Positions 1 through 64,000 of a DNA stretch of 64,000 nt are shown here, piece by piece. Below the pieces are notes generated by a model. The model saw only the letters and a list, made by a program, of their open reading frames with translations, searched no databases and was not told the origin of the DNA. Numbering within the stretch: position 1 is the stretch's first letter; each line of letters begins with the position of its first letter. Made by a program: the position numbers and the translations under genes. The DNA is from a virus (lineage: Duplodnaviria > Caudoviricetes), in the IMG/VR virus record IMGVR_UViG_3300037349_000099, positions 2,076 to 66,075 of that record. One strand, written 5' to 3'.

Positions 1-427
1 CCTTGATGCGGTCGCCCAGCGCGATGGCTTCGGCGGAGTGGAAATCCCACCTGTCCGGATCTTGCCAGCCCTCTTTGTCTTTCCAGTCCGGCCCGTGTAT
101 CGGCATACCGCGCAGGACTGTCGAGAACTCGTCGTCGAACTCCGCCTGGTCGAGATACGCTTTCAGGTGCGCCACGGACGGGAAGGCTGCTACCTCGCCC
201 TCGGCGCGCTCAAATGCCCCAATCAACCTTTCCGTCGAGTACGATTGCAGGTTTTGCGCCCAAATCTCCAGGGTTGCCGGGCTTAGGGCCTTGCCGGTCG
301 CCACCCCGAGGCGCGTGGTCGCCCGCTTGATCTGGGCCGTCTTCGATTCCCTCGTTGCGAAGAGCTGCGCGTAGGTGAGCATTTGCTTGCTCATCGATGC
401 TGGGCTTAACTCCATTTCCGTTGACAT
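1..427 (-). CDS. Putative helicase loader/inhibitor-like replication protein (3' end runs off window; not in ORF track)
   Basis: AGGAGG-N8-ATG at 427, open to position 1: MSTEMELSPASMSKQ...LEIWAQNLQSYSTERLIGAFERAEGEVAAFPSVAHLKAYL. The W..L....FPS.A pattern is typical of genes following phage initiators. Confidence 0.65.
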   Translation of the reverse strand, partial: MSTEMELSPASMSKQMLTYAQLFATRESKTAQIKRATTRLGVATGKALSPATLEIWAQNLQSYSTERLIGAFERAEGEVAAFPSVAHLKAYLDQAEFDDEFSTVLRGMPIHGPDWKDKEGWQDPDRWDFHSAEAIALGDRIK

Positions 428-1187
428 GGTTCTTTCCTCCTGTTTGCATGAATTTTCGATCTTTGAACCAAAACACATTCACAAGCTCGCCGCGGTCGAT
501 TGCGGCCTTAGCCCACACGGTCAGTTGCTTAGTCGCTTCCTGGATGTCGCAGTGTGCGTCCCGAGCAGCGTACCGGATCACCCCTGCGACCAGCTCGACA
601 TCTCGGAAGGTGGCAACCATGCCAATCTCTTCGAGCAGGTAGGTCGCCGCCATGAGTTCACCCTCGGCCCCGACGGATGGCTTACCACCCTTCACGCTGG
701 ATGGAGGTGGCGGGGGAGGGGGGGGCGGGTCGGGGATTTTTTCTCCCCCTTTTTCTCCTTCTCCATCTCCTTCTGTATGTGTTCTCCTTCTCCCTCTCCC
801 TCTAGGAGGTACATTCTCCTGAGGTTGTCTGGACTTTTTAGAGTATTCGTCTCTATATTTCAACAAGTTACGATTTGTCACTCGTATTTCATCACCCTCT
901 CGCTCCACGGTCACTAGGCTGTCACTACCCGGTCGCTCCCCTGTCACTGCCAATCTCGACAGGGCTGAGAATACGAGTGACCCACGAGTGAACAGCAAGC
1001 GAGACCATGTTGAGACCGGGTAGCAGACCGAACAATTATTGTCAGAATTACCCATCTGGCGGGCGATGATTTCGTTCACGCGCCAGTAGAGTCCGTAACG
1101 CGCCAAGCCTTCTATGCCGCCGGGACTGACGAGCCTGGCAATCTTCTCGTCGTCGACCGTCTCTGTCATATGCTTAATCCATTTCAT
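210..1187 (-). CDS. Putative phage replication initiator
   Basis: MKWIKHMT...DEKIARL...GLARYGLYW N-terminus, acidic/Pro-rich linker and helical C-domain. ATGA overlap with upstream gene. Confidence 0.6.
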   Translation of the reverse strand: MKWIKHMTETVDDEKIARLVSPGGIEGLARYGLYWRVNEIIARQMGNSDNNCSVCYPVSTWSRLLFTRGSLVFSALSRLAVTGERPGSDSLVTVEREGDEIRVTNRNLLKYRDEYSKKSRQPQENVPPRGRGRRRTHTEGDGEGEKGGEKIPDPPPPPPPPPSSVKGGKPSVGAEGELMAATYLLEEIGMVATFRDVELVAGVIRYAARDAHCDIQEATKQLTVWAKAAIDRGELVNVFWFKDRKFMQTGGKNHVNGNGVKPSIDEQANAHLRAALRNEGIEDGPDQAGDHAPRGGDRQGPKPGNPGDLGAKPAIVLDGKVDWGI

Positions 1188-1957
1188 GTGAAGCACCCAC
1201 CAGTGCAGCCGCGATCTGAGAACATCGTGTGTTGGAGATCGAAGTCAACCGTGTCCAGTGGCTTGCATGATGGATGCAGCCAAAAGTGCGGGTCGCCCTC
1301 GCGCAACTCCCGCTCCACCTGGCAGGCTTTGGCGAAGTCCTCGGGCCAGTCCTGCTTCATTTCCCGCCACTCGTTGTCGGCAAGGTTCGGACACATCCAG
1401 CAGGCGGAGTGGGGTATTGGACCCATCCAGCCGGTTGACCGGATAAGTTCGACACAATCCATCCGGCTCATGCGAACTTCAAACACGAGCGGGTAGCGAA
1501 GACTAAGCCAGTTGCGATGCTGGTTCCGAACGCGGCGCAACTCGTCCACGCTGATGCCCAGCCAATTCACCGCCGTCTGGATGCCAAGTGAGCGGAAATA
1601 TCGCTCGGCGACATCCCGCTTCCACTTGCCGGAGCAGAACCCGCTTAATTTGCCCATCTCACCACTCTGCGAAGTGAACCCAGGCAGCAGTATGGTCCCG
1701 TTGGCGCTCTTTAACCCTGCGTAGTCTTCCGAGACGAACGAGGCTACCGGAACGACAACCAACTCGCAGCCGACTTTAGCTATGTGAGGACGGATGAAGT
1801 TATCGACGAAGGGCCATGTGGAGGATTTCTCCCGGCCAGTGTCGGTCATAAAGCATAAGTCAGGCTTCGGGAGCTTACCCTGCCCGATTAGCACAGCGAT
1901 GGCGCCGCTTTGTGTGCCGCCGCCGCAGGACCAGATTTCCGTTCCGATGAGTTTCAC
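1184..1957 (-). CDS. PAPS-reductase-like (PP-loop adenine nucleotide alpha-hydrolase) phage protein
   Basis: SCGGGTQS PP-loop-like motif, DTGRE, GISVDE, YPL, SACWMCP, C-terminal GC-GGCF. GTG start after GAGGGGG. Confidence 0.75.
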   Translation of the reverse strand: MKLIGTEIWSCGGGTQSGAIAVLIGQGKLPKPDLCFMTDTGREKSSTWPFVDNFIRPHIAKVGCELVVVPVASFVSEDYAGLKSANGTILLPGFTSQSGEMGKLSGFCSGKWKRDVAERYFRSLGIQTAVNWLGISVDELRRVRNQHRNWLSLRYPLVFEVRMSRMDCVELIRSTGWMGPIPHSACWMCPNLADNEWREMKQDWPEDFAKACQVERELREGDPHFWLHPSCKPLDTVDFDLQHTMFSDRGCTGGCFT

Positions 1958-2083
1958 TTTCCCCCTCAAGGTGAGGCTGGCGGGGGATGCTTGAGGACAT
2001 CCCCCAGCCACTTCCGGACCCAAGCCGTCGCCCAGGTCACCACAGTCATCGTCGAGCGCCGCCCGTCTCCGACCGCTTCCCAC

Positions 2084-2111
2084 TTTATACCACATCGCCA
2101 AAAGTGTGCAA
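2084..2111 (-). promoter_or_regulatory. Leftward sigma70-like promoter
   Basis: TTGCAC-16-TATAAA with extended -10 TG, in the AT-rich divergent intergenic region. Confidence 0.55.
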
Positions 2112-2142
2112 CATTGCTCAAATATCCTTTTTGCTTTTCATG

Positions 2143-2172
2143 TTGCGCTTTGTAATCAACTACGCTTATAGT
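2143..2172 (+). promoter_or_regulatory. Rightward sigma70-like early promoter
   Basis: TTGCGC-18-TATAGT upstream of GGAGG RBS and ATG 2198. Confidence 0.45.
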
Positions 2173-2197
2173 GAAGTCGTACCACCGGAGGACCGAA

Positions 2198-2446
2198 ATG
2201 CGTAAGACCCCGCCCAAGCCACCAGAAACCACCAACACCGCAGAGTCTGCAGCCGACGCCACCAGACGCCTCGCCACGGAACTCATCTCCGCACAAGCGC
2301 AAATCAAAGCCATGATTGAGTCACAAGACGACTACACCGAAGAGATTGACGATCTTCGTGGCATAGTTACGCGCGAGTACCACTATCACCGCCTGCGTGC
2401 CGAGGAATTGAAGCGCGAACTCAATAACTCAGGCATCACAGTTTAA
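2198..2446 (+). CDS. Hypothetical coiled-coil protein
   Basis: GGAGG RBS; first gene of the rightward operon. Confidence 0.7.
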   Translation: MRKTPPKPPETTNTAESAADATRRLATELISAQAQIKAMIESQDDYTEEIDDLRGIVTREYHYHRLRAEELKRELNNSGITV

Positions 2447-2472
2447 CCAGCTTCCCGTCTCGCCGCGGGGAG

Positions 2473-2542
2473 ATGTGCGGGTGTCTACAGGTTGAAGCCT
2501 GGACGCAGATTGAGCCGCTCAGGGCTCGGCCCGCACATTCAC
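2473..2542 (+). ncRNA. Structured intergenic RNA element A (closing stem plus two hairpins)
   Basis: ATGTGCGGG/CCCGCACAT stem enclosing CAGG-CCTG and GAGCC-GGCTC hairpins. Shares motifs with 4318-4412. Confidence 0.4.
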
Positions 2543-2563
2543 ATTTCACCAGGACACACCACA

Positions 2564-2941
2564 ATGCCCAGACCGAGAGACCCAGTGGACGAGGAAGCAG
2601 TCAGACAGTGCCACGCAGCCGGCGTCGGCATCAACGCGATTATGAAGCAGTACAAGCTCGGTTCCGAGCGTGTCCGCGAAATCTGCGGCATCGCGGCGCC
2701 GGAGCCCGTCGAGGGCGACACTACCCCCGAAGCATGGGAGATCACGATCGAAGTGCCAGCCTTGAAACTCGCCGCGGTGATTATGACGATGGATGGCGAG
2801 GAGGCTATCGCCTTTCTCCTGAGCAGCCCACCGAACACTCAGGCCGATGCGGTTGCGTTCTCTTTCCAGCGGCGCATGGACGCCGTGCCCAATGATGGAC
2901 ACATCGAGGAGGTTGAACCCAATGTCCCGACCGAGACTTAA
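2564..2941 (+). CDS. Putative HTH DNA-binding protein
   Basis: MPRPRDP.DEEAVRQCHAAGVGINAIMKQYKLGSERVREI resembles an HTH. Confidence 0.55.
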   Translation: MPRPRDPVDEEAVRQCHAAGVGINAIMKQYKLGSERVREICGIAAPEPVEGDTTPEAWEITIEVPALKLAAVIMTMDGEEAIAFLLSSPPNTQADAVAFSFQRRMDAVPNDGHIEEVEPNVPTET

Positions 2942-3095
2942 AACTCCGACCGTCTCTCAGAGCGTGCGCATCCCGATCACCACGCGGGCCGAGTTGGAGA
3001 CTGAAGCCTTCAAGCGCAAGATGGATGTTGGGAGCCTGGTGCGCGAGATCCTCGAAGAGAGGTACAAGAAGGCTGTCCAACTCAATTCATTGTAG
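2922..3095 (+). CDS. Ribbon-helix-helix (CopG/Arc-like) regulator
   Basis: SQSVRIP beta strand plus two helices (GSLVREILEE); GAGGAGG RBS. Confidence 0.65.
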   Translation: MSRPRLKTPTVSQSVRIPITTRAELETEAFKRKMDVGSLVREILEERYKKAVQLNSL

Positions 3096-3141
3096 TTACA
3101 CACAATAACCGGGAACATCGAAACACGGAGGAATCACCGCA

Positions 3142-4305
3142 ATGGGAAACGAACTGGCAATCAACCCCAAAACAATCTATGCCGAGATCCAGAAATTCAA
3201 GCCCGAGATTGAGCGGGCACTACCTCGGCACATGACTCCTGACCGGATGGCGCGCATTGCGCTCACTCAACTCCGGGTAAACCCCAAACTGTTTGACTGC
3301 TCCTTCGAGTCCTTCATGGGTTCGATCATGGCCGCCGCGCAGCTTGGCCTTGAGCCAGGCGTCAACGGCCAGTGCTACCTGGTGCCCTATGCTGGCGTAT
3401 GCACATTGGTACCGGGCTGGAAAGGCCTGATGGACTTGGTGTCGCGCGCGGGCCGGTCTTCGGCATGGACTGGCGTGGTAAGGCCGGGAGACTTTTTCGA
3501 GTACCGTCTTGGGTCCAATCCCAAGTTGGAGCATGAGCCGGGCGACGACGACGAAGGAAACTTCACCCACATCTACGCAGTTGGCTGGGTCAAGGAAGCG
3601 CAGTGGCCGATCATCGAAGTCTGGAGCCGGTCAAAAGTCGAGAAGCACCTGCGGCAGTACAACAAGGTCGGCGACCGGCACTACGCTAAGCAGAACGAGA
3701 ACAACCTCGAGATGTACGGCCGCAAGGTGGCGCTGCTCCAGGTCATCAAGTACCTGCCGTCGTCTGTGGAGTTGCGCGACGCGGCGGAGTTGGACAATTC
3801 AGCAGGTGAGGGTAAGCAGAACTTGACGATCGATATGGCGCTCGGCGGCGACCTGGCTGGCGGTGGTCCATCTCCAGACTGGGCCGAGGCCGAGGGGATC
3901 ATGCAGAAACTGAACTGGGACGATTCCAAGCGCAATATGTTTCGGCAGAACTACACCGGGAAGATCACTGACGGTCTGGCCTACCTCAAGAGTGAGCAGC
4001 AGCGGGCCAGCCGGGGGACGCAGGGGCAGCCGGCGACCGAGAAGGCTCCCGCGCCAGCAGCCGCCAGCGCGCCGCCCCAGGGCCAGCAGGAACAGCCGGC
4101 ACAGCAGCAGGCGACCACGCGCAGGCGCGGAGGGAACCGGCAGCAGGAAGCGCCACCGGCAAACCCTACTCCAGAGCAGGTCGCCGACCATCTGGCAACA
4201 AACCCCGAGAACCAACAATCCTCCACGGAAGAAACAAGCGCGACTACTGGCCCTATTGACGGGCTGTTCTCTAAGGAAGAACCAAAAGGCAAGGACTGGT
4301 TTTAA
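3142..4305 (+). CDS. recT: RecT-family ssDNA annealing protein
   Basis: IERALPRHMTPDRMARIALT, CS.ESFMGSIMAAAQLGLEP..GQCYLVPY, GWKGLMDL; low-complexity tail ending DWF. Confidence 0.93.
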   Translation: MGNELAINPKTIYAEIQKFKPEIERALPRHMTPDRMARIALTQLRVNPKLFDCSFESFMGSIMAAAQLGLEPGVNGQCYLVPYAGVCTLVPGWKGLMDLVSRAGRSSAWTGVVRPGDFFEYRLGSNPKLEHEPGDDDEGNFTHIYAVGWVKEAQWPIIEVWSRSKVEKHLRQYNKVGDRHYAKQNENNLEMYGRKVALLQVIKYLPSSVELRDAAELDNSAGEGKQNLTIDMALGGDLAGGGPSPDWAEAEGIMQKLNWDDSKRNMFRQNYTGKITDGLAYLKSEQQRASRGTQGQPATEKAPAPAAASAPPQGQQEQPAQQQATTRRRGGNRQQEAPPANPTPEQVADHLATNPENQQSSTEETSATTGPIDGLFSKEEPKGKDWF

Positions 4306-4317
4306 GCAAGACGGCAG

Positions 4318-4412
4318 ATGTTTTGCCGAGCCCGCTGTTCCGGTAATTATGTGCTCCATGTGGCGTGGACGCAGTTACGGGGCGCGCGCAGCGGGCTCGG
4401 CAGCACATTCAC
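4318..4412 (+). ncRNA. Structured intergenic RNA element B (20-bp closing stem)
   Basis: 4318-4337 pairs with 4389-4408 (one mismatch, one G-U) around an internal hairpin containing TGGACGCAG. Confidence 0.45.
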
Positions 4413-4427
4413 CACGGAGGCAACACC

Positions 4428-4856
4428 ATGGCAGACAATCCCACTTTCCAGATTCCACGAGATGTAATCGAGCCGATCCTACAGGCTCACGTTTCAGCCG
4501 CAGTCGCCCAAGCCTTCGGCGCACAGAATTTCTTGATCGAAAAGTTCATCAATGAAATAGTGACCCGCCGCGTGAAGGAGGACGGCAACCCCCCTTCCTA
4601 TAGTTCCGACAAGACGGTTCCTTGGCTTGATTGGGCGGTTGGCAGTGTCATCACCAAGGTGATCAAGGAGCAGATTACCGCCGAGGTCGAGAAGCACAAG
4701 GAAGAAATGTCCATGCTCATCTGCAAGGAACTCCAGAAGAAAAACTCGCCACTCATCAAACAGCTTGCGCTGGGCATGGTGGGAGCCTTTGCGAACCAGG
4801 AGACCCTCAAGTATCGCTTTGAAGTTAAGGTCGCTGGGATCGAAGCGAGATATTAG
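4428..4856 (+). CDS. Hypothetical protein
   Basis: GGAGG RBS, ATG 4428. Confidence 0.75.
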   Translation: MADNPTFQIPRDVIEPILQAHVSAAVAQAFGAQNFLIEKFINEIVTRRVKEDGNPPSYSSDKTVPWLDWAVGSVITKVIKEQITAEVEKHKEEMSMLICKELQKKNSPLIKQLALGMVGAFANQETLKYRFEVKVAGIEARY

Positions 4857-4945
4857 TTTAACCAGTTTGGCGGTGCCCTCCGTCGCCGCCAAAGACCCCT
4901 GCCGCCGTTCAAGCTACGACAGAAATCGCAAAGCGAAAGTAAGTC

Positions 4946-5167
4946 GTGAAAGCGGGAAGCGGCAGGGGATTCAAGATTCGGGAGGACGCTTTGATTCAAT
5001 GCCCCTCATGTCACGGACTCGGCCTGTTGAAGAGGAGTGGTCCTCACACCTACATGCCAACGGTCAACGTGATCTACACGCGGCGCTGCATCAACTGTGG
5101 TGGCACGGGGAAGGTTCCCGACACCGCGATCGACAACAAGCAACGAGCAGCAGGAGACACCGAATGA
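4946..5167 (+). CDS. Small DnaJ-type zinc finger protein
   Basis: Two CxxCxGxG motifs (CPSCHGLG, CINCGGTG); stop overlaps next ATG. Confidence 0.6.
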   Translation: MKAGSGRGFKIREDALIQCPSCHGLGLLKRSGPHTYMPTVNVIYTRRCINCGGTGKVPDTAIDNKQRAAGDTE

Positions 5168-6438
5168 CGCAACTCGTAAAGATTCGCCCCGCCCCGCCCT
5201 TATCGCAGTCCCTGGTGAAAACCTTGGGCTGCCCAAGGAGCTACAAGGCTATCGTGATCGATGGCCTCAAGCCTCCCCCGTCCGGCCCCAGCGACCGCGG
5301 CACAGAGGTCCACGAGGTCGCCGCCGCATATACCGACCACTGCGTAGCCAACAAGGTTCCCGGCGACTGGACCGCCTTCGACCGCATCGCCGCATTGGTT
5401 GGCGCCGAGGCCTTCGCCATCCTCGAAGGTGTCCGAGACAACTACGTTGTGGACTTCGAGCACGTTGTCGGCACGGAGATTTGGTTCTGCCTGAATGAAG
5501 ACTTTCGACCCATGCAGATCCCGAGGGAGTCCGACAACTGGACCCGCGAGCAGAAGGAAACTTGGGCGGCGAACCACGGAATCGCTTATCAGGGAACCAT
5601 CGACATTGGTCTGCTGGATGGCAACGCAGGATTCATCGACGATTGGAAGTCTTCGATCAGGCCATTCGACGCGCCAGACGAGCAGAGCGATGAGTACGCC
5701 GTCGCCTGGTTCATGCTCAACCCGTTCATTGAATCTGTCACCTTCCGGTTCCGCTTCGTCCGGTACCGCAACTGCGAGCGCACCGCCGAATACACCCGCG
5801 CGGATCTTCCACGGCTGATGTCAGCATTGGAGCACTGGCGCGCCAAGCAATTGGCCATCCACGAGCACCCCGAGCGCGCCGAGGCGATCCCGTCCAAGCA
5901 ATGCCTCTACTGCCCGCTACTGAATCAAGGTTGCCCCATTGACCCCGCCGTGAACCCCTACGCCGGCCGTGATCCGCTCCAGTGGACTAAGAGGCTCGTG
6001 TACCTCACCCGCGCGATGAAGCAGGCCAAGGAGATTCTCAAGGAGGCTCTTGAGGCGACTGGCGAGCCCATCGAGTATGTTGATGGCACAGGCGAGCGGT
6101 ACTTCTTCGGCAAGAAGGCGACCGAGAGCGAAGTCTTTCCGCTGTTTGAAATGGACGCCAACCGCAAGGTGGTGATTCGTGACGACCAGGGGCAACCGAG
6201 GATGCCGATTGTCGATGCTCTCGCAGACTGGTTCGGCGTGGCTCCCGACGATGCCCCTCTCTTCAAGGGAATCAACATCTCCAGCACTGGCCTGAAAGCA
6301 CCGTTGAAGGCTGGCAAGCGCGCCATCATCCACCAGGCCGTCATGGATAACACGCGGAAGGTCACGAAGGTGAAGCTGGCACTGCACCAGCCGGACGACG
6401 ACCCTGACGATGAGCAAAGGGAACGGGAAGGCGAATAA
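5164..6438 (+). CDS. PD-(D/E)XK RecB/Cas4-like exonuclease
   Basis: LSQS..CPR, RGTEVHE, GTID...IDDWKS, C-terminal C..CP....CP; near recT. Confidence 0.85.
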   Translation: MTQLVKIRPAPPLSQSLVKTLGCPRSYKAIVIDGLKPPPSGPSDRGTEVHEVAAAYTDHCVANKVPGDWTAFDRIAALVGAEAFAILEGVRDNYVVDFEHVVGTEIWFCLNEDFRPMQIPRESDNWTREQKETWAANHGIAYQGTIDIGLLDGNAGFIDDWKSSIRPFDAPDEQSDEYAVAWFMLNPFIESVTFRFRFVRYRNCERTAEYTRADLPRLMSALEHWRAKQLAIHEHPERAEAIPSKQCLYCPLLNQGCPIDPAVNPYAGRDPLQWTKRLVYLTRAMKQAKEILKEALEATGEPIEYVDGTGERYFFGKKATESEVFPLFEMDANRKVVIRDDQGQPRMPIVDALADWFGVAPDDAPLFKGINISSTGLKAPLKAGKRAIIHQAVMDNTRKVTKVKLALHQPDDDPDDEQREREGE

Positions 6439-6517
6439 ATTGCGGAAGTCTTGCTACAATGGGGGAGCCGGATGTTTCCGCACCCGGCTCATTCACAGCC
6501 GCCATAGGAGGGCAGCC

Positions 6518-7033
6518 ATGACACCCCACGAGCCAAATTATCGCACGATTCCGTTGACACGCGGCATGTGCGCCGTAGTGGACGCTAAAAACTTTGAAGA
6601 TCTCAATAAATGGAAGTGGTTCGCGCTAAAGGCCGTAAAGCGCGGGCGTGTCCATTTCTACGCCGCGCGCAGTACCTGCCACGCAATAAATGGGCCTGGC
6701 ACGGTGTTGATGCATCGTCACATTCTAGGGCTCCAGAAAGGTGATCGGCGGCAAGGTGACCATAGGGAACCCGCATTGACCCTCGTTAACGTCGAGGGAA
6801 ATCTACGAATCGCTACGTCCTCTCAAAATGCAGCTAACTCTGGGGTGCGCAAGAGCAACCTATGTGGGATCAAGGGCGTAGGTTTCTATAAGCCGACTGG
6901 TAAATGGAGAGCGATGATCGCCCCACAGGGGAAGGGTATAAATCTGGGATACTTTGCTACTCCCGAACTTGCTCAGGAGGCTTACCGCAAGGCAGCAGAG
7001 AAGTATTTTGGCGAATTTTCACGCACCAAATAA
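6518..7033 (+). CDS. HNH endonuclease with C-terminal AP2 domain
   Basis: IPLTRG..AVVD, MHRHILG...DH...NLRIAT..QN, KGV...GKWRA.I....LGYF.T.E.A..AY..AA..YFGEF. Confidence 0.92.
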   Translation: MTPHEPNYRTIPLTRGMCAVVDAKNFEDLNKWKWFALKAVKRGRVHFYAARSTCHAINGPGTVLMHRHILGLQKGDRRQGDHREPALTLVNVEGNLRIATSSQNAANSGVRKSNLCGIKGVGFYKPTGKWRAMIAPQGKGINLGYFATPELAQEAYRKAAEKYFGEFSRTK

Positions 7034-7042
7034 AGGAGAATC

Positions 7043-7738
7043 ATGGGAAAGCAAGCAAGGAAGTTAAGTGATTTCTTTGGAGCTCGCCGCCGTTCAGCAA
7101 CCTTGCTGTCGTCGCAGCTCCTTCGCAGCAAAGGGAAAGAGCGCCGGATGAAACTCTCCGTCACTATGCCCCTGAGCAACACCGATGTTCTGGGCATCCC
7201 TATCCAGTTTCAGAACCAGCTCAACGTGATGGAAAAGCAGGACGCGGCAACCAACCGGGCCAGCATCGACGTGGAGTTTGACTCGATGGGCGTCCGTATC
7301 TTCTCAACCGCCGCTAACGTCGAGCCCGTCGTTTCCATCAATGGCGCACTGCTCCACAAGTTTGCGATGGTGGCCGATGGGGTTGGCGACAAGCGCGCTG
7401 TGTCGCTGGACTTCCTGATCTACTTGCCGGCGACTCCCGAACTCCGCGCGTGGGAGTGGGATACGATTCATTCCGAATTCTTCCTCGAAGCCGTCAAGGC
7501 GCAAGGCTCTCTGGACCTGAGCGGAGAGGCGGAAGATGAGGACAATGACGAGGAGAGCAACGGACCTGTGCTGACCCAGCCGCCGCCAGGCAAGCGCGTG
7601 GTTGTCGTGCCGCCTGCGGCCAAGAGCGGACCAAAGCAGTTGGCGGGGTTCCACGCCAGCGAGGGCCAGCCGGAGAAGCACGCGCACATCGAGCCGCCAG
7701 CGACGACCAGGCGCAAGCCGGGCAGCAGGTTCAACTAG
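7043..7738 (+). CDS. Hypothetical protein
   Basis: AAGGAG RBS; 231 aa with acidic/Pro-rich tail. Confidence 0.75.
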   Translation: MGKQARKLSDFFGARRRSATLLSSQLLRSKGKERRMKLSVTMPLSNTDVLGIPIQFQNQLNVMEKQDAATNRASIDVEFDSMGVRIFSTAANVEPVVSINGALLHKFAMVADGVGDKRAVSLDFLIYLPATPELRAWEWDTIHSEFFLEAVKAQGSLDLSGEAEDEDNDEESNGPVLTQPPPGKRVVVVPPAAKSGPKQLAGFHASEGQPEKHAHIEPPATTRRKPGSRFN

Positions 7739-7741
7739 GCC

Positions 7742-7969
7742 ATGCCGCTACGCGGGAAGTCGCCAGCCAAAGTCGGGTACTTCACCGGGCCGCTTCCCGT
7801 GCTCAACATACGCTGCGAGTGGTGCAAGAACTTATTCCCATGGTGTCCGGGGACAATCCTTGAAATGAGGGCTATGAAGAGGACGTGCTCGAATCAATGC
7901 AAAGCCCGATTGCATAGCTGGAAGAGGCAGAGGAGTTGGAATGATCTACGAAAACCACGAGCAGATTGA
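7742..7969 (+). CDS. Small Cys-rich protein
   Basis: CEWC...TCSNQC zinc-finger-like pattern; operon position. Confidence 0.55.
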   Translation: MPLRGKSPAKVGYFTGPLPVLNIRCEWCKNLFPWCPGTILEMRAMKRTCSNQCKARLHSWKRQRSWNDLRKPRAD

Positions 7970-8291
7970 CGAAGACTTCAAGGTCTCCGTTCAAATCGTC
8001 CACCCATTCACCGCCTACCCGACGTGCCCCAAGTGCAATGGGAGCCTCGGGGCGCACGTCCCAATCCTGCGCCGCATCATGGCCGCATGGGGCCGCGCTG
8101 CGCAGGGACTGGCGTATTGCAGGGGCAGCCAGAACTCTCAGGTGCATGTGCCCACCATGAATCTCCTGAACGGTCAGATGGGCGTCTCGCCGGTCAACGT
8201 GCCGTGCTTCGGCATCTTCGAGGAGCACCTGCACGTCACCTGCGCGAAGTGCCAGTTCCAATGGCTGATGAACTGTAAAGGAGGGAAGTAG
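7941..8291 (+). CDS. Zinc-ribbon hypothetical protein
   Basis: CPKC, YC...C...EHLHVTCAKC; AGGAG RBS. Confidence 0.7.
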   Translation: MIYENHEQIDEDFKVSVQIVHPFTAYPTCPKCNGSLGAHVPILRRIMAAWGRAAQGLAYCRGSQNSQVHVPTMNLLNGQMGVSPVNVPCFGIFEEHLHVTCAKCQFQWLMNCKGGK

Positions 8292-8293
8292 CG

Positions 8294-8905
8294 ATGCTGA
8301 CAAGATTTCCGCTCTGCTGGCCGGATGGTTGGCGCAGGACTCCCACCCATCAACAAAGGGATGCGCGATTCAAGCGCGATAAGCGATGGCTGACAATCTC
8401 CGATGGCGTTGGCCGCGTGATGACGGAATTGGAGAAGATGAACATTAGCTACCAAGACGTCATCATCTCCACCAACGTCCGCACTCGGCTGGACGGTCTA
8501 CCGCGCTCTGGTGAACCTGAACCATCAGACAAGGGCGTCGCCGTCTACTGGCGCAAGGGCCGCGATGGGCAGATGCAGTGCATGGCCATCGACATCTACA
8601 CGCTTGTTGCGGACAACCTTGGGGCCGTTGCGGCCACACTGGAGGCCATGCGGGCCATCGAGCGCCACGGCGGAGCCCAGGTGCAGGAGCGGACATTCCG
8701 GGGCTTTGCTGCCCTGCCGGAGAAGACCGGCCGCCACTGGACCGAGATTTTAGGCACCACCGAAAACGCCAACCGCCAACATATCGAGGACCAGTATCGG
8801 ATGCTGGCGAAGAAAGCGCACCCGGACACTCCAACCGGCAGCCATGAAGCCATGGCCGAACTCAACCGCGCCCGCGAGGAAGCACTGAAAGAAGTCTCAG
8901 GTTGA
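8294..8905 (+). CDS. Phage protein with C-terminal DnaJ J-domain
   Basis: FPLCWPDGW N-terminus, GFAALP, W.EILG...YR.LAKKAHPD...M.ELN.A.EEA. Confidence 0.88.
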   Translation: MLTRFPLCWPDGWRRTPTHQQRDARFKRDKRWLTISDGVGRVMTELEKMNISYQDVIISTNVRTRLDGLPRSGEPEPSDKGVAVYWRKGRDGQMQCMAIDIYTLVADNLGAVAATLEAMRAIERHGGAQVQERTFRGFAALPEKTGRHWTEILGTTENANRQHIEDQYRMLAKKAHPDTPTGSHEAMAELNRAREEALKEVSG

Positions 8906-9075
8906 TCTGCCCATACTGCCATGAACCGATGGCCCGGTCGGACGCGGCGCATATACTGCGTTGCCGGATCGAATACGAACAGAAACTCAACATGAACCAA
9001 ACGGAGGAAACACCACAATGCGAATCACGAAAGCCCACATTGAAAACATCCGGTCCCACAAGGACACAACCATAG
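8902..9075 (+). CDS. Small zinc-finger ORF (57 aa, not in ORF track)
   Basis: TTG start overlapping the upstream stop; ICPYC...HILRC. Confidence 0.4.
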   Translation: MICPYCHEPMARSDAAHILRCRIEYEQKLNMNQTEETPQCESRKPTLKTSGPTRTQP

Positions 9076-10928
9076 AATTCAACCGCATCAACATTGTCTC
9101 GGCGATAAACCACGCCGGCAAGAGCAGCCTGCAGAACGCCATCCAGTTCGCCTTCACCGGCGGGTGCGACGTGACCGAAGGCACCAAGGAACGCAAGCAG
9201 ACGGACCTGCTGAGGTTCAACGAAGAACTGGGCGCAATCGAGTTGCTACTCGACCTGGACGGCGTTCCCGTCGAACTCCGCGCATCGCTCTCCGCCCGCT
9301 CTGGCCTCAACGTCACCCGGCGCAACCCGGCAGACAAGAGCTGGAGCCCTGTCGCACTGGCTGAGGATATGAAGGCCGACAAGGAAGTCCTCGCGTGCCT
9401 CTGCGATAACAACTACTTCATCCAGAGCAGCCCGGCTGACCAGAAGAAGCTCCTGGCCGCCATCATCCTGCCGTCCACCTACGCATGGCCGGAGAACATC
9501 AAGTCCGACCTGCACAACTCGCGCATCACTCCGGACTGGAACAGCACGCCTTTCAGCATTATCGAGTTCGCCTATGACAAGGCTTTCAAGGCCCGCACGG
9601 AGGTCAACCGCTCAATCAAGGACTGGCGCGCCCCCCAGGATTCCGGCAAGTACGACGGTCCACCAATCGACGAGGTACGGGCTACGCTCAACCAGCGGCA
9701 GAACGAGCGCACATCTGTAGCGGTCGAGAAGAACGAACTCGCCAACGCCATCGCCACCGCCGAGCACAAGAAGACCAACTTTCTGCAGAAGGCGAATGAG
9801 GCGCAGGCGAAGATCGTCAACGAGCAGAAGGAGCGCGAGACGGTCGCCGCGGCTGCTTTGTCCAAGGCTGCCATCAAGAAGTTGGAGAGCGAGGCCGCGG
9901 GCGCAGAGAGGGCTGCTCAGTTGGAGTCCGACATCCTCACCCGGTCAACCGCTGTCGCCGCGTACAAGCGCCAACTGGAGGCAGTGCAGACGCTGGGCAA
10001 GACCCCCAAATGCCCAACCTGCTTTCAAGCCATCACGGAAGACGTGATCGACGCCATTGGCGTACCCATCCTTGAGACCATTGCGAAGCTCACCGAGCAA
10101 CAAGGATCCGCCCAGGACGAGCGTAGGGGTATGGGCGATCCCGCCGGCGCGCAGCGGAAACTCGATGCAGCCAAGACGGTGGAGCAAGACCTCCAGCGCA
10201 TCGACAAGCGGATCGCGGATCTCGAGCGCCAGGTCAAGAGCGCAACCGAGGAAGCCGAGAAGATCAACCCCGACGTACTGCCGAAGCCTGAGTCTCTCAA
10301 CGAGAAGTTGGCCGACCTCGACGGGCGCATCCAGCGCGGCACCGGATTTCTCGAAGCAGCCAACCGGGCCGATGCTCTCAAGGCCGATGCGGAGAAGGCG
10401 AACAAGGCCAAGGCGCTGCTCGATGCGGAACTCGCCCGGCTGGAGCGGCTGGTTGCCTTTTTTGGACCGAAGGGCGTGAAGGCGGAACTGATTGCCCAGC
10501 ACATCGGGAGCTTTGAACAGCGGATCAACGTGGCTCTGGCCAAGTGGGGCTATGAGTGCGCACTGTCGATCGAACCCTGGAGTTTCGTTGTCAAGCGCTT
10601 GGGCAGCCGGTACGCGGCGCAACTCCATCAACTCTCTCGCTCGGAGAAGATGCGGTTTGCCAATGCGTTCTCCGTGGCACTGGCCGTGGTGTCCGGATGG
10701 AACTTCGTGATCCTCGACGACTCCGAGACCATCATCGGCGATGACTCCGTGGCGCTGCTGAGGCTGGTCTACGAGTCCGAACTGGACCAGGCAATCATCC
10801 TCATGGCGACCGTGGACGAGCGCGTGTCCCACAAGCCGGGGACGTGCTTTGTTGCCCTCGACGAGTCCATGGAAGCAGAAATCAGCACAACCCACGTCAG
10901 GATGCTGGCGTCGACACCGGTAGCGTGA
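9018..10928 (+). CDS. Rad50/SbcC-like SMC ATPase
   Basis: Walker A NHAGKSS, long coiled coil with CPTC zinc hook, LSRSEK signature, ILDD Walker B. Confidence 0.88.
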   Translation: MRITKAHIENIRSHKDTTIEFNRINIVSAINHAGKSSLQNAIQFAFTGGCDVTEGTKERKQTDLLRFNEELGAIELLLDLDGVPVELRASLSARSGLNVTRRNPADKSWSPVALAEDMKADKEVLACLCDNNYFIQSSPADQKKLLAAIILPSTYAWPENIKSDLHNSRITPDWNSTPFSIIEFAYDKAFKARTEVNRSIKDWRAPQDSGKYDGPPIDEVRATLNQRQNERTSVAVEKNELANAIATAEHKKTNFLQKANEAQAKIVNEQKERETVAAAALSKAAIKKLESEAAGAERAAQLESDILTRSTAVAAYKRQLEAVQTLGKTPKCPTCFQAITEDVIDAIGVPILETIAKLTEQQGSAQDERRGMGDPAGAQRKLDAAKTVEQDLQRIDKRIADLERQVKSATEEAEKINPDVLPKPESLNEKLADLDGRIQRGTGFLEAANRADALKADAEKANKAKALLDAELARLERLVAFFGPKGVKAELIAQHIGSFEQRINVALAKWGYECALSIEPWSFVVKRLGSRYAAQLHQLSRSEKMRFANAFSVALAVVSGWNFVILDDSETIIGDDSVALLRLVYESELDQAIILMATVDERVSHKPGTCFVALDESMEAEISTTHVRMLASTPVA

Positions 10929-10931
10929 GCC

Positions 10932-11357
10932 ATGGCGTTACTCAACTTCAAAGAGCAGTTCGTTGAACCTATTCGGAGCGGACGGAAGCACCACACTATT
11001 CGCTCCACGCGGAGGATTCCCGTCAAGGCCGGGGATAACCTCTATCTCTACACCGGGCTTCGGCACAAGGGAGCATTTCGTATCTTGCCGGAGCCGGTCG
11101 TCTGCACGAAGACCTACTCGATTCAGATACATATTGTCTTCATTGCATCGGCCTGCCAACTCAAAGACGAGGTTGTCGTGTTGGACGGTCAGAAATTGGA
11201 ACAATCAGAGATGGAAGCCTTGGCGCAAGCCGACGGTTTCTCTGATTGGAACCAAATGCGGTGGTTCTGGATCAAGGCTCACGGCAAAGCAAAACGTGCC
11301 AATGGGTACAGGTATTCAATCGTCGAATTTAACGGCCAGATCATCCACTGGAGGTAG
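10932..11357 (+). CDS. ASCH-domain protein
   Basis: LNFK.QFVEPIRSGRKHHTIR, GD.LYLYTG.R, LAQADGF. Confidence 0.85.
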   Translation: MALLNFKEQFVEPIRSGRKHHTIRSTRRIPVKAGDNLYLYTGLRHKGAFRILPEPVVCTKTYSIQIHIVFIASACQLKDEVVVLDGQKLEQSEMEALAQADGFSDWNQMRWFWIKAHGKAKRANGYRYSIVEFNGQIIHWR

Positions 11358-11359
11358 CC

Positions 11360-11428
11360 ATGCCAATCCGCCCTGAAAACCGCGCGCTCTACCCGAAGGA
11401 CTGGCCTGCAATGACGCGCGCGCCGTGA
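11360..11428 (+). pseudogene. Truncated 22-codon duplicate of the 5' end of the 11754 HNH gene
   Basis: MPIRPENRALYPKDWPA versus MPIRPENRSLYPKDWPA; identical TACCCGAAGGACTGGCCTGCAAT in both copies. Confidence 0.75.
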
Positions 11429-11477
11429 TTGCCGAATCGGAATCCTGCATTGAGGAGTACGAGGCGGATATTCGCAT

Positions 11478-11744
11478 TTGGAAGAAGGCGCTAGAAGAGT
11501 TCGACCGAGACTGATGAGGATGGGAAGTATGGAACGCTGGTATCAGCAGTTGTACGCGAGATTCGTATTTTGGCTGGCGCGTAAATCTTGGCGAGCTTGT
11601 GTTCACGGAGAGAACATCGTTCTTAACCGGGCGGGGCCATATCCGGTGTGTGCTCTATGCCTTGAAGAACTCATGCATGAGTGGTCCGAAACAGAGCGCG
11701 ATGAATACTATCGTCGGCTCATCTCGCTCCTGGAAAAGAGCTAG
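11478..11744 (+). CDS. Hypothetical protein (start uncertain)
   Basis: ORF lying between the duplicated gene starts; contains CxxC. Confidence 0.45.
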   Translation: MEEGARRVRPRLMRMGSMERWYQQLYARFVFWLARKSWRACVHGENIVLNRAGPYPVCALCLEELMHEWSETERDEYYRRLISLLEKS

Positions 11745-11753
11745 CGTAATACC

Positions 11754-12116
11754 ATGCCTATACGCCCAGAAAATCGCTCTCTGTACCCGAAGGACTGGCC
11801 TGCAATCAGCAAGCGTATCCGATTTGAGCGGGCGCAAAGTCAGTGCGAATGGGTAGACGCATGGGATCAGGAAGACGACTCTCCAGACATTGAGCGGCGC
11901 TGCCAAGCCAAACACGGGGAGCGGCATCCAATCACGGGTTCTAAGGTGATTCTCACGGTAATGCACCTCGACCATGATCCAACCAACTGCGCAGACGGCA
12001 ACCTGAAAGCCGCCTGCCAGTGGCATCACAACATGTACGACCGCGAGCACCGCAACGGCACCAGGCAGAAGACGATGCGGGCCCGGAAGAATACGCTGGA
12101 GATGTTTGAAGCATGA
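11754..12116 (+). CDS. HNH-like phage protein
   Basis: YPKDWPAIS..IR.ERA...CE, LTVMHLDHDP.NC...NL.A.CQ.HH..YD. Confidence 0.85.
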   Translation: MPIRPENRSLYPKDWPAISKRIRFERAQSQCEWVDAWDQEDDSPDIERRCQAKHGERHPITGSKVILTVMHLDHDPTNCADGNLKAACQWHHNMYDREHRNGTRQKTMRARKNTLEMFEA

Positions 12117-12661
12117 AAAGCTCAATCAAGGCCGGAACTCTCTTCCCCAAGGAAGCGCATAAGTCGTGGATGGAAATCACCGGTAGCCGCTACCGGAATA
12201 TGTGCGAGCGGTTGAAGAAGAAGGGACTCCCGGCGCCGTCATTCAACCTGTACGAGTTCCGGCGAGACATTCTCTCGGTCCAAGGCGGAAACGACGACGG
12301 GCCGATACAGTGCCGGTACTGTAATCGCTGGTTTACACTGGCGGAGTGCGACGTTGACCACGGTACGCCACTCGGCCGCGGTGGATCTTCGGGACTCGAC
12401 AATCTCGATTACCCATGCGCCCAGGACAACGACCGCAAAGGGGAACTGACCGTGGCCGAGTACACGGCTCTGCTGGCGTACCTGAACACGGTTCACCCTC
12501 TGGCCCGGCAGGATGTGTTGTCGCGGCTGGAGAAATCGAATAAGCTGGCTGCGGCAGCCAACCGGACACGGATGCTGATGGCCAGGTTAGCGGCGGCCGA
12601 GGGTAAGAGCAAGCCCAGGCAGCGCGCCGTCGAGGAAGATGATCCTTTGGGGAAGTTCTAG
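12113..12661 (+). CDS. HNH endonuclease
   Basis: CRYC...DVDH..PL.RGG....NL...C...N..KG. Confidence 0.85.
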   Translation: MKSSIKAGTLFPKEAHKSWMEITGSRYRNMCERLKKKGLPAPSFNLYEFRRDILSVQGGNDDGPIQCRYCNRWFTLAECDVDHGTPLGRGGSSGLDNLDYPCAQDNDRKGELTVAEYTALLAYLNTVHPLARQDVLSRLEKSNKLAAAANRTRMLMARLAAAEGKSKPRQRAVEEDDPLGKF

Positions 12662-12910
12662 CGTGTTTGCTTGCGGCACCGGGCGGGTGAAGGAGGAGTT
12701 TAGATGGGTTTCGTTCCGATAATCGCAGCACAAGCAGCAATCAACGCCACTTATGCGAGTCGCCATAGTCGCCATAGTGGACCTTTCCAGATCAGCAACC
12801 AGGCATCACGCTGGTTCAGGTACTCGCAGGTCAGTGGCACTGGCTGGTTTCGCTGGCGCACAGGATTTACTAACACATCACAACTAGCGCCAACGGCGCG
12901 GAGGAGAACG

Positions 12911-13009
12911 ATGTCGGAGTATTGGAATGGGTTCAGCGTGGGTGCGGTGAGTGGGTTCTTTGTCGGGCTCTTCCTCGCAATAGGCATGTTTCTACTATTT
13001 GGCCGGTAG
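12911..13009 (+). CDS. Small membrane peptide
   Basis: GAGGAG RBS; single hydrophobic helix. Confidence 0.5.
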   Translation: MSEYWNGFSVGAVSGFFVGLFLAIGMFLLFGR

Positions 13010-13048
13010 CCTCCACCGCACAGCGGGCCGGGAGCAGAAAGGACGCAA

Positions 13049-13438
13049 ATGAACCAGCAGGAGCAGGAAGCATACGTAAGAGCGCGGTGGAAGAGGGCTG
13101 AATTATACGAAGGACTTATCGGTGAGGATGAGTATGAGTACGGGTGGCGTGTTCTTATTGTGGGCGTAGGTCGTATGAAGGCGTGTGACACAGAAGCCGC
13201 CGCATGGCAAGCCGCCTACGAGTGGACGGCTGCCCGCGAGGAAGAGATACGGCAACTGAGAGCGGAGATAGAGGCATTGCAGATCAATTCCTATGCTGGG
13301 TCCGATAAGTTCGAATCTTCTATTGGCGAAGGGCTGAATGTTGCTAGAAGGACTATCCATCATTGCCGCTTATCACGCACTCTCGACCGTCTCCAGCAAG
13401 CCCTGGAAGATCTGACGAAAGGAATGGTGCAGCCATGA
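13049..13438 (+). CDS. Hypothetical protein
   Basis: AAGGA RBS; ATGA coupling to next gene. Confidence 0.65.
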   Translation: MNQQEQEAYVRARWKRAELYEGLIGEDEYEYGWRVLIVGVGRMKACDTEAAAWQAAYEWTAAREEEIRQLRAEIEALQINSYAGSDKFESSIGEGLNVARRTIHHCRLSRTLDRLQQALEDLTKGMVQP

Positions 13439-13743
13439 GCGAGATACCGCGATACGACACGCTCAACGATGTCGAATTTCGCAGCAAAGATGGCCCTTAC
13501 TACATGGTCGCCGACGCCGACGCCAAACTCGCCACACTCGCCAATGAGCTTTTGGCCGCGAACATGGCGTGGGCCAACAAGTGTGAAGAGAACGCCGCCC
13601 TCACCGCCAAGTTGGCCGAATCGCGGGCCGCTCTCAAGGATGCCGAATCGAAGGCGCTTACACCTTGCCCAGACTGCGGCTGGATAGCCGGTGAACGCAC
13701 AGTTTTATTAGACATGGAGGATAATTCTGAAAATGCTGACTGA
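13435..13743 (+). CDS. Hypothetical coiled-coil protein with CxxC
   Basis: ATGA-coupled; DG.Y....DA pattern common in phage accessory genes. Confidence 0.65.
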   Translation: MSEIPRYDTLNDVEFRSKDGPYYMVADADAKLATLANELLAANMAWANKCEENAALTAKLAESRAALKDAESKALTPCPDCGWIAGERTVLLDMEDNSENAD

Positions 13744-14044
13744 CGAGCGTTTGACATCGATTGCCGAGAGCGAACTATGCGAGGAGCACCTTGATGACGT
13801 GCCTTGCGGCGTGTGTGACGGGATACTCGCAGCGCGTGAGTGCTTGGCATTGCGGGCGCGCGTGAAGCGAATGGAAGCGCCGGTGAGCCGCCATGACGAC
13901 CACGCACGCATTCTCCAGAGATATTTCCTAACGGGGGGACGGCAGTACCGCTACACCAATCTAGACGCGAATGATTTGTGGGTGCTAATAAATGAGTTTG
14001 TCGCCGCCCGCGCACACGAGCCACAGAAGGAGAACGCGAATTGA
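13733..14044 (+). CDS. Hypothetical protein
   Basis: GGAGG RBS; LTDERL N-terminus. Confidence 0.65.
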   Translation: MLTDERLTSIAESELCEEHLDDVPCGVCDGILAARECLALRARVKRMEAPVSRHDDHARILQRYFLTGGRQYRYTNLDANDLWVLINEFVAARAHEPQKENAN

Positions 14045-15414
14045 ACGAGATACCCGACCTGAGGTTAGACCAAGGTTTGCCGGCAGACATCACCGCCGAG
14101 CGAGTAATCCTTGGGAGCATTTTATTGGACAACTCCGCTTTTGCTGAAGCCTCCGAAAAGCTCGACTCGGACGACTTTAGCCTTGATTCCCATCGCCGCA
14201 TTTTCCTGCGCATGTCGGAGTTGATGGGCAAGCAGCGCGCCGTAGATATTGTGACGCTGGCGCACGAACTCGGGCGACACAAGGAAGTGGAGTCAGTTGG
14301 CGGGGTTGCCTACCTGGCCAGTCTCACGGAGGGACTTCCGCGGCGGCCGGTGATTGGTGAGTACATCCGAATTATTAAGGACAAGAGCCTGCTGCGCAAA
14401 CTTATGGGCATCAGTTCCAGAGCCATTGCCCGAGCCGCAGACCAGGGAGAGACGGCCCTTGAAGTTCTCGGCTCGGAACTGGAACAGCTCCAGCAGATCG
14501 CCGAGCAGGGCATCTCGTCCCCGCTCCAGAGCTTCGGCGCGTTCGTCGAGAAGCAGTATCCCTCTATCGATGCGGTGTTCAAGCACTCGGCGCGGTCCCA
14601 GGGATTGCCTAGTGGCCTAAAGGAGCTTGACCTCTTGACCTGTGGCTTCCAACGGAAAGAGTTGATCGTCGTGGCGGCCAGGCCCGCCATGGGGAAGACA
14701 GCCGCCGGCCTAAAGTTCTGCGCTCACGCATCCATCGACCTCGACCAAACATCGGCGCTGTTCTCGATGGAGATGCGCAAGGAAGCAATTCTTCACCGAC
14801 TGGTATCCATGCGCAGCACAGTGACGCTGAATGACATCCGCGAAGGCCGTTGGACCGACACGAACAAGCGGTACGCGCTGGACGCCATGGGAGAGATTGT
14901 AGACGCCCCGCTCTACATCGACGACCAGCCGGGGCAGTCCGTCCAGAAGATCAAGGCCAAGGCCGCAAGGTTGAAGTCTCAGACCGGGCATCTTGATTTG
15001 ATTGTCATTGACCAGTTGAACTACATCGCGCTCCCGGTGGACTCGAAGAAATACGGCAACCGGAGCCAGGATCTAGGCTTCATCACGCGCGGGCTTAAAG
15101 GCATAGCCGTGGAGTTGGATGTGCCGGTGGTGGTCCTGCATCAGTTGAGCCGGGCCAATGAGAAGCGGGACGATCGGGAGCCGCGCCTAAGTGATCTGAG
15201 AGACTCGGGCGAGATTGAGCAGGATAGCGACGTGGTGATCTTTCCCCACCGTCCGAGTTACTATGACACCAAGGCCGACGATAAAGAGAAATTGAAGGCG
15301 GTCATGATTCTGAGCAAGCAGCGCCAGGGGCCCACTGGCCGGGCCGAGTGTGAGTATGTGGCCGAGAATACGCTGTTCAGGAACGTGGAGGTCAAGGCGA
15401 GCTTATGGACATAG
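14041..15414 (+). CDS. dnaB: Replicative DNA helicase DnaB
   Basis: AER.ILGSILLDN, AARPAMGKT, FSMEM, LHQLSR..E.R....P.LSDLRDSGEIEQDSD, KQRQGPTG. Confidence 0.97.
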   Translation: MNEIPDLRLDQGLPADITAERVILGSILLDNSAFAEASEKLDSDDFSLDSHRRIFLRMSELMGKQRAVDIVTLAHELGRHKEVESVGGVAYLASLTEGLPRRPVIGEYIRIIKDKSLLRKLMGISSRAIARAADQGETALEVLGSELEQLQQIAEQGISSPLQSFGAFVEKQYPSIDAVFKHSARSQGLPSGLKELDLLTCGFQRKELIVVAARPAMGKTAAGLKFCAHASIDLDQTSALFSMEMRKEAILHRLVSMRSTVTLNDIREGRWTDTNKRYALDAMGEIVDAPLYIDDQPGQSVQKIKAKAARLKSQTGHLDLIVIDQLNYIALPVDSKKYGNRSQDLGFITRGLKGIAVELDVPVVVLHQLSRANEKRDDREPRLSDLRDSGEIEQDSDVVIFPHRPSYYDTKADDKEKLKAVMILSKQRQGPTGRAECEYVAENTLFRNVEVKASLWT

Positions 15415-15845
15415 TGAAGTGGTTGGAGCGCCGAGTGTGGCCGTGGTCCGAACTCCGCAGGCTGCGGAACTGGAAGGAAAGTATGCTCGAAGTCGAGCGC
15501 GGCTGGGATGAGCAACTGGTCGCGCGCGAACTTGACATCGAGTGGGGAGCGAAGATCCGGCCGCAGATACGGACGAAGATTCACGGTCTCAAGTCGCGCC
15601 TCTACTTCGCAGAGAGACAGGTTGCGATCCGCGAGTCTCTCCACGAGCAGCAATGGCTGATGGAGGCCGCGAGGTTTGCCGGGGTGGACTTCGGGTGGAT
15701 TGACGGGCAGGTTCAGGACGGGCTGCTGTCGCACAACGGAGAGCTTCAGTGCGCGAGGGAGTGCTACCGGCGCGGCATGGGCTATCGGGAGTTTCCGGAG
15801 TTTCTGAGGATGTATCGGGGCAGGGAAGGGAGGATGTGCCGATGA
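15405..15845 (+). CDS. Hypothetical protein
   Basis: Coupled ORF in operon. Confidence 0.6.
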   Translation: MDIVKWLERRVWPWSELRRLRNWKESMLEVERGWDEQLVARELDIEWGAKIRPQIRTKIHGLKSRLYFAERQVAIRESLHEQQWLMEAARFAGVDFGWIDGQVQDGLLSHNGELQCARECYRRGMGYREFPEFLRMYRGREGRMCR

Positions 15846-16099
15846 ACAAGTGGAAGCGCAGAATCGCAACGGCGTGGAAGGTTCTGACGGGCAAGCAATG
15901 CCTGTTGACCGATGCGGCGACGAAGGTCGTCTATGTGCAGAGAGACGGGCCGAACGGCAAGATCGTGCAGTTGGTCCCATGGCGCGATCAGATACTGGCG
16001 CTGGACAACAATGGGAGCATCCTGCTGATTCATACAGGCTACGACAACTTAGACCCGATGATACAACTGTGGATGCATGAGCCGAGGGTGAGCCGATGA
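15842..16099 (+). CDS. Hypothetical protein
   Basis: GGAGG RBS, ATGA overlap. Confidence 0.65.
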   Translation: MNKWKRRIATAWKVLTGKQCLLTDAATKVVYVQRDGPNGKIVQLVPWRDQILALDNNGSILLIHTGYDNLDPMIQLWMHEPRVSR

Positions 16100-16275
16100 G
16101 ACAGCGATGGAATTGCTGGTTCGGAAAGACGTACAGCCGTACTCGCTGGTGGAGCATCAACCTCTGGCCTGCGGTCCAATTCGACTGGATTTGCGGTAAT
16201 GAGTCATTCCACATCGAAGCTAAGTGGCTGCTGTGGGAGTTCAAACTTAACACTTTTTGGAAGAGGGAGCCATGA
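16096..16275 (+). CDS. Trp-rich 59-aa protein (not in ORF track)
   Basis: ATGA overlaps at both ends; MRQRWNCWFGK...FWKREP. Confidence 0.6.
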   Translation: MRQRWNCWFGKTYSRTRWWSINLWPAVQFDWICGNESFHIEAKWLLWEFKLNTFWKREP

Positions 16276-16586
16276 GCATCTTCGATCAGAGTGTAGACCG
16301 CGACTACTACCTCCAGCACATGAAAGACACGATGGACTGGATCGAGCGCAAGATGCGCGAGGCCGAGGAGGCTGCGGCCAAAGACCCGACTCTGCGAAAG
16401 ACTGGCTACGACGTGGGAATCTACGTCGAGGGGCGCTGGCTCAAGCAGTTGATAGCCGAGTGCGTGGCCAAACACCAGATGCTTGAGGCGATGCAGCGCA
16501 GGATAGCGGAGACGGCTGCCGCCGGGCTGGCCATGATGCCTCAGCAGATTTTCTACTCCGAGCCCAAAAAGGATGGCAAGTCTTGA
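16272..16586 (+). CDS. Hypothetical protein
   Basis: GAGGGAG RBS, ATGA overlap. Confidence 0.65.
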   Translation: MSIFDQSVDRDYYLQHMKDTMDWIERKMREAEEAAAKDPTLRKTGYDVGIYVEGRWLKQLIAECVAKHQMLEAMQRRIAETAAAGLAMMPQQIFYSEPKKDGKS

Positions 16587-16999
16587 AGCGCACCCGCGTC
16601 CGCCAATACGTCGAGCGCCTGACCGGCTGGCACTATGCCGATGGGGCGTGGATCAGGCAGCAGCCGTTCATCTGCTTCTCACAGGAAATCGACATCGAGG
16701 AACTCAAGCGGCGCTACCCAGACCTGCCACAGTACGACATCCGCACGCCACCGATGCCGCCTGGCGCGATCGGTCAGAAGCTCTGCATCTACGCACCGCT
16801 CGAAGTGGAGGTTGACCCAGCCGAAGAAGTGAAGAAGCCATCTAAGGCGGAAATAGAGGAATTTACCGACCAGTATTCGGATTTCCTCCGATCACTTCCT
16901 AAGATGTCCGTCAAGTCGCTCGTCTCCCGCATCAGACGTGACACTGAGGCATTCTTCAATAAAAAAGCGCCTCGACAAGATGGCCGAGCTGATGGATGA
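16583..16999 (+). CDS. Hypothetical protein
   Basis: TTG start overlapping the upstream stop. Confidence 0.55.
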   Translation: MKRTRVRQYVERLTGWHYADGAWIRQQPFICFSQEIDIEELKRRYPDLPQYDIRTPPMPPGAIGQKLCIYAPLEVEVDPAEEVKKPSKAEIEEFTDQYSDFLRSLPKMSVKSLVSRIRRDTEAFFNKKAPRQDGRADG

Positions 17000-17017
17000 T
17001 TACTGGAGGGGAAGGAA

Positions 17018-17467
17018 ATGACCAACGGAATTGTGTCACTCATAATCAACGGCCAAATGATGTTCAAACTGATCACCGACCATGACGGGCAGGCAGCGGG
17101 GGACGTTGCCGCGCGCATCCGTGCCATGATTTCCCACAACGAGATGCCGACGGCGGCCAGCCTGCGGAGTGCAGCCATAGAGGAAGGCTTCGGCGCGGAG
17201 GATACGCTGATCATCGTGGAGCGTGGCCCGTGGGATGGCGCAACGGACCTGATTATCCATGCACCCTCGGAGATGGAGTGCGACTGGAACGAAGGAGAGA
17301 GCACCCGCTACCGGGATACCTTCGACGTTCCGCAGTTCAATCCGCGCTGGAAGTTCGGGACTGCGCCGTATGTCGAGGTAGTGGAGTTGTGGGTGATTAC
17401 ATCCGCCGCCCCACTCGCCCCCGACCCAGCCGCGCCGGCTCTTCCGCAGTCCGAACCTCTTGGCTGA
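17018..17467 (+). CDS. Hypothetical protein (3' end overlaps terL)
   Basis: GGAGG RBS; last gene of the + strand block. Confidence 0.65.
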   Translation: MTNGIVSLIINGQMMFKLITDHDGQAAGDVAARIRAMISHNEMPTAASLRSAAIEEGFGAEDTLIIVERGPWDGATDLIIHAPSEMECDWNEGESTRYRDTFDVPQFNPRWKFGTAPYVEVVELWVITSAAPLAPDPAAPALPQSEPLG

Positions 17468-19085
17468 GCTGGACTCTGTATATATTGAGGCTATGGCTGT
17501 CGAGTCCGGACTCCTGCATCGCCCGTAACTTCTCCTCGTTCTCCACCGCCTTGGGCTTCTTGCCGGGTTCCAGTTTGCTCTTGAGCGCATACCTGAAGGC
17601 GTCCGCGGTATCCATTTCGATGCGCGCCGTGGACTCATCCGTCTTCAAAACGTCGCTCAGGTCTTTCGGGTTGCGCATCAGCAGCGGGATCGAACTGATA
17701 AGTGCCGGGCAGTTGGCCGAGATGAGGATTACCTGGTCGTTCCGCTGGCCCTTGCGCTTGGTAGCCAGGAACAGCCGGGACATCAGCGACCAGCCGCCGG
17801 AGCGGTCATTGTCGGCCTGCCGGGGGTACGGCATCCCTGCCTCACTGAGAATCTCGCCCTGTATCTGCGCGATGGTGTTCTGGCTGCTCTTTTTGCCGAA
17901 GGCGTCGGGTGAAAGGAAGAAGTCTGACATCTGCTCGCGCTCGCGCTGCGGGGTTCTCTCGACGATCTGCGCGGCTACGTCCTGCTCGTCAAACTCGCCG
18001 GAGACATACTTGGCAGCATCGGCTTGCCTGTTCGTCTCGCCGCCCGCGATGTACTCCCGGTAGACGACGATCACTCTCAGGGTCAGCCGCACGTCCCAGT
18101 CAATGTATTTCTTCGCCTCCGCCGGCGACATCTCTCCATGGGCCATCCAGTAGGTTGGGCAGAAGTGTCCGCGTGCCCAGTCCTGCGCCAGCCACCGCTC
18201 CCACCACGGCTTGACCATCTCATCGACCGTCTCGGGAGAAATGACCGTCGAGTTGCGGTCGAATGACTTGGCGAAGAACGCCCCTTCCAGTACATCCCAC
18301 GAGCCGTAGAAGTCGCGCTTGACCAGCGCATCATCCTGGCTCATCAGGTCGCGCCCGTACTGGGAGCGGGTAGCGCAGTATTCGATGCGCTTCTTCTCTG
18401 GCCACGAATAGTAGTCTTCTGCTGTCAATCCATCCGCTTCGAGCGCCGGCCGCGACCACTCCACATTGTCATAGGGAAAGAAGTGGACGAACGTAAACTG
18501 CCGTGGGTCTTCGCGCTCGTTGTACTCAAGGTCGTGGAACTTCTTCCGCATGAAGTCGATGCCCACCCCGCCCATATTGAAGAACAGCCAGAGCTTGCAC
18601 GTGCCCTCGGGAACGCCGGGCCAGCGGACGGCTTGCTTGATTTCGCGGAGTTCCTCCTCAGTGAACTGCTCGGCCTGGTCGATGGCGATGTCGAAGTAGT
18701 TGGCGGAGCGGAACCGGCGGATTACGTCTTTCAGCGTCTCAGCGTAAGTGAACTTGATGACGGATGGCGGTCCCTCTCGAAATGGAAGGGAGATGGTGCG
18801 CTCTCCCTTGTGGTATCCGGCTTCAAGCTGCGGCCAGGTCCGAATGATGGGCAGTTCGTGGTAGTCGCGCACCTGGTCCGAGTTGCGCATCACGATGGCG
18901 CCGATGGTGCCGGGGTGCATAAGACGACGGGCCAGCATAACACGATGGATGCAGCCGGACTTGGCCCCGCCGCGACCGCCGCCGCCGCCCACCCAGGTTG
19001 CAGTCCCTTCCTCGATCTTGTCGAGAATCTCACCCTGCTTTGGTTGTAAAGAAATATAAGGGTTAAATACTGGAGTAGAGTCCAT
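17397..19085 (-). CDS. terL: Terminase large subunit
   Basis: LQPKQ, GGGRGGAKS Walker A, IAIDQAEQF Walker B, NMGG, GSWD...GAFF, RNase-H-like C-domain ending DTADAFRY. Confidence 0.93.
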   Translation of the reverse strand: MDSTPVFNPYISLQPKQGEILDKIEEGTATWVGGGGGRGGAKSGCIHRVMLARRLMHPGTIGAIVMRNSDQVRDYHELPIIRTWPQLEAGYHKGERTISLPFREGPPSVIKFTYAETLKDVIRRFRSANYFDIAIDQAEQFTEEELREIKQAVRWPGVPEGTCKLWLFFNMGGVGIDFMRKKFHDLEYNEREDPRQFTFVHFFPYDNVEWSRPALEADGLTAEDYYSWPEKKRIEYCATRSQYGRDLMSQDDALVKRDFYGSWDVLEGAFFAKSFDRNSTVISPETVDEMVKPWWERWLAQDWARGHFCPTYWMAHGEMSPAEAKKYIDWDVRLTLRVIVVYREYIAGGETNRQADAAKYVSGEFDEQDVAAQIVERTPQREREQMSDFFLSPDAFGKKSSQNTIAQIQGEILSEAGMPYPRQADNDRSGGWSLMSRLFLATKRKGQRNDQVILISANCPALISSIPLLMRNPKDLSDVLKTDESTARIEMDTADAFRYALKSKLEPGKKPKAVENEEKLRAMQESGLDSHSLNIYRVQLSQEVRTAEEPARLGRGRVGRRM

Positions 19086-19185
19086 TTTCGGGCCTTTCGG
19101 TGTTACTGTATCGAGGTTATCGAATGTGCCGAGCGTGCCACTTGGCGACAGAGATGCGGCGATATTGGAGACTTCATCCAGTCGG

Positions 19186-19821
19186 TCATTGATCCCCTTC
19201 CTTCTTTGTGCCCATGCGAATCAACTGAAAAGCCATAGGCGCGCCATTAGCCCCGGTGTTCTCCACCTTCTCCTTGAGCATCCCGAACCGCTTGTAGGCG
19301 GTACTGAGCATTGTGGCTTTGACCGCCGCCGGCGTCTCCGTGCTGTCCAGCAGAGCAACCGTGTGGGAGTCGAGCAAGTCCTCGGTCAGTCCGCGAGCCC
19401 GCGCCCTGATTTCCGCCTTGGCTTGCTCTATCTGCTCGAGCTTCGCATCGATGATTGCGCGCACGGACGGCTTGCGCCAGTAGCCCGCGAGAATCGCAGG
19501 CTCAAGACCAACGACCCGCGCTACCTTGGTTACCGTCACTGTATGGTCGCGCGCTGGGAGATCGAGCCAGCACTCGATGGCCAGTTGAACCTTGGCGGGC
19601 AGGTGCAGAGCGCTGTTAACTATCATGTTCGCCACAACCGTTGGCGTCGGCATTCCAGCGGCGGCTCTGGCCGCCTCGGCTGTAACCCTCTCCTCGGTTG
19701 CCTGATCGTCTTGGAGTTTCTGTTCTTTGGCTGCGTTTATCTCCGCCCGCGTCCTGCGGGGCTTACCCAGCGGGGTCAGTCTGCGCGGTGCTGCCTCTCC
19801 CGGCTTGCGTCCATTCGGCAT
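19186..19821 (-). CDS. Probable terminase small subunit
   Basis: HTH-like segment (VARVVGL...W.KPSVRA.I), GML.EKVE.TG.NG tail, directly upstream of terL. Confidence 0.6.
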   Translation of the reverse strand: MPNGRKPGEAAPRRLTPLGKPRRTRAEINAAKEQKLQDDQATEERVTAEAARAAAGMPTPTVVANMIVNSALHLPAKVQLAIECWLDLPARDHTVTVTKVARVVGLEPAILAGYWRKPSVRAIIDAKLEQIEQAKAEIRARARGLTEDLLDSHTVALLDSTETPAAVKATMLSTAYKRFGMLKEKVENTGANGAPMAFQLIRMGTKKEGDQ

Positions 19822-19839
19822 TTCGGTCCTCTTGTGGTT

Positions 19840-20169
19840 CTATGATGGTGCCTCTACTAAATGCGGAAGAAGGCTATGAATGGTAAAAGACTTCGTTGCC
19901 TCATGGCTGGCATCATCGACCATTTGCTGCGTCGTCGGCACCTCAATAATTGCGCCGGTCCAGCCAAGCGTGAACAGTGTGTCTCCGACGCGAAGAATGT
20001 TTCCTGGATCCCAAAGAAAAACTCGATCTCCGTCCATCTTGAGACTTGCCACCTGACCTATCTCCGAACCGGTATTTGCGTTTGGCGATGGCCATGGGCG
20101 CATTACCTTAAAGACGTTGCCGCTGAAAGTTAAAAGGCCCTCTGCTTCCGTAAAAACTTTATCGGTCAT
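19840..20169 (-). CDS. Hypothetical protein
   Basis: AGGAG RBS; lies between the giant gene and terS. Confidence 0.6.
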   Translation of the reverse strand: MTDKVFTEAEGLLTFSGNVFKVMRPWPSPNANTGSEIGQVASLKMDGDRVFLWDPGNILRVGDTLFTLGWTGAIIEVPTTQQMVDDASHEATKSFTIHSLLPHLVEAPS

Positions 20170-20190
20170 CTCGGTGCTCCTTGCTCCTAT

Positions 20191-23100
20191 TTATACCACC
20201 GGACCTACTGCCGGACCTTTGAATTTAGGCTTCGGATTCAAAGCGTCCGAGTAGGCTTTCTTCATCGTCACCTTTTGCTCCGCACTCATGTCGCTGTCGT
20301 CGTCAATAGTTCTCGCCTTGTGCCCAATCACCGGCCTGAGTTGTTTCTGCTCGTCCGGTGTGGCAGCAAGGTAGACGTTCAGCGCCTGCTCGTGATGCAG
20401 ATCCCGCGTGGCTGCGACGATGGGCTGCACTCTAGCCTGAAACCTTGCTTTAGCCAGGTCGCTCTCGTCCAAGATGTCAGCCGTCTTATAGGCGTCGATC
20501 ACCTTCTGATCGAACCCGGGCTTGCCTGTAGCTTTGGCTCGGTACATATCTTCGACAACATGCTTGGCATTGCGGCGGTCGGCCTCTCGCTGCGTCCTGG
20601 TGCCCGGCGTGTAGTTGGCGCGCTCGTAGTCCCGCGCCATGTTGACAGCCTTCGAGTTCTGGATGAAGGCGGGAGCTTGGTTGAAGCCGAAGAAACTCTC
20701 GGCAACTGGAGCCGGGTTATGGATGGCGGTCTGGATCATGGACCATGCGTTGTCTTGTGCGCCTCTCTCTTCGAGGAGATGGGCTGCTCCTGTGGCTGAG
20801 AACGGCAACTCCTGCTTTGCTGACCACCCTGCGAACTCTTCGGCCTGCTTGGGCGCTGAGTCGTCCGTGTGCCGTATCTCGGTGCGGTAAAAGTCTTGGT
20901 TGTTGATCGCTTGACCGATGACACTCCAGAGCGGCGCAATCTTGTTGATGACCGTCTGTTCCGGATGCTTGACGAAACTCACGATCTGGTCCGGGTATCC
21001 CGCGATGGAGTGCATGATACCGTGTGAGTCCTCGATGTAGAGGTAGTGCAGTGGGTCTTTGGGAAGATGCCCCGTGCAGAGAAACGTGCCCGCCGCTCCC
21101 AGGATCGCCGTGCAGAGGAACGAACTGAGGGCAAATGACATCCTCGGGGTGATCCTCGCCTCTTTCCCATGGCCGGTGGCGACAAGACCGGCAGCCTTCG
21201 CGGTGTCCACGATGGCTCCGCCGTAGATTCTCACGTCGCCATTGGTGTATCCAACCGCCCTGAATGTCAACTGCAGCGCATCTTTCAGCCCGCGAGGCCA
21301 GAAGCGATTCTCGTAAACGATCTGCCCGAACCTGTCGTCCACGGCGTCCCATGCCTCCTGCATACGCTCGCGGAGTTTTTCGGGTGTCCAGTTCTTTTTC
21401 TGCGCCTCTTCTAAAAGGTTGTGAGCCATCAGGTAGAAGGCTCCAATCTTCATCTTCGGCACCCAGAATTCAAGGACAGGCCACACGCCGGCTTGAAGCA
21501 GTGCGCCCGGCAGGGACTTCGCCTTATCCCAATTGGTGCCGCTGTTCCACGCATTGATTGCCTTCCGAATCGGACTCAACTCCAGAGTAGATGGAGCAAG
21601 CCTTCCGCCCGATCGCGCAATCCAGTCGGCCTCCTTCTCCATCTCCGGGTAGGTGCCGGGCTTCATATACTCGCGGGTTGCCTTCCATCCGTTCTTGATG
21701 GTCCGTACCAGAGACGGCAGGAGGGCGATTCCGGCCAGAGCGTTGCCAGCGGCCTTGACGGGCTTGCCCTGGAAGAGCTGCTCGACACCCAGGGAAACAT
21801 CAGATGCCGCCGCGTTGACGGTCGTAACCGTCGCGTGGAAGGCTGAGATGCCCAACTGCATAGCGTTGAGGTTATTGTTAGCCCAGCGCAGCGCGTCGAA
21901 TATCGCAGACCGGCCCGCGAGTCCCTTGGACACGAAGTTGTTGAACACCTTGGCTGCATCAGCCGGGGCCCAGTAGTGGCCGGTGATGACCAGAGCTTTG
22001 CCGCTGGCATCTTCTAAGTCTTCGATGGCAATGCTGGGGATGGGACGCTTGCCGCCCATGTAAGTCTTGTCGTAAGTCGCGCCCTCAACCTTCTGATCGT
22101 CGATCGTGGTGGCGCGGCGCCATACTGTGCCGATCTTGTCGTCGATTTTGTCCCAGCCTTCCGGCGCTTGCGTTCCGGCTCTGACAAACTTGGCTGTCCC
22201 CGAGTCCTTAATCACCTTCAATAACTGGTGCGCCATGATGAATTGGTCCATCTCGTAAATCTTCATCAGTGCGCCGCGGACAGGGTTCCATGTTGCCGGG
22301 GTGAGCCCGATGTCGATGCCGTCGCGCGTGGTGGGGATCTTCCGCTGCTTCCTGAATGACGCCTTGCCTTCTAGTGGGCGCTTGCCGACGCCCATGAACT
22401 TCTTAATCGTCTTGCGGGCTAGACTGGGGCGCTCCCACCAGTGGGCGAAGTAGTTGTCGATCCAGTCATTGATTGGACCAAAGCCCATGGCGTCGATGTA
22501 GTCCTTGCGCTCCTGATACGCCTTCTCAAGTATCCCGGCCAACTGCTGATCCTTCACACTGAGGTCGGCCACTGTCTTGCCGCCAACATGCTCCACAGCA
22601 TCGGCAAAGGCTAGAAAGTCAGCCCTGGGGCGCTTGTCCCATGCGTTCGACTCCTGCTCCAGCGCAGCCAGCGCGCGGGCCATGCGGCGGTCCATCTGGC
22701 CACGCTCCTCGCGCATGATAGCTTGCTGAGTCTTTCCGGGCGTGGGACCGTCGCCAGCCCACTGGTAGATGCCGCCAGCCATGCCGGGGAATAGTTGGTT
22801 GACAACTGCGGGGTTGAGGAAGCCGAAGGCGGAGAGGGTGCCGGAGTCGGGGAGGTTGGCGCCACGACCGCCCTGCAGGAACTTCTTGGCCGTGTCTTTC
22901 GGGCTGGAAGGTTCCGGACCATCCTCTACGTCGTCGCCCTCTTCCTCTTGTTCCTCTGCCGGCTCAGGCTCTGCGCTGGTATCGACCTCTGCTGCGGTCT
23001 CTTCCTTGTCCGCCTGCGAACCAGAGTTGACGTTGCCCAGACCGAGGCGCTTCTCAACCTCATCAAGATCGGCGCGGACCTTCTCCAGTTCCTTCTGCTC

Positions 23101-26100
23101 GGGGAACTCCTCGCGATCGGCGAGCTTCTGGAATTGGGGCTTGTCCTCTTCGTTGGCCGCAATCGACTTGACTTCGCGCGCAATATGCTTCGGGATGCTG
23201 CGCATATTGGCTTCAATGGAGCGCACGAGCGACTCCATCGTGTACTGAGGCGCGCGGTTGTTGTGGAAGTAACTGCTGGATTCCTCGAACTCCAGGTCAT
23301 AAGAGACGGAGGGAACGTCTATCCAGTGGGTCCCGTCCTTGCCGATGACATTAGGGTCATGCTCCTTGATGGTTCCCGTCGGATCAACCGATACCTCGAC
23401 CCCGTTTACCTTCATATAGAAGCGAACCCCGGGTATGGCCATCGCTTCGATGTACTCGCCCGCCGATTTGCGATCGGTGAACTTCTTGCCGTCAACCTCC
23501 ATTGTGAAGCCGTCGCCGTCCGGTCCCTTGGCCTTGTCGATGGCTGCCTGGGCCAACTCCATGCGAATAACGGCGCGCTTTGAGCTGGCTATGCTGCTAT
23601 CGATGCTGCGCACTCTGGAGTGCGCATCCCGCTTCGATGCCTCAAACCCGCGCTCCACGGTCTGCAACTGCGCCAGCTTCATTTCGAGGTCGTACTTGAG
23701 CTTGATGTCGGGATTGCCCGACGCGGCAACCTTCATCTCCTCCAGCGACATAACCATATCCGCGGCTGCATCGGTAATCGTGCGGCTGGCAGAACGTCCG
23801 GAAAGAATCTGCGAGAGGAACTCGGCTTTCGATTGCAATGTTTGAGCCATGTACGCGTCGAAACTGCGCTCGGTCAGGTAGTTGTAGATCCGCACCGACT
23901 TGTTCATGTTCCCTTGGCGCAGGATGCGACCCTCGCGCTGGGTGAGGTCGCCAGGCCTCCAGGTAAGGTCGATGTGATGGAGAGCTTTGAGGCGCTGCTG
24001 TGCGTTCGTACCTGCGCCCATGCGCTGCGTTGACCCCAGCAGGATACGGACGTCGCCAGCGTTCACCCGTTCAAACAAGGCTTGGCGTTTCGCCCTGGTG
24101 TTGTAGTCCCCGATGATGGCGATTTCCTCGGGCTTGACCCCGCCGTCGATCAACTTCTGCCGCATGTCTTTGTATAGGTTGAGGAGTTCGTTGTCCTTGT
24201 CGTCCGTCGCCCGGTACATATCGAGGAAGACCATTTGCGTGAGTTTATCTTCCTCGCCCGCACGGTGTTCCTTGAGGATTTGGCGGACGGCAACATTGAT
24301 CTTCGAATCAACCTCGTCCTTGATTGCAGCGTCCAGCAGGCGCAGGTCTGTGGCAGCCTTCCGGCCCTCGCTCGTGACCTTGAGCATGTTGTCTTCGTCG
24401 GGGCGCACACTACCGCTCCGGATGGCCTCCGCGCGCTGCATCAGGTCTTTGACAACCTCGTCGAGCTTCTCGGAGCCTGGGACCGTGATTACGATGGGCT
24501 TGCCACCTTCAAGCTCTGGCCGCTTTAGATTCAGGTCGGCCGCCGTCTTCACATCGGCAAAGGCGCGGAACATGCGCATCAACTCTGGCACGTTCTGGAA
24601 GCGAGCAAACTTGGACCGGGCCTTGAAGCTGCGCCCGTCTGCCGAGAGTTCCATCGCCGTGATGACGCTGCCGAAGTTGGCCGCCCAGTCGTCGAAGTAT
24701 TTGATTCCGGCGCGCTCCAGCACGTCTGGCGCAACATACTTCATCATCGTGTAGAGTTCGGCCATCGTGTTCTGTACGGGTGTTCCTGTGGCGAAGAAGA
24801 CGCCGCGGCCGTTGTTTACTTCCTGCAGGTACTGGAGTTTGGCCAGAAGACGGAAGGACCGTTTCGAGTTCGCCTGCTGCAATCCGGCAATGCGCTGCAT
24901 CTTCGTGAAGTATTTGAGGTTCTTGTACTCGTGCGCCTCGTCGATAAACAGGGCATCCACGCCGGTATCGTCGAACCCGATGGCCTTGTCGGCCTTGAGG
25001 TCGGAGAGTTCCTTCAACCTTTCCTTGAACTGGAGACGGGACTTCACCAACTGCTTGACCGTTTGGCTCTTGCGCTTCTGCTTGTCCGACGCTGCTTTCG
25101 CTTCGGCCTGTTCAATGGTCAATCCTGCGTAATCCGGGTCGTCGGCAATCGCGCCGCGCAGCGCATCGTCCAGTTGATCTATCTCGCCCTGGATCGTCTT
25201 CTTCTGGCGCTCGGGCGAGATGTCCATGAGGTTGAACTGGGAGTGGGGCAGGATGATGCAGTCGTAGTCGCCGGTCGCAATCTGGCTCATAATGCGCTGG
25301 CGGTTCTTCGAGTCGAAGTCTTTCTCGGTCGGCACAAGGATGTTCGCACCGGGGTAGAGAAAGAGAAACTCTTTGCGGAACTGGTCGACGATATGGTTGG
25401 GCACGGCGATCATTGGCTTCTTGAAGACGCCAGTGCGCCGGCCTTCCATAACCGCAGCGACCATTTCGAACGTCTTTCCAGCGCCAACCTCGTGCGCAAG
25501 CAGCGCGCGCCCGTCCTGAATCATGCGCCAGATGGCATTGACCTGGTGGGGTTCGAGCTTGATTTCCGGGTTCATGCCCGGGAAGGTGAGGAAACTGCCG
25601 TCGTACTCCTGCTCGGCCAGGTTGTTGAAAGCGTAGTTGTACGCCTTTTCCAGTGGCTCTTTCCAGTCCTTCGAGTTCAGTGCCCACTTCTGGAACTCCT
25701 GCCGGATACGCTCCTGCATGGCGCGGGCATTGGTGGTCTCATCGGCATTGAGTATCTGCTTCTTATCTACGATGTCGTAGATCGTGGTCTGCTTGAGATT
25801 TAGCGCGTCTTGCAACAGGTCCGCACCATGGATGCGCTGGGTAGCCCACTGGTTCGTGTTCTCCGGTGTGCGGGAGTTGTCGAGTTCCACGCTCCACGTT
25901 CCATCTGTGTATGTGAATGTGCCATCGCTCTTGAATGTGTCTTTGGCGAACTGCTCCAGGGCTGGGATGGGAATCCACGTTCCACCGAGCCGAACAGAAA
26001 TGCTGGTCGCCGGATCGTCGGTGATGTGGAGGAATGCAGGCTGCACCTTTTCCAGTGCATCGACGTTGGCCTGGTACTCTTTGTTGCCCTGGGCGACCGC

Positions 26101-29100
26101 TGCTTTGGCGTCGTCGAGTTTGGTCCGGACATAGCCAGAAAGGTACTTCTCGCGGGTTTGGTACTCGCCACTGATCGGGTCACGGAACAGCACACCAGCA
26201 TCTATCAGGCTCTGCGCAGCCTCCTTGGGCGTCTTGCCCTGGAGTTGCGCCATGAGGTCAACGTCGGGGTAGCCGCGCTCGGCAAGGACTTGCTGCAGAG
26301 CTTCGCCGGGGTCTTGAGAGATGGACGTGAGGGACTGCCGGGGGTAGATGGTGCGCTTGCGGAAGATGTCGGCGGGTGTCGATTCCTTCTTTGCCCGGTC
26401 GTAGTTCTCCAAGGCCAGCAGGCGAGGATAGTGCGGATCTTCATTGAAGATGCGGTTAGCCGTTGAGTTGACCAGCCCGTACTGCTTGACGAACGAGTTG
26501 TACTGCTTTTCGAGTTGCGCGCGGGAGTGGGCAATCTGCTTGTTCGATGCCTCATCGTCAGGCAGTGTCTTCATTTCGTAGAGCAACCGATTCATCGTCT
26601 CCCGCAACTTAACCATCGCCTTGATGCGCGAGGTTTTCGGGATGCTCTTGATCTTCCCCTTGTCCATGGCCGCCGGCGGATAGACAAGTTTCCCCTCCCG
26701 CCGCTGTTTGAGGATGCCCTTGTCGTCCACAACGTACTGATATTCCTGCACGTTGTCCTCAGCGTAGACGGCCTCGGTCTCTGCCTGGTTGGCGCCGGTC
26801 GGCTTCGGTGCCGTCTTGACGATGTTCTTGGGGATGCGGTCGAGGGCTTCTTTCAACAGGTCGGCGATTGGCCGCTCTGGTTTCTTCAAGGCGAATCGCT
26901 GGTTGCCGCGCATCTTTTTCGACGATACTGCGGTTCCAAGCATATTTTCTGGGTGCGCCAGATAATACTCGTTGAATGGATGCTCGTGCATTTTTCCCGG
27001 CTCCTGCTCAAGCGGGAACTTTGTAGGCACTGCTTTCATCCACGACTCGCCGCCGGGTTCCTCGCCTGGAAGCCGCTTGCGCAGGATGATGAGGTCGGTC
27101 GTTACGTCCGTGCCGGCGTTCGCCTTGAACGCGGAGGATGGAAGGCGGAAGGCGGAAACAAGGTCGGCCTGTCCTGCCAGGGCCTCACGAATGGCGGAAC
27201 TCTGCCGGTCCATGGTGCCCGTCGAAGTGATGAAAGCGACCAGCCCGCCGGGTTTCACCTTGTCCATGGACTTCACGAAAAAGTAATCGTGGAGCATGGC
27301 ATTGAGTTTGGGATAGTTGCGGTCGTAGACGTTGACTTCGAAGAATGGGACGTTGGAGATGGCGAGGTCCATCTCGTTGTTGGGCAGGATCAGGTCTTCG
27401 AATGGCTTATTGAATATCTGCGCCTCGGGGTAGAGGAGCTTAGAGATTCCAGCCGAGACCGTATCTTTGTCGTTTCCAACCGCCTGCACCTTGGAGCGGA
27501 TCTCGGGCGGCATCATGCCCAGGAAGTTGCCCACTCCCATGGCTGGCTCAAGCACGTTGCCGGACTTGAAGCCCATCTTCTTCACTGCATCCCACATGAA
27601 CCGGACCAGCTCGGGAGATGTGTAGTGAGCGTTGATGGTCGAGTCTTCGGCTTCCTTGTACTCGTCTGGCGTCAGGAGTTCCCTGAGCCGCTTGTTGGCC
27701 GCTCTCCACCGTTCGCGCTCACGCTTGTACTCGGGGGTCTCTGTGGCCTTGTTTTTCCAGTAGCGGGCCTGATAGTCGTAGCCGCCTTCGGGGCTGTAGT
27801 CCTCGGGCGATTCTTCTTCGCGGGACTGTTTGAGGTACTCCTCATTGAACACGCGCGAGAGCGCACCCCAGCCGACGTAATTGGCGAGCTTAGTCTTTTC
27901 GTCGTCTGTGGCTTTGCGGGGGTTCTGCTGGATGTCGCGGAGAATCTCAAGGGCTGCCATGTTGCCATCGAGCTTGGCGAGAGGACCGCCGGATATGGCC
28001 CAGTCCTCGGGATGCTCGTACCAGTCCTTGTTGCGCCTAGGGGTCGGCTTGCGGGATTCCTTCTCCGCTTCCTCTATTACTGGTCCTGCCGGGGAAAGAT
28101 CAATTCCCTCATCGCTTCCCGCCCCTGGTCCGGGTTGTGGCCGGCCGCTTCGTACTCTTGGAGCACCCGGACGCACGACAGGGCCGTGTTCTTTATCGCC
28201 TTCTGGAGATAGTTCTGATTTATCAGTTCCCTCACGAACGCTTTCCGGTGCTGGCGCCACTCCCGCTCTATCTCGGCCTCCAGTATCGGCAGCCGGGCGT
28301 CCTCCTCCGGTTTCACTTCGACTCGTGGGCTCATGGGGTGCCTCCGTGCTGGGTTTAGTTTCCTCCTTCTCCACAGATTTTTCAACAGGCTTCTCGACTC
28401 GACCCGCGCTGCTGATCCTCATGCCGGGATACTTCTCGGCCAGCAACTGCTCGGCATGGCGTCGGTTCTCGGCCTCGATCTGGACCGTCTTCGGGTGCGG
28501 ATCGCCAGCGTACTTCGAGACTTCGGCCTCGTAGGTGTGCATTTCCGGCTTCGCACCTAGCGGGCTCGTCCCGGCCATTGGCGCTACCTGGGGAGTCGGA
28601 GGCTTGTAGAAGGAGCGTGCGGGCTTCGCGGCACTGACCTTCCGTCCTGCTTCAACGTAAAGTTTGTTTGCCTCTGAGCGTGGAATGTCCAACTGCTTCG
28701 CAATCTCGTCCACGACCCCGCCAGGATTGAACCTCTCCATGTCCGGGTTTGCTTTGATTATTGCGGCAGCCTGAGAAACTTTGTCTTCTACTTCTTCTTT
28801 CCCTTCCCCACCGCCTTGCTGACCCAGTGGCTTTTCTTCGCCGGCGGCATGGGCATCTGCTGCTGGCTTCCGCTCATCGGCGGCGCCTGCGGGTTTGGCT
28901 CCGGCATTGGAGCCTGCTGGTTTTTCTTCTTGCGGAACATCGACGCTCCGCTGACTCGCTGTTTCTGCATCGGCATTTGGTTTGCCGCTGATCCCAGGTT
29001 TTGCTGCATTGTTGTTATTCCCTTCCGGCTGCGGTTCAGCCAATAGCTTGCCTGTGTTGCGCTCGACCGGCACAGCCCTGTCGTCGTACAGGGATACCAT

Positions 29101-31932
29101 GTGCGGGTCCTTCACATCAGTCACGTCCAGGCGCTTGCCGACGTGCTTCTCGGTCCAGTCCTGAATCGCCTTCTTGACCTTGCCGTCCTTGTCGTCGGCC
29201 ACGCGCGCGGTCAGGATCTTGACGTTGTTCCCCTCGGCCAGCCACTTCTTGATGCGGTCGACCATCGGCTGAATCGGTTCGCCTATGACGGTTGGACCCT
29301 TGAAGCCGTCGTAGTGGGCCAGCGTCCCGTCGAGGTCCACGCCGATCCACTTGTCGCCCTTGGCTTCGGGCTGGGCTGATTCGGCAGGCTTTGAGCCACC
29401 CTCTTCCACCTTGCCCGCAACTGGCTGATTCTGCGCGGGTGGGGACTGGACTGATTCTTGGAATAGTTTGCGCTCCGCTTCCGCGACCGCCGTTCCCCAT
29501 GCTTCGGTGTCGTCGGGATTCAGTCCACGGCTCAGGAGGTCGCTCTTGATCTTGCGATACTCCTCTGGGGTAATCTCTCGCTCCGCCTTCTTCTCTTCTG
29601 GCTTCAAACGCTCAAATGGCGCTGCTGGCCATGCGCGCCCGTCGTCGGTCTTGACCCCAGCAACCTTGCGCTTCGGATCAACGTGCGTCACAGTGCCCGG
29701 CTTCTTGCCGTCCATCAGAACGCGGTCGCCCTTCTTCGGGGTGAAGGGGGTTTCCTGTTTTGGCACATCATTTGAGGCGTCGGGCGTGGTAGATGAGTTG
29801 CGCTGGTTGAAGGACTCCATCGCGGCATCGTGCGCAGCCTTGACTAAGCTCGCGTACTGGCGATGCTGGTCCATCTTCCCAGCGATCCTTGCGCGCTCCC
29901 CTTTTTCGTAGTCGGGATGCGTCAGGTCATTGACCGCCGCAATCTCTTTCGGCACCACCTGGAGTTCCGCCGAGTTCCCGTCCGGCGTCTTGACCTGGAA
30001 CGTGTGCGACCGGAAGCCGTAAGGGTCGGACCCCTTCTCAAAGTTGTCCTGCTCGCGCACGACCTGAAAGCTGTCCTTGATCTTCTGCGCTACCTGATCG
30101 CGCGCCGCTGGTGAGTCCACGACGATCCGGCCGCCGAGGTAGTCGGGAATGGTTTCCGCCGGCTGCTTCTCCTGGTCCAGCTTCTCGGCCAGGTCCGCCG
30201 GAGCCTTCTTCTCGCGGATGCCCTCAACTTTTGCGCCCGGTATGCCTTGGACCGTCGCATTGGCCTGCCGCTCCAGCCACGGAGCCTGGGCCTGCGCCGC
30301 CTTCTGCAAGGTGGCAGGGTTATCCGTCGATTGCAGGATCTGGCGTCCGGTGTCGGGTTCGTGCTTGCCGATGGGCTGTGGCTGGTTCGTCGCCTGCGCT
30401 GTGGCTGGCTGGAGAGGCTTGGGGGCATCCTTGGGTGGTACGGGGCGCGCGGGGACGGACGCCATGATTGCCGCGGCGAGCGCCTTGGCGTCGGATGGCT
30501 TCGGCGTGCTGCCTTTGTCCGGTGCAACCTGGGCGGGTTCGGGCGAGAGAGGTTTGCCAGAGAGCGCATCGGCCGCCGTGGCAAGGTTGGCCTGCTGGGG
30601 CGTGTTGGGCGCTTTCCCGGTCTGGGTGTTACGCACTGCCTCATCGAGTAGAGAGGATACAGCAGCATGCGCGTCGGCTGCGCGGTTGGCTCCCTCCATA
30701 TCGCCGCTCTCGTGAGCGCGCCGACCCGTCTCGTCGATTGCGTTCAAGAGAGCTTGGTTTTCGGCTGGCGTCTGGCTTGTCACCTTTCCGCGATGGTCGG
30801 CAACTATCTGATCCAGGAGTGATTGTTCTGCGTTCTGCGCCTGTGGGACCGGGGGTTGTTCCGGTACCGGCTTGGGACCGGCGTGGATGGTGGTCCCTTG
30901 CTCGCTCTCCGGGCCTTGTAGGGTATCGAAGATGTCGGCGGCGGTCGGGGTAGGCGGCTTTGGCGTCGGCGTCGGCGCGACAGTTTCGGGAACTTCTGGT
31001 GCTCCGAGTGGCTTGCCGCTGAGGGCGTCGGATGCGGATTGAAGATTGGGAGGGGGAGATTGAGGTGTTGGCGCTGGACTCGGTGCAACCTGCTCAGGTA
31101 CAGGCGGCGCGGCGGGCGGCTGGTTGGCGTTGATGCCTTTGCCTGCGCGGACAATCTCATCGGTGGCGGCAAGGTTATCGAGGTTGGGTGTCATTGTCGG
31201 CCCGGCTGGGCGTGGACTTGTGGGCGGAGGCTGGCCGCGCAGTTCGGCGGCACGGGCATTGCGTAGCCCCTCCCAACCTCCCAAGTCACGCGCTCCGAGC
31301 AACGCCGCAGCAGCTTGTGGCGCTCCAACCGTTACGGCTGCGAGTGCATCGCTTTCGTTGCCTGCTCCCTCTCCGGGGTTGGCATTTTGGATGAAGCGAC
31401 CGGCAACCGGCACGGCTTGGATAGCATGAGCGATGCTGGAGTATGGGTCTCCGCCCCTATAGGCGTCTACCGCTTTTCCTGCCTCCCCAGTCGCCCGCAT
31501 GAACTCGCCACCGACTCCCTCCGCAACCTGCACGGCGGGACCGCCAAGAGCTTCGGCGGCATTCCTGAACGGATGCCCCTCGAGGTCTTCTATTCTCTGA
31601 TCCCGCATCAGATTGGACTCTGCCACCGTGGCAGGGAGTCCAAGGTTGTGAGCCACCTTACCGATGTAGCTAGGTTCCGACTGGTTCGCTACAGCCTGCT
31701 CCGCTGGCGAAAGCGGCAACTGCTTGTTGTTCGGGACTGGCACACCTGGCCGGTTCTCAATGTCCTGCTGATATTGACTCTGCGGCTGCGCGGGAGCCTG
31801 CGCTCGCTGTACGGGCGCTGCCTTCGCTGGCGCTGGACCTTGCAGGCTATAACCGGGAGGCGGAGGAGGAGGGTCGGAATCTTGGAGGTCATATCCCGCT
31901 GGAGGAGGAGGAATCGTTGCGGCTGAGCCCAC
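20191..31932 (-). CDS. Giant (3913 aa) DarB-like polyvalent ejection protein: RelA/SpoT-like + KOW + HAD + N6-DNA methylase + SNF2 helicase + C-terminal helical domain
   Basis: DYLGGRIV/GFRSH/ELQ/H..YE (~29880-30290); VDLDGTL/TAR/K/DD (~29050-29350); YTS/LEPAMG.G.F/NVPF (~26900-28000); HEVGAGKT/DEAH/QREGRILRQGN (~23700-25570). Follows the ejection genes. Confidence 0.9.
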   Translation of the reverse strand: MGSAATIPPPPAGYDLQDSDPPPPPPGYSLQGPAPAKAAPVQRAQAPAQPQSQYQQDIENRPGVPVPNNKQLPLSPAEQAVANQSEPSYIGKVAHNLGLPATVAESNLMRDQRIEDLEGHPFRNAAEALGGPAVQVAEGVGGEFMRATGEAGKAVDAYRGGDPYSSIAHAIQAVPVAGRFIQNANPGEGAGNESDALAAVTVGAPQAAAALLGARDLGGWEGLRNARAAELRGQPPPTSPRPAGPTMTPNLDNLAATDEIVRAGKGINANQPPAAPPVPEQVAPSPAPTPQSPPPNLQSASDALSGKPLGAPEVPETVAPTPTPKPPTPTAADIFDTLQGPESEQGTTIHAGPKPVPEQPPVPQAQNAEQSLLDQIVADHRGKVTSQTPAENQALLNAIDETGRRAHESGDMEGANRAADAHAAVSSLLDEAVRNTQTGKAPNTPQQANLATAADALSGKPLSPEPAQVAPDKGSTPKPSDAKALAAAIMASVPARPVPPKDAPKPLQPATAQATNQPQPIGKHEPDTGRQILQSTDNPATLQKAAQAQAPWLERQANATVQGIPGAKVEGIREKKAPADLAEKLDQEKQPAETIPDYLGGRIVVDSPAARDQVAQKIKDSFQVVREQDNFEKGSDPYGFRSHTFQVKTPDGNSAELQVVPKEIAAVNDLTHPDYEKGERARIAGKMDQHRQYASLVKAAHDAAMESFNQRNSSTTPDASNDVPKQETPFTPKKGDRVLMDGKKPGTVTHVDPKRKVAGVKTDDGRAWPAAPFERLKPEEKKAEREITPEEYRKIKSDLLSRGLNPDDTEAWGTAVAEAERKLFQESVQSPPAQNQPVAGKVEEGGSKPAESAQPEAKGDKWIGVDLDGTLAHYDGFKGPTVIGEPIQPMVDRIKKWLAEGNNVKILTARVADDKDGKVKKAIQDWTEKHVGKRLDVTDVKDPHMVSLYDDRAVPVERNTGKLLAEPQPEGNNNNAAKPGISGKPNADAETASQRSVDVPQEEKPAGSNAGAKPAGAADERKPAADAHAAGEEKPLGQQGGGEGKEEVEDKVSQAAAIIKANPDMERFNPGGVVDEIAKQLDIPRSEANKLYVEAGRKVSAAKPARSFYKPPTPQVAPMAGTSPLGAKPEMHTYEAEVSKYAGDPHPKTVQIEAENRRHAEQLLAEKYPGMRISSAGRVEKPVEKSVEKEETKPSTEAPHEPTSRSETGGGRPAADTGGRDRAGVAPAPESVREGTDKSELSPEGDKEHGPVVRPGAPRVRSGRPQPGPGAGSDEGIDLSPAGPVIEEAEKESRKPTPRRNKDWYEHPEDWAISGGPLAKLDGNMAALEILRDIQQNPRKATDDEKTKLANYVGWGALSRVFNEEYLKQSREEESPEDYSPEGGYDYQARYWKNKATETPEYKRERERWRAANKRLRELLTPDEYKEAEDSTINAHYTSPELVRFMWDAVKKMGFKSGNVLEPAMGVGNFLGMMPPEIRSKVQAVGNDKDTVSAGISKLLYPEAQIFNKPFEDLILPNNEMDLAISNVPFFEVNVYDRNYPKLNAMLHDYFFVKSMDKVKPGGLVAFITSTGTMDRQSSAIREALAGQADLVSAFRLPSSAFKANAGTDVTTDLIILRKRLPGEEPGGESWMKAVPTKFPLEQEPGKMHEHPFNEYYLAHPENMLGTAVSSKKMRGNQRFALKKPERPIADLLKEALDRIPKNIVKTAPKPTGANQAETEAVYAEDNVQEYQYVVDDKGILKQRREGKLVYPPAAMDKGKIKSIPKTSRIKAMVKLRETMNRLLYEMKTLPDDEASNKQIAHSRAQLEKQYNSFVKQYGLVNSTANRIFNEDPHYPRLLALENYDRAKKESTPADIFRKRTIYPRQSLTSISQDPGEALQQVLAERGYPDVDLMAQLQGKTPKEAAQSLIDAGVLFRDPISGEYQTREKYLSGYVRTKLDDAKAAVAQGNKEYQANVDALEKVQPAFLHITDDPATSISVRLGGTWIPIPALEQFAKDTFKSDGTFTYTDGTWSVELDNSRTPENTNQWATQRIHGADLLQDALNLKQTTIYDIVDKKQILNADETTNARAMQERIRQEFQKWALNSKDWKEPLEKAYNYAFNNLAEQEYDGSFLTFPGMNPEIKLEPHQVNAIWRMIQDGRALLAHEVGAGKTFEMVAAVMEGRRTGVFKKPMIAVPNHIVDQFRKEFLFLYPGANILVPTEKDFDSKNRQRIMSQIATGDYDCIILPHSQFNLMDISPERQKKTIQGEIDQLDDALRGAIADDPDYAGLTIEQAEAKAASDKQKRKSQTVKQLVKSRLQFKERLKELSDLKADKAIGFDDTGVDALFIDEAHEYKNLKYFTKMQRIAGLQQANSKRSFRLLAKLQYLQEVNNGRGVFFATGTPVQNTMAELYTMMKYVAPDVLERAGIKYFDDWAANFGSVITAMELSADGRSFKARSKFARFQNVPELMRMFRAFADVKTAADLNLKRPELEGGKPIVITVPGSEKLDEVVKDLMQRAEAIRSGSVRPDEDNMLKVTSEGRKAATDLRLLDAAIKDEVDSKINVAVRQILKEHRAGEEDKLTQMVFLDMYRATDDKDNELLNLYKDMRQKLIDGGVKPEEIAIIGDYNTRAKRQALFERVNAGDVRILLGSTQRMGAGTNAQQRLKALHHIDLTWRPGDLTQREGRILRQGNMNKSVRIYNYLTERSFDAYMAQTLQSKAEFLSQILSGRSASRTITDAAADMVMSLEEMKVAASGNPDIKLKYDLEMKLAQLQTVERGFEASKRDAHSRVRSIDSSIASSKRAVIRMELAQAAIDKAKGPDGDGFTMEVDGKKFTDRKSAGEYIEAMAIPGVRFYMKVNGVEVSVDPTGTIKEHDPNVIGKDGTHWIDVPSVSYDLEFEESSSYFHNNRAPQYTMESLVRSIEANMRSIPKHIAREVKSIAANEEDKPQFQKLADREEFPEQKELEKVRADLDEVEKRLGLGNVNSGSQADKEETAAEVDTSAEPEPAEEQEEEGDDVEDGPEPSSPKDTAKKFLQGGRGANLPDSGTLSAFGFLNPAVVNQLFPGMAGGIYQWAGDGPTPGKTQQAIMREERGQMDRRMARALAALEQESNAWDKRPRADFLAFADAVEHVGGKTVADLSVKDQQLAGILEKAYQERKDYIDAMGFGPINDWIDNYFAHWWERPSLARKTIKKFMGVGKRPLEGKASFRKQRKIPTTRDGIDIGLTPATWNPVRGALMKIYEMDQFIMAHQLLKVIKDSGTAKFVRAGTQAPEGWDKIDDKIGTVWRRATTIDDQKVEGATYDKTYMGGKRPIPSIAIEDLEDASGKALVITGHYWAPADAAKVFNNFVSKGLAGRSAIFDALRWANNNLNAMQLGISAFHATVTTVNAAASDVSLGVEQLFQGKPVKAAGNALAGIALLPSLVRTIKNGWKATREYMKPGTYPEMEKEADWIARSGGRLAPSTLELSPIRKAINAWNSGTNWDKAKSLPGALLQAGVWPVLEFWVPKMKIGAFYLMAHNLLEEAQKKNWTPEKLRERMQEAWDAVDDRFGQIVYENRFWPRGLKDALQLTFRAVGYTNGDVRIYGGAIVDTAKAAGLVATGHGKEARITPRMSFALSSFLCTAILGAAGTFLCTGHLPKDPLHYLYIEDSHGIMHSIAGYPDQIVSFVKHPEQTVINKIAPLWSVIGQAINNQDFYRTEIRHTDDSAPKQAEEFAGWSAKQELPFSATGAAHLLEERGAQDNAWSMIQTAIHNPAPVAESFFGFNQAPAFIQNSKAVNMARDYERANYTPGTRTQREADRRNAKHVVEDMYRAKATGKPGFDQKVIDAYKTADILDESDLAKARFQARVQPIVAATRDLHHEQALNVYLAATPDEQKQLRPVIGHKARTIDDDSDMSAEQKVTMKKAYSDALNPKPKFKGPAVGPVV
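28077..28334 (-). CDS. Nested out-of-frame 85-aa protein (TnpV-like pattern) inside the giant gene
   Basis: GGAGG-N6-ATG at 28334; amphipathic helical sequence (EREWRQHR..FV.EL.....L...RELIFP), while the main frame is R/G/P-rich linker. Confidence 0.65.
   Translation of the reverse strand: MSPRVEVKPEEDARLPILEAEIEREWRQHRKAFVRELINQNYLQKAIKNTALSCVRVLQEYEAAGHNPDQGREAMRELIFPRQDQ
28788..29009 (-). CDS. Second nested out-of-frame ORF (73 aa, Met/Pro/Lys-rich)
   Basis: GGAAGGGA purine tract ~9 nt before ATG; confined to the linker just after the HAD domain. Confidence 0.4.
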   Translation of the reverse strand: MQQNLGSAANQMPMQKQRVSGASMFRKKKNQQAPMPEPNPQAPPMSGSQQQMPMPPAKKSHWVSKAVGKGKKK

Positions 31933-33468
31933 TTACTTTACCTCATTGCCTGTCTGCGGATCGCGCCATGCGCCGCCGCGGTAAACAACGCTTCCCTTGG
32001 GTCCGGTCGCCACATGCTCGCCAGGTGTGGCTGGGCCTGCGAAACTCTGCGGCGCATTGGCCTTCGCTGCGGGGGCTGCTGGCGCCGCCGGACTCGCCGC
32101 GGACTGTGCTGTCGCCGATGGGAGTAGGTGACTGACCGCGCTACCGTCTTTCCTTCGCCAGACAAGGTTTTCATCCACTGTCAGCGGGTCAACTGTCTGA
32201 CCGCGCCGCGTGAGTTCGTCCTCGTAGGCGTCCTGTGTCGCTTGCATATCCGTCTGGGCTGCCTTGATTGCATCAGGGTCGTTTGGAGCCTTATTCAGCG
32301 CATCCTGCGCTTTGGTAACGGCCTTGTCCTTTGCCCTCGCCGCCGCATCTATTGCTCCCCGCGTCTCTTTGTCCTGGGCAATCGAGGTTCGCTTATCGAG
32401 GCGCTGGTCGGCGCGATCTGCCGCTACTCCTGCGCTATCGTCCTTGAGTTGCTGATAGAGTTTCACTGCCTTTCCGAGCAAAACCTTCTTGGCGGGATCG
32501 GTCTCCATACTGAACTTCATCGCCAGAGCAACAGGATTCGACGGCAGTTTGTCGCCGGACTGGTCTGCGAGTTGCTGCTTGATCTGCTCAAGTTGCTGGT
32601 TGTAATCGGCCTTCTGGTTGGCAGTTTGCTCGGCGACCTCATCCTTAGCGACATTTCCGAAAGCTGTCCCCATCCCGCGCGCCTCTGAGCCAATATCCTT
32701 TTGGCGGTCGCTTTCGGCCTTATAGTTGGACAGGTTGCGGTCTTCCTGCTGCTGGATGACTGCGGCCTGGCCTTGGCGCGCCGCTTCCGCGGCCTGGTAG
32801 TTAGAGTTCGGAGCGTTGATGGGAGCGTTGCCCATGCGCTTGGGGAAGATGGCCCGGAGTATCTTAGTGCCAGTTCCCGGCTTGTAAAGTTCCGAGGGGT
32901 TGATAGTCTCTCCGGTCTCCGGGTCCACTGCGGAGGTCAGAACCTTGCCTGTCTGCGGGTCACGGTAGGGGATTGGCGCGGCAAGAGCTTGTCGCCGTTG
33001 CTCAAGTGGGGCGTTCTGAGCACTTGGCCCTGGGGTGTTTTGAAGAGCCGCGGAGGACTGGGCCGCCCGCCCTGCCGCATCAAGTGCTCCCTGTTGCGCC
33101 TGACTGAATCTTTGGTACCCGTCATTCGCCCATGACTTTGGCGCTCCCCTTGCGGCTGGCCCATTGCCAGATGGAGTAACGGCGTTGGGAGTCGCCGCTG
33201 GCTTCGGTTGCGCCGGTGGAGGCGTCTGGATAGCCTGTCCGTTCGCCTGCGCGCCTGCGCGTATCGCCTGTGCCGCGTTCGAGGCTGGCGCTTGGGGCAT
33301 CGCGCCAGATGTCGGCTGCGCGGGTGCCTGTACGCGCTGTGGGGCGTTTGCTGCCGCCAACTGTGCGCCCTTATCGCCACTCCCATCAGCGGGCGGATTG
33401 AGCAGGTTGCTAAGGAGTGCGCCTAGTTTTTCGTCGTCGGACTGGTACATGGGGCCTTCATCGGCCAT
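31933..33468 (-). CDS. Probable ejection/internal virion protein
   Basis: A/Q/P-rich with coiled coil; abuts the giant gene; podovirus synteny. Confidence 0.65.
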   Translation of the reverse strand: MADEGPMYQSDDEKLGALLSNLLNPPADGSGDKGAQLAAANAPQRVQAPAQPTSGAMPQAPASNAAQAIRAGAQANGQAIQTPPPAQPKPAATPNAVTPSGNGPAARGAPKSWANDGYQRFSQAQQGALDAAGRAAQSSAALQNTPGPSAQNAPLEQRRQALAAPIPYRDPQTGKVLTSAVDPETGETINPSELYKPGTGTKILRAIFPKRMGNAPINAPNSNYQAAEAARQGQAAVIQQQEDRNLSNYKAESDRQKDIGSEARGMGTAFGNVAKDEVAEQTANQKADYNQQLEQIKQQLADQSGDKLPSNPVALAMKFSMETDPAKKVLLGKAVKLYQQLKDDSAGVAADRADQRLDKRTSIAQDKETRGAIDAAARAKDKAVTKAQDALNKAPNDPDAIKAAQTDMQATQDAYEDELTRRGQTVDPLTVDENLVWRRKDGSAVSHLLPSATAQSAASPAAPAAPAAKANAPQSFAGPATPGEHVATGPKGSVVYRGGAWRDPQTGNEVK

Positions 33469-33479
33469 AGCGCACTCTC

Positions 33480-34067
33480 CTAACCAATGTTGGCATTTTC
33501 TTCATCCTCTGCGCCGTGAGTGGCCGCAGTGGCAGCCGCCTGATTCCAGATATTCGCCGCCGGATCAGTGATTGCCGCCGACTTCGCCATGACATCGAGT
33601 GAGGAATTAGCCTCTCCGCCCATGTTCTTGGCCATCTGGGAAGCGAACTGCGCAGGGAACTCGGTTGCCTGAAGCACGTTTTTGTTGTAGCCCGCGCCCG
33701 CCCCGATGCGCTCCTGGTTCGCCTGAGCCTCTTCGCCGGAGATGTCGCGCGTACCCTGCTGCGTCATAGCCTCGGTTGCGGCGACTCCGCCCGCAGAGTT
33801 CCCGCCGGTCCTGAGCGCCTGCCCCTGGAGCATGTTCCCCGCCGCACGCGCCTTCGCGTCTGCCGTGTTGGCGACAATCTGGTTTGTCGTCGTCTGGAAC
33901 TGCCCACCCTGCCCGTAGGGATTGCTCGCCGCATATTTTGAAAGTTGGCTCTCATAGTCGCCCTCGGCGTTCTGGGCCTGAGCGTAGGAGTTCTGGGCAT
34001 CGTTGTAATAGCCAGCGTTCTGATCCGCCGATGTCTTGTCCGTTCTTTCAACTGCTTCACGTCCCAT
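33480..34067 (-). CDS. Probable small ejection protein
   Basis: A/G/Q/N-rich helical protein, positioned like P22 gp7 / T7 gp14. Confidence 0.6.
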   Translation of the reverse strand: MGREAVERTDKTSADQNAGYYNDAQNSYAQAQNAEGDYESQLSKYAASNPYGQGGQFQTTTNQIVANTADAKARAAGNMLQGQALRTGGNSAGGVAATEAMTQQGTRDISGEEAQANQERIGAGAGYNKNVLQATEFPAQFASQMAKNMGGEANSSLDVMAKSAAITDPAANIWNQAAATAATHGAEDEENANIG

Positions 34068-34079
34068 TTTCCTACCCCC

Positions 34080-34502
34080 TCAAATCTCTCTAAAGAAACT
34101 GGCAAAGCGTGTGTCGGTGCGTCTGAATCCGGCTTCTTTCATCGCGCCCTTGACCTGCTTGACGATCTTTCGCGTTACCAGACACCTGATCCAATTGAAG
34201 CCCATTGCGCGCAATGTGTAGAGAACTCCCGGCGCGCAATCCCCTACCGTCAAAGTGACCCTTGGACTGCACCCGACCAGCATCATCTCCACGCCTTTGG
34301 ACTCGAAGATGACTCCGCCAAAAACTTCATTCCCGCGCTCGATCACATAGGCCAGAGGAATGTTGTCCACCTGCCTGCCGTCCTCGTCGAAGATATTGGG
34401 CAGCGGGTAGCTCGTCCCGTCGCGCTCATTCTGTTCGTGGATCTTGCGCAACAAGAGCGGGATGTCTTTGGGTTGCGCCAGCCGGAGGGTTGTCTTGCTC
34501 AC
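34080..34502 (-). CDS. GNAT-like/tail-assembly protein
   Basis: LRLAQPKDIP N-terminus and MKEAGF C-terminus are GNAT-like; lies before the ejection genes; GTGA overlap. Confidence 0.55.
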   Translation of the reverse strand: MSKTTLRLAQPKDIPLLLRKIHEQNERDGTSYPLPNIFDEDGRQVDNIPLAYVIERGNEVFGGVIFESKGVEMMLVGCSPRVTLTVGDCAPGVLYTLRAMGFNWIRCLVTRKIVKQVKGAMKEAGFRRTDTRFASFFREI

Positions 34503-34777
34503 TTTCCCGCCTTCAAAATCGGTACGTTGTGTTTTCTTGCATGGGCTGCGGTCTGTGCGTGGCTCGCTTCGAGGGCTTCTATTTCCTTTTTCAAGATGGC
34601 CTTCATGTCGAGGTCGCCTGTATTCGTCTTGGGCGAGGCATGGCCGCACAGGGCACACGAATCGTGGCCCACGTAGACCGCGATGTGGTGCTCCGCGCCG
34701 CTAATGGGTTCATGCAGCACGATGTAGTGCCGCCCCAGCGACAGATCGACGTGCTGCTCTTTTACCTGCCAAGCCAT
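34499..34777 (-). CDS. Hypothetical protein (CxxC)
   Basis: Coupled ORF MAWQVKEQH... Confidence 0.6.
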   Translation of the reverse strand: MAWQVKEQHVDLSLGRHYIVLHEPISGAEHHIAVYVGHDSCALCGHASPKTNTGDLDMKAILKKEIEALEASHAQTAAHARKHNVPILKAGK

Positions 34778-35187
34778 AGCACCGCCCATAGAATCTTGCA
34801 TCCGTAGTGAATCGCCTGGTCCTGCGTCGAGTTGATCCATCCCTCACACTTCGCAAAATCTGTAAAGAAATGGATAACCAACTCTGCCAAACCCATGGCG
34901 ACAGACCCGGTTATGAGATAGACCATCGCGCAGTGGATCATCGAGTGGGCAAATAGTGCTCGCATCCAATGCTCGCCGACACTCTTGTGCCGGTTCTTGG
35001 CATCACTCAGGAACTGCCCTTGCAATGGGAAGTCACAAAGCGCATGCCCGGCAAAGAGCAGAATAAGCGTCGCCAGCAGTGACCCCTTCCCCAGCGACAA
35101 ACACGGTGCCTGTACCAGTCTAGGGACGAATCCCAACAAGCCATTTGCATGACACGATCCGAAGATCATCAGGGGCCCACCGATCAT
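34762..35187 (-). CDS. DUF3307-like membrane protein
   Basis: HALCDFPLQ..FL...K, HSMIH, HFFTDFAK, DQAIH motifs with TM helices. Confidence 0.8.
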   Translation of the reverse strand: MIGGPLMIFGSCHANGLLGFVPRLVQAPCLSLGKGSLLATLILLFAGHALCDFPLQGQFLSDAKNRHKSVGEHWMRALFAHSMIHCAMVYLITGSVAMGLAELVIHFFTDFAKCEGWINSTQDQAIHYGCKILWAVLWLGR

Positions 35188-35993
35188 ATCGCTGTCAACC
35201 TCGCACCATTCCCGCCGCTATTCCCGCCGCCGCCCGGCACCCCGTTCACAAGAGCCTGTCCGACCGGCTCCCACTTGTCATTCATCGCTCCGGCAATCGT
35301 CGAACTCAACTGGAAGTGCTTGCCGTCAAAAGCAACAACCTGAGACTGTGAATAGTTGGTGTTCAGGATCGTCGCCGATGGCCGCGTTACCTGCTTTGAA
35401 CCGCGCCCAGCCACATACCCACTGTAGGGGCCGTTCGACCCGTAGACCTGAATCTGCGGAACCTGCCCCGGTGCGCCCTGGCCGACCACGTTGGCGAAGT
35501 TCCAGTTATTCAGAGCCATGCCGGGTTCGGAGGCCGCGCTCGACTGCAACCCGGCATTGACTGCCGTCTGCTGGATCAGTTGGTGAGTATTCCACGTGGA
35601 ACCGTCGTAGCTCGACCGGATACGCACGAAAGGCGCTTGCCCTGGCGCTGGGATGCTCACGGTATTGTTGGCCGATACGGGCAGCACCGTGACGCCCTGC
35701 GAGAAGTTCTTGACCGGCGAAGTGCTGACCTCGTGGTAGATCGTCGCCTTGGCAGCCTGCGCGGGATTGGTGATGGTGAGGCTGATGGTGCCGTTTGCGC
35801 CCGCCGCGGTCGCCGTCGCTGGCGGTGGGGGTGTGCTACCCGCCTTCTGGACTCCACTGGTCGGATTGAGCCAGTTGGTTCCGGTGACTTGATTATGCAG
35901 CTCGTGCTGGTCGTTGAAAGCGAGAAGCAGACGGCGCAGGTCTTCTTTGTTGCCTGAGACAGCCGACTCGATGAGACTGCGGGTTTCGCTCAT
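35184..35993 (-). CDS. Structural (tail) protein
   Basis: Beta-rich, FN3-like segment; tail module. Confidence 0.55.
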   Translation of the reverse strand: MSETRSLIESAVSGNKEDLRRLLLAFNDQHELHNQVTGTNWLNPTSGVQKAGSTPPPPATATAAGANGTISLTITNPAQAAKATIYHEVSTSPVKNFSQGVTVLPVSANNTVSIPAPGQAPFVRIRSSYDGSTWNTHQLIQQTAVNAGLQSSAASEPGMALNNWNFANVVGQGAPGQVPQIQVYGSNGPYSGYVAGRGSKQVTRPSATILNTNYSQSQVVAFDGKHFQLSSTIAGAMNDKWEPVGQALVNGVPGGGGNSGGNGARLTAI

Positions 35994-35996
35994 CCA

Positions 35997-38900
35997 TTAG
36001 CCTCCCATCTCTGACTCGTCCCGAGCCTGGTACATCGGGATCGAGTACATGGCAAGCCATTTCAATTCAAACCACGAGTCCGCGACGCGCCCGTTGTTGA
36101 ACTCCATCCTCCACCGCTCATTGATCTTGCTCGGCACCATCCGGCTCAGGCCCTCGCTTTCGAGGATGTTCAGGTCAATGGGCCGGCACGGAAGAATCAA
36201 GCCCTTGATAGCGTTCCCTGTCGCATCGACCGTGTTGGTTAACATCTGGCGACCGCCAATGAAATACGGATACAGCGTGCCGTTGCCGCGGGCATTCAAG
36301 GTGAATCCCTCGATCTTGCTCAGGGCCATCGTGGTTTCAGGGCACACAGTCTGGTAGCGGCAGTCGATTCCCGCCCCGTTATCGTTGAACTGCCCAGGGG
36401 TCACATTCTGGACCGTCCCATCGGCCGCACTGGACCCGTAGCAGAACTGCGACGTGAAGTAGCCAGAGTCGAGGAACGGAATCCCCACCTGGCCCTGCGC
36501 GAACGGCTCTGTGATCGGCAACGCCCTTTCCAGCCGCTCGCAGATGAAGCCCTGAACGTCATTGATCGAGAACTTGCGCACGTCCGCGATCGCAATCTCT
36601 TTGGCCGAGAACGTCGAGAAGTGGACCGGCTGTGCCCATCCCTCAAGGTAATTGAGGACAATCTCCTGATTGGGTACGGTCGAGTTGCCGACAGGCGCAA
36701 GGATATGGACCTCGTGCCGCTCCTGGTCGATTTTGCAGCAGATGGTGTTTGCCGCACTCCAGTTGATCGTCTTCCAGAAGTAGGGGATTTCCTTCGTCAC
36801 AAGCTCTGGGCTGGTTTCCTCGTACTTGTAGATCCCACTGCGGTGGACAAAGATCATAAAGTCGCCGCAGGCATCGAACGCCCGAGGCCCGCACGGACCC
36901 CGCTCGCTCCACCGCTTCGTCGCCGTCCAGGACTGGGGATTGTTCGGGTTGGCTGTAAAGGTGAAGCCAGACCGCTCCCTGAGCCCGTAGACGGTGCCGC
37001 GGTACTCGATGGTGCCCCAAGCTCTCTCCCCATCGTCAGAGCCAACCGAGATGTAACTCAGGTCCGCATAATAACTCTCGGGGTCGCCGGCAAGCGAAAC
37101 CCACCAGCCGGAGTAGTACCCAGGCACTCCAGCCTGGAAGATGCGATCGACACTTGGGCAATAGGTGCAATGCACCGCCTGGTTCGGCCAGATCACATCC
37201 AGCCGGTCAGTTACGTCATTAGAACCGTCCAGATACTCGTCTGTGAAGTTGAAGACGCCGCTGGTGGTCGCATTGTCCTGAAAGACGGTAGCCGACTGGT
37301 TGATGGTGTCGGAAAGAAACGTCTGAGGATAAACGAAGTTCTGCGCTGGGTATTGGAGGTTGACGTCGCCAATCCACCAGAAGGGACCAGCGTTCGACCC
37401 GTCGGCCACCGAAAAGGCCACGATGCGGGCGAGGGTATAGGCCGGTCCGGTCGCCACCTTGAAGATGCCGAGTTCCCATCCGTCTTCATCGACGGCGTAT
37501 TGAATAACCGAATTGGCAGTGAACCCCGAGACGGTGTAATTCTGGTTCATGTACATCAGCGCCGCGTAGCGATAGCCCTGGGTGCCATTTATGCCGCCCG
37601 TCGCTGTGTCGGCCACGATGGCGCCGCCCGGTCCCGTTCCGTTTACCGTCGGGGGATTTGGGCCAGTGGCTGATTCCAAGATGAAAGGCTGGGCGGCGGG
37701 CTGGTAGAAGCCGACGAGCGCAAAGGCCGTCGACGGAGGGGCTGGCGTCCCTGTCGGCACATCCGCCTCATAGATGCCAACTGAGGCGATGGTGTAAAGG
37801 GCGTTGTTATTGTCGTCCTCGGGCACCGCAACAGTCACCAGGACCGCATCATTGCCATTCGTATTGATGATCGAGTTGACTGGTCCGAGAGTCGTTTCTC
37901 CCAGCGCATTTGTGTAGGTCTGCGCGACGTAGACATCTCGGCCGGCCGGGAAACTGCCAGCGGGCAGAGTAGCGGTGTTGGCCAGCGGTGGATTGACCCC
38001 CGATGCCGCGGCGGTGATGGTCGGCGTCGCGCCAAGAGCGTAACTGCCATAGAGTTGGTACTGGTCCGTTGCGGGTACCTGGGATCCCTCGGCAACGTCA
38101 ATCTCGTAGATGTTGACGCCAGTCACGGTGGGCCCGTAGTTCGATGCCAGCGCCACCGTGGCGCCTTGGGTCGCTCCGGTCGTAGTGATATTCGCTGTTG
38201 CGCCCGCCGTCGTCTCTCCCGCAGCATTCGTGAGGGTCAGGAGGACGTAGATGGTCCTGTTCGCGCCAAAAGTGCCAACTCCAAGCGATAGGCCAGGCGC
38301 ATTGGGCGGAGCCACGAGGCTTCCGGCTTGGATGCGCTGGATTTGAACTTCAGTATCTGGGGTAGGCAACTGACCGGGAACTACGCGCGCCGTGCAGAGA
38401 GATGGCGGGGCGACTCCGGAAGGCGGGGCAGTGCAACTGTAGATAGTATTCAGAGCGACCGGAGCGTTATTGGAAAGCTCGTAGCTCGAGATAGAGGGGG
38501 CCGCAGCATTGTGCGCCACACTGGCCGCATAGATGTTCGCACCGGTGGGGACATACGACGGTCCAAGTTCCTGAAACCAGCTCGGCATCGAGGCCAGCGG
38601 CGGAATCGTGACCAGCACAATCGATGAGCCGGCAATCGTAGTCACGAAAGCGGGGGGAGAGGGCAAAGTCTCCCCCATCGAGTTGACCAGCGTAACAACG
38701 ATGTAAACGTCGAGGCCTGTGTCCCAGGAGCCGCCAGAGGACTGGAGAGCCAGCACTGGCTTGGCGGGCGGTGGCACTCGGTTGGCCATGACGGCCGTGT
38801 ATTCCTGCCACTGGGCAGTGTTGTCGTAAAACGTGCCGCTGTCGGCCAGCGAATAGAAAGGAGGCTGCGCGCCAGTGACGCCCGCAGTGATGCAGCGATA

Positions 38901-39467
38901 GGTGTGCCCGTTTCCGCTCGGCGTGTTCGGTGTCATCATCTCGCCGACAAGGACTGGAGTGTTGGCAACCCAGTTCCAGCCGAACGGTTTCATTCCGTAA
39001 GGCCACACGTTTTTGGTCAGCGGATCGATGACCGCCATGCCCGAAAGCGGGAGATTCAGGTCAGAGAAAGCGGCGTAGACCTTGTTGTAGGCCTGGACCG
39101 CTACCATCTGGGCATTATTGGGAGGGGTAAAACTGGAGTTGTAGCCGAACTCGGTCATCTGTCCTGAACCGACCGGGCTCTCATACTGAAGAGCGCCGAG
39201 CATGTCAAAGATGATCGGAAGTTGGAAGAAGTTCTCTGTCACCGTCTCGGGGGTATAGAGGGCACCAATTAAGCCTGTGATGGGGCTTTTGTTGATGCCG
39301 CTCATGGTGGTCGAGATTCCGTCCCTTGTTCGAACGGAGGTCAGAGAGTCAAAGCAGCAGTTACGAACTAAAGCGGACAGACCGGTCGGGATATTGGTCC
39401 AGTCATCCTGATCCATGTACCCCAGGAATCGAGAAATAATACCTAGCTGTCCGCTGAAGTTGGCCAC
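35997..39467 (-). CDS. Tail nozzle/packaged-DNA stabilization-like protein with inserted repeats
   Basis: Beta-propeller-like C-half (GPCGPRA..., FVHRSGIYKY); three or more Y.V.T..N..GET...G.NIY modules; follows the adaptor gene. Confidence 0.65.
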   Translation of the reverse strand: MANFSGQLGIISRFLGYMDQDDWTNIPTGLSALVRNCCFDSLTSVRTRDGISTTMSGINKSPITGLIGALYTPETVTENFFQLPIIFDMLGALQYESPVGSGQMTEFGYNSSFTPPNNAQMVAVQAYNKVYAAFSDLNLPLSGMAVIDPLTKNVWPYGMKPFGWNWVANTPVLVGEMMTPNTPSGNGHTYRCITAGVTGAQPPFYSLADSGTFYDNTAQWQEYTAVMANRVPPPAKPVLALQSSGGSWDTGLDVYIVVTLVNSMGETLPSPPAFVTTIAGSSIVLVTIPPLASMPSWFQELGPSYVPTGANIYAASVAHNAAAPSISSYELSNNAPVALNTIYSCTAPPSGVAPPSLCTARVVPGQLPTPDTEVQIQRIQAGSLVAPPNAPGLSLGVGTFGANRTIYVLLTLTNAAGETTAGATANITTTGATQGATVALASNYGPTVTGVNIYEIDVAEGSQVPATDQYQLYGSYALGATPTITAAASGVNPPLANTATLPAGSFPAGRDVYVAQTYTNALGETTLGPVNSIINTNGNDAVLVTVAVPEDDNNNALYTIASVGIYEADVPTGTPAPPSTAFALVGFYQPAAQPFILESATGPNPPTVNGTGPGGAIVADTATGGINGTQGYRYAALMYMNQNYTVSGFTANSVIQYAVDEDGWELGIFKVATGPAYTLARIVAFSVADGSNAGPFWWIGDVNLQYPAQNFVYPQTFLSDTINQSATVFQDNATTSGVFNFTDEYLDGSNDVTDRLDVIWPNQAVHCTYCPSVDRIFQAGVPGYYSGWWVSLAGDPESYYADLSYISVGSDDGERAWGTIEYRGTVYGLRERSGFTFTANPNNPQSWTATKRWSERGPCGPRAFDACGDFMIFVHRSGIYKYEETSPELVTKEIPYFWKTINWSAANTICCKIDQERHEVHILAPVGNSTVPNQEIVLNYLEGWAQPVHFSTFSAKEIAIADVRKFSINDVQGFICERLERALPITEPFAQGQVGIPFLDSGYFTSQFCYGSSAADGTVQNVTPGQFNDNGAGIDCRYQTVCPETTMALSKIEGFTLNARGNGTLYPYFIGGRQMLTNTVDATGNAIKGLILPCRPIDLNILESEGLSRMVPSKINERWRMEFNNGRVADSWFELKWLAMYSIPMYQARDESEMGG

Positions 39468-39496
39468 GAGGCTCCACTATTCGTTTGCTGCTTTGG

Positions 39497-39859
39497 TTAG
39501 AACGGCACTTCGACAACGATGGACTGGTTGAGGATGCCAGCCGGATAAGCGCCTGCGCCCAACTCAACTCCGCCGGTTGCGATCTGGACCTTGAAGTTGC
39601 CGAGCGTCGTCCCAGGCACCACCTGAGCCGAATAGAGCGCATAGGCCCCTGTGAAGTTCTGCGAGAAGACGGCCACGCCTTCCTTCGGTACATCCTGGGG
39701 GTATCCAAGGATGCCCTTGCCGTTCGGATCTTTGAATGCGGATGGATTGAGGTTGAGGGTGTCGCCGCCAGTGGCGTAGATGCCGGTAAACACGAGCTGC
39801 AAGAAGAGCCGGTCCGGCACTCCAGCGGGCGAATATTTGACTACATTTTCTGTGAGCAT
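39497..39859 (-). CDS. Small structural protein
   Basis: YATGG motif, beta-rich; head-tail region. Confidence 0.55.
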   Translation of the reverse strand: MLTENVVKYSPAGVPDRLFLQLVFTGIYATGGDTLNLNPSAFKDPNGKGILGYPQDVPKEGVAVFSQNFTGAYALYSAQVVPGTTLGNFKVQIATGGVELGAGAYPAGILNQSIVVEVPF

Positions 39860-39892
39860 CGGAATTCTCCTTGAGTAAGTTGATGGTTGAGG

Positions 39893-40609
39893 TTAGTTGC
39901 CGCCGTAACCACGACGACCACCGCCGCGGCTTCCATTCATGCGCCCCACGCGCGAACTTGTTCCCTGCTGCTGCCTTACCAACATGGCTGAAACGTCGTC
40001 GAGTGTGTCTTTTCCCTGCTGGCCGTAGTTCGACACATAGTTCGCGTTGCCGCGTTCCGCCCCGACCAGTGCAGCCGTCATATACCCGAGCGCCACTCCC
40101 ATCAACGGATGGAGTTGAATTAGGTCCGTGTCTTTGACCAGCGCCGGCGGCCGGAACTCGCCGCGGATGCGAATATCAAAGGCGTACCCCAAAGCCGTGA
40201 TGTAGACGATGTAGCTGCGCCACTCCCAGCAGAAGCGCCCAGTCCAGTAATTCGTAGGCTGGCCTGCCGCGTAGTTGCTGGAGTTGGGCAGGATGTCTCT
40301 CCGGGTTCCCATGACGTAACTGGTTTCAGGGAGCCCGGTGCCCTTTACCTCAATGTCGAGAGGGTTGACCAGACCATCGAACGGCTGGCCCTTCTTCTGG
40401 AGTTCGGCCAGTGAGCTGGTGCCGAGCGCCACGTTGGTTGCAACTTGCAGTTGGGTGATGAAAGGGGAGCATGTGCCTTCGAGATAGTTGAGGGCCTGTT
40501 TGTACGCCGTGTTGATGAGCGGCATGACATAGCTGTCGGTAATGAAGTCCCCGTCTGGGTCTCCACAGAGCGACCTGACCTGCGCCTTCACATCTAAAAC
40601 AGAATCCAT
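39893..40609 (-). CDS. Head-tail adaptor-like protein
   Basis: V..QVR.L.GD.....LIN.AY N-terminal helices; position. Confidence 0.6.
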   Translation of the reverse strand: MDSVLDVKAQVRSLCGDPDGDFITDSYVMPLINTAYKQALNYLEGTCSPFITQLQVATNVALGTSSLAELQKKGQPFDGLVNPLDIEVKGTGLPETSYVMGTRRDILPNSSNYAAGQPTNYWTGRFCWEWRSYIVYITALGYAFDIRIRGEFRPPALVKDTDLIQLHPLMGVALGYMTAALVGAERGNANYVSNYGQQGKDTLDDVSAMLVRQQQGTSSRVGRMNGSRGGGRRGYGGN

Positions 40610-40624
40610 GCTCCCCTTCCCGGT

Positions 40625-41629
40625 TTACAGCCCTTCGCGCATCGCCTTGCGCTTGGCTTCGATCTTGCGGATTTCGACCCACTCAGTTGCAGAGCAGCGA
40701 TCAAGCGACGGATGAGCGATTGGAATTTCAGCCGCCTTGTATGCTTCAAATGGGTTGTAGGGGCGCTGGCACTTGTGGCAGAAGTATGCGTCCACGCGCT
40801 TCTTCGATTCTCCGCAGCCCTCGCACGTTACAGCGTTCTCGTGCTGCATCGTGACCCATGGCGCCGGCGTCTGCCTCCAGCCCATATCCAGCTCGTACTG
40901 ATGCCAGATGCGGTGAACCGTCGTGATGTTCCCGCGCTGGTCCTCCTGGTCCCAGAAGGACTGCGCCTGCTGAGTGCTGGTTGCACAGAAGGACTTTTGC
41001 AGGTCCAGCGTCTGCGCGAGGGCCGAATCAAAATCGGTAACTTCTGTCAGATATTCACACCAGCCATTCGGCAGTTGCAGTTTCTGCGGAACCTTGATGC
41101 TCGCTTTCTTTGAGGTCGTCGGGAGATGGCGTCGGTCTCCCTCAAAGGCCAGAATCCCGCCCATGCCGGATGAGTTCGGCGTGCCGGTGGTGTAGGACGC
41201 GAGGAAGTGGTGCGCTATCTCCACCTGCTTGCAGGCGCGCGGCTCGTAGACGCCATATTCCCGGTCGCCCTGGACCATGACATCCTTGATGCGCGAGAAG
41301 ATGATCGGCTCTTTGATCGGCACCACAACGGCTTTGTAGGTGCGGCCGGCGTACTTGAAAGTGGCGATGTCGTCTTCGAGCACGTGAGGGTCATTGATCG
41401 AGCGGACCTTGAGGTTGATTCCGCCGTCGAGACTTCCGGCTACCGGGTTGAACCAGAGAATCGTTGCCGGCTGTGCCTGGCCGGTGGCTTTGAGCGAGGC
41501 CAGCAGGGACTCTCTCTCGATCCTGAGAGCCTGCATGGACCGGCCTTCGACGGCAGCTTGCGCTTTCATGTAGTCGCGGATGTGGGGATTGTCGTTCGGG
41601 TTTACTTGTGCGAAATTCGGTGATCCCAT
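40625..41629 (-). CDS. Hypothetical protein with C-terminal zinc ribbon
   Basis: CEGC...CHKC; GAAGGAG RBS. Confidence 0.7.
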   Translation of the reverse strand: MGSPNFAQVNPNDNPHIRDYMKAQAAVEGRSMQALRIERESLLASLKATGQAQPATILWFNPVAGSLDGGINLKVRSINDPHVLEDDIATFKYAGRTYKAVVVPIKEPIIFSRIKDVMVQGDREYGVYEPRACKQVEIAHHFLASYTTGTPNSSGMGGILAFEGDRRHLPTTSKKASIKVPQKLQLPNGWCEYLTEVTDFDSALAQTLDLQKSFCATSTQQAQSFWDQEDQRGNITTVHRIWHQYELDMGWRQTPAPWVTMQHENAVTCEGCGESKKRVDAYFCHKCQRPYNPFEAYKAAEIPIAHPSLDRCSATEWVEIRKIEAKRKAMREGL

Positions 41630-41664
41630 GGTTCTCTTCTCCTTCTGTGTGTCGGTCCTGCGGG

Positions 41665-42366
41665 TTATGCGTCGTGAACCGCGCCAAGGTGCTCGGTCAT
41701 TCCAGCCTGCGCGGTGAGTTGGTTGCGGAACCGCTGCGCTTCGAGCGATGTGCTCTTGAGCACCGGAACCAGTTCGTTCTTGCGTCGGTCGTTGAGGTCG
41801 GCGACGAGTTTGGCCTTCGCCTCCTTACGGGCATACTCCTCATCCCGCATGACCTGGCGGAAGTAGGCGTCGTGGTTGGTTGGCTGTTTGCGCATGTCCT
41901 CTTCGTACATGGCAATCGAATTTTCGAGGTCACCTAATGCGGGAATCTTGTCGAACGGGCCGTTCATCAGGAAATATCGTCCGCGCTCGGGATAGGGTTC
42001 GCACAATAACCGGCTGCCATTCTCTGACTTTTCGGACGCCCACTGTTCCCGTGTGCCCCAGGTTGAGGCCGGAAACCACTTTTCGAGAATCCAGCCGTCT
42101 GCGCAGTTGTACCGCGGAACTTCGAGGATTCCAGAGGTCACCGAGGAATGGACGGTGCTTTCAAATACCTTGCCGCCGGTCCCGATTGTGACAATGGACT
42201 GCTCCCCATCGCCCATATTGCGGAGGATGCCGCCGCGCTTGACGATGCAGTGCTGCGCCAGCACGACGCGCCACATGGGCTCGCCGTAGGGGTTCTTGCC
42301 CCCAATGCGCGCAATAGCTGCCTGTAGGGACTTTGGTGCGTCGTTCGTTGGATCGATGATGCTCAT
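41665..42366 (-). CDS. Hypothetical virion-region protein
   Basis: GGKNPYGEP.WRVV, WILEKW.P, YP.RG.Y; follows capsid. Confidence 0.7.
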   Translation of the reverse strand: MSIIDPTNDAPKSLQAAIARIGGKNPYGEPMWRVVLAQHCIVKRGGILRNMGDGEQSIVTIGTGGKVFESTVHSSVTSGILEVPRYNCADGWILEKWFPASTWGTREQWASEKSENGSRLLCEPYPERGRYFLMNGPFDKIPALGDLENSIAMYEEDMRKQPTNHDAYFRQVMRDEEYARKEAKAKLVADLNDRRKNELVPVLKSTSLEAQRFRNQLTAQAGMTEHLGAVHDA

Positions 42367-42445
42367 GCGTAATCACCCTGCTTTTATGCACGAAGGGGCT
42401 TCCAGACGCATCCAGAGGCCCCTTTTATGCAGTTGTTATGCGTTT

Positions 42446-43738
42446 CTAGTTGCTCAGGATGGCCTGAACGCCCAGGTTGTAGATCGCACCGTTGGCTACC
42501 GGCAGCGAGCTGTAGTAGTTGAATGAATCCCGATACATCGCATCCGCCTCGGAAACCCACAGCCCGCCGGAGTTGCGCTGCCAGAAGATTTCAGACCCAC
42601 CGAAGGGAATGAACATCTGCGACTTGGGGTACCGGACGCGCTTCATGGTCGCCTTGTCGATCCAGCGCAGGGTGTCGGTGCGGCACATCGAATCCTCAAC
42701 GACTTCGAGGCCGGCCAGCATCCAGTTTGCGAAGGGGTTGGTCGCCACATCGTAGCTGTCGGGGAGTTTCCCGTTGCCCGCGGTGTAGAGAGTCTTCGCA
42801 AAGCCGAGGATCTGCGCAGAGACGCGCTGGGCCGGGTGAGCGTACCAGACGTTCCGCTTGCGCTGTGTGAAGCGCTTGACGCCAAGGGACTGCTTCATGC
42901 GCGCCATGAACGCCTCGACCATGCCCAGGGTCAGATATGCGCCGTTGGCGTTGTAGGTGGGAGCCTGGACGTAGGGGTTGGAGCGGGCGATTCCGCAATA
43001 CTCCAGAGCTGAGGAGCCGGAGATGATGTAATCCAGCCCGTTCACGCCGATGGGGTTTCCGGTCGAGAGGCCCGTCGGGATGAAGTAATAGCCCGCCGCC
43101 GTTCCAGCCGGAGCCGCATCCACCGTCGCGGTATCGATCGTGCCCACGCCGCCATTCTGGAGGCTCAGGACATTCACATTGCCGATGACGTTGAAGTTGG
43201 CATCGGTGATCTGATAGTAGCCGTTGCGGTCCAGCAGGCGGCCACCGAAGGGCGGAGTCACCAGCGGAATGTTGTTGCCGCCGGCATAGGTCGCGTTGAC
43301 CTGGGCCAAGATGCCGTTGTTGTAGCCCTGGATGTAGGCGTTGCGGGTGTGGGCGGTCTTCTCCTTGACATCCGAAATCATCAACGAGATCCAGTTGTCG
43401 ACCACCACGTCACGGCCACCAGAGGCGATGCGTTTGGAGAGGTCAGTTGCGGAGATGACGTCGAGAATCGTCAGAGGAGCAACGATCATCTGGTCAACCT
43501 GGCTGGCCTGCCCTTGGGGATAGGTGCCGCCGTCATCCTGGATGTACGAGACGGTGCCGCCGACTTCAGTCCGGATGGGGTGGCGATACTGTTGGAGACC
43601 GATTTCCTCGGTCGGTGCGGCGGAGAACAAAGTGTCTCCTGCCATGTCGAGATTCTCCGACAACTGCACGTCGGAGTTCACTTTCTGAAGCATCCAAGAC
43701 GTTTGCTGGGATGCGGCGCCGAGATTCTGCTGGGGCAT
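42446..43738 (-). CDS. Major capsid protein
   Basis: 430 aa after the scaffold; Y.G..NG.LA, GLDYII....YCGIARS pattern; followed by a hairpin. Confidence 0.75.
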   Translation of the reverse strand: MPQQNLGAASQQTSWMLQKVNSDVQLSENLDMAGDTLFSAAPTEEIGLQQYRHPIRTEVGGTVSYIQDDGGTYPQGQASQVDQMIVAPLTILDVISATDLSKRIASGGRDVVVDNWISLMISDVKEKTAHTRNAYIQGYNNGILAQVNATYAGGNNIPLVTPPFGGRLLDRNGYYQITDANFNVIGNVNVLSLQNGGVGTIDTATVDAAPAGTAAGYYFIPTGLSTGNPIGVNGLDYIISGSSALEYCGIARSNPYVQAPTYNANGAYLTLGMVEAFMARMKQSLGVKRFTQRKRNVWYAHPAQRVSAQILGFAKTLYTAGNGKLPDSYDVATNPFANWMLAGLEVVEDSMCRTDTLRWIDKATMKRVRYPKSQMFIPFGGSEIFWQRNSGGLWVSEADAMYRDSFNYYSSLPVANGAIYNLGVQAILSN

Positions 43739-43964
43739 GATGTCCCATTCCTTTTCTCACCGTCCCTCTTTCGTTGACGGCTGGGGTTGTTGGGCACTGC
43801 TTGGCGTCGCGCTTCTGCCGGTCTTTGATCTGCCGGGAGCGGTTTAAGTCTTTCCGTTTAGTGCTTCGGCTGCTCTGTTTAGCGATTCATCCGTTTTGCC
43901 CTGCGCCTCCGGGTAGGCGTTTACACCGGTGGACCGGGATGAGTTGCTTAATCGAGAGAGCCGA

Positions 43965-45641
43965 CTAGGACCGCAACATCTCGTCTTTTCTCATCAACGC
44001 TTTGGCTGTCCGTTCGCGCTGGTCTGCGTCGGGGAAGTTTTGGTCGACCCACTCATAGGCTTGCTTCATCGCATCCTGCGGAGTGAGTGATTTGGGCGTT
44101 CCGGCACTGCCGCCTGCCCGCGGCTCGCGCTCGGCAACCTTCTCACGAATGGCTGACTTACCCTGCCGTTTTTCACGGTCGGCAATCTCTGTCCGCTGAA
44201 TTTCGCGGAACTGTTTATCGAAGATGGCCGGCAGGTGCTCATCGATCAGCCGGTTGGCGAAGTCTACCCGGGCCGCTTCGGCTTCCGGGGATGGCGGCCG
44301 GTTGCGCAGCATTGCCGCCTGGTCGCGGATATAGGCCACGCCGCCGATGATCTTGCCGGTTGCGCGGTCCCTGCGGCCGTAAGTAGCTTCCTCGAACTTG
44401 TCGAGCAAACCCTTGGCAAAAACGCTGATGCCTGTTGCCGGGTCTTTCGCGTCGAGGACGTAACTTGGAATGAACGCGCCCACCTTCTCGCGCTCGTCGA
44501 TCATGGCCTTGAGTCGCTTGCCTACCGAACCACCCACCTTTGTGGCTACTGCGGTTTCGTAGGTTGCGCGCTCCGCCTTCTTCTGTTCGGCGGTCTGGGC
44601 TTTGGCCTTTCCGCCGAGTGCCTCCTCGCGGGCTGCAATCTCCGCATCCTTGGCCGCGTAGTAGGCCTTGGCTTCGGGACTGAGACCGCTCAGGTCGGGC
44701 TTCTTCTCGCCGCTGGCCGCACCCTTCTTCCAGTCCTGAATGAACTTGAAAGCCTGGAGAGCCATGTCGGCTTCCTCGCGGGCTTCCTCGGTACGGAACT
44801 GGCCGGCGGCCAACTGCGCTTCTAGGTCGCTGATTTCTACGCCGTGGTAGGAATCCACTATGTAGTCATTGAGCATCTGAAAGTCTTCGCCGTAGGTCGG
44901 CTTGCCGCCTGCGTCGAGAACAGGCTTGCCGTCCTTGTCCTTGACCATGAACTCATCTGCGAACTGGGAGAAGGCATCAGGGAAGCTATCGGGATTGTCC
45001 ACTGCTTCAAGAAACCCTGTTCGAAGACTGACCACGGTGTTGGCGGCATCGGCGGCATACTTGGCCGATTCGGGGTTTGGGAAGATTTCGAGGATCGGTG
45101 CGGCCTTTGCGCTCATCCTGGACATCGCGAACAGGGCGTTCTTGACCTCCGGGCTGGCATCCATCGCCGCTTGGAGTTCAGGACTCTTGGCGATTAGAGC
45201 GTTGAGAGCCTCTGGCGTGACCGCCTCAACAAGTTCCTCTGCGACGGCAGGTTTTTCCTCGGCAGGCTTATCTGCTTCCGCTTCGGCCGGCTTCTCAACA
45301 ACTGCCGCCGGATCAACTGCCGCTGCTTCTCCATCGGGTGCTGCTCCCTCCTCCTGTGCGCGCTCCCAGGCGTTGTGGGCATCGAGGAAGCTAACGATGT
45401 CGCCTTCAAAGTCAGACTGCTTGGGCTCTGTGCCCTTGGCTGCGGGTGCGGCCGGAGAGAGTGTGTCGCCGGGGGCTGCTGCTCCGGCTACTGGCGGGGT
45501 GCCTGCGCCGCCCGCTGGGGCTTCTACGGCTGGGGTGGACGTTGAGGCAGGCGTTGCGGGTACTGAGGCTGCTGGTGCTGCCGCTGGTGCGGCGGCGGGG
45601 GCTGCGGCTGGCGGTGCTGCTACTGCGGTTCCTTCGGGCAT
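43965..45641 (-). CDS. Probable scaffolding protein
   Basis: A/P/E-rich N-terminus, helical, lies between portal and capsid. Confidence 0.65.
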   Translation of the reverse strand: MPEGTAVAAPPAAAPAAAPAAAPAASVPATPASTSTPAVEAPAGGAGTPPVAGAAAPGDTLSPAAPAAKGTEPKQSDFEGDIVSFLDAHNAWERAQEEGAAPDGEAAAVDPAAVVEKPAEAEADKPAEEKPAVAEELVEAVTPEALNALIAKSPELQAAMDASPEVKNALFAMSRMSAKAAPILEIFPNPESAKYAADAANTVVSLRTGFLEAVDNPDSFPDAFSQFADEFMVKDKDGKPVLDAGGKPTYGEDFQMLNDYIVDSYHGVEISDLEAQLAAGQFRTEEAREEADMALQAFKFIQDWKKGAASGEKKPDLSGLSPEAKAYYAAKDAEIAAREEALGGKAKAQTAEQKKAERATYETAVATKVGGSVGKRLKAMIDEREKVGAFIPSYVLDAKDPATGISVFAKGLLDKFEEATYGRRDRATGKIIGGVAYIRDQAAMLRNRPPSPEAEAARVDFANRLIDEHLPAIFDKQFREIQRTEIADREKRQGKSAIREKVAEREPRAGGSAGTPKSLTPQDAMKQAYEWVDQNFPDADQRERTAKALMRKDEMLRS

Positions 45642-45691
45642 GCGGTTCTCCTTGTTTCATTCCTGCTGGGTGGTTCGGTGTTGCGGGCAGC

Positions 45692-45720
45692 AAAAAGGCC
45701 CACCCGGTTGGGTGAGCCTA
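45692..45720 (-). terminator. Rho-independent terminator
   Basis: AGGCTCACCC-AACC-GGGTGGGCCT followed by a T-run on the - strand. Confidence 0.7.
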
Positions 45721-45774
45721 GTCGCTAAATGAGTGAGGGTCCGGTTTGAGCACTGTTAGGAGGCTTGGACCCTT

Positions 45775-46446
45775 CTAACCGGGGAGCGGATTATCCGATG
45801 TGGTTCCTGGTTCGGAATCCAAAGTTGTCTCTGCAGTCAGAGCCTCCGTCGGGGAAGCAACGCTCTCTGGGGGTAACTTCGCAATCGCAGACGTATCGGG
45901 GCCAGCTCCAAGGTCCGAGGTCTCGGAGGACTGCTCCGCAAAATCTGCACTTTGTGTACTTTGCGTAGGGTCCGCGGTCGTCTCCGGCGCGGCCTCCTTT
46001 GCGGCAGTCGCATCCGCGATGCCCTGCAACTGCTTGTCGATGCCCTCGGTCGTGGTCGCCAGTTCGGTCTTGACGCCTTCCAACTCGGCTTCGAGGTCCG
46101 CAATCTTCTGGCGGTGCGTCTTGATGAGCGTGGCCTGCTGCTCGATGATCGCGGCGGCGGCCTTGAGGTTCGGGCTGGGCTCGTCCGATGTCGGCTCCTG
46201 CGGGGGCATCGGCTCAGGCAAATCCTTCCACCCGAACTTCTTCCCATCGGTCAGCGGGGTTACGAAGTCTTTCTTGATAGCCGCGTCAACGCTCTGGCCG
46301 CCCATGGCCGTGGCCTCATGCGCCGGGTCAAGGTAGAAAACCACAAGATGCTCGCTGTCGGCCTGCGGGACCGACTGCACCACAAGCGCATTGACCTGTG
46401 CATCGCCAAGCGCCAACAAAACTACACTGCCGTATTTCTTCGCCAT
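45775..46446 (-). CDS. Hypothetical coiled-coil protein
   Basis: Immediately downstream of portal. Confidence 0.7.
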   Translation of the reverse strand: MAKKYGSVVLLALGDAQVNALVVQSVPQADSEHLVVFYLDPAHEATAMGGQSVDAAIKKDFVTPLTDGKKFGWKDLPEPMPPQEPTSDEPSPNLKAAAAIIEQQATLIKTHRQKIADLEAELEGVKTELATTTEGIDKQLQGIADATAAKEAAPETTADPTQSTQSADFAEQSSETSDLGAGPDTSAIAKLPPESVASPTEALTAETTLDSEPGTTSDNPLPG

Positions 46447-46452
46447 TCTGTC

Positions 46453-49002
46453 CTACTTTCCTTCGGCCTGAGCCAGTTTAGAAGCCATTTCCAAGATTTT
46501 TCCCCCGGCTGTCACCTGGGCCGCTTCCGACCCATTCTGCCCCAGCGGCGGCAGATGGCTGATCCTTTGCAAATTAGACACCTCATCAGCCGCATCCTGC
46601 AACAACAATTTCTTTGCCGCTTCCATTGTCGGATCCGGCGGAGGCGGAGGCGGCGCGCCAGCCATCTTGACCTGGAGGCTTCTTTGCGCTTCCGCTGCGG
46701 CCTCGCCTGCTTCCATCTGGACGGCCATCGCGTAATAAGCCTTGGTCCGCTCCCATCCACCTGGGTTCGACTTCTTGTAATCACCATTCTCCTGCCAGTA
46801 GAGGCGCATCGTATCGCGCAGTGTCGGGAAGTCCTCGACCTCCTGCTCTGGCATAATCGGCAACTGATTGACCTGCTGGCCGCTCTGTGGGTCGATTACC
46901 GCGATGTAGTTGTTCTCCATGAGCGTGTTGATCGCCTGGAGCGTGCGCGATCGCTGCGCAGCTTTGGGAAGTACAGCTCCCGGCGGCCCAAGGATGGAAA
47001 TGGCCATCTCCTGATTCGGAACACACTCCATCATCTCGGTTGCTATCGGATTGCCTTCACCGGCCATCTTGACGAAGTTGCTCAGCGTGTCGCGTACCTG
47101 CTCAGGAGTCTGCGGAAGGCCCTGGTCGATGTCCTGATAGACCTTGATGTGGCCCTGCATCTTGTTCCAGTTCACATAGTTGTTCCGGAACTCAGAGCCG
47201 TTGGACTGAATCACATCCCAGATTTCTCCAACTGCGCCGGCCTTCATCAGATTCTGGAGGCACTCAAGGGCGTTCTGGGCGGCTGTGGCGTGTTCGCTCT
47301 TGACTCCTTTCCAGTAGATGTTGAGCCGACTCAGAGCGGTGTTCAGCGACTGCTCCTGGCCTGATGCTGTCTCGATGCCCTTCTGTCCGCCGCCGCCAAA
47401 GGTCTGAGGCGTCACTCCTGAGATGGTCTCGGCCATCTGAATCAGCATCGGCGGGTAATTGAAGACCTGGGGGTCAAGCTCAAACTTGAACTGCATGATG
47501 GCGTCTTGGATCGGCTTATCAATCCCAGCGCCCTTCGTCTGGATACCATTCAGCACGCCAGGCGACATTACCCGGCCCGCCATCTCGCGCCGGTCGATCT
47601 TGCTGGCGTCGTAGATCGTCATGCCCGCGGCGCACCGCTCGATCCAGTCGTCGATCAGGTCCATCACATCATTCAGCCGGATGTTGAATGGAACAACCAG
47701 GTCAGCAATCGACTCGGGGTACATGCCGACGTTCTCATGGAGAACGCAAGCTGACCACTCTTTTGGGAGATTAGCCTTCCGCACATCCGCGACCACTGTG
47801 CCGATGAGCGTTACCTTGGCGCCGTCTGGAAAGTTCTCGTGCATCCATGCGGCGAACGTTTCATCTCCGCAACGGCCGTAGGAGCTTGGCTGCATCCAGT
47901 TTTGGCTGAGAGTCGGCTTTTCGTTCTGGCTATCGGTCGTGTAGCCCCAGCCCATCGATGTGACTTCACTACGGCGTAGCTTCTCAAAAGAGGCATTGGG
48001 CGTGGTGGCTAGCTCGGCGCCATCGGTGATCTGCTTGAAGATCGCCGGATAAGTCAGGCGCAGAGCGCCAATATCGATTTCCTGATCGAAACTCAATGTG
48101 GGCGTATGCTCGATGCACTGGGCCATCGGATCAACGTCGATTTCCATTGGCCCGTGGACGCTCCACTTGACCATTGCTTTGGGAACACGTTTCTGGCCGA
48201 CAATGCCAGTCTCCTGGGTCGCCTCAGCCCCATACCATGATTCTGGTCCCAGCGGAGCCCCGCAAGTGGGGCAACTCTTTGCCTGGCCAGCAGGAAATTG
48301 TGCAGCCGGCGTATCGGTCCCGCACTTGTAACAGTGGTAGCGGTCGGGCTTCTGGACTGGGATGGGGCCGAAGATGTCCTCATTGTCCCAGCCCGCCCAG
48401 TCGCCGTCGAGAACCGCGCGCGTGTGCTTGAAGTAGACGCCATAGAGATAGAGGTTGTTGCTCTCGGACAAGAGAATCTTGTCGCTCTTATTCATCCGCT
48501 CGATGATCGAGATTGCTTCCTGCGATGCCTTGGCTGTGGTCACGTCCGCCAGCACTTCAGCATTCTCCGGCTTCACGATGACGCTTGGCACTTCGCCGGC
48601 AATCACCGACGAGAAGCCGCCCTCAAGCATTTGAGTGATGTTGTTGCCGTACTTTTCTAAATAAGTATCCTCGGCCTCAGCTTTGCCATTCTGCCGGTTC
48701 CAGGCGAGCACATCGACATAGGTGTTGCCGCTGGGATCGTACTCGATGAGCTGGCTTCCGCGAAACATCAGGACATTGCGGGTCCAGCGGGGGAAGTGAA
48801 GGAGGCGATTCGGAGCCCAGCCGGTGCGGTAGGTCGTGATGGTCTCGACCATCTTCTCTTTGTAGCCTTTAGGGAACTGGAGTTCCTGCTCTTGTTGTTC
48901 GGGAGTCTCCAGTTGGGGATTGTCCGGCCCGTGGGCGAGGTCCGCGCCCCCTTGCTGTGGTGGCATTGAATTTTGTCCCATCGTCACAGCGGGTGAGGCC
49001 AT
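46453..49002 (-). CDS. Portal protein
   Basis: 849 aa; NNIT, ETISGV.P..FGG......TASG, Q/P-rich tail; head-module position. Confidence 0.8.
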   Translation of the reverse strand: MASPAVTMGQNSMPPQQGGADLAHGPDNPQLETPEQQEQELQFPKGYKEKMVETITTYRTGWAPNRLLHFPRWTRNVLMFRGSQLIEYDPSGNTYVDVLAWNRQNGKAEAEDTYLEKYGNNITQMLEGGFSSVIAGEVPSVIVKPENAEVLADVTTAKASQEAISIIERMNKSDKILLSESNNLYLYGVYFKHTRAVLDGDWAGWDNEDIFGPIPVQKPDRYHCYKCGTDTPAAQFPAGQAKSCPTCGAPLGPESWYGAEATQETGIVGQKRVPKAMVKWSVHGPMEIDVDPMAQCIEHTPTLSFDQEIDIGALRLTYPAIFKQITDGAELATTPNASFEKLRRSEVTSMGWGYTTDSQNEKPTLSQNWMQPSSYGRCGDETFAAWMHENFPDGAKVTLIGTVVADVRKANLPKEWSACVLHENVGMYPESIADLVVPFNIRLNDVMDLIDDWIERCAAGMTIYDASKIDRREMAGRVMSPGVLNGIQTKGAGIDKPIQDAIMQFKFELDPQVFNYPPMLIQMAETISGVTPQTFGGGGQKGIETASGQEQSLNTALSRLNIYWKGVKSEHATAAQNALECLQNLMKAGAVGEIWDVIQSNGSEFRNNYVNWNKMQGHIKVYQDIDQGLPQTPEQVRDTLSNFVKMAGEGNPIATEMMECVPNQEMAISILGPPGAVLPKAAQRSRTLQAINTLMENNYIAVIDPQSGQQVNQLPIMPEQEVEDFPTLRDTMRLYWQENGDYKKSNPGGWERTKAYYAMAVQMEAGEAAAEAQRSLQVKMAGAPPPPPPDPTMEAAKKLLLQDAADEVSNLQRISHLPPLGQNGSEAAQVTAGGKILEMASKLAQAEGK

Positions 49003-49005
49003 TGG

Positions 49006-49281
49006 CTACTTGCTCCCCTTGTTGGCTTGTTGCTCTTTCCAGCGCGTCTCAGCGCGTTCGCGGAACTCTCGGCGCAGATCGGCGCCTAACTTGCGATGAG
49101 CCTTCTGCGGTTCAATCGGCTTTTCGTTTGGATCCGCGATCGGCGGAGCCGCGGTGATTTGCTTGTTCAGATCGAGCAACTCAGCATTGACGCTCAGTAA
49201 TTCCTCGATGCGCTGCTCCCGATCCAGCAGCCGCTCCTCGGCTAGTTCCAACCGCAAGCGGGATACCCAGGGCCATCTCAT
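49006..49281 (-). CDS. Small coiled-coil protein
   Basis: MRWPWVSR start overlapping the KTSC stop; precedes portal. Confidence 0.65.
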   Translation of the reverse strand: MRWPWVSRLRLELAEERLLDREQRIEELLSVNAELLDLNKQITAAPPIADPNEKPIEPQKAHRKLGADLRREFRERAETRWKEQQANKGSK

Positions 49282-49481
49282 CAGAGTTCCTTGAACTTTC
49301 CGCGAATGTGCTTGTTGTAAAACTCGCCTTTGCTCGATGCGGCTTGAAATGCCTCCCATACCGACCCCGGAACGCCCAGGTGGACAATCCTCTTGCCCTG
49401 ATTGGTCGTCACGGTCAGCAGCCCGCCGGAGAAGTCGATGCTGGCCACCCATGAGCTATCAACTTGGATTGGGTTTGCCAT
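49281..49481 (-). CDS. KTSC-domain protein
   Basis: SS.V.SI.F....L.V....G....GVP..VW..F..ASSKG.FYN.HIRG.F. Confidence 0.88.
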   Translation of the reverse strand: MANPIQVDSSWVASIDFSGGLLTVTTNQGKRIVHLGVPGSVWEAFQAASSKGEFYNKHIRGKFKEL

Positions 49482-49484
49482 GGC

Positions 49485-49931
49485 TTAGAAATACTCCACC
49501 AGTTCGATTGTGGTGCCTGTGCCGGTTAGCGAACTGACGTAGAAGAGCAGCGTTGCCGTCGTAGGTCCAATCGCGGCAGACTGAGTGTTCCCAGCTCCAC
49601 CGATCGCATCTCCACATGGTCCATGCTCGGAAATGTGGTGCCAATTTTCAAAGAATGGAAACTCGCCAGGCTCATTCGTAGTCGAGTACGCCGGCCGCTG
49701 GAAGATGGTCGTGAATCCAGTGGCGCTGCCGTCATTGGGGATCTTGACCTGGAATCCCTCAGCAGACGCGGCAGCTCCGGCTTTTGTCACGATGCTCTCT
49801 TGGAACCGCCATGCGCGCACAGGGCCAGTTGCGTAGACGGGAATGAAAGCTGGATTAGCACCATCGCCGGGAATGTCAATTAGTCGGCGGGTCAGATTTG
49901 GACTGCCTGGAATCGGTGGAATAGCTGGCAT
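49485..49931 (-). CDS. Hypothetical beta-rich protein
   Basis: AAGGAG RBS, ATG 49931. Confidence 0.65.
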   Translation of the reverse strand: MPAIPPIPGSPNLTRRLIDIPGDGANPAFIPVYATGPVRAWRFQESIVTKAGAAASAEGFQVKIPNDGSATGFTTIFQRPAYSTTNEPGEFPFFENWHHISEHGPCGDAIGGAGNTQSAAIGPTTATLLFYVSSLTGTGTTIELVEYF

Positions 49932-50055
49932 GTGACTCCTTTGCTGAACGTCGTTTGAAAGGCCGGAAGAGTTCACTTGAAACACTAAAGGGCGCTCGGT
50001 TAAGAACGCCCCTCAATGGCTCTGGCGATTCTCCGCGGCCTCCTTTCGGGATGAT

Positions 50056-50568
50056 TTAAGCCTGCGCCCTCGCCAGCCACTCCGCGAGGTATGGCTCGTC
50101 TGCCGGGTTCACAACGACAATTTGCCGGTAGCGTGCGCAGCGCCCCTTGATGAACGTGGCGACCAATGCGACCTGATCTACGCTGTTGGCCGCTGTGGCT
50201 GTCTTCGGTCCCCACAGGCCATCCTCTGCGATAAACGGAGCCACCTTGCGGACCACGTTGACGGACTCCTGTAGGAGCTTAATCGCAACCCCAGAGCCCT
50301 CGTTTACGCCGCAGTCGAAGACGCGCTTCTGGATCTCGATGCCAAGCTGCGCCAGCCATTGATTCCAGAAGCATCTCCGGTAGAACGCAGCTACGGCGGC
50401 CGGACGCTCGGCTTGGGGAAGCGCGGCGATCCGGGCGAAATCTTCCGGCCATTCTTCCGAGTTGATGCCGGACAAGACTTGGCCTTTATTGTCGGATGTC
50501 ACAGCATAGGCAAGACGTGGGTCTTCCCACTGCATCGTCCACGCTAGGCATCTAAGGAAATCGTCCAT
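50056..50568 (-). CDS. Endolysin, GH108-like lysozyme with peptidoglycan-binding domain
   Basis: F...L...M.WE...D..G....GIN, FY...FW, FDCGVN.G...AIKLLQ, DG.WGPKT, YL..WL.R. Confidence 0.88.
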   Translation of the reverse strand: MDDFLRCLAWTMQWEDPRLAYAVTSDNKGQVLSGINSEEWPEDFARIAALPQAERPAAVAAFYRRCFWNQWLAQLGIEIQKRVFDCGVNEGSGVAIKLLQESVNVVRKVAPFIAEDGLWGPKTATAANSVDQVALVATFIKGRCARYRQIVVVNPADEPYLAEWLARAQA

Positions 50569-50580
50569 TGTTGCCTCGAT

Positions 50581-50762
50581 GTGCTTTGCGCGGGGCGGGC
50601 CGGATTTGAACCAGCGACCTTCCCGTTACTGACAGGATGCTCTAAGCAGGCTGAGCTACCGCCTCCGCGCAAACTTGTTTACAGCGTGCTTTGCGCGGGC
50701 CGGCAGTAAACATCTGCAAGATTAAAGAAGGCCGTACCTTCTCCCGCGCAAACCTTGTTTAC
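50581..50762. repeat. Tandem pair of cassettes GTGCTTTGCGCGGG...CCGCGCAAAC(C)TTGTTTAC
   Basis: Unit 1 at 50581-50682 contains the tRNA-like body; unit 2 at 50686-50762 contains two small hairpins. Confidence 0.8.
50591..50665 (-). tRNA. Degenerate tRNA-like gene (nominal anticodon AGT), no CCA
   Basis: TAGCTCAG...GAGC D-arm, TCCTG/CGGGA anticodon stem, GCTGG-TTCAAAT-CCGGC T-arm. Lacks U33 and G19; A2:C71 mismatch. Confidence 0.65.
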
Positions 50763-51121
50763 GCCGCCGTGGCCGCTGCCCCTGGGGTTGGTGATGCAGC
50801 CGCCGGAATGGCGTTCAGGCCGGCCACTACGCCGTTGATGACGGCAGTCAATTGAGTTGGCGTGTACTGCGGGAACTGAGCGGCTACGGCCTGAACCACA
50901 AGTGCCAGTTTTTGCGCTCCAGTGCCGTTCTGTTGCCCCGCTGCAATCGCGACGGCCTCTGCCTTCGTCACTTCCGCCAGAACCGCGTTGTAGAGGATTC
51001 CGATTCCGGGAGCGAGCGCGTCCACGAACGGCTCGGCTTCGGTTGCAACGGTGATTGCGCCGCCAAAGAAACGTTTGAGGCCATTTCCAATATCGCTGAG
51101 AATTGAAGTGAAACTCGCCAT
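50759..51121 (-). CDS. Holin-like/lysis-region protein
   Basis: AE......GTGAQKLALV pattern of LLH-type holins; next to the endolysin. Confidence 0.55.
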   Translation of the reverse strand: MASFTSILSDIGNGLKRFFGGAITVATEAEPFVDALAPGIGILYNAVLAEVTKAEAVAIAAGQQNGTGAQKLALVVQAVAAQFPQYTPTQLTAVINGVVAGLNAIPAAASPTPGAAATAA

Positions 51122-51144
51122 GCTTTGAGCCTCCTCTGGCTCGG

Positions 51145-51480
51145 TTACGGTTTGGTAGGGTTTGCAGCAACCGCCCTCGGATCGACAGGCTCAAGCTGCG
51201 CGGGAACTTCCACTTTCGTTGTGGACGGCGGGAAGGCGGCCAGAACGGTGGGATTTTGGGGGGTAAGGTTTAGGTGGTATACGCTGGCGGTAGCAACCAT
51301 CGCGGCACCAATCACAGTCGCAATCCAGTAGTGTCGAGATTCGTTAAACACTCCGGTTGACACAAAAGACTGCGCCTGAGCATAGAGGGTCGTTCCTAGC
51401 GCGGTGCTGAACGCCACAAACCAAGGATTGTTGTGAAGTTTCAGCCAAAGTTTGGATATAAAGTTCACCGTGCCCTCCAT
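51145..51480 (-). CDS. Putative holin (2 TM)
   Basis: Two hydrophobic helices; lysis cluster. Confidence 0.55.
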   Translation of the reverse strand: MEGTVNFISKLWLKLHNNPWFVAFSTALGTTLYAQAQSFVSTGVFNESRHYWIATVIGAAMVATASVYHLNLTPQNPTVLAAFPPSTTKVEVPAQLEPVDPRAVAANPTKP

Positions 51481-51598
51481 GTTACCCGCTTCGCAAGCGG
51501 CTTGCAGTACGCGCAAGGTATCAACCCTGCGCTGCTCATGTAGTGGCCGCGCCCGAAGCACTCAGGACAGCCGAAAAGCCAAATTTGGATGCGGCGGA

Positions 51599-51907
51599 TC
51601 ATGTGCTCTCGACCGCAGGCTCAATCTCCTGCTTGGTGACCGAACGAGCGTTTAGCGCCACCAAAATCACATGATCGTTCTTCACGTGAATCGGACAGCG
51701 AAGCGTCCAGTGAACGTCCTCCCCCTTCGGCGGATCGTCCGGGAATATCTGCATCGGCGTAGTCACGCCCACCTTAGCGCAAAAGCTGCATGTCGCCGGA
51801 ATCCATGGCTGGTGCCTGATTGAATCAACGAATTGGGGTGGCGTGGTCAAATGCGCGTCCTCCAGTGTGACGGGTAGCGGACGGAAGAGAATGTCCCCTC
51901 TGGCCAA
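51599..51907 (-). CDS. Small zinc-binding hypothetical protein
   Basis: CSFC...CPIH. Confidence 0.5.
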   Translation of the reverse strand: MARGDILFRPLPVTLEDAHLTTPPQFVDSIRHQPWIPATCSFCAKVGVTTPMQIFPDDPPKGEDVHWTLRCPIHVKNDHVILVALNARSVTKQEIEPAVEST

Positions 51908-51993
51908 TGGCAGGCGGGAATCTTCGGCGGCGGGTTAGGCTGACCCGGTGGCGGAATGGGTGGTACGGGTGGCTGCGATCCCATGATGGACTC

Positions 51994-52395
51994 CTAGTGC
52001 GCCGGCATTTCAGTGCCGCCAACGTTCTGCTGAGACGATATTACTCCCATCGCAGGAGGTTCTGCGAAGGTTTTGCGCTGAGTCTGCCCTGGGGTGGGAG
52101 GTGGTGCTGGTGATGGTGATGGGGGGGCGGGCAGATAAATCACCTGCGGCGCCTTGCTCTCGATCCGCCAACTCATAATCGCAAGGCCAAGAATGATGAC
52201 TGCATTGAGAACGAGTCCCAACTTCTTCGAGAAGTCTATTTGCGTCATAAACGTGTTAAAGCGCGGCACGATGCCCTCCGTTCCGTCTTGTTCGTTGCCC
52301 ATCAGCAGATCTTCATGGCGCTGTAGAGAGCTTTGCACGACAGCCATCACCGCGTCCGGCTTGTTTTCATTCCATTGAATCCAGGCCACATGCAC
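51994..52395 (-). CDS. Single-TM membrane protein (lysis accessory?)
   Basis: L.GN...G..GIV, TM helix, Pro-rich tail; GGAG RBS. Confidence 0.6.
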   Translation of the reverse strand: MHVAWIQWNENKPDAVMAVVQSSLQRHEDLLMGNEQDGTEGIVPRFNTFMTQIDFSKKLGLVLNAVIILGLAIMSWRIESKAPQVIYLPAPPSPSPAPPPTPGQTQRKTFAEPPAMGVISSQQNVGGTEMPAH

Positions 52396-52453
52396 TCTCC
52401 ATTTGGTTCTACCGCCAGCCTTGCGGCTTGCCCTATTACTGGCCGGGCGGGTG

Positions 52454-55400
52454 CTACGGAATCAATGTTACATCGTACCCAATCAATCCGCAGTAATCTG
52501 TCGCCACTGAATTTTGCATCGAAAAGTTGATGTAGTACTGGGTCGTTCCGGTGTTGAATGCTTCAAAGGTGGTCAAACCTCCCTCGCCGGTATTCGTGGC
52601 CGCGAGATAGCCGGTAAGCTGCTGTGCGCTTACCGAATTCTCGTTGCGAACCGCTCCTAGAAAATGAGAAGGAGTATGGGCCACCACGTTATATCCCGCA
52701 CCGATATTCTTAGATGGACCGCTACCGGCAATACCAGTAGAACTCGCACTGAAGTAGACACGCGGATTGCAGGTTCCCGTGTTGACTCCAGATGCGGTCG
52801 TGGTGATGGTTACCGTCCCTGAGCAGGTCGCGCCGCTGCCGCTTGTACAGGTGGCCGAAGTAGGAGGGGCAGTGCAACTGTTACCTGCCGTGTTTACAAC
52901 TGCGGAGCTAAATACACCACTGGCCAGCGTCACCGTTCCGGTCGAACTGGTGCAACCGTTATTGAATCCGGAAAGCGTTACTGTGCCGGTGCCAGCGATA
53001 GACCCGCCGCTGATGGCTGTAATAGAGACGAGCCAGCCGCAAGTGGAGAAAGGAGTCTGGTAGCCATCGCAGGCATCGAACCAAGCATCAATTTTTGCTG
53101 TGCTGGTTGCCGCCAGGGTGCCGGAAGGTATCGTACATGTCGTACCTGATATTTGCGTTTCTGCGGTGCCTCCCGTGTTCGTCCCCAGTCCGTAATACTT
53201 GCACAGCGCCGTCACTCCCCCGCCGCTTGTTACCAGTGCCGCCGGCGTACCCAAGTCCTGAATCTGGCCGCCCGTGCCCGTCATCCCGGCCACATCTCCG
53301 CTCACTGCGGTAGTCGGCCCAGTAGTGAGTCCAGCCCCCGATCCTGCCAGCGCCTTGCTGCTTGTTGCCGTGGTCGCTGATCCAGCGATAAGGGCTTGCC
53401 CAGATGTAGCGCCGGAGATGCCTGTGCTACCACTGCTGCATCCCCCCGCCGTCCAGGCTCCAGCCGAACCTACCATGCAATCTCCATCCACCTCCGCAAC
53501 CCCTGCTGGGGTATTGGTTCCGTTGCTGATCACAGCATCCCCGGACGTAGGCCAGGTTGTTCCAGGAACCGAAGAAGTGCAAGCCCAGAAGGATGAGATT
53601 ACGGAAAACAGGTGAATCGTCGTGATCGCGCTTGCACCTGTGTTAGTAGGAGCGCAGTTTGCTGTATTCTGCGGCGGGTTAGCGAACGTGAATGTGCAAT
53701 TGGTAGCGGGACATTGAACAAACGTAATGTTCATGTCTTGATTCGCAGGCGCCGGCAGGGTCATGGTGACGTTTCCTGCCATCGTAAAACTGAGATTCTT
53801 TACTAATGGTGCTGTCACGCTGCCGCTCACCGCATTGCCAATGTAGTACTGTTCGTCTCCAGTGTACCCGCTGACAAACCACCCATATCCTTGCGAGTCA
53901 TTGACAAGGTGGATGCTTCCCGCCACCGAAGAAAAACTGATGGGAATCGTGCTGCTCGTAGATACACTCCATGTAAACCCCGAGTTATTTCTAACATCGA
54001 GGTCGATGAAGGGGACGCTCCCGATTCCCGCCGTAGGAACAACAAAAGTTGTGTTTCCAGTTAGCCCGCAGTGTTGGAACATATAGGATGCGTTCAAATT
54101 GATGGTCCCCGTGCACGCTCCCGACGTGCCAAGTGCAATGCTCTGTGGAGTCCAGTTGTAAGCGTAGTTTGTAGGCATGGCGGACTCAATAAACAAGGGC
54201 GCTGTAGCTGTTCCAGCGTTCGCAACCCACGTTACAGAACCCCCCTCGTATGGCTGCAAACTGAGCCAAAGTGGATCGTAGGCACCAAGGGAATCTCCCA
54301 CGAATGAGTTAGTACTCAACGTCACATTGTGAGGGGAGCCGCCTTGGAAGTAGTTAAAAGTGAGCCGCTGTCCCGGAAGGATGTTGATCGGCTCCAGCGT
54401 AAACGGGAAATAAATCTCCGCTGTGATTGTGGTGCAAACGCTCATATCTACGCGAATGATGTTTCCAGTCGGCAGTTGTGTGTTTTCAACCAAGTTGCAC
54501 ACATTCGGCGCAATTTGATAAAGCTGAGTGCTTCCCGATGTCTGCTGTACCACCTGCGCGGTTGGGGCCAGGTTCTTAGCAATGGGGTCGTTCGCCAGCA
54601 TCCACGCATACACTTGCTGGGCCACATAAGTAAGGCCGTTGCTTTGTAGTCCCGGAGCCACCACCTGATTGGACCCAAGGTGCAGAGGATCGGTGCCAAG
54701 GTAGTGCGCTCCGATTGCATGAGTCGCGGCGGTGCTCCCGTTGTACCCGCGAATGCACCCTGTCACGTTATCTCCTGACGTTGCGGTGACAGCGATATTT
54801 TCAGAATCTATCAGCATCTTCACGCCATTGCCGATGCCCGCTGGCGAAACCGTTACCGTGAAGGTGCAGGAGGTCGTGTCGGACATGGTAGTAGTCAACG
54901 CGCCCTGACCGTCACCGGCTCGCAGCGAAGTAGGCGGCGTATCGTTATTGAAGTCGATCACATCGGCAGGGATGGCCGGGTTGTATTGCTCCACCAAAGC
55001 ATGACGAATGTCAAAGTAGTTGTTTGGATAAGCCGCCTGAAGGGCAGCATTCATGGCGATAACTTCGTTGTATCCAGTGGTCGTGGGGATTTCATACGAG
55101 GAGTTAATTTCCGCGAGAACCAGAAAACGTTTTGGGCTGGGCAGCGCAGCGATCACCGCGGCATAATCCGCAAGGCATTGGGTCGTGCTTACTAGATTAT
55201 TTCGGCAAAGCCATAACACATTGAACCCATTCGCTACATTGGGTGGCAGTACTGAAAGCCACGCATTTCCAGATGGCACTACCACTGGCGAAGCCGGATA
55301 GGTCTGCGGCGTACAGACGTTGCTTGCAGCCGCCGAGAGCGTGTAAGTCACTCCCGAAACTACCGTCGTAATCAGCACACCCTGCGATGAAATCGCCCCC

Positions 55401-56362
55401 GGCTCAAAGCCAGTTTGGAAAGGGCAAGTGACGGTTCCGCTGGTTGGAATGGTGAAGCCCGTGGCAAAGGTCTGCTCACTCTGCCCCGCATAAGCGTTAT
55501 AGCAGCGCACAGCCTCCTGAGAACTCGTCTGTCCGCCCACGCCTCCGTTCGTTACCGTATTTCCCAGCAGAAGCGCGAGCTGGTTTGGGAAAGAGACAAA
55601 CGTATAATCTTCCCCGCCGGCCGTCAAACTATTGCCACACGCATACGCAGTTCCCACCGCGGTCAACGGAGCCGTGGTCACCACAGCGTTGCCAAACGTG
55701 CCGGTGCCGGTGCAGGTGATGTTTCCTACCGCGCTCGCTACGCACCCGGTTGGTAGATAGCCGCCGGTAGCCACATAAGCACTGCCGTTCCAGGTGTAAA
55801 CAACTGCACTCGCAGTGCGCTCATCGAAGATCGAAACGGATGCGTTTCCTGCCGCTGCGGTAATCATCCCCGTAGTGCCGCCAAGCAACGCCCAGTCGGG
55901 GCTAAGAACGACCGTATAAACAGTGGTGCCAGCCCAGTTGATAGCTTCCTGGAGTCCTGCCGTCGCCGAAGCGTAGTGGTAAGTCGTGTGGGGATTGACC
56001 GGCGCGATAGTAATAGCGCAGCTCCCCATGTTGCCTGGTGCCGGTTGGGTGATCGTCACCGCGGTTGGTGTAACAATCTCTGTCGCCGAGGGGTTCCCGG
56101 TATCAACAATGGTGATTGGAGTGCCGACCTTAAAGGCCAGGAAGGTCACTCCAACCGTGTTCGCGTAGCAGTATGAGGGCGAGTTCCATGAATAAGTCCC
56201 AAGATTCCCCTGCGGAACCTGCCATTGTCCGAAGTTAGAGGCATATAGCAGGCCGGCAAAGTTTCCTTCCGTCGTTCTGGCCAGTGGAGGCGTAACTGGC
56301 GGAGTCTGAGCGAACGATGCAGCGCAGCCCAACATCAGCAACCAGCAAAATAGCTTCTTCAT
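52454..56362 (-). CDS. Signal-peptide tailspike/adhesin-like protein with SGNH hydrolase domain
   Basis: MKKLFCWLLMLGCAASFA|Q; GNSLT, GVGGQTS, RNN, DPLH; T/G/S-rich fibre-like repeats. Confidence 0.75.
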   Translation of the reverse strand: MKKLFCWLLMLGCAASFAQTPPVTPPLARTTEGNFAGLLYASNFGQWQVPQGNLGTYSWNSPSYCYANTVGVTFLAFKVGTPITIVDTGNPSATEIVTPTAVTITQPAPGNMGSCAITIAPVNPHTTYHYASATAGLQEAINWAGTTVYTVVLSPDWALLGGTTGMITAAAGNASVSIFDERTASAVVYTWNGSAYVATGGYLPTGCVASAVGNITCTGTGTFGNAVVTTAPLTAVGTAYACGNSLTAGGEDYTFVSFPNQLALLLGNTVTNGGVGGQTSSQEAVRCYNAYAGQSEQTFATGFTIPTSGTVTCPFQTGFEPGAISSQGVLITTVVSGVTYTLSAAASNVCTPQTYPASPVVVPSGNAWLSVLPPNVANGFNVLWLCRNNLVSTTQCLADYAAVIAALPSPKRFLVLAEINSSYEIPTTTGYNEVIAMNAALQAAYPNNYFDIRHALVEQYNPAIPADVIDFNNDTPPTSLRAGDGQGALTTTMSDTTSCTFTVTVSPAGIGNGVKMLIDSENIAVTATSGDNVTGCIRGYNGSTAATHAIGAHYLGTDPLHLGSNQVVAPGLQSNGLTYVAQQVYAWMLANDPIAKNLAPTAQVVQQTSGSTQLYQIAPNVCNLVENTQLPTGNIIRVDMSVCTTITAEIYFPFTLEPINILPGQRLTFNYFQGGSPHNVTLSTNSFVGDSLGAYDPLWLSLQPYEGGSVTWVANAGTATAPLFIESAMPTNYAYNWTPQSIALGTSGACTGTINLNASYMFQHCGLTGNTTFVVPTAGIGSVPFIDLDVRNNSGFTWSVSTSSTIPISFSSVAGSIHLVNDSQGYGWFVSGYTGDEQYYIGNAVSGSVTAPLVKNLSFTMAGNVTMTLPAPANQDMNITFVQCPATNCTFTFANPPQNTANCAPTNTGASAITTIHLFSVISSFWACTSSVPGTTWPTSGDAVISNGTNTPAGVAEVDGDCMVGSAGAWTAGGCSSGSTGISGATSGQALIAGSATTATSSKALAGSGAGLTTGPTTAVSGDVAGMTGTGGQIQDLGTPAALVTSGGGVTALCKYYGLGTNTGGTAETQISGTTCTIPSGTLAATSTAKIDAWFDACDGYQTPFSTCGWLVSITAISGGSIAGTGTVTLSGFNNGCTSSTGTVTLASGVFSSAVVNTAGNSCTAPPTSATCTSGSGATCSGTVTITTTASGVNTGTCNPRVYFSASSTGIAGSGPSKNIGAGYNVVAHTPSHFLGAVRNENSVSAQQLTGYLAATNTGEGGLTTFEAFNTGTTQYYINFSMQNSVATDYCGLIGYDVTLIP

Positions 56363-56459
56363 TGTCGCGGGATCCTCCAGAACGAAAACAGAAAGAGCAC
56401 AGGCGGCCCAACCCCGGCAAAAGGGCCGAACCGCCTGCTTTACTCCCCTCGTAAGGGAC

Positions 56460-58091
56460 TTAGTTGCTGGGATAGATGGACAACTGCCTGATCTGGCCAG
56501 CCGTGATTCCGGTCGTAGTCGGAGTCAAGGTGATGGCAATTTGATCTTGCTTGGTCAGATCGAGGGTCGAGGACACGGCGTAGATGTTGTCCTGAGTCAC
56601 TGAAGCAACAGCGGTGCCAGCCAGGCCGTAACCTACCCAGCCATGTACCTCAAGGGTGCCGGATGTGCCGGTTGCCGCGGTGGTGATGGTGACGCAGCCA
56701 TTGAAGGGAACAGTGGCCGAGCCAGTGGTTGTGCCCGAGACCACACTGAATGGGGTGATGGTTGTCACGCCAGGAATCGAGGAGATGGTTCCCTTGATCG
56801 TCAAGGTGCCAGTCGTGGCGTTGGTAACCGCATTGCCGTTGAAGCAGGCCTCCAGCGACCGGCCGAGGACGTTGAGATAGCCAGCGGGGATGTTCACGAG
56901 CGCCAAGGTACCGGTGGCTGTGCTGGCCACGGTGCCAAGAGCGGTAAACGGAGGCCATGAACCAGATGAGCCAGTGAGCCGCGGGTAAGCGGTGCCGATG
57001 GCGGGTTCAGTCGCTGTGCCGGTCACAACGGCCGTGATAGTGACCGATGCGCCGATGGGGCAGACAGTGGCAGGCGGGAATACCGACTGGTTCGCAATCG
57101 TGGCTGTCGAGGAGCAAGTCGGGGTGTAGAGAATCCCTGAACCAGCAGCGCCGCTCGCCGCTGTCATGTAAATGCGCCATCCAACCGCCCCGGTTGCCGC
57201 TGCTGGGCTTGTGACCGTGATGGTGTTGGTCGCGGTGCCGGATCCAGTTGCGATAGTTGCACTGGATGCCGAATCGGTCGAAATCAGCGTCTCACCGCCG
57301 GATGCGTCAACGTAAGTTGCGGCCAAGCGATAGGTAGAGCTGGCCGGAATCGTGCCGCCTGTGGTTGCCGTAGTGATGATTCCGTTGGTTGTCGAGGATG
57401 TCGAGAGCGCAGTTGGCGCGCTGATGAGGGTGTAGCTCGACACCTTGGCATTGGGGAAAGCCGTGGTTGTGCCAGAGCCGGAGTAACCTGTGCCGTTGTA
57501 GGTATAGAAGGTGAACGGCTGAGTCGTATTGTCAATCACCACCGCATTGGCATTGCCGGTCAGCGCCGCAAGGATGCTCGCCGGAGTAGTCGGGCTGGGA
57601 AGCGCATTGGCCAGCGCGTACCAGTTGCGATCAATCCAGATCATCGTCTTGTATGGCGCTGTGGAGCTGACCGAGTTCACCGCCTCCTGGAGCCCGCCGG
57701 TGCCCGACGTGACATAGAACCCGTAGTGGGTATTGGCGAGAGACGCCGCGAATCCGCAGGATGCATTGGTGTTCGTCACCGATGAGGGGGTCACAATCTC
57801 ATTGAGGGCCGGGTTGACCTGATCGATGACCTCAACCGGCTCAGTGGTGGCGAAGGCAAAGAACTGCGGAGCCGTGCCGACGGCGCCAATCTGGCAGATT
57901 GAGCCGGGGTTCCAGGAATAGGTGCCTGACGTCTGGCTGTGAATGCTGTACTGGCCGAAGTCGGAAGCGAATAGCCAGCGTTGGAGGTAGGATTGACCCT
58001 GCTGCGCATCCGCCACTGGGGCCGCGCACAAGGCGACCATAGCGACGAGCGCGACTACGACGAAACCCGAAGCAGATTTGATTGAGCGCAT
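56460..58091 (-). CDS. Signal-peptide T/S/G-rich structural-like protein, paralog of the 52454 N-domain
   Basis: Hydrophobic leader ending ADA|Q; shared AS.FGQ..GTYSWN..NP...EIVTP..GLQEA.N domain. Confidence 0.75.
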   Translation of the reverse strand: MRSIKSASGFVVVALVAMVALCAAPVADAQQGQSYLQRWLFASDFGQYSIHSQTSGTYSWNPGSICQIGAVGTAPQFFAFATTEPVEVIDQVNPALNEIVTPSSVTNTNASCGFAASLANTHYGFYVTSGTGGLQEAVNSVSSTAPYKTMIWIDRNWYALANALPSPTTPASILAALTGNANAVVIDNTTQPFTFYTYNGTGYSGSGTTTAFPNAKVSSYTLISAPTALSTSSTTNGIITTATTGGTIPASSTYRLAATYVDASGGETLISTDSASSATIATGSGTATNTITVTSPAAATGAVGWRIYMTAASGAAGSGILYTPTCSSTATIANQSVFPPATVCPIGASVTITAVVTGTATEPAIGTAYPRLTGSSGSWPPFTALGTVASTATGTLALVNIPAGYLNVLGRSLEACFNGNAVTNATTGTLTIKGTISSIPGVTTITPFSVVSGTTTGSATVPFNGCVTITTAATGTSGTLEVHGWVGYGLAGTAVASVTQDNIYAVSSTLDLTKQDQIAITLTPTTTGITAGQIRQLSIYPSN

Positions 58092-58139
58092 GGTGACGAT
58101 TCTCCTTGGAATGGGTTAGATGTTGAGTTGTGGACCCCG

Positions 58140-58664
58140 CTACCAGCTAATTGTGACCTGGGAGGGAGACGTGAGAGCCATGGTGAAACCAGTCGTGCCA
58201 CCGCCGCCGAGGAACTCGCGGAACTCAAGCGTGTTGAGATTGGTGACGCCGGTGCAATGTGGGGTGGGGTAGGTGTAGCTAACTGCGCTACCGACGCTTC
58301 CGCTGCCAATGGCAATTGCGTTCCAGGTGCTGCCACCATCGCAGCTCACTTGGACTTGTCCTGTTCCGCCGCCCGAGGTTCCGCCGATGGTCATGCTGGC
58401 GTCATGCGTCGAATTGAACGCCAGCGTGCCGGAAACTACCTGCGAACTAGGTGAAATCGTCCCCGACGTGTAGGAACAGGTCATTCCCGAGCAGGTGATC
58501 GTGCCAAGGGCGGTGAGTGAGAAGGTCGATGTGCTGGTGCTGGTGCCGCTGCTCGTGGTCCTTCCTGTGGCGCCGACGGCTTGAGCATAGGCCGCATCGG
58601 CGCAGCCATGCCCCGTGGCCGCCAGTACGAGGCTGGCCAGGATGATGAGAAGCCGTCTCGTCAT
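58140..58664 (-). CDS. Signal-peptide small beta-rich protein
   Basis: MTRRLLIILASLVLA...AYA|Q; VSCDGGSTW (BNR-like). Confidence 0.7.
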   Translation of the reverse strand: MTRRLLIILASLVLAATGHGCADAAYAQAVGATGRTTSSGTSTSTSTFSLTALGTITCSGMTCSYTSGTISPSSQVVSGTLAFNSTHDASMTIGGTSGGGTGQVQVSCDGGSTWNAIAIGSGSVGSAVSYTYPTPHCTGVTNLNTLEFREFLGGGGTTGFTMALTSPSQVTISW

Positions 58665-58939
58665 CAGTTGCCACCCAAGGGATAGCTGCCACCATCTGGG
58701 TCGTATCGATTGCCGATCAACCCGGTCCGCTCGCTTTTCCCTCCGCCAATTTGCCCTATTGATTTGGCTGGAACGTTCAATTTGCGCTTGGCGATAATCT
58801 TGCGCGCTCTCCGGATGGAGATGAAATTACGCCACCCCTGTTGAGTCGTCAAAGATAAGAGCAGCCAAATAAAGTTGTGCAGTTTTGTTTCTTTGAACCA
58901 TAGCCACTCCTCCCAAGCCAGCCGCAGCCTCTCGCGCAT
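58664..58939 (-). CDS. Hypothetical basic protein
   Basis: Fills the gap exactly between two secreted-protein genes. Confidence 0.55.
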   Translation of the reverse strand: MRERLRLAWEEWLWFKETKLHNFIWLLLSLTTQQGWRNFISIRRARKIIAKRKLNVPAKSIGQIGGGKSERTGLIGNRYDPDGGSYPLGGN

Positions 58940-60262
58940 TTAGTTGACCCCCACATTGAGAACAATGGCCGTCGGGGTGATGCTGCCCGAGGTCTGATTG
59001 CAAATGGCCCAGTCGACCGTGTTGGGCGACGCATCCGGCCACAACTCCACGACCAGACCGCCATTCGCGCCCCAGCCCGTTGCCGCGACCGGGCTAGTGG
59101 CAAAGGCCGTCGAGAACGTAGATGTCGATGTAACACCTGCCAGGGTTGCCGTGCTGGTCGATGAGCAGGTGTTGGCCGTGATCAGCGTCGCGGGCAGGGA
59201 GAGTTGAACCTTGGGGATGGCCAGACCGACGTTCGTGCGCGTGTGGCTCGAGTCGTCCACCGCCGTTAATGGCGCGAGGAAGTTGAGAATCGGCTCCTGG
59301 GCGACCGCGGATCCAGCCGCCTGCACGGTCTGGTAGTGGTTTCCGCACAAGATCGGCGTGTCGTAGTACGATCCATCCGACCCGAGGCAGTATCCAGCCG
59401 TGCCCCCAGAGCCGTTGATCTTGTATCCGCCCGCCGTCATCCAGTAGGAGCCGAGGCTCAACACGCCGGAGATGGACTGATTTGTGTGATTGAGCGGAGA
59501 TGCGAGGATCGGAACCGGGTAGGTGACGACGCCGTGGTAGTACGGCAGGCCATTGGAGAGATTGATGGTCGTGTTCGGTCCGAGCAACTGCCAGACCATT
59601 GGGTAGCCCGGCTGGGTGTTGCCGTTGGGATCCGTGATTGAGACGGTGTAACCGGTGCCGACCGGCCAGATGGCGTCATTGGCGACCTCTTTGCAGATCG
59701 TGTTGTTCGACACAGGGACGGCCGCGCCCGTGACCAGAGGGATGGACTGGGTGTAGACGCCATTGCCTACGACCGAGCCCTGCAACGTCTCAGCGCCGGA
59801 TGTGGTCGAGATGTAGACATTGTAGCCAGTCACGCCGGCCGGGAGTCCTCCAGCCGGCAGAGCAACCTGCAGATTGCCCTGGGCTGTGAGCTGCGCCGTG
59901 GTCTCAGGAGAAACCAGCGTGACCGTGCCGGTCGATGTATACCAGGCGTAGACGACGAAGTAGTTGCCGGCTGACAGGGTGCCGCCTGAGTAGGCCGCTG
60001 TGTTGGTCGTACCGGTGAGCGGGTTGGTGATGCCTACAACTGAGCCGTCGACGCTGGTGGCGCAATAGGTCTGGGTGTTGACAACAACTCCCGACCCGCC
60101 TATAAAACCCCACTGTGTTGGCGTGAAACTGATCGTGTAGTTCGATGTTGGAAGGCCGTTCGAGGATTGGAGAGTGCCGGTAAGGGTCGCGTACTGGGCG
60201 TAGGCGCACTCGGCTAAGACAGCCATCAACATCCAGACCAGCCCTATCAGCCACTTTTTCAC
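58940..60262 (-). CDS. Signal-peptide tail-fibre-like protein
   Basis: GTG start with AAGGAG RBS; MKKWLIGLVWMLMAVLAECAYA|Q; GYNVYI...GAETLQ module; C-terminal ICNQTSGSITP. Confidence 0.75.
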   Translation of the reverse strand: MKKWLIGLVWMLMAVLAECAYAQYATLTGTLQSSNGLPTSNYTISFTPTQWGFIGGSGVVVNTQTYCATSVDGSVVGITNPLTGTTNTAAYSGGTLSAGNYFVVYAWYTSTGTVTLVSPETTAQLTAQGNLQVALPAGGLPAGVTGYNVYISTTSGAETLQGSVVGNGVYTQSIPLVTGAAVPVSNNTICKEVANDAIWPVGTGYTVSITDPNGNTQPGYPMVWQLLGPNTTINLSNGLPYYHGVVTYPVPILASPLNHTNQSISGVLSLGSYWMTAGGYKINGSGGTAGYCLGSDGSYYDTPILCGNHYQTVQAAGSAVAQEPILNFLAPLTAVDDSSHTRTNVGLAIPKVQLSLPATLITANTCSSTSTATLAGVTSTSTFSTAFATSPVAATGWGANGGLVVELWPDASPNTVDWAICNQTSGSITPTAIVLNVGVN

Positions 60263-60329
60263 TGTGGTCTCCTTTGCTCAGAAATTCCCACTCGCCCCTC
60301 ACTACACTGCACAACAGAAGGAGATTCCG

Positions 60330-60488
60330 ATGCTTCCGACACCGAAACCCCCTACCGCTGGTCCCTCAGGCCGAATGACCCAAAGCCCATCGAATACCAA
60401 ACCGCCCCAACACCCGCACATCAGCGACAGAACCCTCGCCGAATACCGCAGCAGCTACGGGATGATGACCGGACCCATGCGACGCTGA
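60330..60488 (+). CDS. Small Pro-rich ORF antisense to the late region
   Basis: GAAGGAG RBS; fills the gap between - strand genes. Confidence 0.35.
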   Translation: MLPTPKPPTAGPSGRMTQSPSNTKPPQHPHISDRTLAEYRSSYGMMTGPMRR

Positions 60489-60489
60489 G

Positions 60490-60873
60490 TTACAGCGTCG
60501 CGACCAACTCCTGAGCGGGCTGCTGTTCCTCGTCCTTGCCAAGCACGATCGACAACCGCGGAGCCTTCACCGGTGTGGCAGCTTGGGCCTGCTCCCGCAT
60601 GATCTGGGCCGCGATGTCCTGCTCCCGCTTCACCTGGGCCTCGGCGTGCGCCTTGCGCGCGTCGGCCATAGCAGCCTCTTGCGCCTTGATCTGCGCCTCC
60701 TGAACCTGGTTATCCAGCTCCACCTTGCGGTGCTCGACCATCCCGCGCAGCATGTTCATCACGATGGCGTGGGTGTGCAGGGGGAGCTTCTCAAGCTCCA
60801 GGTGCATCTTCTTGGCGATGCCGAAAATCACTTCGCTCGGCGGTGCTGCGGGCTGCGCTGCGGTGCTGCTCAT
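60490..60873 (-). CDS. Hypothetical coiled-coil protein
   Basis: AAGGAG RBS, ATGA overlap. Confidence 0.7.
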   Translation of the reverse strand: MSSTAAQPAAPPSEVIFGIAKKMHLELEKLPLHTHAIVMNMLRGMVEHRKVELDNQVQEAQIKAQEAAMADARKAHAEAQVKREQDIAAQIMREQAQAATPVKAPRLSIVLGKDEEQQPAQELVATL

Positions 60874-61019
60874 AGGTGGTTCTCCTTCGGCTTGCTCTCC
60901 AGCTCCGGCTGGTTGAAGTCTTCCACGGGCTGGCATTTGGCCGACGCCAGCATGATGTAGAGGATCAAGCCGACGTAGAACACGATCATCGCGAGGCCGA
61001 GCCAGCCGTAAACGCTCAT
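60870..61019 (-). CDS. 49-aa membrane peptide (not in ORF track)
   Basis: MSVYGWLGLAMIVFYVGLILYIMLASAK...; ATGA overlaps at both ends. Confidence 0.65.
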   Translation of the reverse strand: MSVYGWLGLAMIVFYVGLILYIMLASAKCQPVEDFNQPELESKPKENHL

Positions 61020-61333
61020 GCCGTCGCCCGCCGGACAGGTCCAACAAACGGATACTGCGGGCTCCGATACTCACGCGCCTGGCGCGCAATACAATCATCC
61101 TTGAACTGCATACATGGCTCGTGGTCCATCTCAATCAGCTCCCGCCAAAGCAGGAGATTCAGCGGGTCGCCCTTGATCCTGACCGGCGGTTGACCCTGCT
61201 TGATGACAGCGAATATCGGGATTTCGACCATCTCAAAGCAGCCCATACACTCAAGCGCACCGAGCCGCTCATGATGGTAAAGCAGGCTTTTTACCGGGTT
61301 TTCCGCCGTGCTACGGGTCGTCCGAGTGTCCAT
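61016..61333 (-). CDS. Hypothetical protein (CxxC, HxxC)
   Basis: AGGAG RBS. Confidence 0.65.
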   Translation of the reverse strand: MDTRTTRSTAENPVKSLLYHHERLGALECMGCFEMVEIPIFAVIKQGQPPVRIKGDPLNLLLWRELIEMDHEPCMQFKDDCIARQAREYRSPQYPFVGPVRRATA

Positions 61334-61421
61334 CGGTCGCTCCTGGAGCCTTGTAGAGCCTGTTTTTGATTACAATTACTCGTCGTGGGCCGGTTTGACG
61401 CTGCTCTGCTCCAACCAGCCC

Positions 61422-61883
61422 CTAGCCGCGGGAAGCAGCAGAAACCCCGGCGCCGACCTCTCTCTGTTGGATGCCACGCCGCTCGAGCTGGCTCATGCCG
61501 GAGCCAAGGGGGACGAGCTGCATTGACCCTCTGACGCCCTTCCAGTGGCGCGGATCGACAAAAGCGGCCACGTTCTGGGCCTTGGCGTCTCCCACCCAGC
61601 GCAGCATCCCGAGCTTAACCATCCGCTCGATCTCCTTGCGCGTGTGGTGCGCGTGTGTGCAGCCTGGACCGAAGCATGGCTGGCTGATTGCATACTCTTC
61701 GAGCCATCCTGCATCCCTGGTCGAGAGCAGGCACACCCGCCGGCGTTGCTTGGCCGCTCCACGGATCCGGCTGTTGAGGCTCTGCTCGGGCTGCTTGCGC
61801 TTCTGGCCATCATGCCGGTACACCCGGCCACGAACATGAGTGATTACACGAAAGCCGGTCGTCACAGTCTCAACGTGAGCCAT
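61422..61883 (-). CDS. Hypothetical basic protein, first gene of the late region
   Basis: GGAGG RBS before ATG 61883; C....C.H.H motif. Confidence 0.65.
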   Translation of the reverse strand: MAHVETVTTGFRVITHVRGRVYRHDGQKRKQPEQSLNSRIRGAAKQRRRVCLLSTRDAGWLEEYAISQPCFGPGCTHAHHTRKEIERMVKLGMLRWVGDAKAQNVAAFVDPRHWKGVRGSMQLVPLGSGMSQLERRGIQQREVGAGVSAASRG

Positions 61884-61896
61884 GAGCCTCCAAAGC

Positions 61897-61925
61897 AAAA
61901 GGGGAGAAGCCGAAGCTCCTCCCCC
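61897..61925 (-). terminator. Terminator hairpin with UUCG loop
   Basis: GGGGAGGAGC-TTCG-GCTTCTCCCC-TTTT on the - strand. Confidence 0.7.
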
Positions 61926-62019
61926 GTTTAGCTGCTGGTCCCTTGCCACCCCACTCGATTCGACCATCGAGACATTCAACGGAGTTCAGCGTCTCCAGCC
62001 TGCGAAATGGGGTACTGTC

Positions 62020-62220
62020 TTAATTCCGTGTTGCATCGGGTTGTGAGCTTCCGGGCCACGGTGCGCCATCAGCAATTTTCTTGCGGATGATTTGAGTCGT
62101 TTGTTTCCAACTTGCCAGTTCCCTGCTTGCATTGCGGAGACCGTCTTCTGCGTCAAGGAGAGCCTGCTCCCACATTTTTACAGAATAATTGACATTTGTA
62201 TTGACAATTTTAGTTGACAT
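62020..62220 (-). CDS. Small coiled-coil protein of the IS element
   Basis: Stop lies inside the left IR; ends G.PWPG. Confidence 0.55.
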   Translation of the reverse strand: MSTKIVNTNVNYSVKMWEQALLDAEDGLRNASRELASWKQTTQIIRKKIADGAPWPGSSQPDATRN

Positions 62221-62236
62221 ATTCTAATCTCCTTCC

Positions 62237-62734
62237 ATGACACTTGAAACCTACAAAGAGTCGTTGAAGCAGGCCAAGTTGGATTTGACGAAGGCCATAG
62301 CTGATCTTGGCGATGCGGAGGCGAAAGCCGAACGTGCGAACAAGCAGATTGCAGAATTGCGTCAGACGGTTACTGTTCTGAGCCGCCTCTGCGGAGAGCC
62401 TGAGTTTGTCGAAGAGGATACGCTCGGTCTGACTGAAGTGATTCGGTTGGCATATAAGAGTGCCGTTGGAGGCCCAGGTATGACCCTTCAGGATGTGAAG
62501 GAACGCATCGACAGCATGGGCTATGCAGGCCGGTGGGGAAACCTTCTGGCCTCGGTTCACACAGTTACAAAACGCCTTCTTGCCAAGGGCGATGTGGAGC
62601 CCGCTGGAAATGTCAATGGGAAGGATACCTACTGCTGGTCTGGAAGATCGACGGACCCCGCTCCCGATAAGTCCAAGGTTGATCGGAAGCTGCAAGTGGA
62701 GTATTTCAAGCAGAAGACCAGACACATTCTGTGA
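62237..62734 (+). CDS. Coiled-coil plus winged-HTH regulator
   Basis: GLTEVIR.......MT..DV..RI...GY......LASVHTV.KRL...G.V. Confidence 0.75.
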   Translation: MTLETYKESLKQAKLDLTKAIADLGDAEAKAERANKQIAELRQTVTVLSRLCGEPEFVEEDTLGLTEVIRLAYKSAVGGPGMTLQDVKERIDSMGYAGRWGNLLASVHTVTKRLLAKGDVEPAGNVNGKDTYCWSGRSTDPAPDKSKVDRKLQVEYFKQKTRHIL

Positions 62735-62803
62735 CTTTGGCACTAAATACGAACGCCCGGTGTCTTGAACACACCGGGACGCTCGGGAAAGGAGGAAACC
62801 GCA

Positions 62804-62878
62804 ATGCGCATCACGATTAAGATCACGCGTACTGAGGCTGGTGAAACGATAGAAATCATCGTAGAACCACCGGGGTAG
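62804..62878 (+). CDS. 24-aa peptide MRITIKITRTEAGETIEIIVEPPG
   Basis: AAGGAGG RBS; flanked by hairpins. Confidence 0.55.
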   Translation: MRITIKITRTEAGETIEIIVEPPG

Positions 62879-63013
62879 GTATAGCCCCTTAATCAACGCC
62901 CCGCTTCCTGCGCTAACAGGTCGCGGGGCTAATCCAAAGCGCGGAGTGAGCCACGCCCTAGACCCATAGATAGTGTGGCTCTTTTCTCCGCTCAACGCAA
63001 GGAGAAAAAGCCC

Positions 63014-63148
63014 ATGACCTGCATCCGCTGCAAGCACAATACCGCCTATAAGTTCGGCACCTACGGCAAGCGGAGCCCTGGCGATGCCTACCAGTTCATT
63101 TCCGAATTGGCGAATCGTGTTCAAGGCTATTTTCAACTCACCACCGAA
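63014..63148 (+). pseudogene. Internally deleted IS1-family transposase
   Basis: MTCIRC...KFGTYGKR (zinc-ribbon start) fused directly to SPGDAYQFISELANRV.G.FQLTT (catalytic-core fragment). Confidence 0.7.
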
Positions 63149-63277
63149 GCGAACTGCTTTCTGGGACCGTATAACAGCGGTTCAATCAACTCGAAGGAAC
63201 GAGCACTGGACAGACCTAATGCATCTGCCCAGTATTTTGCTTGGATCACACCACAAATCGGAATAAGGAGAAGAAAC

Positions 63278-63637
63278 ATGCCTTCATTTGGAACAGGTTC
63301 AGATATCTCGCTACCAGACGCCAACCTGATACTTAACAAATTCATAAAAGAATCTACTAGGCTCAGGTTGTTGTTTATCGGGAATGTGAATGCATTTTCT
63401 TGTGGACTAGCTGGGGTTTTGCGCGCACACTCAGCGACGCTGCTCGTAATCACTCCCGAGGGAGTGACTGGGCCCACATTCTTTACCTTCAACCCGGCGA
63501 CAGCCTCTGGTTTCAAATATGCGTCTGGACGCGCTCTACCTGGCCTTCCCCTTCCGGTGGATGAGAAATTCGAATCTGACCTAGCTTTCATCTACCCAGA
63601 CTCCTCCCAAGTACATCTACTGGAAATCGCGGAATAG
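63278..63637 (+). CDS. Passenger hypothetical protein
   Basis: TAAGGAG RBS; ends just inside the right IR. Confidence 0.65.
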   Translation: MPSFGTGSDISLPDANLILNKFIKESTRLRLLFIGNVNAFSCGLAGVLRAHSATLLVITPEGVTGPTFFTFNPATASGFKYASGRALPGLPLPVDEKFESDLAFIYPDSSQVHLLEIAE

Positions 63638-64000
63638 GCGGCAGGGGCACCAACACGATTTCAGACAGTACCGACATTTGACAGAGTGGCGTCTCCAGCT
63701 TGCATGGCGGCCCATACCCTCCGCCAGGTGTATCCTTTTTTGCGCCTCAATCGGATAGCTGCTTGCAACCTAAAGAGAATACAAGCCCTTACCCAATCAT
63801 GGGCTGAGCCGTATTGCTTGCTGGGCTCGCTTCAGCACTACACTTGCTCGAATAGGCGGGGTCGATTGGTTCCCACGCGCGTATTCCGATCATCAGAGAG
63901 TTTTCATGGTTCACATATAGGCTCTTCCCTTGGGTGAATCGAGAATTACTGAGAGCGCCCCGCCCATCAACCCCCCTGCCCCCTTCTTCCCAGAGCGTGG

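Follow-up and report, generated by a model that had tools for sequence, protein, structure and literature searches.

A small gene probably nested out of frame in a linker of a giant DarB-like phage gene

Can 258 bases in the middle of a phage gene of 3913 codons also code for a second protein and, if so, which of the two reading frames came first? The question is raised by a stretch of 64,000 nucleotides from a virus of the Caudoviricetes (positions 2,076 to 66,075 of IMG/VR record IMGVR_UViG_3300037349_000099), hereafter called the window, in which an initial annotation made from the letters alone pointed to an 85-codon open reading frame (ORF) inside, and out of frame with, a giant gene. The best explanation, which we consider well supported and quite probable, is that these 258 bases code for two proteins, a disordered tether of the giant protein and the product of an older, independent gene of 85 amino acids. 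The giant gene and its recognizable parts are located as follows:

20191 to 31932, minus strand: giant host gene of 3913 codons, of the DarB-like polyvalent virion type, with RelA/SpoT-like, methylase and SNF2/ResIII helicase regions and a long C-terminal part
29953 to 30207, minus strand: RelA/SpoT-like region, residues 576-660 (22.4 bits, below the Pfam cut-off of 27)
26533 to 28040, minus strand: start of the methylase module, comprising conserved N-terminal helices and an N6-adenine methylase region (alignment A6, 68% mean column identity)
23911 to 25563, minus strand: SNF2/ResIII/Helicase_C region, residues 2124-2674 (Pfam search)

The predicted giant protein has the hallmark of DarB-like polyvalent proteins: among its several modules, an N6-adenine methylase is fused to an SF2/SNF2 helicase. 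Its gene matches, by blastn, genes annotated as 'DarB-like antirestriction' or 'PLxRFG domain-containing protein'. The Pfam scores for SNF2-rel_dom (28.4 bits) and ResIII (24.7 bits) both exceed their cut-offs, while Helicase_C remains below its own (22.4 bits). No Pfam methylase model matches the giant protein; the methylase is assigned because the DNA of this part is similar to genes annotated as DarB-like or as DNA methylase, and because of alignment A6. The N-terminal part of the methylase module may correspond to LPD36, a name taken from excerpts of PMC5512222. As in P1 DarB and in the polyvalent proteins that those excerpts describe for phages and conjugative elements (Iyer et al. 2017), a methylase and an SF2 helicase are paired after a conserved N-terminal domain in a multi-module giant. 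Packaging in the virion is known for P1 DarB and JC1 gp69 (PMC5512222 and PMC9144972, both in excerpt), the latter being a relative of the giant protein that was found to be virion-associated by mass spectrometry (PMC9144972, in excerpt).

The nested ORF runs from an ATG at 28334-28332 to a TAA at 28079-28077 and occupies the +1 frame of the giant gene (gene nucleotides 3599-3856). The features of the overlap are:

28077 to 28334, minus strand: putative nested small gene, 85 codons plus TAA, based on sequence, translation, homologues, AlphaFold2 model and selection
28341 to 28345, minus strand: GGAGG, Shine-Dalgarno-like (SD), 6 nt (CACCCC) ahead of the nested ATG
28083 to 28313, minus strand: core of the small gene, with 87% DNA identity to the stand-alone copy L024, the similarity ending at both core ends
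28075 to 28335, minus strand: dual-coding stretch, in which the giant frame reads a linker (giant residues 1200-1286)
28074 to 28076, minus strand: further stop of the small frame (TAG), immediately following the TAA; the same TAG position is the stop in locus L001

The GGAGG, the spacer and the ATG at 28334 that opens 85 codons are all found in the sequence as first described, and the translation of 28077 to 28334 matches the protein quoted at that time. The ORF was also said to lie just before the methylase domain, and about 12 codons indeed separate its stop from the methylase module. By itself, the length of the ORF is no better than chance: the giant gene contains 11 same-strand, alternate-frame ORFs of at least 85 codons that begin with ATG, and the nested ORF is the shortest of these. 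Comparison lifts it above chance: it has independent homologues, its start is conserved and selection is specific to its frame. In a screen of the giant gene, its site is the only place where the identity in an alternate frame exceeds that in the giant frame in all four related loci, and no further nested genes at homologous positions emerged. An alternate-frame signal of 45 amino acids elsewhere in the giant gene appears against locus L005 only and is unconfirmed.

Nested copies of the small ORF are found well beyond the window. We checked 16 loci for the relative frame, counted as the same when small start minus giant start equals 1 mod 3. In all of them the ORF is nested in this same relative frame and the small frame is intact. 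These loci comprise the window, L001, L003, L004, L005, L029, L030 and L039, a Brucella plasmid-phage, Erwinia phage PEp14, Klebsiella LASTA, Pseudomonas USP_18 and Itty13, Vibrio VvAW1, Microcystis Mwe-JY07 and Agrobacterium Atu_ph08. Five further phages have a copy by tblastn only. The arrangement is thus widespread, as the initial annotation had thought possible. It had also predicted that annotation pipelines would miss the gene, and in the records whose annotation was inspected only the giant gene is annotated over the nested ORF. Being fully enclosed by a longer same-strand gene, the nested gene is one that automatic gene callers cannot report. The nested copies sit in phage late operons. 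The modules upstream of the nested ORF, and those between it and the methylase, vary among loci; in Atu_ph08 and PBC5, for instance, an extra domain is inserted between the nested ORF and the methylase module.

The start of the nested ORF is well preserved. All of the nested starts compared (n = 14) are ATG, and 10 of these are preceded by an SD duplex of -6 kcal/mol or lower, compared to 11.8% of random positions in the same loci. The pairing of the window's GGAGG with the anti-SD reaches -9.5 kcal/mol, while that of the remaining four starts is weak (only -2.6 in L004). An N-terminus of the form MNL[NQ]xW is common to seven phages, and stand-alone homologues, which are discussed below, start at the same place as the nested ORF. 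Absence of homologues, stops in the frame and loss of the ribosome-binding site had been named beforehand as signs against a gene; homologues exist, and neither of the other two signs is the rule, with 16 frames out of 16 intact and most SD sequences strong.

These start signals also bear on the possibility, in our judgement very unlikely, that the small frame is instead reached by ribosomal frameshifting or through a genomic frameshift of the kind seen in PBC5, in which case a truncated N-terminal product would end in the bundle as its C-terminal domain. In PBC5 as recorded, the small ORF shares its frame with the 1100+ codons of the N-terminal giant part, and the methylase part is read from a separate opening. 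This record dates from 2002, and a sequencing error may account for the single nucleotide by which it differs from Atu_ph08. The best match of the small protein among predicted viral structures (Q8W6J4_2, TM 0.71), which is part 2 of a two-part long viral protein and which we take to be the in-frame PBC5 ORF, would suit a frameshifted product, and so would the 28 codons for which the small frame of the window is open ahead of the nested ATG. In PEp14 and LASTA, however, a stop occurs two codons ahead of the nested ATG, so that the small frame opens only there. The uniform ATG starts with their SD enrichment and the start site shared with stand-alone homologues equally argue against frameshifting. 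According to the preferred reading of two independently started proteins, translation of the small protein would begin internally on the late mRNA of the giant gene, using the SD and ATG of the nested ORF. No sigma-70-like internal promoter was found in 27800-29000, using a weak scan that may not suit the host. One RNA run (X1) yields two short contigs identical to 27098-27358 and 27901-28134, most of 27000-29500 being uncovered, which is no sign either way; such contigs from an RNA library cannot tell the two frames apart and may derive from DNA in the library.

Selection was estimated for each frame with our own OLGenie-like script, based on p-distances and a codon bootstrap. For five Acidobacteriota-type nested loci (73 codons), the ratio is 0.65 [0.53-0.81] in the small frame and 1.38 [1.10-1.77] in the giant frame. 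For eight phages of proteobacteria and cyanobacteria (84 codons), it is 0.60 [0.49-0.73] and 1.03 [0.88-1.22], respectively. The pattern is reversed in a control from the methylase region, where the giant frame reads 0.34 and the +1 frame, although supposedly neutral, 0.83-0.86. The ratios are moderate, and synonymous-type sites are near saturation. The small frame is under purifying selection, and there is none at the amino-acid level on the giant frame. The frame-specific dN/dS comparison that had been proposed for this locus hence places the constraint in the small frame and not in the giant one. In its sequence, conservation and selection, the nested ORF behaves as a functional out-of-frame nested gene would.

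A relic or a chance ORF, i.e., an engulfed gene that is no longer expressed or a frame left open by high G+C, is highly improbable in our view. The 11 comparable ORFs in the giant gene, the ease with which giant-type and small frames tolerate each other and a broken copy in locus L011 would be compatible with it. Yet the purifying selection on the small frame is seen in two separate nested sets, the ATG and SD are conserved, the structure model is confident and none of the 16 nested loci has lost the frame. Moreover, a clade of eight nested-only copies extends across phages of gamma- and alpha-proteobacteria and of a cyanobacterium.

What does the giant frame encode over the same bases? Residues 1200-1286 consist for 83% of G, P, R, E, S, A, D and T, compared to 56% for the whole protein, and for only 11% of hydrophobic residues, compared to 26%. 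In an AlphaFold2 model of the giant frame, model residues 14-93, which correspond to the overlap, stay under a pLDDT of 50 and form no secondary structure. Composition, model and lack of selection agree with the R/G/P/E-rich filler that was initially seen here, and the giant frame over the overlap is an unconstrained linker, disordered according to the model. The giant gene would read the 258 bases as a G/P/R/E-rich tether between its N-terminal modules and the methylase-helicase module, and the sole evident requirement on the giant frame in this region would be the absence of stop codons.

The origin of the overlap can be approached through relatives of the small gene that occur without it. 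A giant gene is absent within 6 kb in 38 of the 42 metagenome loci and in five of the seven genome loci with relatives. Among 28 distinct stand-alone copies, 10 have a stop-free giant-type frame, and the mean number of stops is 1.0 in the giant-type frame versus 4.8 in the other frame; the giant frame is the only alternate frame of the small gene in which stops are naturally scarce. (At locus L049, a giant-type frame of 395 codons was dismissed as a chance opening, the real gene being on the other strand.) In the family tree, the label nested or stand-alone needs six changes, at least three of which are forced by well-supported branches. From these sequences, the small gene appears to be older than the overlap. 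It was probably free at first and was engulfed once the giant ORF was read across it.

The window itself carries a mosaic copy. Over the 90 nt upstream, identity is 92% to nested L001 and L029 and 50% to stand-alone L024; over the last 156 nt of the core, it is 85% to L024 and 57-60% to nested copies, which places a recombination break inside the nested ORF. The nested copy still behaves as a gene unit, the body of the window's copy having more in common with a stand-alone copy from a chromosome than with the nested copies found in sister phages. One could also read such a joint as a nucleic-acid element, either an RNA structure or a recombination joint that shuffles modules of the giant gene, conserved without any protein being made. 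The break within the ORF fits this, as does the 92% identity of the 5' part and the upstream 90 nt between the window and L001 or L029 while modules further upstream differ. We give it hardly any credence, as the substitutions are of a protein type (conservative at hydrophobic positions, with variable N-termini), the homology between the two phage sets shows up in protein or profile comparisons only (23% identity, hhalign E 6.5e-11) and stand-alone protein homologues are called in many contexts.

A gene that encodes an 85-amino-acid protein thus remains the preferred reading, and its product belongs to a large family of small proteins that mostly stand alone and are carried by mobile elements. 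Sixteen other called proteins of 49-96 amino acids are 56-92% identical to it, and 99 clusters match at E<=1e-3 among 1.84 billion representatives, nearly all of 36-250 amino acids. The homologue search suggested at the outset does find homologues, most of which stand alone. AlphaFold2 models the protein with a pLDDT of 84.1 and a pTM of 0.73, giving helices at residues 15-29, 31-39, 43-63 and 68-79; it is confidently predicted to fold as a four-helix bundle, in keeping with the helical protein anticipated from the translation. Named relatives are scarce. Direct searches of Pfam and PHROGs with the protein gave nothing usable, a sequence search of solved structures with profile A3 had a best E of 0.55, and Foldseek of the model against the PDB gave no match at E<=0.001. 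A tblastn search against phages returned only Itty13 (E 0.2), which the profile later showed to be a true relative. In the ESM Atlas, none of the nearest clusters has a name; a score of 0.79 for a cluster whose members are 11% TnpV is a lead only.

The likeness to TnpV that had been noted initially holds as probable remote homology but not as a match to the family model. Comparison by hhalign with A7, a single tight cluster in which one out of five members carries the PF14198 label, gives a probability of 97.0% (E 1.2e-10) for A3 and of 98.5% for A5. The Pfam TnpV model (PF14198) has no match to the 85-amino-acid protein at E<=0.1, and a six-frame search of the whole phage record with this model yields nothing at E<=10. 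Five of 70 family members match it below threshold, the best at 24.9 bits compared to a gathering threshold of 27. At the profile level, the small-protein family is probably a remote relative of TnpV. It resembles the TnpV proteins of clostridial Tn4451-type and related transposons in size, all-helical nature and residence on mobile elements. Unlike these, the window protein has no adjoining serine recombinase or Mob context, and no recombinase occurs near family copies among the minority of neighbours that were scanned. The role of TnpV is itself only postulated, as Xis-like, in the consulted part of PMC3158075.

The best structural match, over 71 aligned residues, is PG0816 of Porphyromonas gingivalis (PDB 2apl; rmsd 3.2 A). 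Its Z of 7.3 compares to 6.4 for the next row and lies below the level trustworthy for helical bundles. Foldseek aligns the model with 2apl at TM 0.56 and E 6.5, and no significant sequence link of the window protein to PG0816 was found. One family member matches Pfam DUF1896 at E 0.0066, the family to which we assume 2apl to belong.

Genomic context gives few functional clues. Stand-alone copies neighbour an XRE-type HTH gene and unknown ORFs, and no conserved partner is present immediately upstream in the five stand-alone genome loci, where the upstream ORFs are mutually unrelated. Domain fusions were considered as a clue and rejected: longer proteins that end in the small-protein domain carry Sel1 repeats or nothing recognizable, and the small gene's own start is still found inside at least one of them. 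With this start retained, the longer proteins are therefore probably upstream ORFs that continue in the same frame.

The nested position nonetheless invites the idea, already part of the initial annotation, of a protein that serves the DarB-like methylase-helicase module specifically, as chaperone, inhibitor or packaging adaptor, and is nested for joint production. We regard this as possible but doubtful. In 14 of the 16 nested loci the small ORF has kept its site directly ahead of the methylase module, both products would share one late mRNA, with no internal promoter-like site, and P1 DarB needs helper proteins (PMC9144972, in excerpt). The fixed site can, however, also be put down to inheritance, an overlap being difficult to lose once formed. 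Modules upstream of the nested ORF and between it and the methylase are variable, and most relatives of the small gene lack a giant gene nearby. Furthermore, Ralstonia phage Gervaise, a Massilia plasmid and phage P1 have a DarB-type gene but no copy anywhere, P1 darB thereby differing from the window gene; the nested gene is therefore dispensable for a DarB-type module. Nor is the small protein related to P1 Ulx, which was rejected as an equivalent (hmmsearch of A3 and A4 against all forward-frame pieces of P1 darB-ulx, best E 0.089). A complex prediction of the small protein (A3) with the first 516 residues of the methylase module (A6) scores 0.24 against a mark of 0.32 and is evidence neither way. 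By analogy, the small protein could act autonomously, a view for and against which we see about equal grounds. It would then be a TnpV-type accessory, possibly a protein- or DNA-binding helical bundle, and not an obligatory DarB partner.

Out-of-frame embedded genes are well known in phages, e.g., Rz1 inside Rz of phage lambda and the overlapping genes of phiX174. As in these, a small ORF, complete and with a start of its own, occupies the +1 frame of a longer gene on the same strand, and relatives keep both frames open. Differences concern classical overprinting, in which the embedded frame is new (for viral overprinting in general, see PMC8227390, consulted in part). Here, the embedded gene has free relatives and carries the selection, the host is a polyvalent gene of about 3900 codons whose long frame is unconstrained, and the embedded unit recombines with chromosomal copies. 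The usual story would be reversed, with an embedded gene that is old and constrained and a long frame that is new and unconstrained. In a word search, the paper on polyvalent proteins (PMC5512222) shows no mention of overlapping, frameshift, linker or TnpV.

Such read-through would offer a concrete route for fusing multi-gene operons into polyvalent giants. As a broader and tentative proposal, polyvalent giants may grow by reading through pre-existing small genes in their one alternate frame without stops by nature. The DNA of these genes would then serve as disordered linkers while the genes persist as live, separately translated cassettes that go on recombining with free copies on chromosomes. 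If true, the linkers of giant virion proteins would, in general, be a place where unannotated genes hide. More immediately, the records of a dozen or more cultured phages apparently lack a conserved protein-coding gene. Some carriers are studied for therapy or biocontrol (LASTA, SJM3, SopranoGao, PEp14, Pavtok and Atu_ph08), and the nested TnpV-like protein would, if the reading is true, be an unrecognised late protein of PEp14-, LASTA- and Itty13-type phages. The nested start could be knocked out in cultured phages without altering the giant protein, and the system offers a tractable handle on a large unnamed family of small proteins as well as on TnpV-like proteins. As a separate observation, locus L004 contains what appears to be a second case of a gene hidden in a giant-protein linker.

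The virus record comprises 66,075 bases and is rated complete; the window covers nearly all of it and includes a terminase large subunit gene and a tail-fibre gene. The nested open reading frame (ORF) and its giant, DarB-like host gene are laid out as follows.

20191..31932, minus strand: giant ORF of 3913 codons, with the small ORF in its +1 frame at gene nt 3599-3856
28345-28341, minus strand: Shine-Dalgarno-like GGAGG, followed by the spacer CACCCC and the ATG
28334-28332, minus strand: nested start ATG, with 85 codons open downstream
28079-28077, minus strand: nested stop TAA, with a TAG directly after it

The initial annotation had described GGAGG-CACCCC-ATG opening an out-of-frame ORF of 85 codons before the methylase module, and every detail of this is correct in sequence and translation. 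In the giant protein, SNF2 and ResIII helicase matches exceed the Pfam cut-offs, while Helicase_C and RelA/SpoT matches fall below them (the RelA/SpoT-like region, at window 29953-30207, giant residues 576-660, scores 22.4 bits). A weak DpnD/PcfM-like match lies at window 28429-28491 (residues 1148-1168). The methylase part shows DNA similarity to genes in 36 phage and 11 plasmid records, annotated as 'DarB-like antirestriction', 'PLxRFG domain-containing protein' or 'DNA methylase'. Since the giant gene contains 11 alternate-frame, same-strand ATG-ORFs of at least 85 codons, of which the nested one is the shortest, length alone is insufficient, and it is the comparative evidence that decides.

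Relatives of the small gene were found at four loci in viral contigs, seven in species-representative genomes (six Acidobacteriota MAGs and one Acetobacteraceae MAG) and 42 in metagenomes. A giant ORF reads through the small one at L001, L003, L004, L005, L029, L030 and L039, where L004 has the sequence of MAG locus L009 and L005 shares its contig with L050. With P0117, a distant family member, tblastn gave an out-of-frame match within a PLxRFG giant gene annotated on a plasmid of Brucella pseudintermedia. The family HMM, run over stop-to-stop pieces of the fetched phage loci, identified short alternate-frame ORFs in Erwinia phage PEp14 (E 4e-22), Klebsiella phage LASTA (E 3.6e-20) and Pseudomonas phage USP_18 (E 3e-11). 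Homologues in other phages, as initially proposed, were recovered by HMM in USP_18 and by tblastn with the PEp14 and Brucella ORFs in 21 phage records, representing 12 phages (PEp14, Pavtok, Stean, SopranoGao, LASTA, SJM3, Itty13, Atu_ph08, POI1126, VvAW1, PBC5 and Mwe-JY07). In 19 of these records the match falls on a feature that is the giant gene or part of it; in both Itty13 records it falls on a 'hypothetical protein', which is on the opposite strand in the GenBank record examined. Frames were verified in Itty13, VvAW1, Mwe-JY07 and Atu_ph08, and the offset of the small start from the giant start is 1 mod 3 at each of the 16 loci checked. None of the GenBank records examined annotates the small ORF itself. 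Acidobacteriota-type and PEp14-type proteins match each other in hhalign (97.1% probability, E 6.5e-11, 23% identity). PEp14 and USP_18 carry exactly one copy each, and three DarB-type records (Ralstonia phage Gervaise, a Massilia plasmid and phage P1) contain no copy anywhere.

A few loci deviate from the common layout. In Itty13 (L020, MW460249; 1-6279), three hypothetical CDSs are annotated opposite a giant-homologous frame that is open across all 2092 codons examined; annotation has apparently placed the giant gene on the wrong strand. In Sinorhizobium phage PBC5 (L019, AF448724; 2700-3310), the N-terminal 1100+ giant codons share the frame of the small ORF, so that 'orf33' ends with the helical domain; from 2733 onwards, the methylase part is open in the usual frame. 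The frames of PBC5 and Atu_ph08 part just past the common peptide ...SSAAEVE, which may reflect genuine variation or an old error in sequencing. The Acetobacteraceae MAG contig L011 (5877-6413) holds a decayed copy with an internal stop in the small frame and a giant-type frame that is also broken; 198 residues still align to the L004 giant protein at 33%.

Selection on the dual-coding bases was estimated with a self-written, OLGenie-style method that classes sites and differences by their effect in both frames, with a codon bootstrap. Across five Acidobacteriota-type nested loci (73 ungapped codons), the ratio is 0.65 (0.53-0.81) for the small (+1) frame and 1.38 (1.10-1.77) for the giant frame; across eight proteobacterial and cyanobacterial phages (84 codons), it is 0.60 (0.49-0.73) and 1.03 (0.88-1.22), respectively. 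In the methylase control just downstream, the +1 frame yields 0.83-0.86, the estimator being biased slightly below 1 for a neutral frame, and the giant frame 0.34. The small frame is thus constrained over the overlap and the giant frame is not, and because the pattern reverses in the control, the estimator discriminates between frames. Together with the constant frame relation, these small-frame ratios bear out the earlier suggestion of a widespread gene within a gene that has escaped annotation. When the whole giant gene was screened against four related loci, only the nested stretch had higher alternate-frame than giant-frame identity at a homologous place, in all four (47-68% versus 31-58%). 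A 45-aa stretch in the +2 frame at window 28694-28819 (giant nt 3114-3239), 47% identical to L005 versus 29% in the giant frame, appears at a single locus and may have arisen by chance.

The view that the giant frame reads as filler here agrees with its selection ratios and with its predicted structure. In an AlphaFold2 model (7-row alignment) in which the overlap spans residues 11-97, pLDDT is below 50 and secondary structure is absent over residues 14-93; in the methylase N-terminal domain, helices reappear and pLDDT again exceeds 80. G/P/R/E/S/A/D/T make up 83% of giant residues 1200-1286, within the overlap, versus 56% of the whole giant protein, and the hydrophobic share is 11% versus 26%. 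All 14 nested starts are ATG, and 10 of the 14 show an anti-SD duplex of -6 kcal/mol or lower, versus 11.8% of random positions. Seven phages have the N-terminus MNL[NQ]xW in common. A frameshift-fusion model finds no room in PEp14 and LASTA, because their small frame opens just two codons ahead of the ATG.

The majority of relatives are not nested. Stand-alone copies, which no giant ORF reads through, account for five of the seven genome loci; one is nested and one (L011) broken. Among the metagenome loci, stops close the giant-type frame in 38 of 42, inside the small ORF or at most 273 codons away on at least one side; the apparent long giant-type opening at L049 is a product of chance. A divergent XRE-type HTH gene (71-72 aa) lies 0.1-2.2 kb upstream in 19 stand-alone loci, and two or three conserved ORFs that belong to no Pfam family follow downstream in 15-16 (in L006, for example, 4929-5147 on the minus strand, 6275-6658 and 6655-7419). 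Sel1-repeat genes occur in the neighbourhood as well. The arrangement has the look of a mobile or regulatory module of Acidobacteriota that has not been described. The 28 distinct stand-alone copies average 1.0 stop in the giant-type frame versus 4.8 in the other alternate frame, and 10 of them have none in the former. Reading through in the giant-type frame therefore costs zero to few mutations, and as only this frame is cheap to read through, the frame relation is always the same. In a maximum-likelihood tree of 44 distinct rows out of 53 (nine identical rows left out), the eight nested copies of proteobacterial and cyanobacterial phages group in a single clade, and nested and stand-alone labels interleave in the Acidobacteriota clade. 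The label needs six changes, of which well-supported branches make at least three unavoidable. The small gene would be the older element and the giant frame over it derived. Just downstream of the stand-alone copy in L008, a 26-residue remnant of the methylase-module start (6287-6364; DW..HP.DW motif) suggests an origin of this free copy within a giant gene.

In the window, the small gene combines nested-like and stand-alone-like segments in a mosaic. The 90 nt upstream (window 28335-28424, just ahead of the conserved core) match nested L001 (5911-6000) and L029 at 92% versus 50% for stand-alone L024; over the last 156 nt of the core, nested L001, L029 and L039 reach 57-60% versus 85% for L024; in the 90 nt downstream, L001 and L029 reach 59-63% versus 49%. 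This fits recombination exchanging the small-gene body between a nested and a free copy, in either direction, and the giant protein evidently tolerates wholesale linker replacement. Modules further upstream differ between these phages; in L001 they include a domain with an HxT[IL] motif and another large domain, both absent from the window. Because the 90 nt are 92% identical despite these differences, the linker may also serve as a joint for module exchange.

A word-indexed protein search returned 16 other proteins (49-96 aa, 56-92% identity), all separately called genes in metagenomes or genomes. In their alignment, the N-termini vary and are followed by a conserved core, PEEDARLPILEAEIEREW...TALxC...G..PDQ.REA..LI.P. 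Among 1.84 billion representatives, a profile search matched 99 clusters at E<=1e-3, 31 at 1e-10 and five at 1e-30, nearly all of 36-250 aa. AlphaFold2 (25-row alignment) confidently predicts four helices (pLDDT 84.1, pTM 0.73). The best structural match, PG0816 (2apl; Z 7.3 over 71 aligned residues), is below the reliable range for helical bundles; among predicted viral structures, the closest is Q8W6J4_2 (TM 0.71), probably the PBC5 ORF ending with this domain. None of 38 proteins from the family-profile search carries a Pfam label, and the small protein has no Pfam model. The resemblance to TnpV noted initially would hold as remote homology, but not at the level of the Pfam model (PF14198), which matches neither the small protein nor anything else in the phage record. 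Sub-threshold matches occur in five of 70 diverse members (best 24.9 bits, cut-off 27), one of which has a 73%-identical relative labelled PF14198, and both phage-type alignments match that relative's cluster in hhalign (97.0% and 98.5% probability). These several weak signals point towards TnpV, and the small protein would be a remote relative rather than a member by Pfam's criterion. TnpV's own role is only postulated, in PMC3158075, to be Xis-like.

The small protein may well act autonomously, as a TnpV-type accessory protein; that it is dedicated to the giant protein is possible but less likely. Stand-alone relatives exist, and some DarB-type elements lack the gene. No promoter-like site was found upstream of the nested gene, and the protein would be made by internal initiation on late mRNA. 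Two contigs from one metatranscriptome library, identical to window 27098-27358 and 27901-28134, offer no more than a hint of transcription across the giant gene region. Full-text literature searches brought up no account of a gene nested within DarB-like or PLxRFG genes. A word search of Iyer et al. 2017 (PMC5512222) gave no match for 'overlapping', 'frameshift', 'linker' or 'TnpV', and such a gene is not mentioned in 12 of the 21 matching places of the JC1 paper (PMC9144972) or in any of the 4 of the LASTA paper.

A second small ORF (about 60-75 aa; MLDQQTIAEFQERARKL...HHFSPEAL), not found in the window, is nested in L004 (4852-5079), about 1 kb further upstream within the giant gene; it uses the same alternate frame and again overlies a low-complexity stretch of the giant frame. 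Its homologue is free in L010 (5494-5667), directly upstream of the first small gene, and fused in frame to that gene in L012 (5812-5982), whose sequence is also that of L052 and L053.

Follow-up and report, generated by a model that had tools for sequence, protein, structure and literature searches.

Candidate small-RNA cassettes with a common leader, closing helix, and tail upstream of a predicted phage endolysin gene

Irregular tRNA polycistrons and allo-tRNAs have been described from forest and peat soil, probably from Acidobacteria (Mukai et al. 2017, PMC5389517; review PMC7609411; both as excerpted). Members of these polycistrons are regarded in the excerpted text as possibly charged but unused in translation, or as regulatory (PMC5389517). 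Phage tRNAs with changes in the anticodon loop evade defenses that target tRNAs, according to excerpts of van den Berg et al. (2023, PMC10264068), and the PeSL cassettes of T4-type phages carry, as excerpted, a sigma-70 promoter and a terminator and flank protein genes (Arbiol et al. 2010, PMC2839356). Phage tRNA genes are commonly viewed as supplementing codon supply or, lately, as nuclease-resistant replacements. In the MALAT1 mascRNA and the plant mitochondrial t-elements, tRNA-shaped modules within longer transcripts are recognized by tRNA-end-processing enzymes. YrlA-type Y RNAs, a subject of Chen et al. in 2014, are reportedly noncoding RNAs in which a long terminal helix closes a tRNA-like domain.

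In contrast to the usual reading of phage tRNA genes, the locus presented here carries a tRNA-shaped gene inside a frame that is common to non-tRNA bodies of unrelated phages, and the anticodon arm of this gene appears to be expendable. The window (the whole 64-kb stretch of DNA that was analyzed) is part of a 66-kb IMG/VR virus record and is present in many peat metagenome runs.

Two tandem units upstream of a predicted endolysin gene

Two tandem units on the minus strand of the window, U1 (50762-50686) and U2 (50682-50581), separate an upstream ORF of 120 aa (50759..51121, minus strand) from a downstream ORF (50056..50568, minus strand). A preliminary description of the locus had placed the units in a lysis cluster, which was borne out on the downstream side. 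The downstream ORF matched PG_binding_3 (2e-07) and the PHROG 315 endolysin profile (5e-19), with a match to Glyco_hydro_108 just under the cutoff (0.001), and is a predicted GH108-type endolysin gene, composed of a GH108-like N-terminal part and PG_binding_3. The upstream ORF matched no family (ORF list and family profile searches), and a holin label for it is unproven. The GAGG Shine-Dalgarno sequence of the endolysin gene was found a few bases past the U2 tail. A translation-coupled switch exposing the endolysin start was unsupported, with the Shine-Dalgarno sequence unpaired in the default fold.

A speculative link to RelA-like or KTSC proteins had also been suggested. A KTSC ORF was indeed present (49281-49481, profile search). 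The RelA_SpoT match was subthreshold (22.4 bits, cutoff of 27) and sat in a giant ORF of 3913 aa with SNF2, ResIII, and helicase matches, ~20-30 kb from the cassettes, and nothing was found that ties either protein to them. No promoter-like (sigma-70) sites were detected in 49900-51700, and the two terminator-like sites in that region were both outside the units, with no intrinsic terminator in or beside either unit. The lack of a promoter or terminator of their own fits cotranscription of the units with the flanking genes.

Each unit begins with the leader GTAAACAAG, located at 50762-50753 in U1 (where it has one extra G; repeat family D4) and at 50682-50674 in U2 (minus strand throughout). 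The stop codon TAA of the upstream 120-aa ORF (50761-50759) lies inside the U1 leader. In both units, the leader is followed by TTTGCGCGG, and the complementary CCGCGCAAA occurs near the end, before a GCAC tail (50689-50686 in U1; 50584-50581 in U2). The two strands form a closing helix around the body. In U1, the 5' strand at 50752-50743 is 100% complementary over 10 nt to the 3' strand at 50699-50690 (pair I8; D2), and in U2, the 5' strand TTTGCGCGG at 50673-50665 pairs over 9 bp with the 3' strand at 50593-50585 (D2 and I7); the repeat finder returned helix arms that were perfectly complementary over 10 nt in both I7 and I8. The direct repeats between U1 and U2 were D2 (18 nt, 94%, spacing of 105), D4, and D7, with 4-5 extra bases within the 3' strand also common to the two units (D2). 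Folding placed two hairpins in the U1 body (50742-50700), the first of GAAGG/CCTTC type and the second formed by GCAG/CTGC with a 7-nt loop, the loop region of which is complementary to the leader word (pair I10).

The sequence statements of the preliminary description on both units all held when the letters were read again, including the tandem minus-strand arrangement with a common leader, closing helix, and GCAC tail (sequence and repeat finder) and the two hairpins enclosed by the helix in U1 (folding). The cassette region is a real, nonrandom feature. Against shuffled controls, the whole region folded with a z score of -3.69, U1 alone (50685-50753) with -3.0, and U2 alone with -4.1. The 15-nt leader-plus-helix word had five matches with ≤3 mismatches in the window against 0.91 expected, and the sole exact match was U2. 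The leader word was dismissed as a genome-wide promoter or signal, as it is not repeated elsewhere in the window.

A tRNA-like body with a variable anticodon arm

The body of U2 was called as tRNA-Thr(agt) by ARAGORN (50590-50665, minus strand) and matched the Rfam tRNA family RF00005 with 47.3 bits, above the gathering score of 29 (E value of 5.5e-07 over the whole window). No family besides tRNA scored well in Rfam over 50400-50950 at E values up to 10, and the rejection of a YrlA-type Y RNA in the preliminary description appears reasonable on this basis. The statement that the window encodes no Ro60 agrees with the 0 TROVE matches among 45 window ORFs (Pfam). The cloverleaf of the preliminary description was also confirmed, with anticodon AGT, a canonical T arm, and no encoded CCA. 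The anticodon loop reads T-C-AGT-A-A, which puts C rather than the canonical U at position 33, and the D loop has G18-C19 instead of the usual GG. Positions 2 and 71 form an A:C mismatch or, alternatively, the A at 50664 (minus strand), after the 5' helix strand, is bulged; beyond this point, the leader and trailer are paired over 9 bp. U2 has a Levitt-type 15:48 pair and the U8/A14 positions, and it fits the standard 7/5 tRNA model with a variable region of 5 nt in the RF00005 alignment, as does a related unit in another phage (UA of contig L002, described below).

Natural variants of the locus were sought by mapping contigs from four runs on 49900-51300. A 638-letter peat metagenome contig from DNA run X4 (record 23; depth of 15) matched 50485-51127 with 6 substitutions and 7 gap positions, and among the differences listed (two of the six substitutions are not among them), all were within 50613-50646. 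When these differences were applied by script, C19 was deleted and the next base became G, so that the GG of the D loop was restored, and the anticodon arm became a net 5 nt shorter, with a 3-bp stem and a GNRA-type loop. ARAGORN called no tRNA in this variant of U2. The variant is a single contig with ambiguous gap placement, and an inserted C beside the T stem may disturb that stem. One loose end at 50590 in X4 (a single record) might reflect a different downstream sequence in some haplotype.

A second haplotype, from DNA run X3 (record 14) and likewise a peat metagenome contig, follows the endolysin side as far as 50598, where the next 11 letters are those of 50704-50714. It lacks exactly one 105-nt period, equivalent to U2, in a clean loss, and both units were present in records 15 and 16 of the same run. 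Judged from these contigs, the anticodon arm of U2 is evidently dispensable in nature. Among the RNA-library contigs (X16 and X17), X16 record 4 covers the cassettes only at 50490-50625, which includes part of U2 and none of U1. This contig runs unprocessed across the 3' boundary of U2; the library may include DNA, and such contigs cannot show ends or transcription.

Under one alternative explanation, U2 is a working phage tRNA-Thr(AGU), with A34 possibly converted to inosine, that aids ACN decoding or escapes an anticodon nuclease, and the extra stem belongs to a processing intermediate. The score of 47.3 bits, the intact T arm, the 15:48 pair, and U8/A14 are in line with this explanation, as are the frequent Thr codons in the tail-fiber gene and the nuclease-resistant phage tRNAs with anticodon-loop changes documented in the excerpted literature (PMC10264068). 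However, ACT is not among the favored codons (11.2 per thousand versus 26.8 for ACC; 13128 codons in 18 ORFs), and U2 combines C33, C19, and the A2:C71 mismatch with a leader and trailer sealed in 9 bp. Furthermore, one haplotype has no such anticodon arm, another has no U2, the anticodon loop is missing from the tRNA-like unit in L002, and no tRNA was found in 11 related loci. U2 has neither U33 nor G19, a helix seals its ends, natural haplotypes lack the anticodon arm or the entire unit, and the sister unit UA has no anticodon loop. For these reasons, a role of U2 as a translating tRNA is very unlikely, as the preliminary description had already proposed.

The best reading of U2 is that of an anticodon-independent tRNA mimic instead of a decoding tRNA-Thr. 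The acceptor/T-arm stack and the D arm are common to U2, its X4 variant, and UA, and these constitute the part of a tRNA that is read by end-processing and shape-recognizing proteins. At least two of the bodies (U2 and UA) are thus best read as tRNA-derived mimics, in which the acceptor, D, and T arms are kept and the anticodon arm varies or disappears. A tRNA mimic would need its D/T-loop elbow, and C19 should make this elbow weaker in the window copy of U2.

The frame in unrelated phage contigs and close relatives

The same frame was found in other phage contigs. L002, a 20-kb viral contig, contains two tandem units (UA and UB) just upstream of its large-terminase gene, and two further contigs (L131 and L138) are identical to it in sequence. 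In L124, a 7-kb metagenome contig, Erf and HNH genes are followed by an ORF and then by a single unit. The frame family consists of five units in three lineages (U1 and U2 of the window, UA and UB of L002, and the L124 unit), in contexts that range from before the endolysin gene (window) to before the large terminase (L002) and after an Erf-module ORF (L124). Comparison of the window, L002, and L124 revealed no common proteins save one weak match, no common DNA besides the frame (tblastx gave only noise), and no conserved partner protein adjoining the cassettes.

In an alignment of the five units (A1), the leader and helix core were invariant. The frame comprises a single-stranded leader of 8-9 nt starting from the stop codon (G-TAA-ACAAG), a clamp of 8-11 bp (consensus TTTGCGYRG / CYRCGCAA), and a short tail, which is GCAC in the window and TTCAA in L002 and L124. 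In all three lineages, the upstream ORF ends with the TAA in the leader of the first unit. From one leader TAA to the next, the spacing is 114 and in frame in L002, and 80 and out of frame in the window; stop-codon read-through into the cassette was dropped as an explanation, with the two TAAs out of frame in the window.

The closing helix formed 8 of 9 pairs in each of the five units (93.3% of cells paired), and sliding the partner strand reduced pairing to 31-67%. Two adjacent helix pairs were changed on both sides in UA. These compensatory changes point to pairing across the body and not between neighboring units, with weak statistics: the covariation score was reached by 19 of 500 shuffles, and the covariation comes from the single unit UA. 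The interpretation in the preliminary description was partly supported: the common stem is real and conserved outside this phage, with its occurrence in three unrelated lineages and the two compensatory pair changes.

The bodies inside the frame differed widely. UA scored 49.5 bits as a tRNA, and its clamp is itself the 7-bp acceptor stem; a 24-nt insert that replaces the anticodon loop folds as a GAAA-capped hairpin. An archaeal-type intron was rejected for this insert, which has no bulge-helix-bulge motif. UB has a cloverleaf-like fold with a four-way junction, and the body of L124 forms a long hairpin of high stability that may be a pseudoknot. Four of the five units folded far better than shuffled sequences (z scores of -3.0 and -4.1 for the window units, -5.6 for UA, and -4.5 for L124), the exception being UB, which was not significantly structured (z score of -1.1). 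Rfam assigned no family other than tRNA to any unit. The term "tRNA mimic" does not cover the family, as the bodies of U1, UB, and L124 are not tRNA-like.

Bacterial RNase P favors U at position -1 and A at position -4, and RNase Z cleaves precursors that lack CCA on the 3' side of the discriminator, most readily when U comes next. The frame sequences on either side of UA (its conserved leader and tail) presumably suit both enzymes. Pairing between leader and trailer would be expected to impede RNase P as well as RNase Z.

The frame could also act at the level of DNA, with the leader/helix word as an operator, recombination, or attachment site and the tRNA-like part as a copy of a host tRNA used for integration. 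The leader and helix start form an imperfect 14-bp palindrome (AAAC-AA-GTTT core), and phage integration sites often copy tRNA genes. Such a site is nevertheless highly improbable. No integrase was found nearby or among the ORFs scanned, and the window contains the word at no other position. The other units have bodies that are not tRNA genes, and a protein operator would not require the helix to covary across the body.

Searches for further members were conducted in viral contigs, metagenomes, and genomes. At least 118 stretches of viral contigs held the leader-plus-helix word, and among the 121 motif instances listed, the closing strand was present in four, two of them the window's own copy and two from L002. 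A pattern with a tRNA-sized gap returned two stretches in viral contigs, with L075 judged on reading to be a chance match. The metagenome scan returned 24 stretches, of which L124, L131, and L138 were real. Three of the 18 stretches from the genome scan passed a 7-nt closing test but had no further pairs or tail and were judged chance matches, as were two identical AT-rich, coding-like matches among the 18 stretches returned by a small-gap pattern. The 5' word of U2 matched once, in coding sequence with no tRNA, and the extra candidates from a looser descriptor run over the available DNA were all rejected on reading.

Among GenBank phages, the frame had no matches. A 20/21 match in Rhizobium phages had no closing strand and was located in a promoter-like spacer, and a jumbo-phage match was an ordinary tRNA-Pro. 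The L002 units matched only the T arms of Caulobacter phage tRNAs, and the L124 unit matched nothing in the same collection. The literature searched gave no description of variable small RNAs enclosed by a conserved leader-helix-tail frame in phages, which does not prove that none exists.

Close relatives of the window phage were represented by 11 loci of phages with portal proteins 80-97% identical, 7 of which extend far enough upstream of the portal gene. ARAGORN found no tRNA in any of the 11 loci, and neither Rfam matches at the gathering score nor the leader word were detected in any of them. Similarity of the relatives to the window at the DNA level extends to the end of the endolysin gene and no farther. 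L185, the closest relative, has a gene for a GH24-like lysozyme behind the preceding ORF, with a 5-nt spacer and no element between them. The upstream ORF of the window showed weak homology to its positional counterpart in L185 (E value of 0.004 over 19 aa), and because this homology is weak, L185 is not a strict empty site. The cassettes are accessory. Their absence in the relatives suggests that they arrived together with a swapped lysis module or were inserted into it.

The units may instead be cis-acting intercistronic elements only, serving as mRNA punctuation, cleavage sites, or 3'-end stabilizers in the manner of T7 RNase III sites, REP elements, or organellar t-elements, and any excised RNA would be without a trans function. 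The units of all three lineages begin at the stop codon of the preceding ORF, and they have strong closing helices and no promoter or terminator of their own, all of which would suit such a role; tRNA-like shapes are, moreover, known processing signals, for example, in the plant mitochondrial t-elements. However, a simple hairpin would suffice for this purpose, and the diverse bodies, tandem copies, kept D and T arms, and GNRA-capped replacements would be unneeded. Close relatives also have the same junction with a 5-nt spacer and no element. A purely cis-acting role was considered unlikely.

Another alternative is a selfish, nonautonomous DNA element (MITE- or REP-like) with junk cargo, in which U2 is a decaying captured tRNA gene, U1 is a more decayed copy, and the frame is conserved through recent transfer. 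This would account for the 9-bp inverted ends, the presence/absence polymorphism with its clean one-period deletion, the differing insertion contexts, and the further 4-5 bases that U1 and U2 share in the 3' strand, and the defects of U2 (C33, C19, and the A:C mismatch) resemble decay. In addition, a 10-nt direct repeat brackets the two-unit array of L002, 7 nt of which recur between the units, an arrangement that resembles a scar left by insertion at a former stop/start overlap. No target-site duplication was seen around the window cassettes, however, and none was clear around the L124 unit; there is no linked transposase, and the leader and tail are asymmetric rather than inverted repeats. 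The compensatory changes preserve helix pairing, the D-loop GG is intact in the X4 variant and in UA, and the changes in the anticodon arm produced neat tetraloop-capped stems instead of random damage. On balance, a selfish element with junk cargo is a doubtful explanation.

Proposed explanation and comparison with known systems

The favored explanation, with a rough probability of 0.45, is that U1 and U2 are accessory, exchangeable small-RNA cassettes on a conserved clamp, which are cotranscribed, excised, and act as stable RNAs, plausibly as decoys. A conserved frame that operates at the RNA level with exchangeable cargo, and is not a working tRNA, has a higher probability than this full explanation, and a decoy role has a much lower one. 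According to the proposed mechanism, the cassettes would be cotranscribed with the flanking late genes and excised by host RNases at or near the clamp, through RNase P/Z-type cleavage in units whose acceptor stem is the clamp and RNase III/E-type cleavage in those with a longer helix. The excised RNAs would then serve in trans as stable decoys for, or ligands of, host proteins recognizing tRNA shape or other folds, with counter-defense as the likeliest use. Recombination through the repeated frame would lead to cassette gain, loss, and swap.

A broader proposal is that peat and soil phages share a "plug-in" RNA scaffold that recombination moves between unrelated phages and that displays interchangeable structured RNAs, including anticodon-less tRNA mimics and pseudoknot-like folds. 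Once excised, these would be anti-defense decoys against host proteins that bind tRNA or other RNA shapes, with the rapid change in the anticodon arm as a trace of an arms race. This broader proposal is unlikely. If the RNAs are excised and active, the cassettes would provide phages with a modular route to carry and swap small structured RNAs. They would then represent an RNA counterpart to protein morons and anti-defense genes and a natural stabilizing scaffold with possible use in RNA expression. The locus also serves as a warning that tRNA calls by ARAGORN or Rfam in viral metagenomes can be mimics.

The cassette family is small and apparently has no earlier description, and it differs from the irregular tRNA polycistrons as these are described in the excerpted text. 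Those polycistrons are the nearest published relatives. Like the cassettes, they are, in the excerpted report, tandem noncanonical tRNA-like genes from peat and soil, some with Thr-type anticodons, and are associated with mobile elements (PMC5389517). They are characterized there by 8/4 or 9/3 acceptor/T-stem geometry, G-1, extra loops, long variable arms, and locations near toxin-antitoxin genes (PMC5389517), whereas U2 has 7/5 geometry with a 9-bp extension and is located in a phage late operon. Neither U2 nor UA has the 8/4 or 9/3 geometry, the long variable arm, or the G-1/extra loop. The excerpted description of the polycistrons mentions neither a shared leader-helix-tail frame nor non-tRNA bodies (PMC5389517).

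Defense-evading phage tRNAs (PMC10264068, as excerpted) resemble U2 as phage-borne tRNA shapes with an odd anticodon loop, and a conflict with host defense is plausible here as well. They are, in the same excerpts, decoding tRNAs that replace cleaved host tRNAs (PMC10264068). The cassettes differ in several ways: variants can dispense with the anticodon arm or have none, U2 has neither U33 nor G19, a helix seals the ends, and the sister bodies are not tRNA-like. The MALAT1 mascRNA and t-elements are similarly tRNA-shaped, with an anticodon arm that is reduced or irrelevant, but they are eukaryotic or organellar, single, and immobile and have no leader/clamp/tail frame. YrlA-type Y RNAs differ in that the arm order of U2 is that of a normal tRNA, its only Rfam match is tRNA, and no TROVE/Ro60 was found in the scanned window ORFs.

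The PeSL cassettes offer the closest parallel in the way that modules are exchanged. Short, conserved, repeated motifs with a stem-loop flank accessory modules, and recombination inserts, deletes, and replaces these modules between close relatives (PMC2839356, as excerpted). Gain or loss of an enclosed module between close relatives through such repeats was also found here, in the X3 haplotype that lacks U2. The cassettes have no sigma-70 promoter and terminator of the PeSL kind, and unlike in PeSL, the two halves of the motif pair with each other across the cargo, and the cargo is a small structured RNA.

Complementarity and repeats in the cassette arrays

The loop region of the second hairpin in U1, the minus-strand cassette at 50762-50686, was complementary to the leader word of U2, the tRNA-like cassette that follows it in tandem (50703-50712 against 50676-50685), and was also complementary over 7 nt to the leader of U1 itself. 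With this complementarity, a loop-leader pseudoknot could form, or the two units could pair with each other. No counterpart of it was found in the other members of the cassette family.

The two-unit array of L002, an unrelated 20-kb viral contig, was flanked by a 10-nt direct repeat, 7 nt of which recurred between the units (L002 2170-2183, 2056-2069, and 1917-1930, minus strand). We infer an original junction in L002 at which the stop of one flanking ORF and the start of the other would have overlapped.

The endolysin side of the window array

L185, whose portal protein was 97% identical to that of the window phage, carried a different lysis module, in which a GH24-like lysozyme replaced the GH108-like enzyme (L185 1-1400 versus window 50000-51200). 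DNA similarity between the two returned only from the end of the endolysin gene, and the difference is therefore a module swap at that junction. One contig from X4, a peat metagenome DNA run, matched the window from 50590 upward and continued toward the endolysin gene with 52 unrelated letters; this break at ~50590 hints at a haplotype with other downstream sequence at the 3' edge of U2.

Other features of the window

The CyVA-1 RNA family (Rfam) matched 61380-61459 on the minus strand with 43.4 bits, slightly over the gathering score of 41.4, overlapping the 3' end of an ORF (61422-61979); the cassette-type frame was absent from this match. Small ORFs included those with an AP2 domain (6410-7033, plus strand; sub-threshold match), a DnaJ domain (8294-8905, plus strand), and a KTSC domain (49281-49481, minus strand). 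Replication and recombination genes included RecT, exonuclease, SbcC-like, and DnaB-type genes, and most structural ORFs of the window lacked a PHROG match. An ORF of 3913 aa (20191-31932, minus strand) matched ResIII, SNF2, and Helicase_C, and its residues 576-660 matched RelA_SpoT below threshold (22.4 bits versus a cut-off of 27); the product looks like a giant multidomain virion or anti-defence protein.
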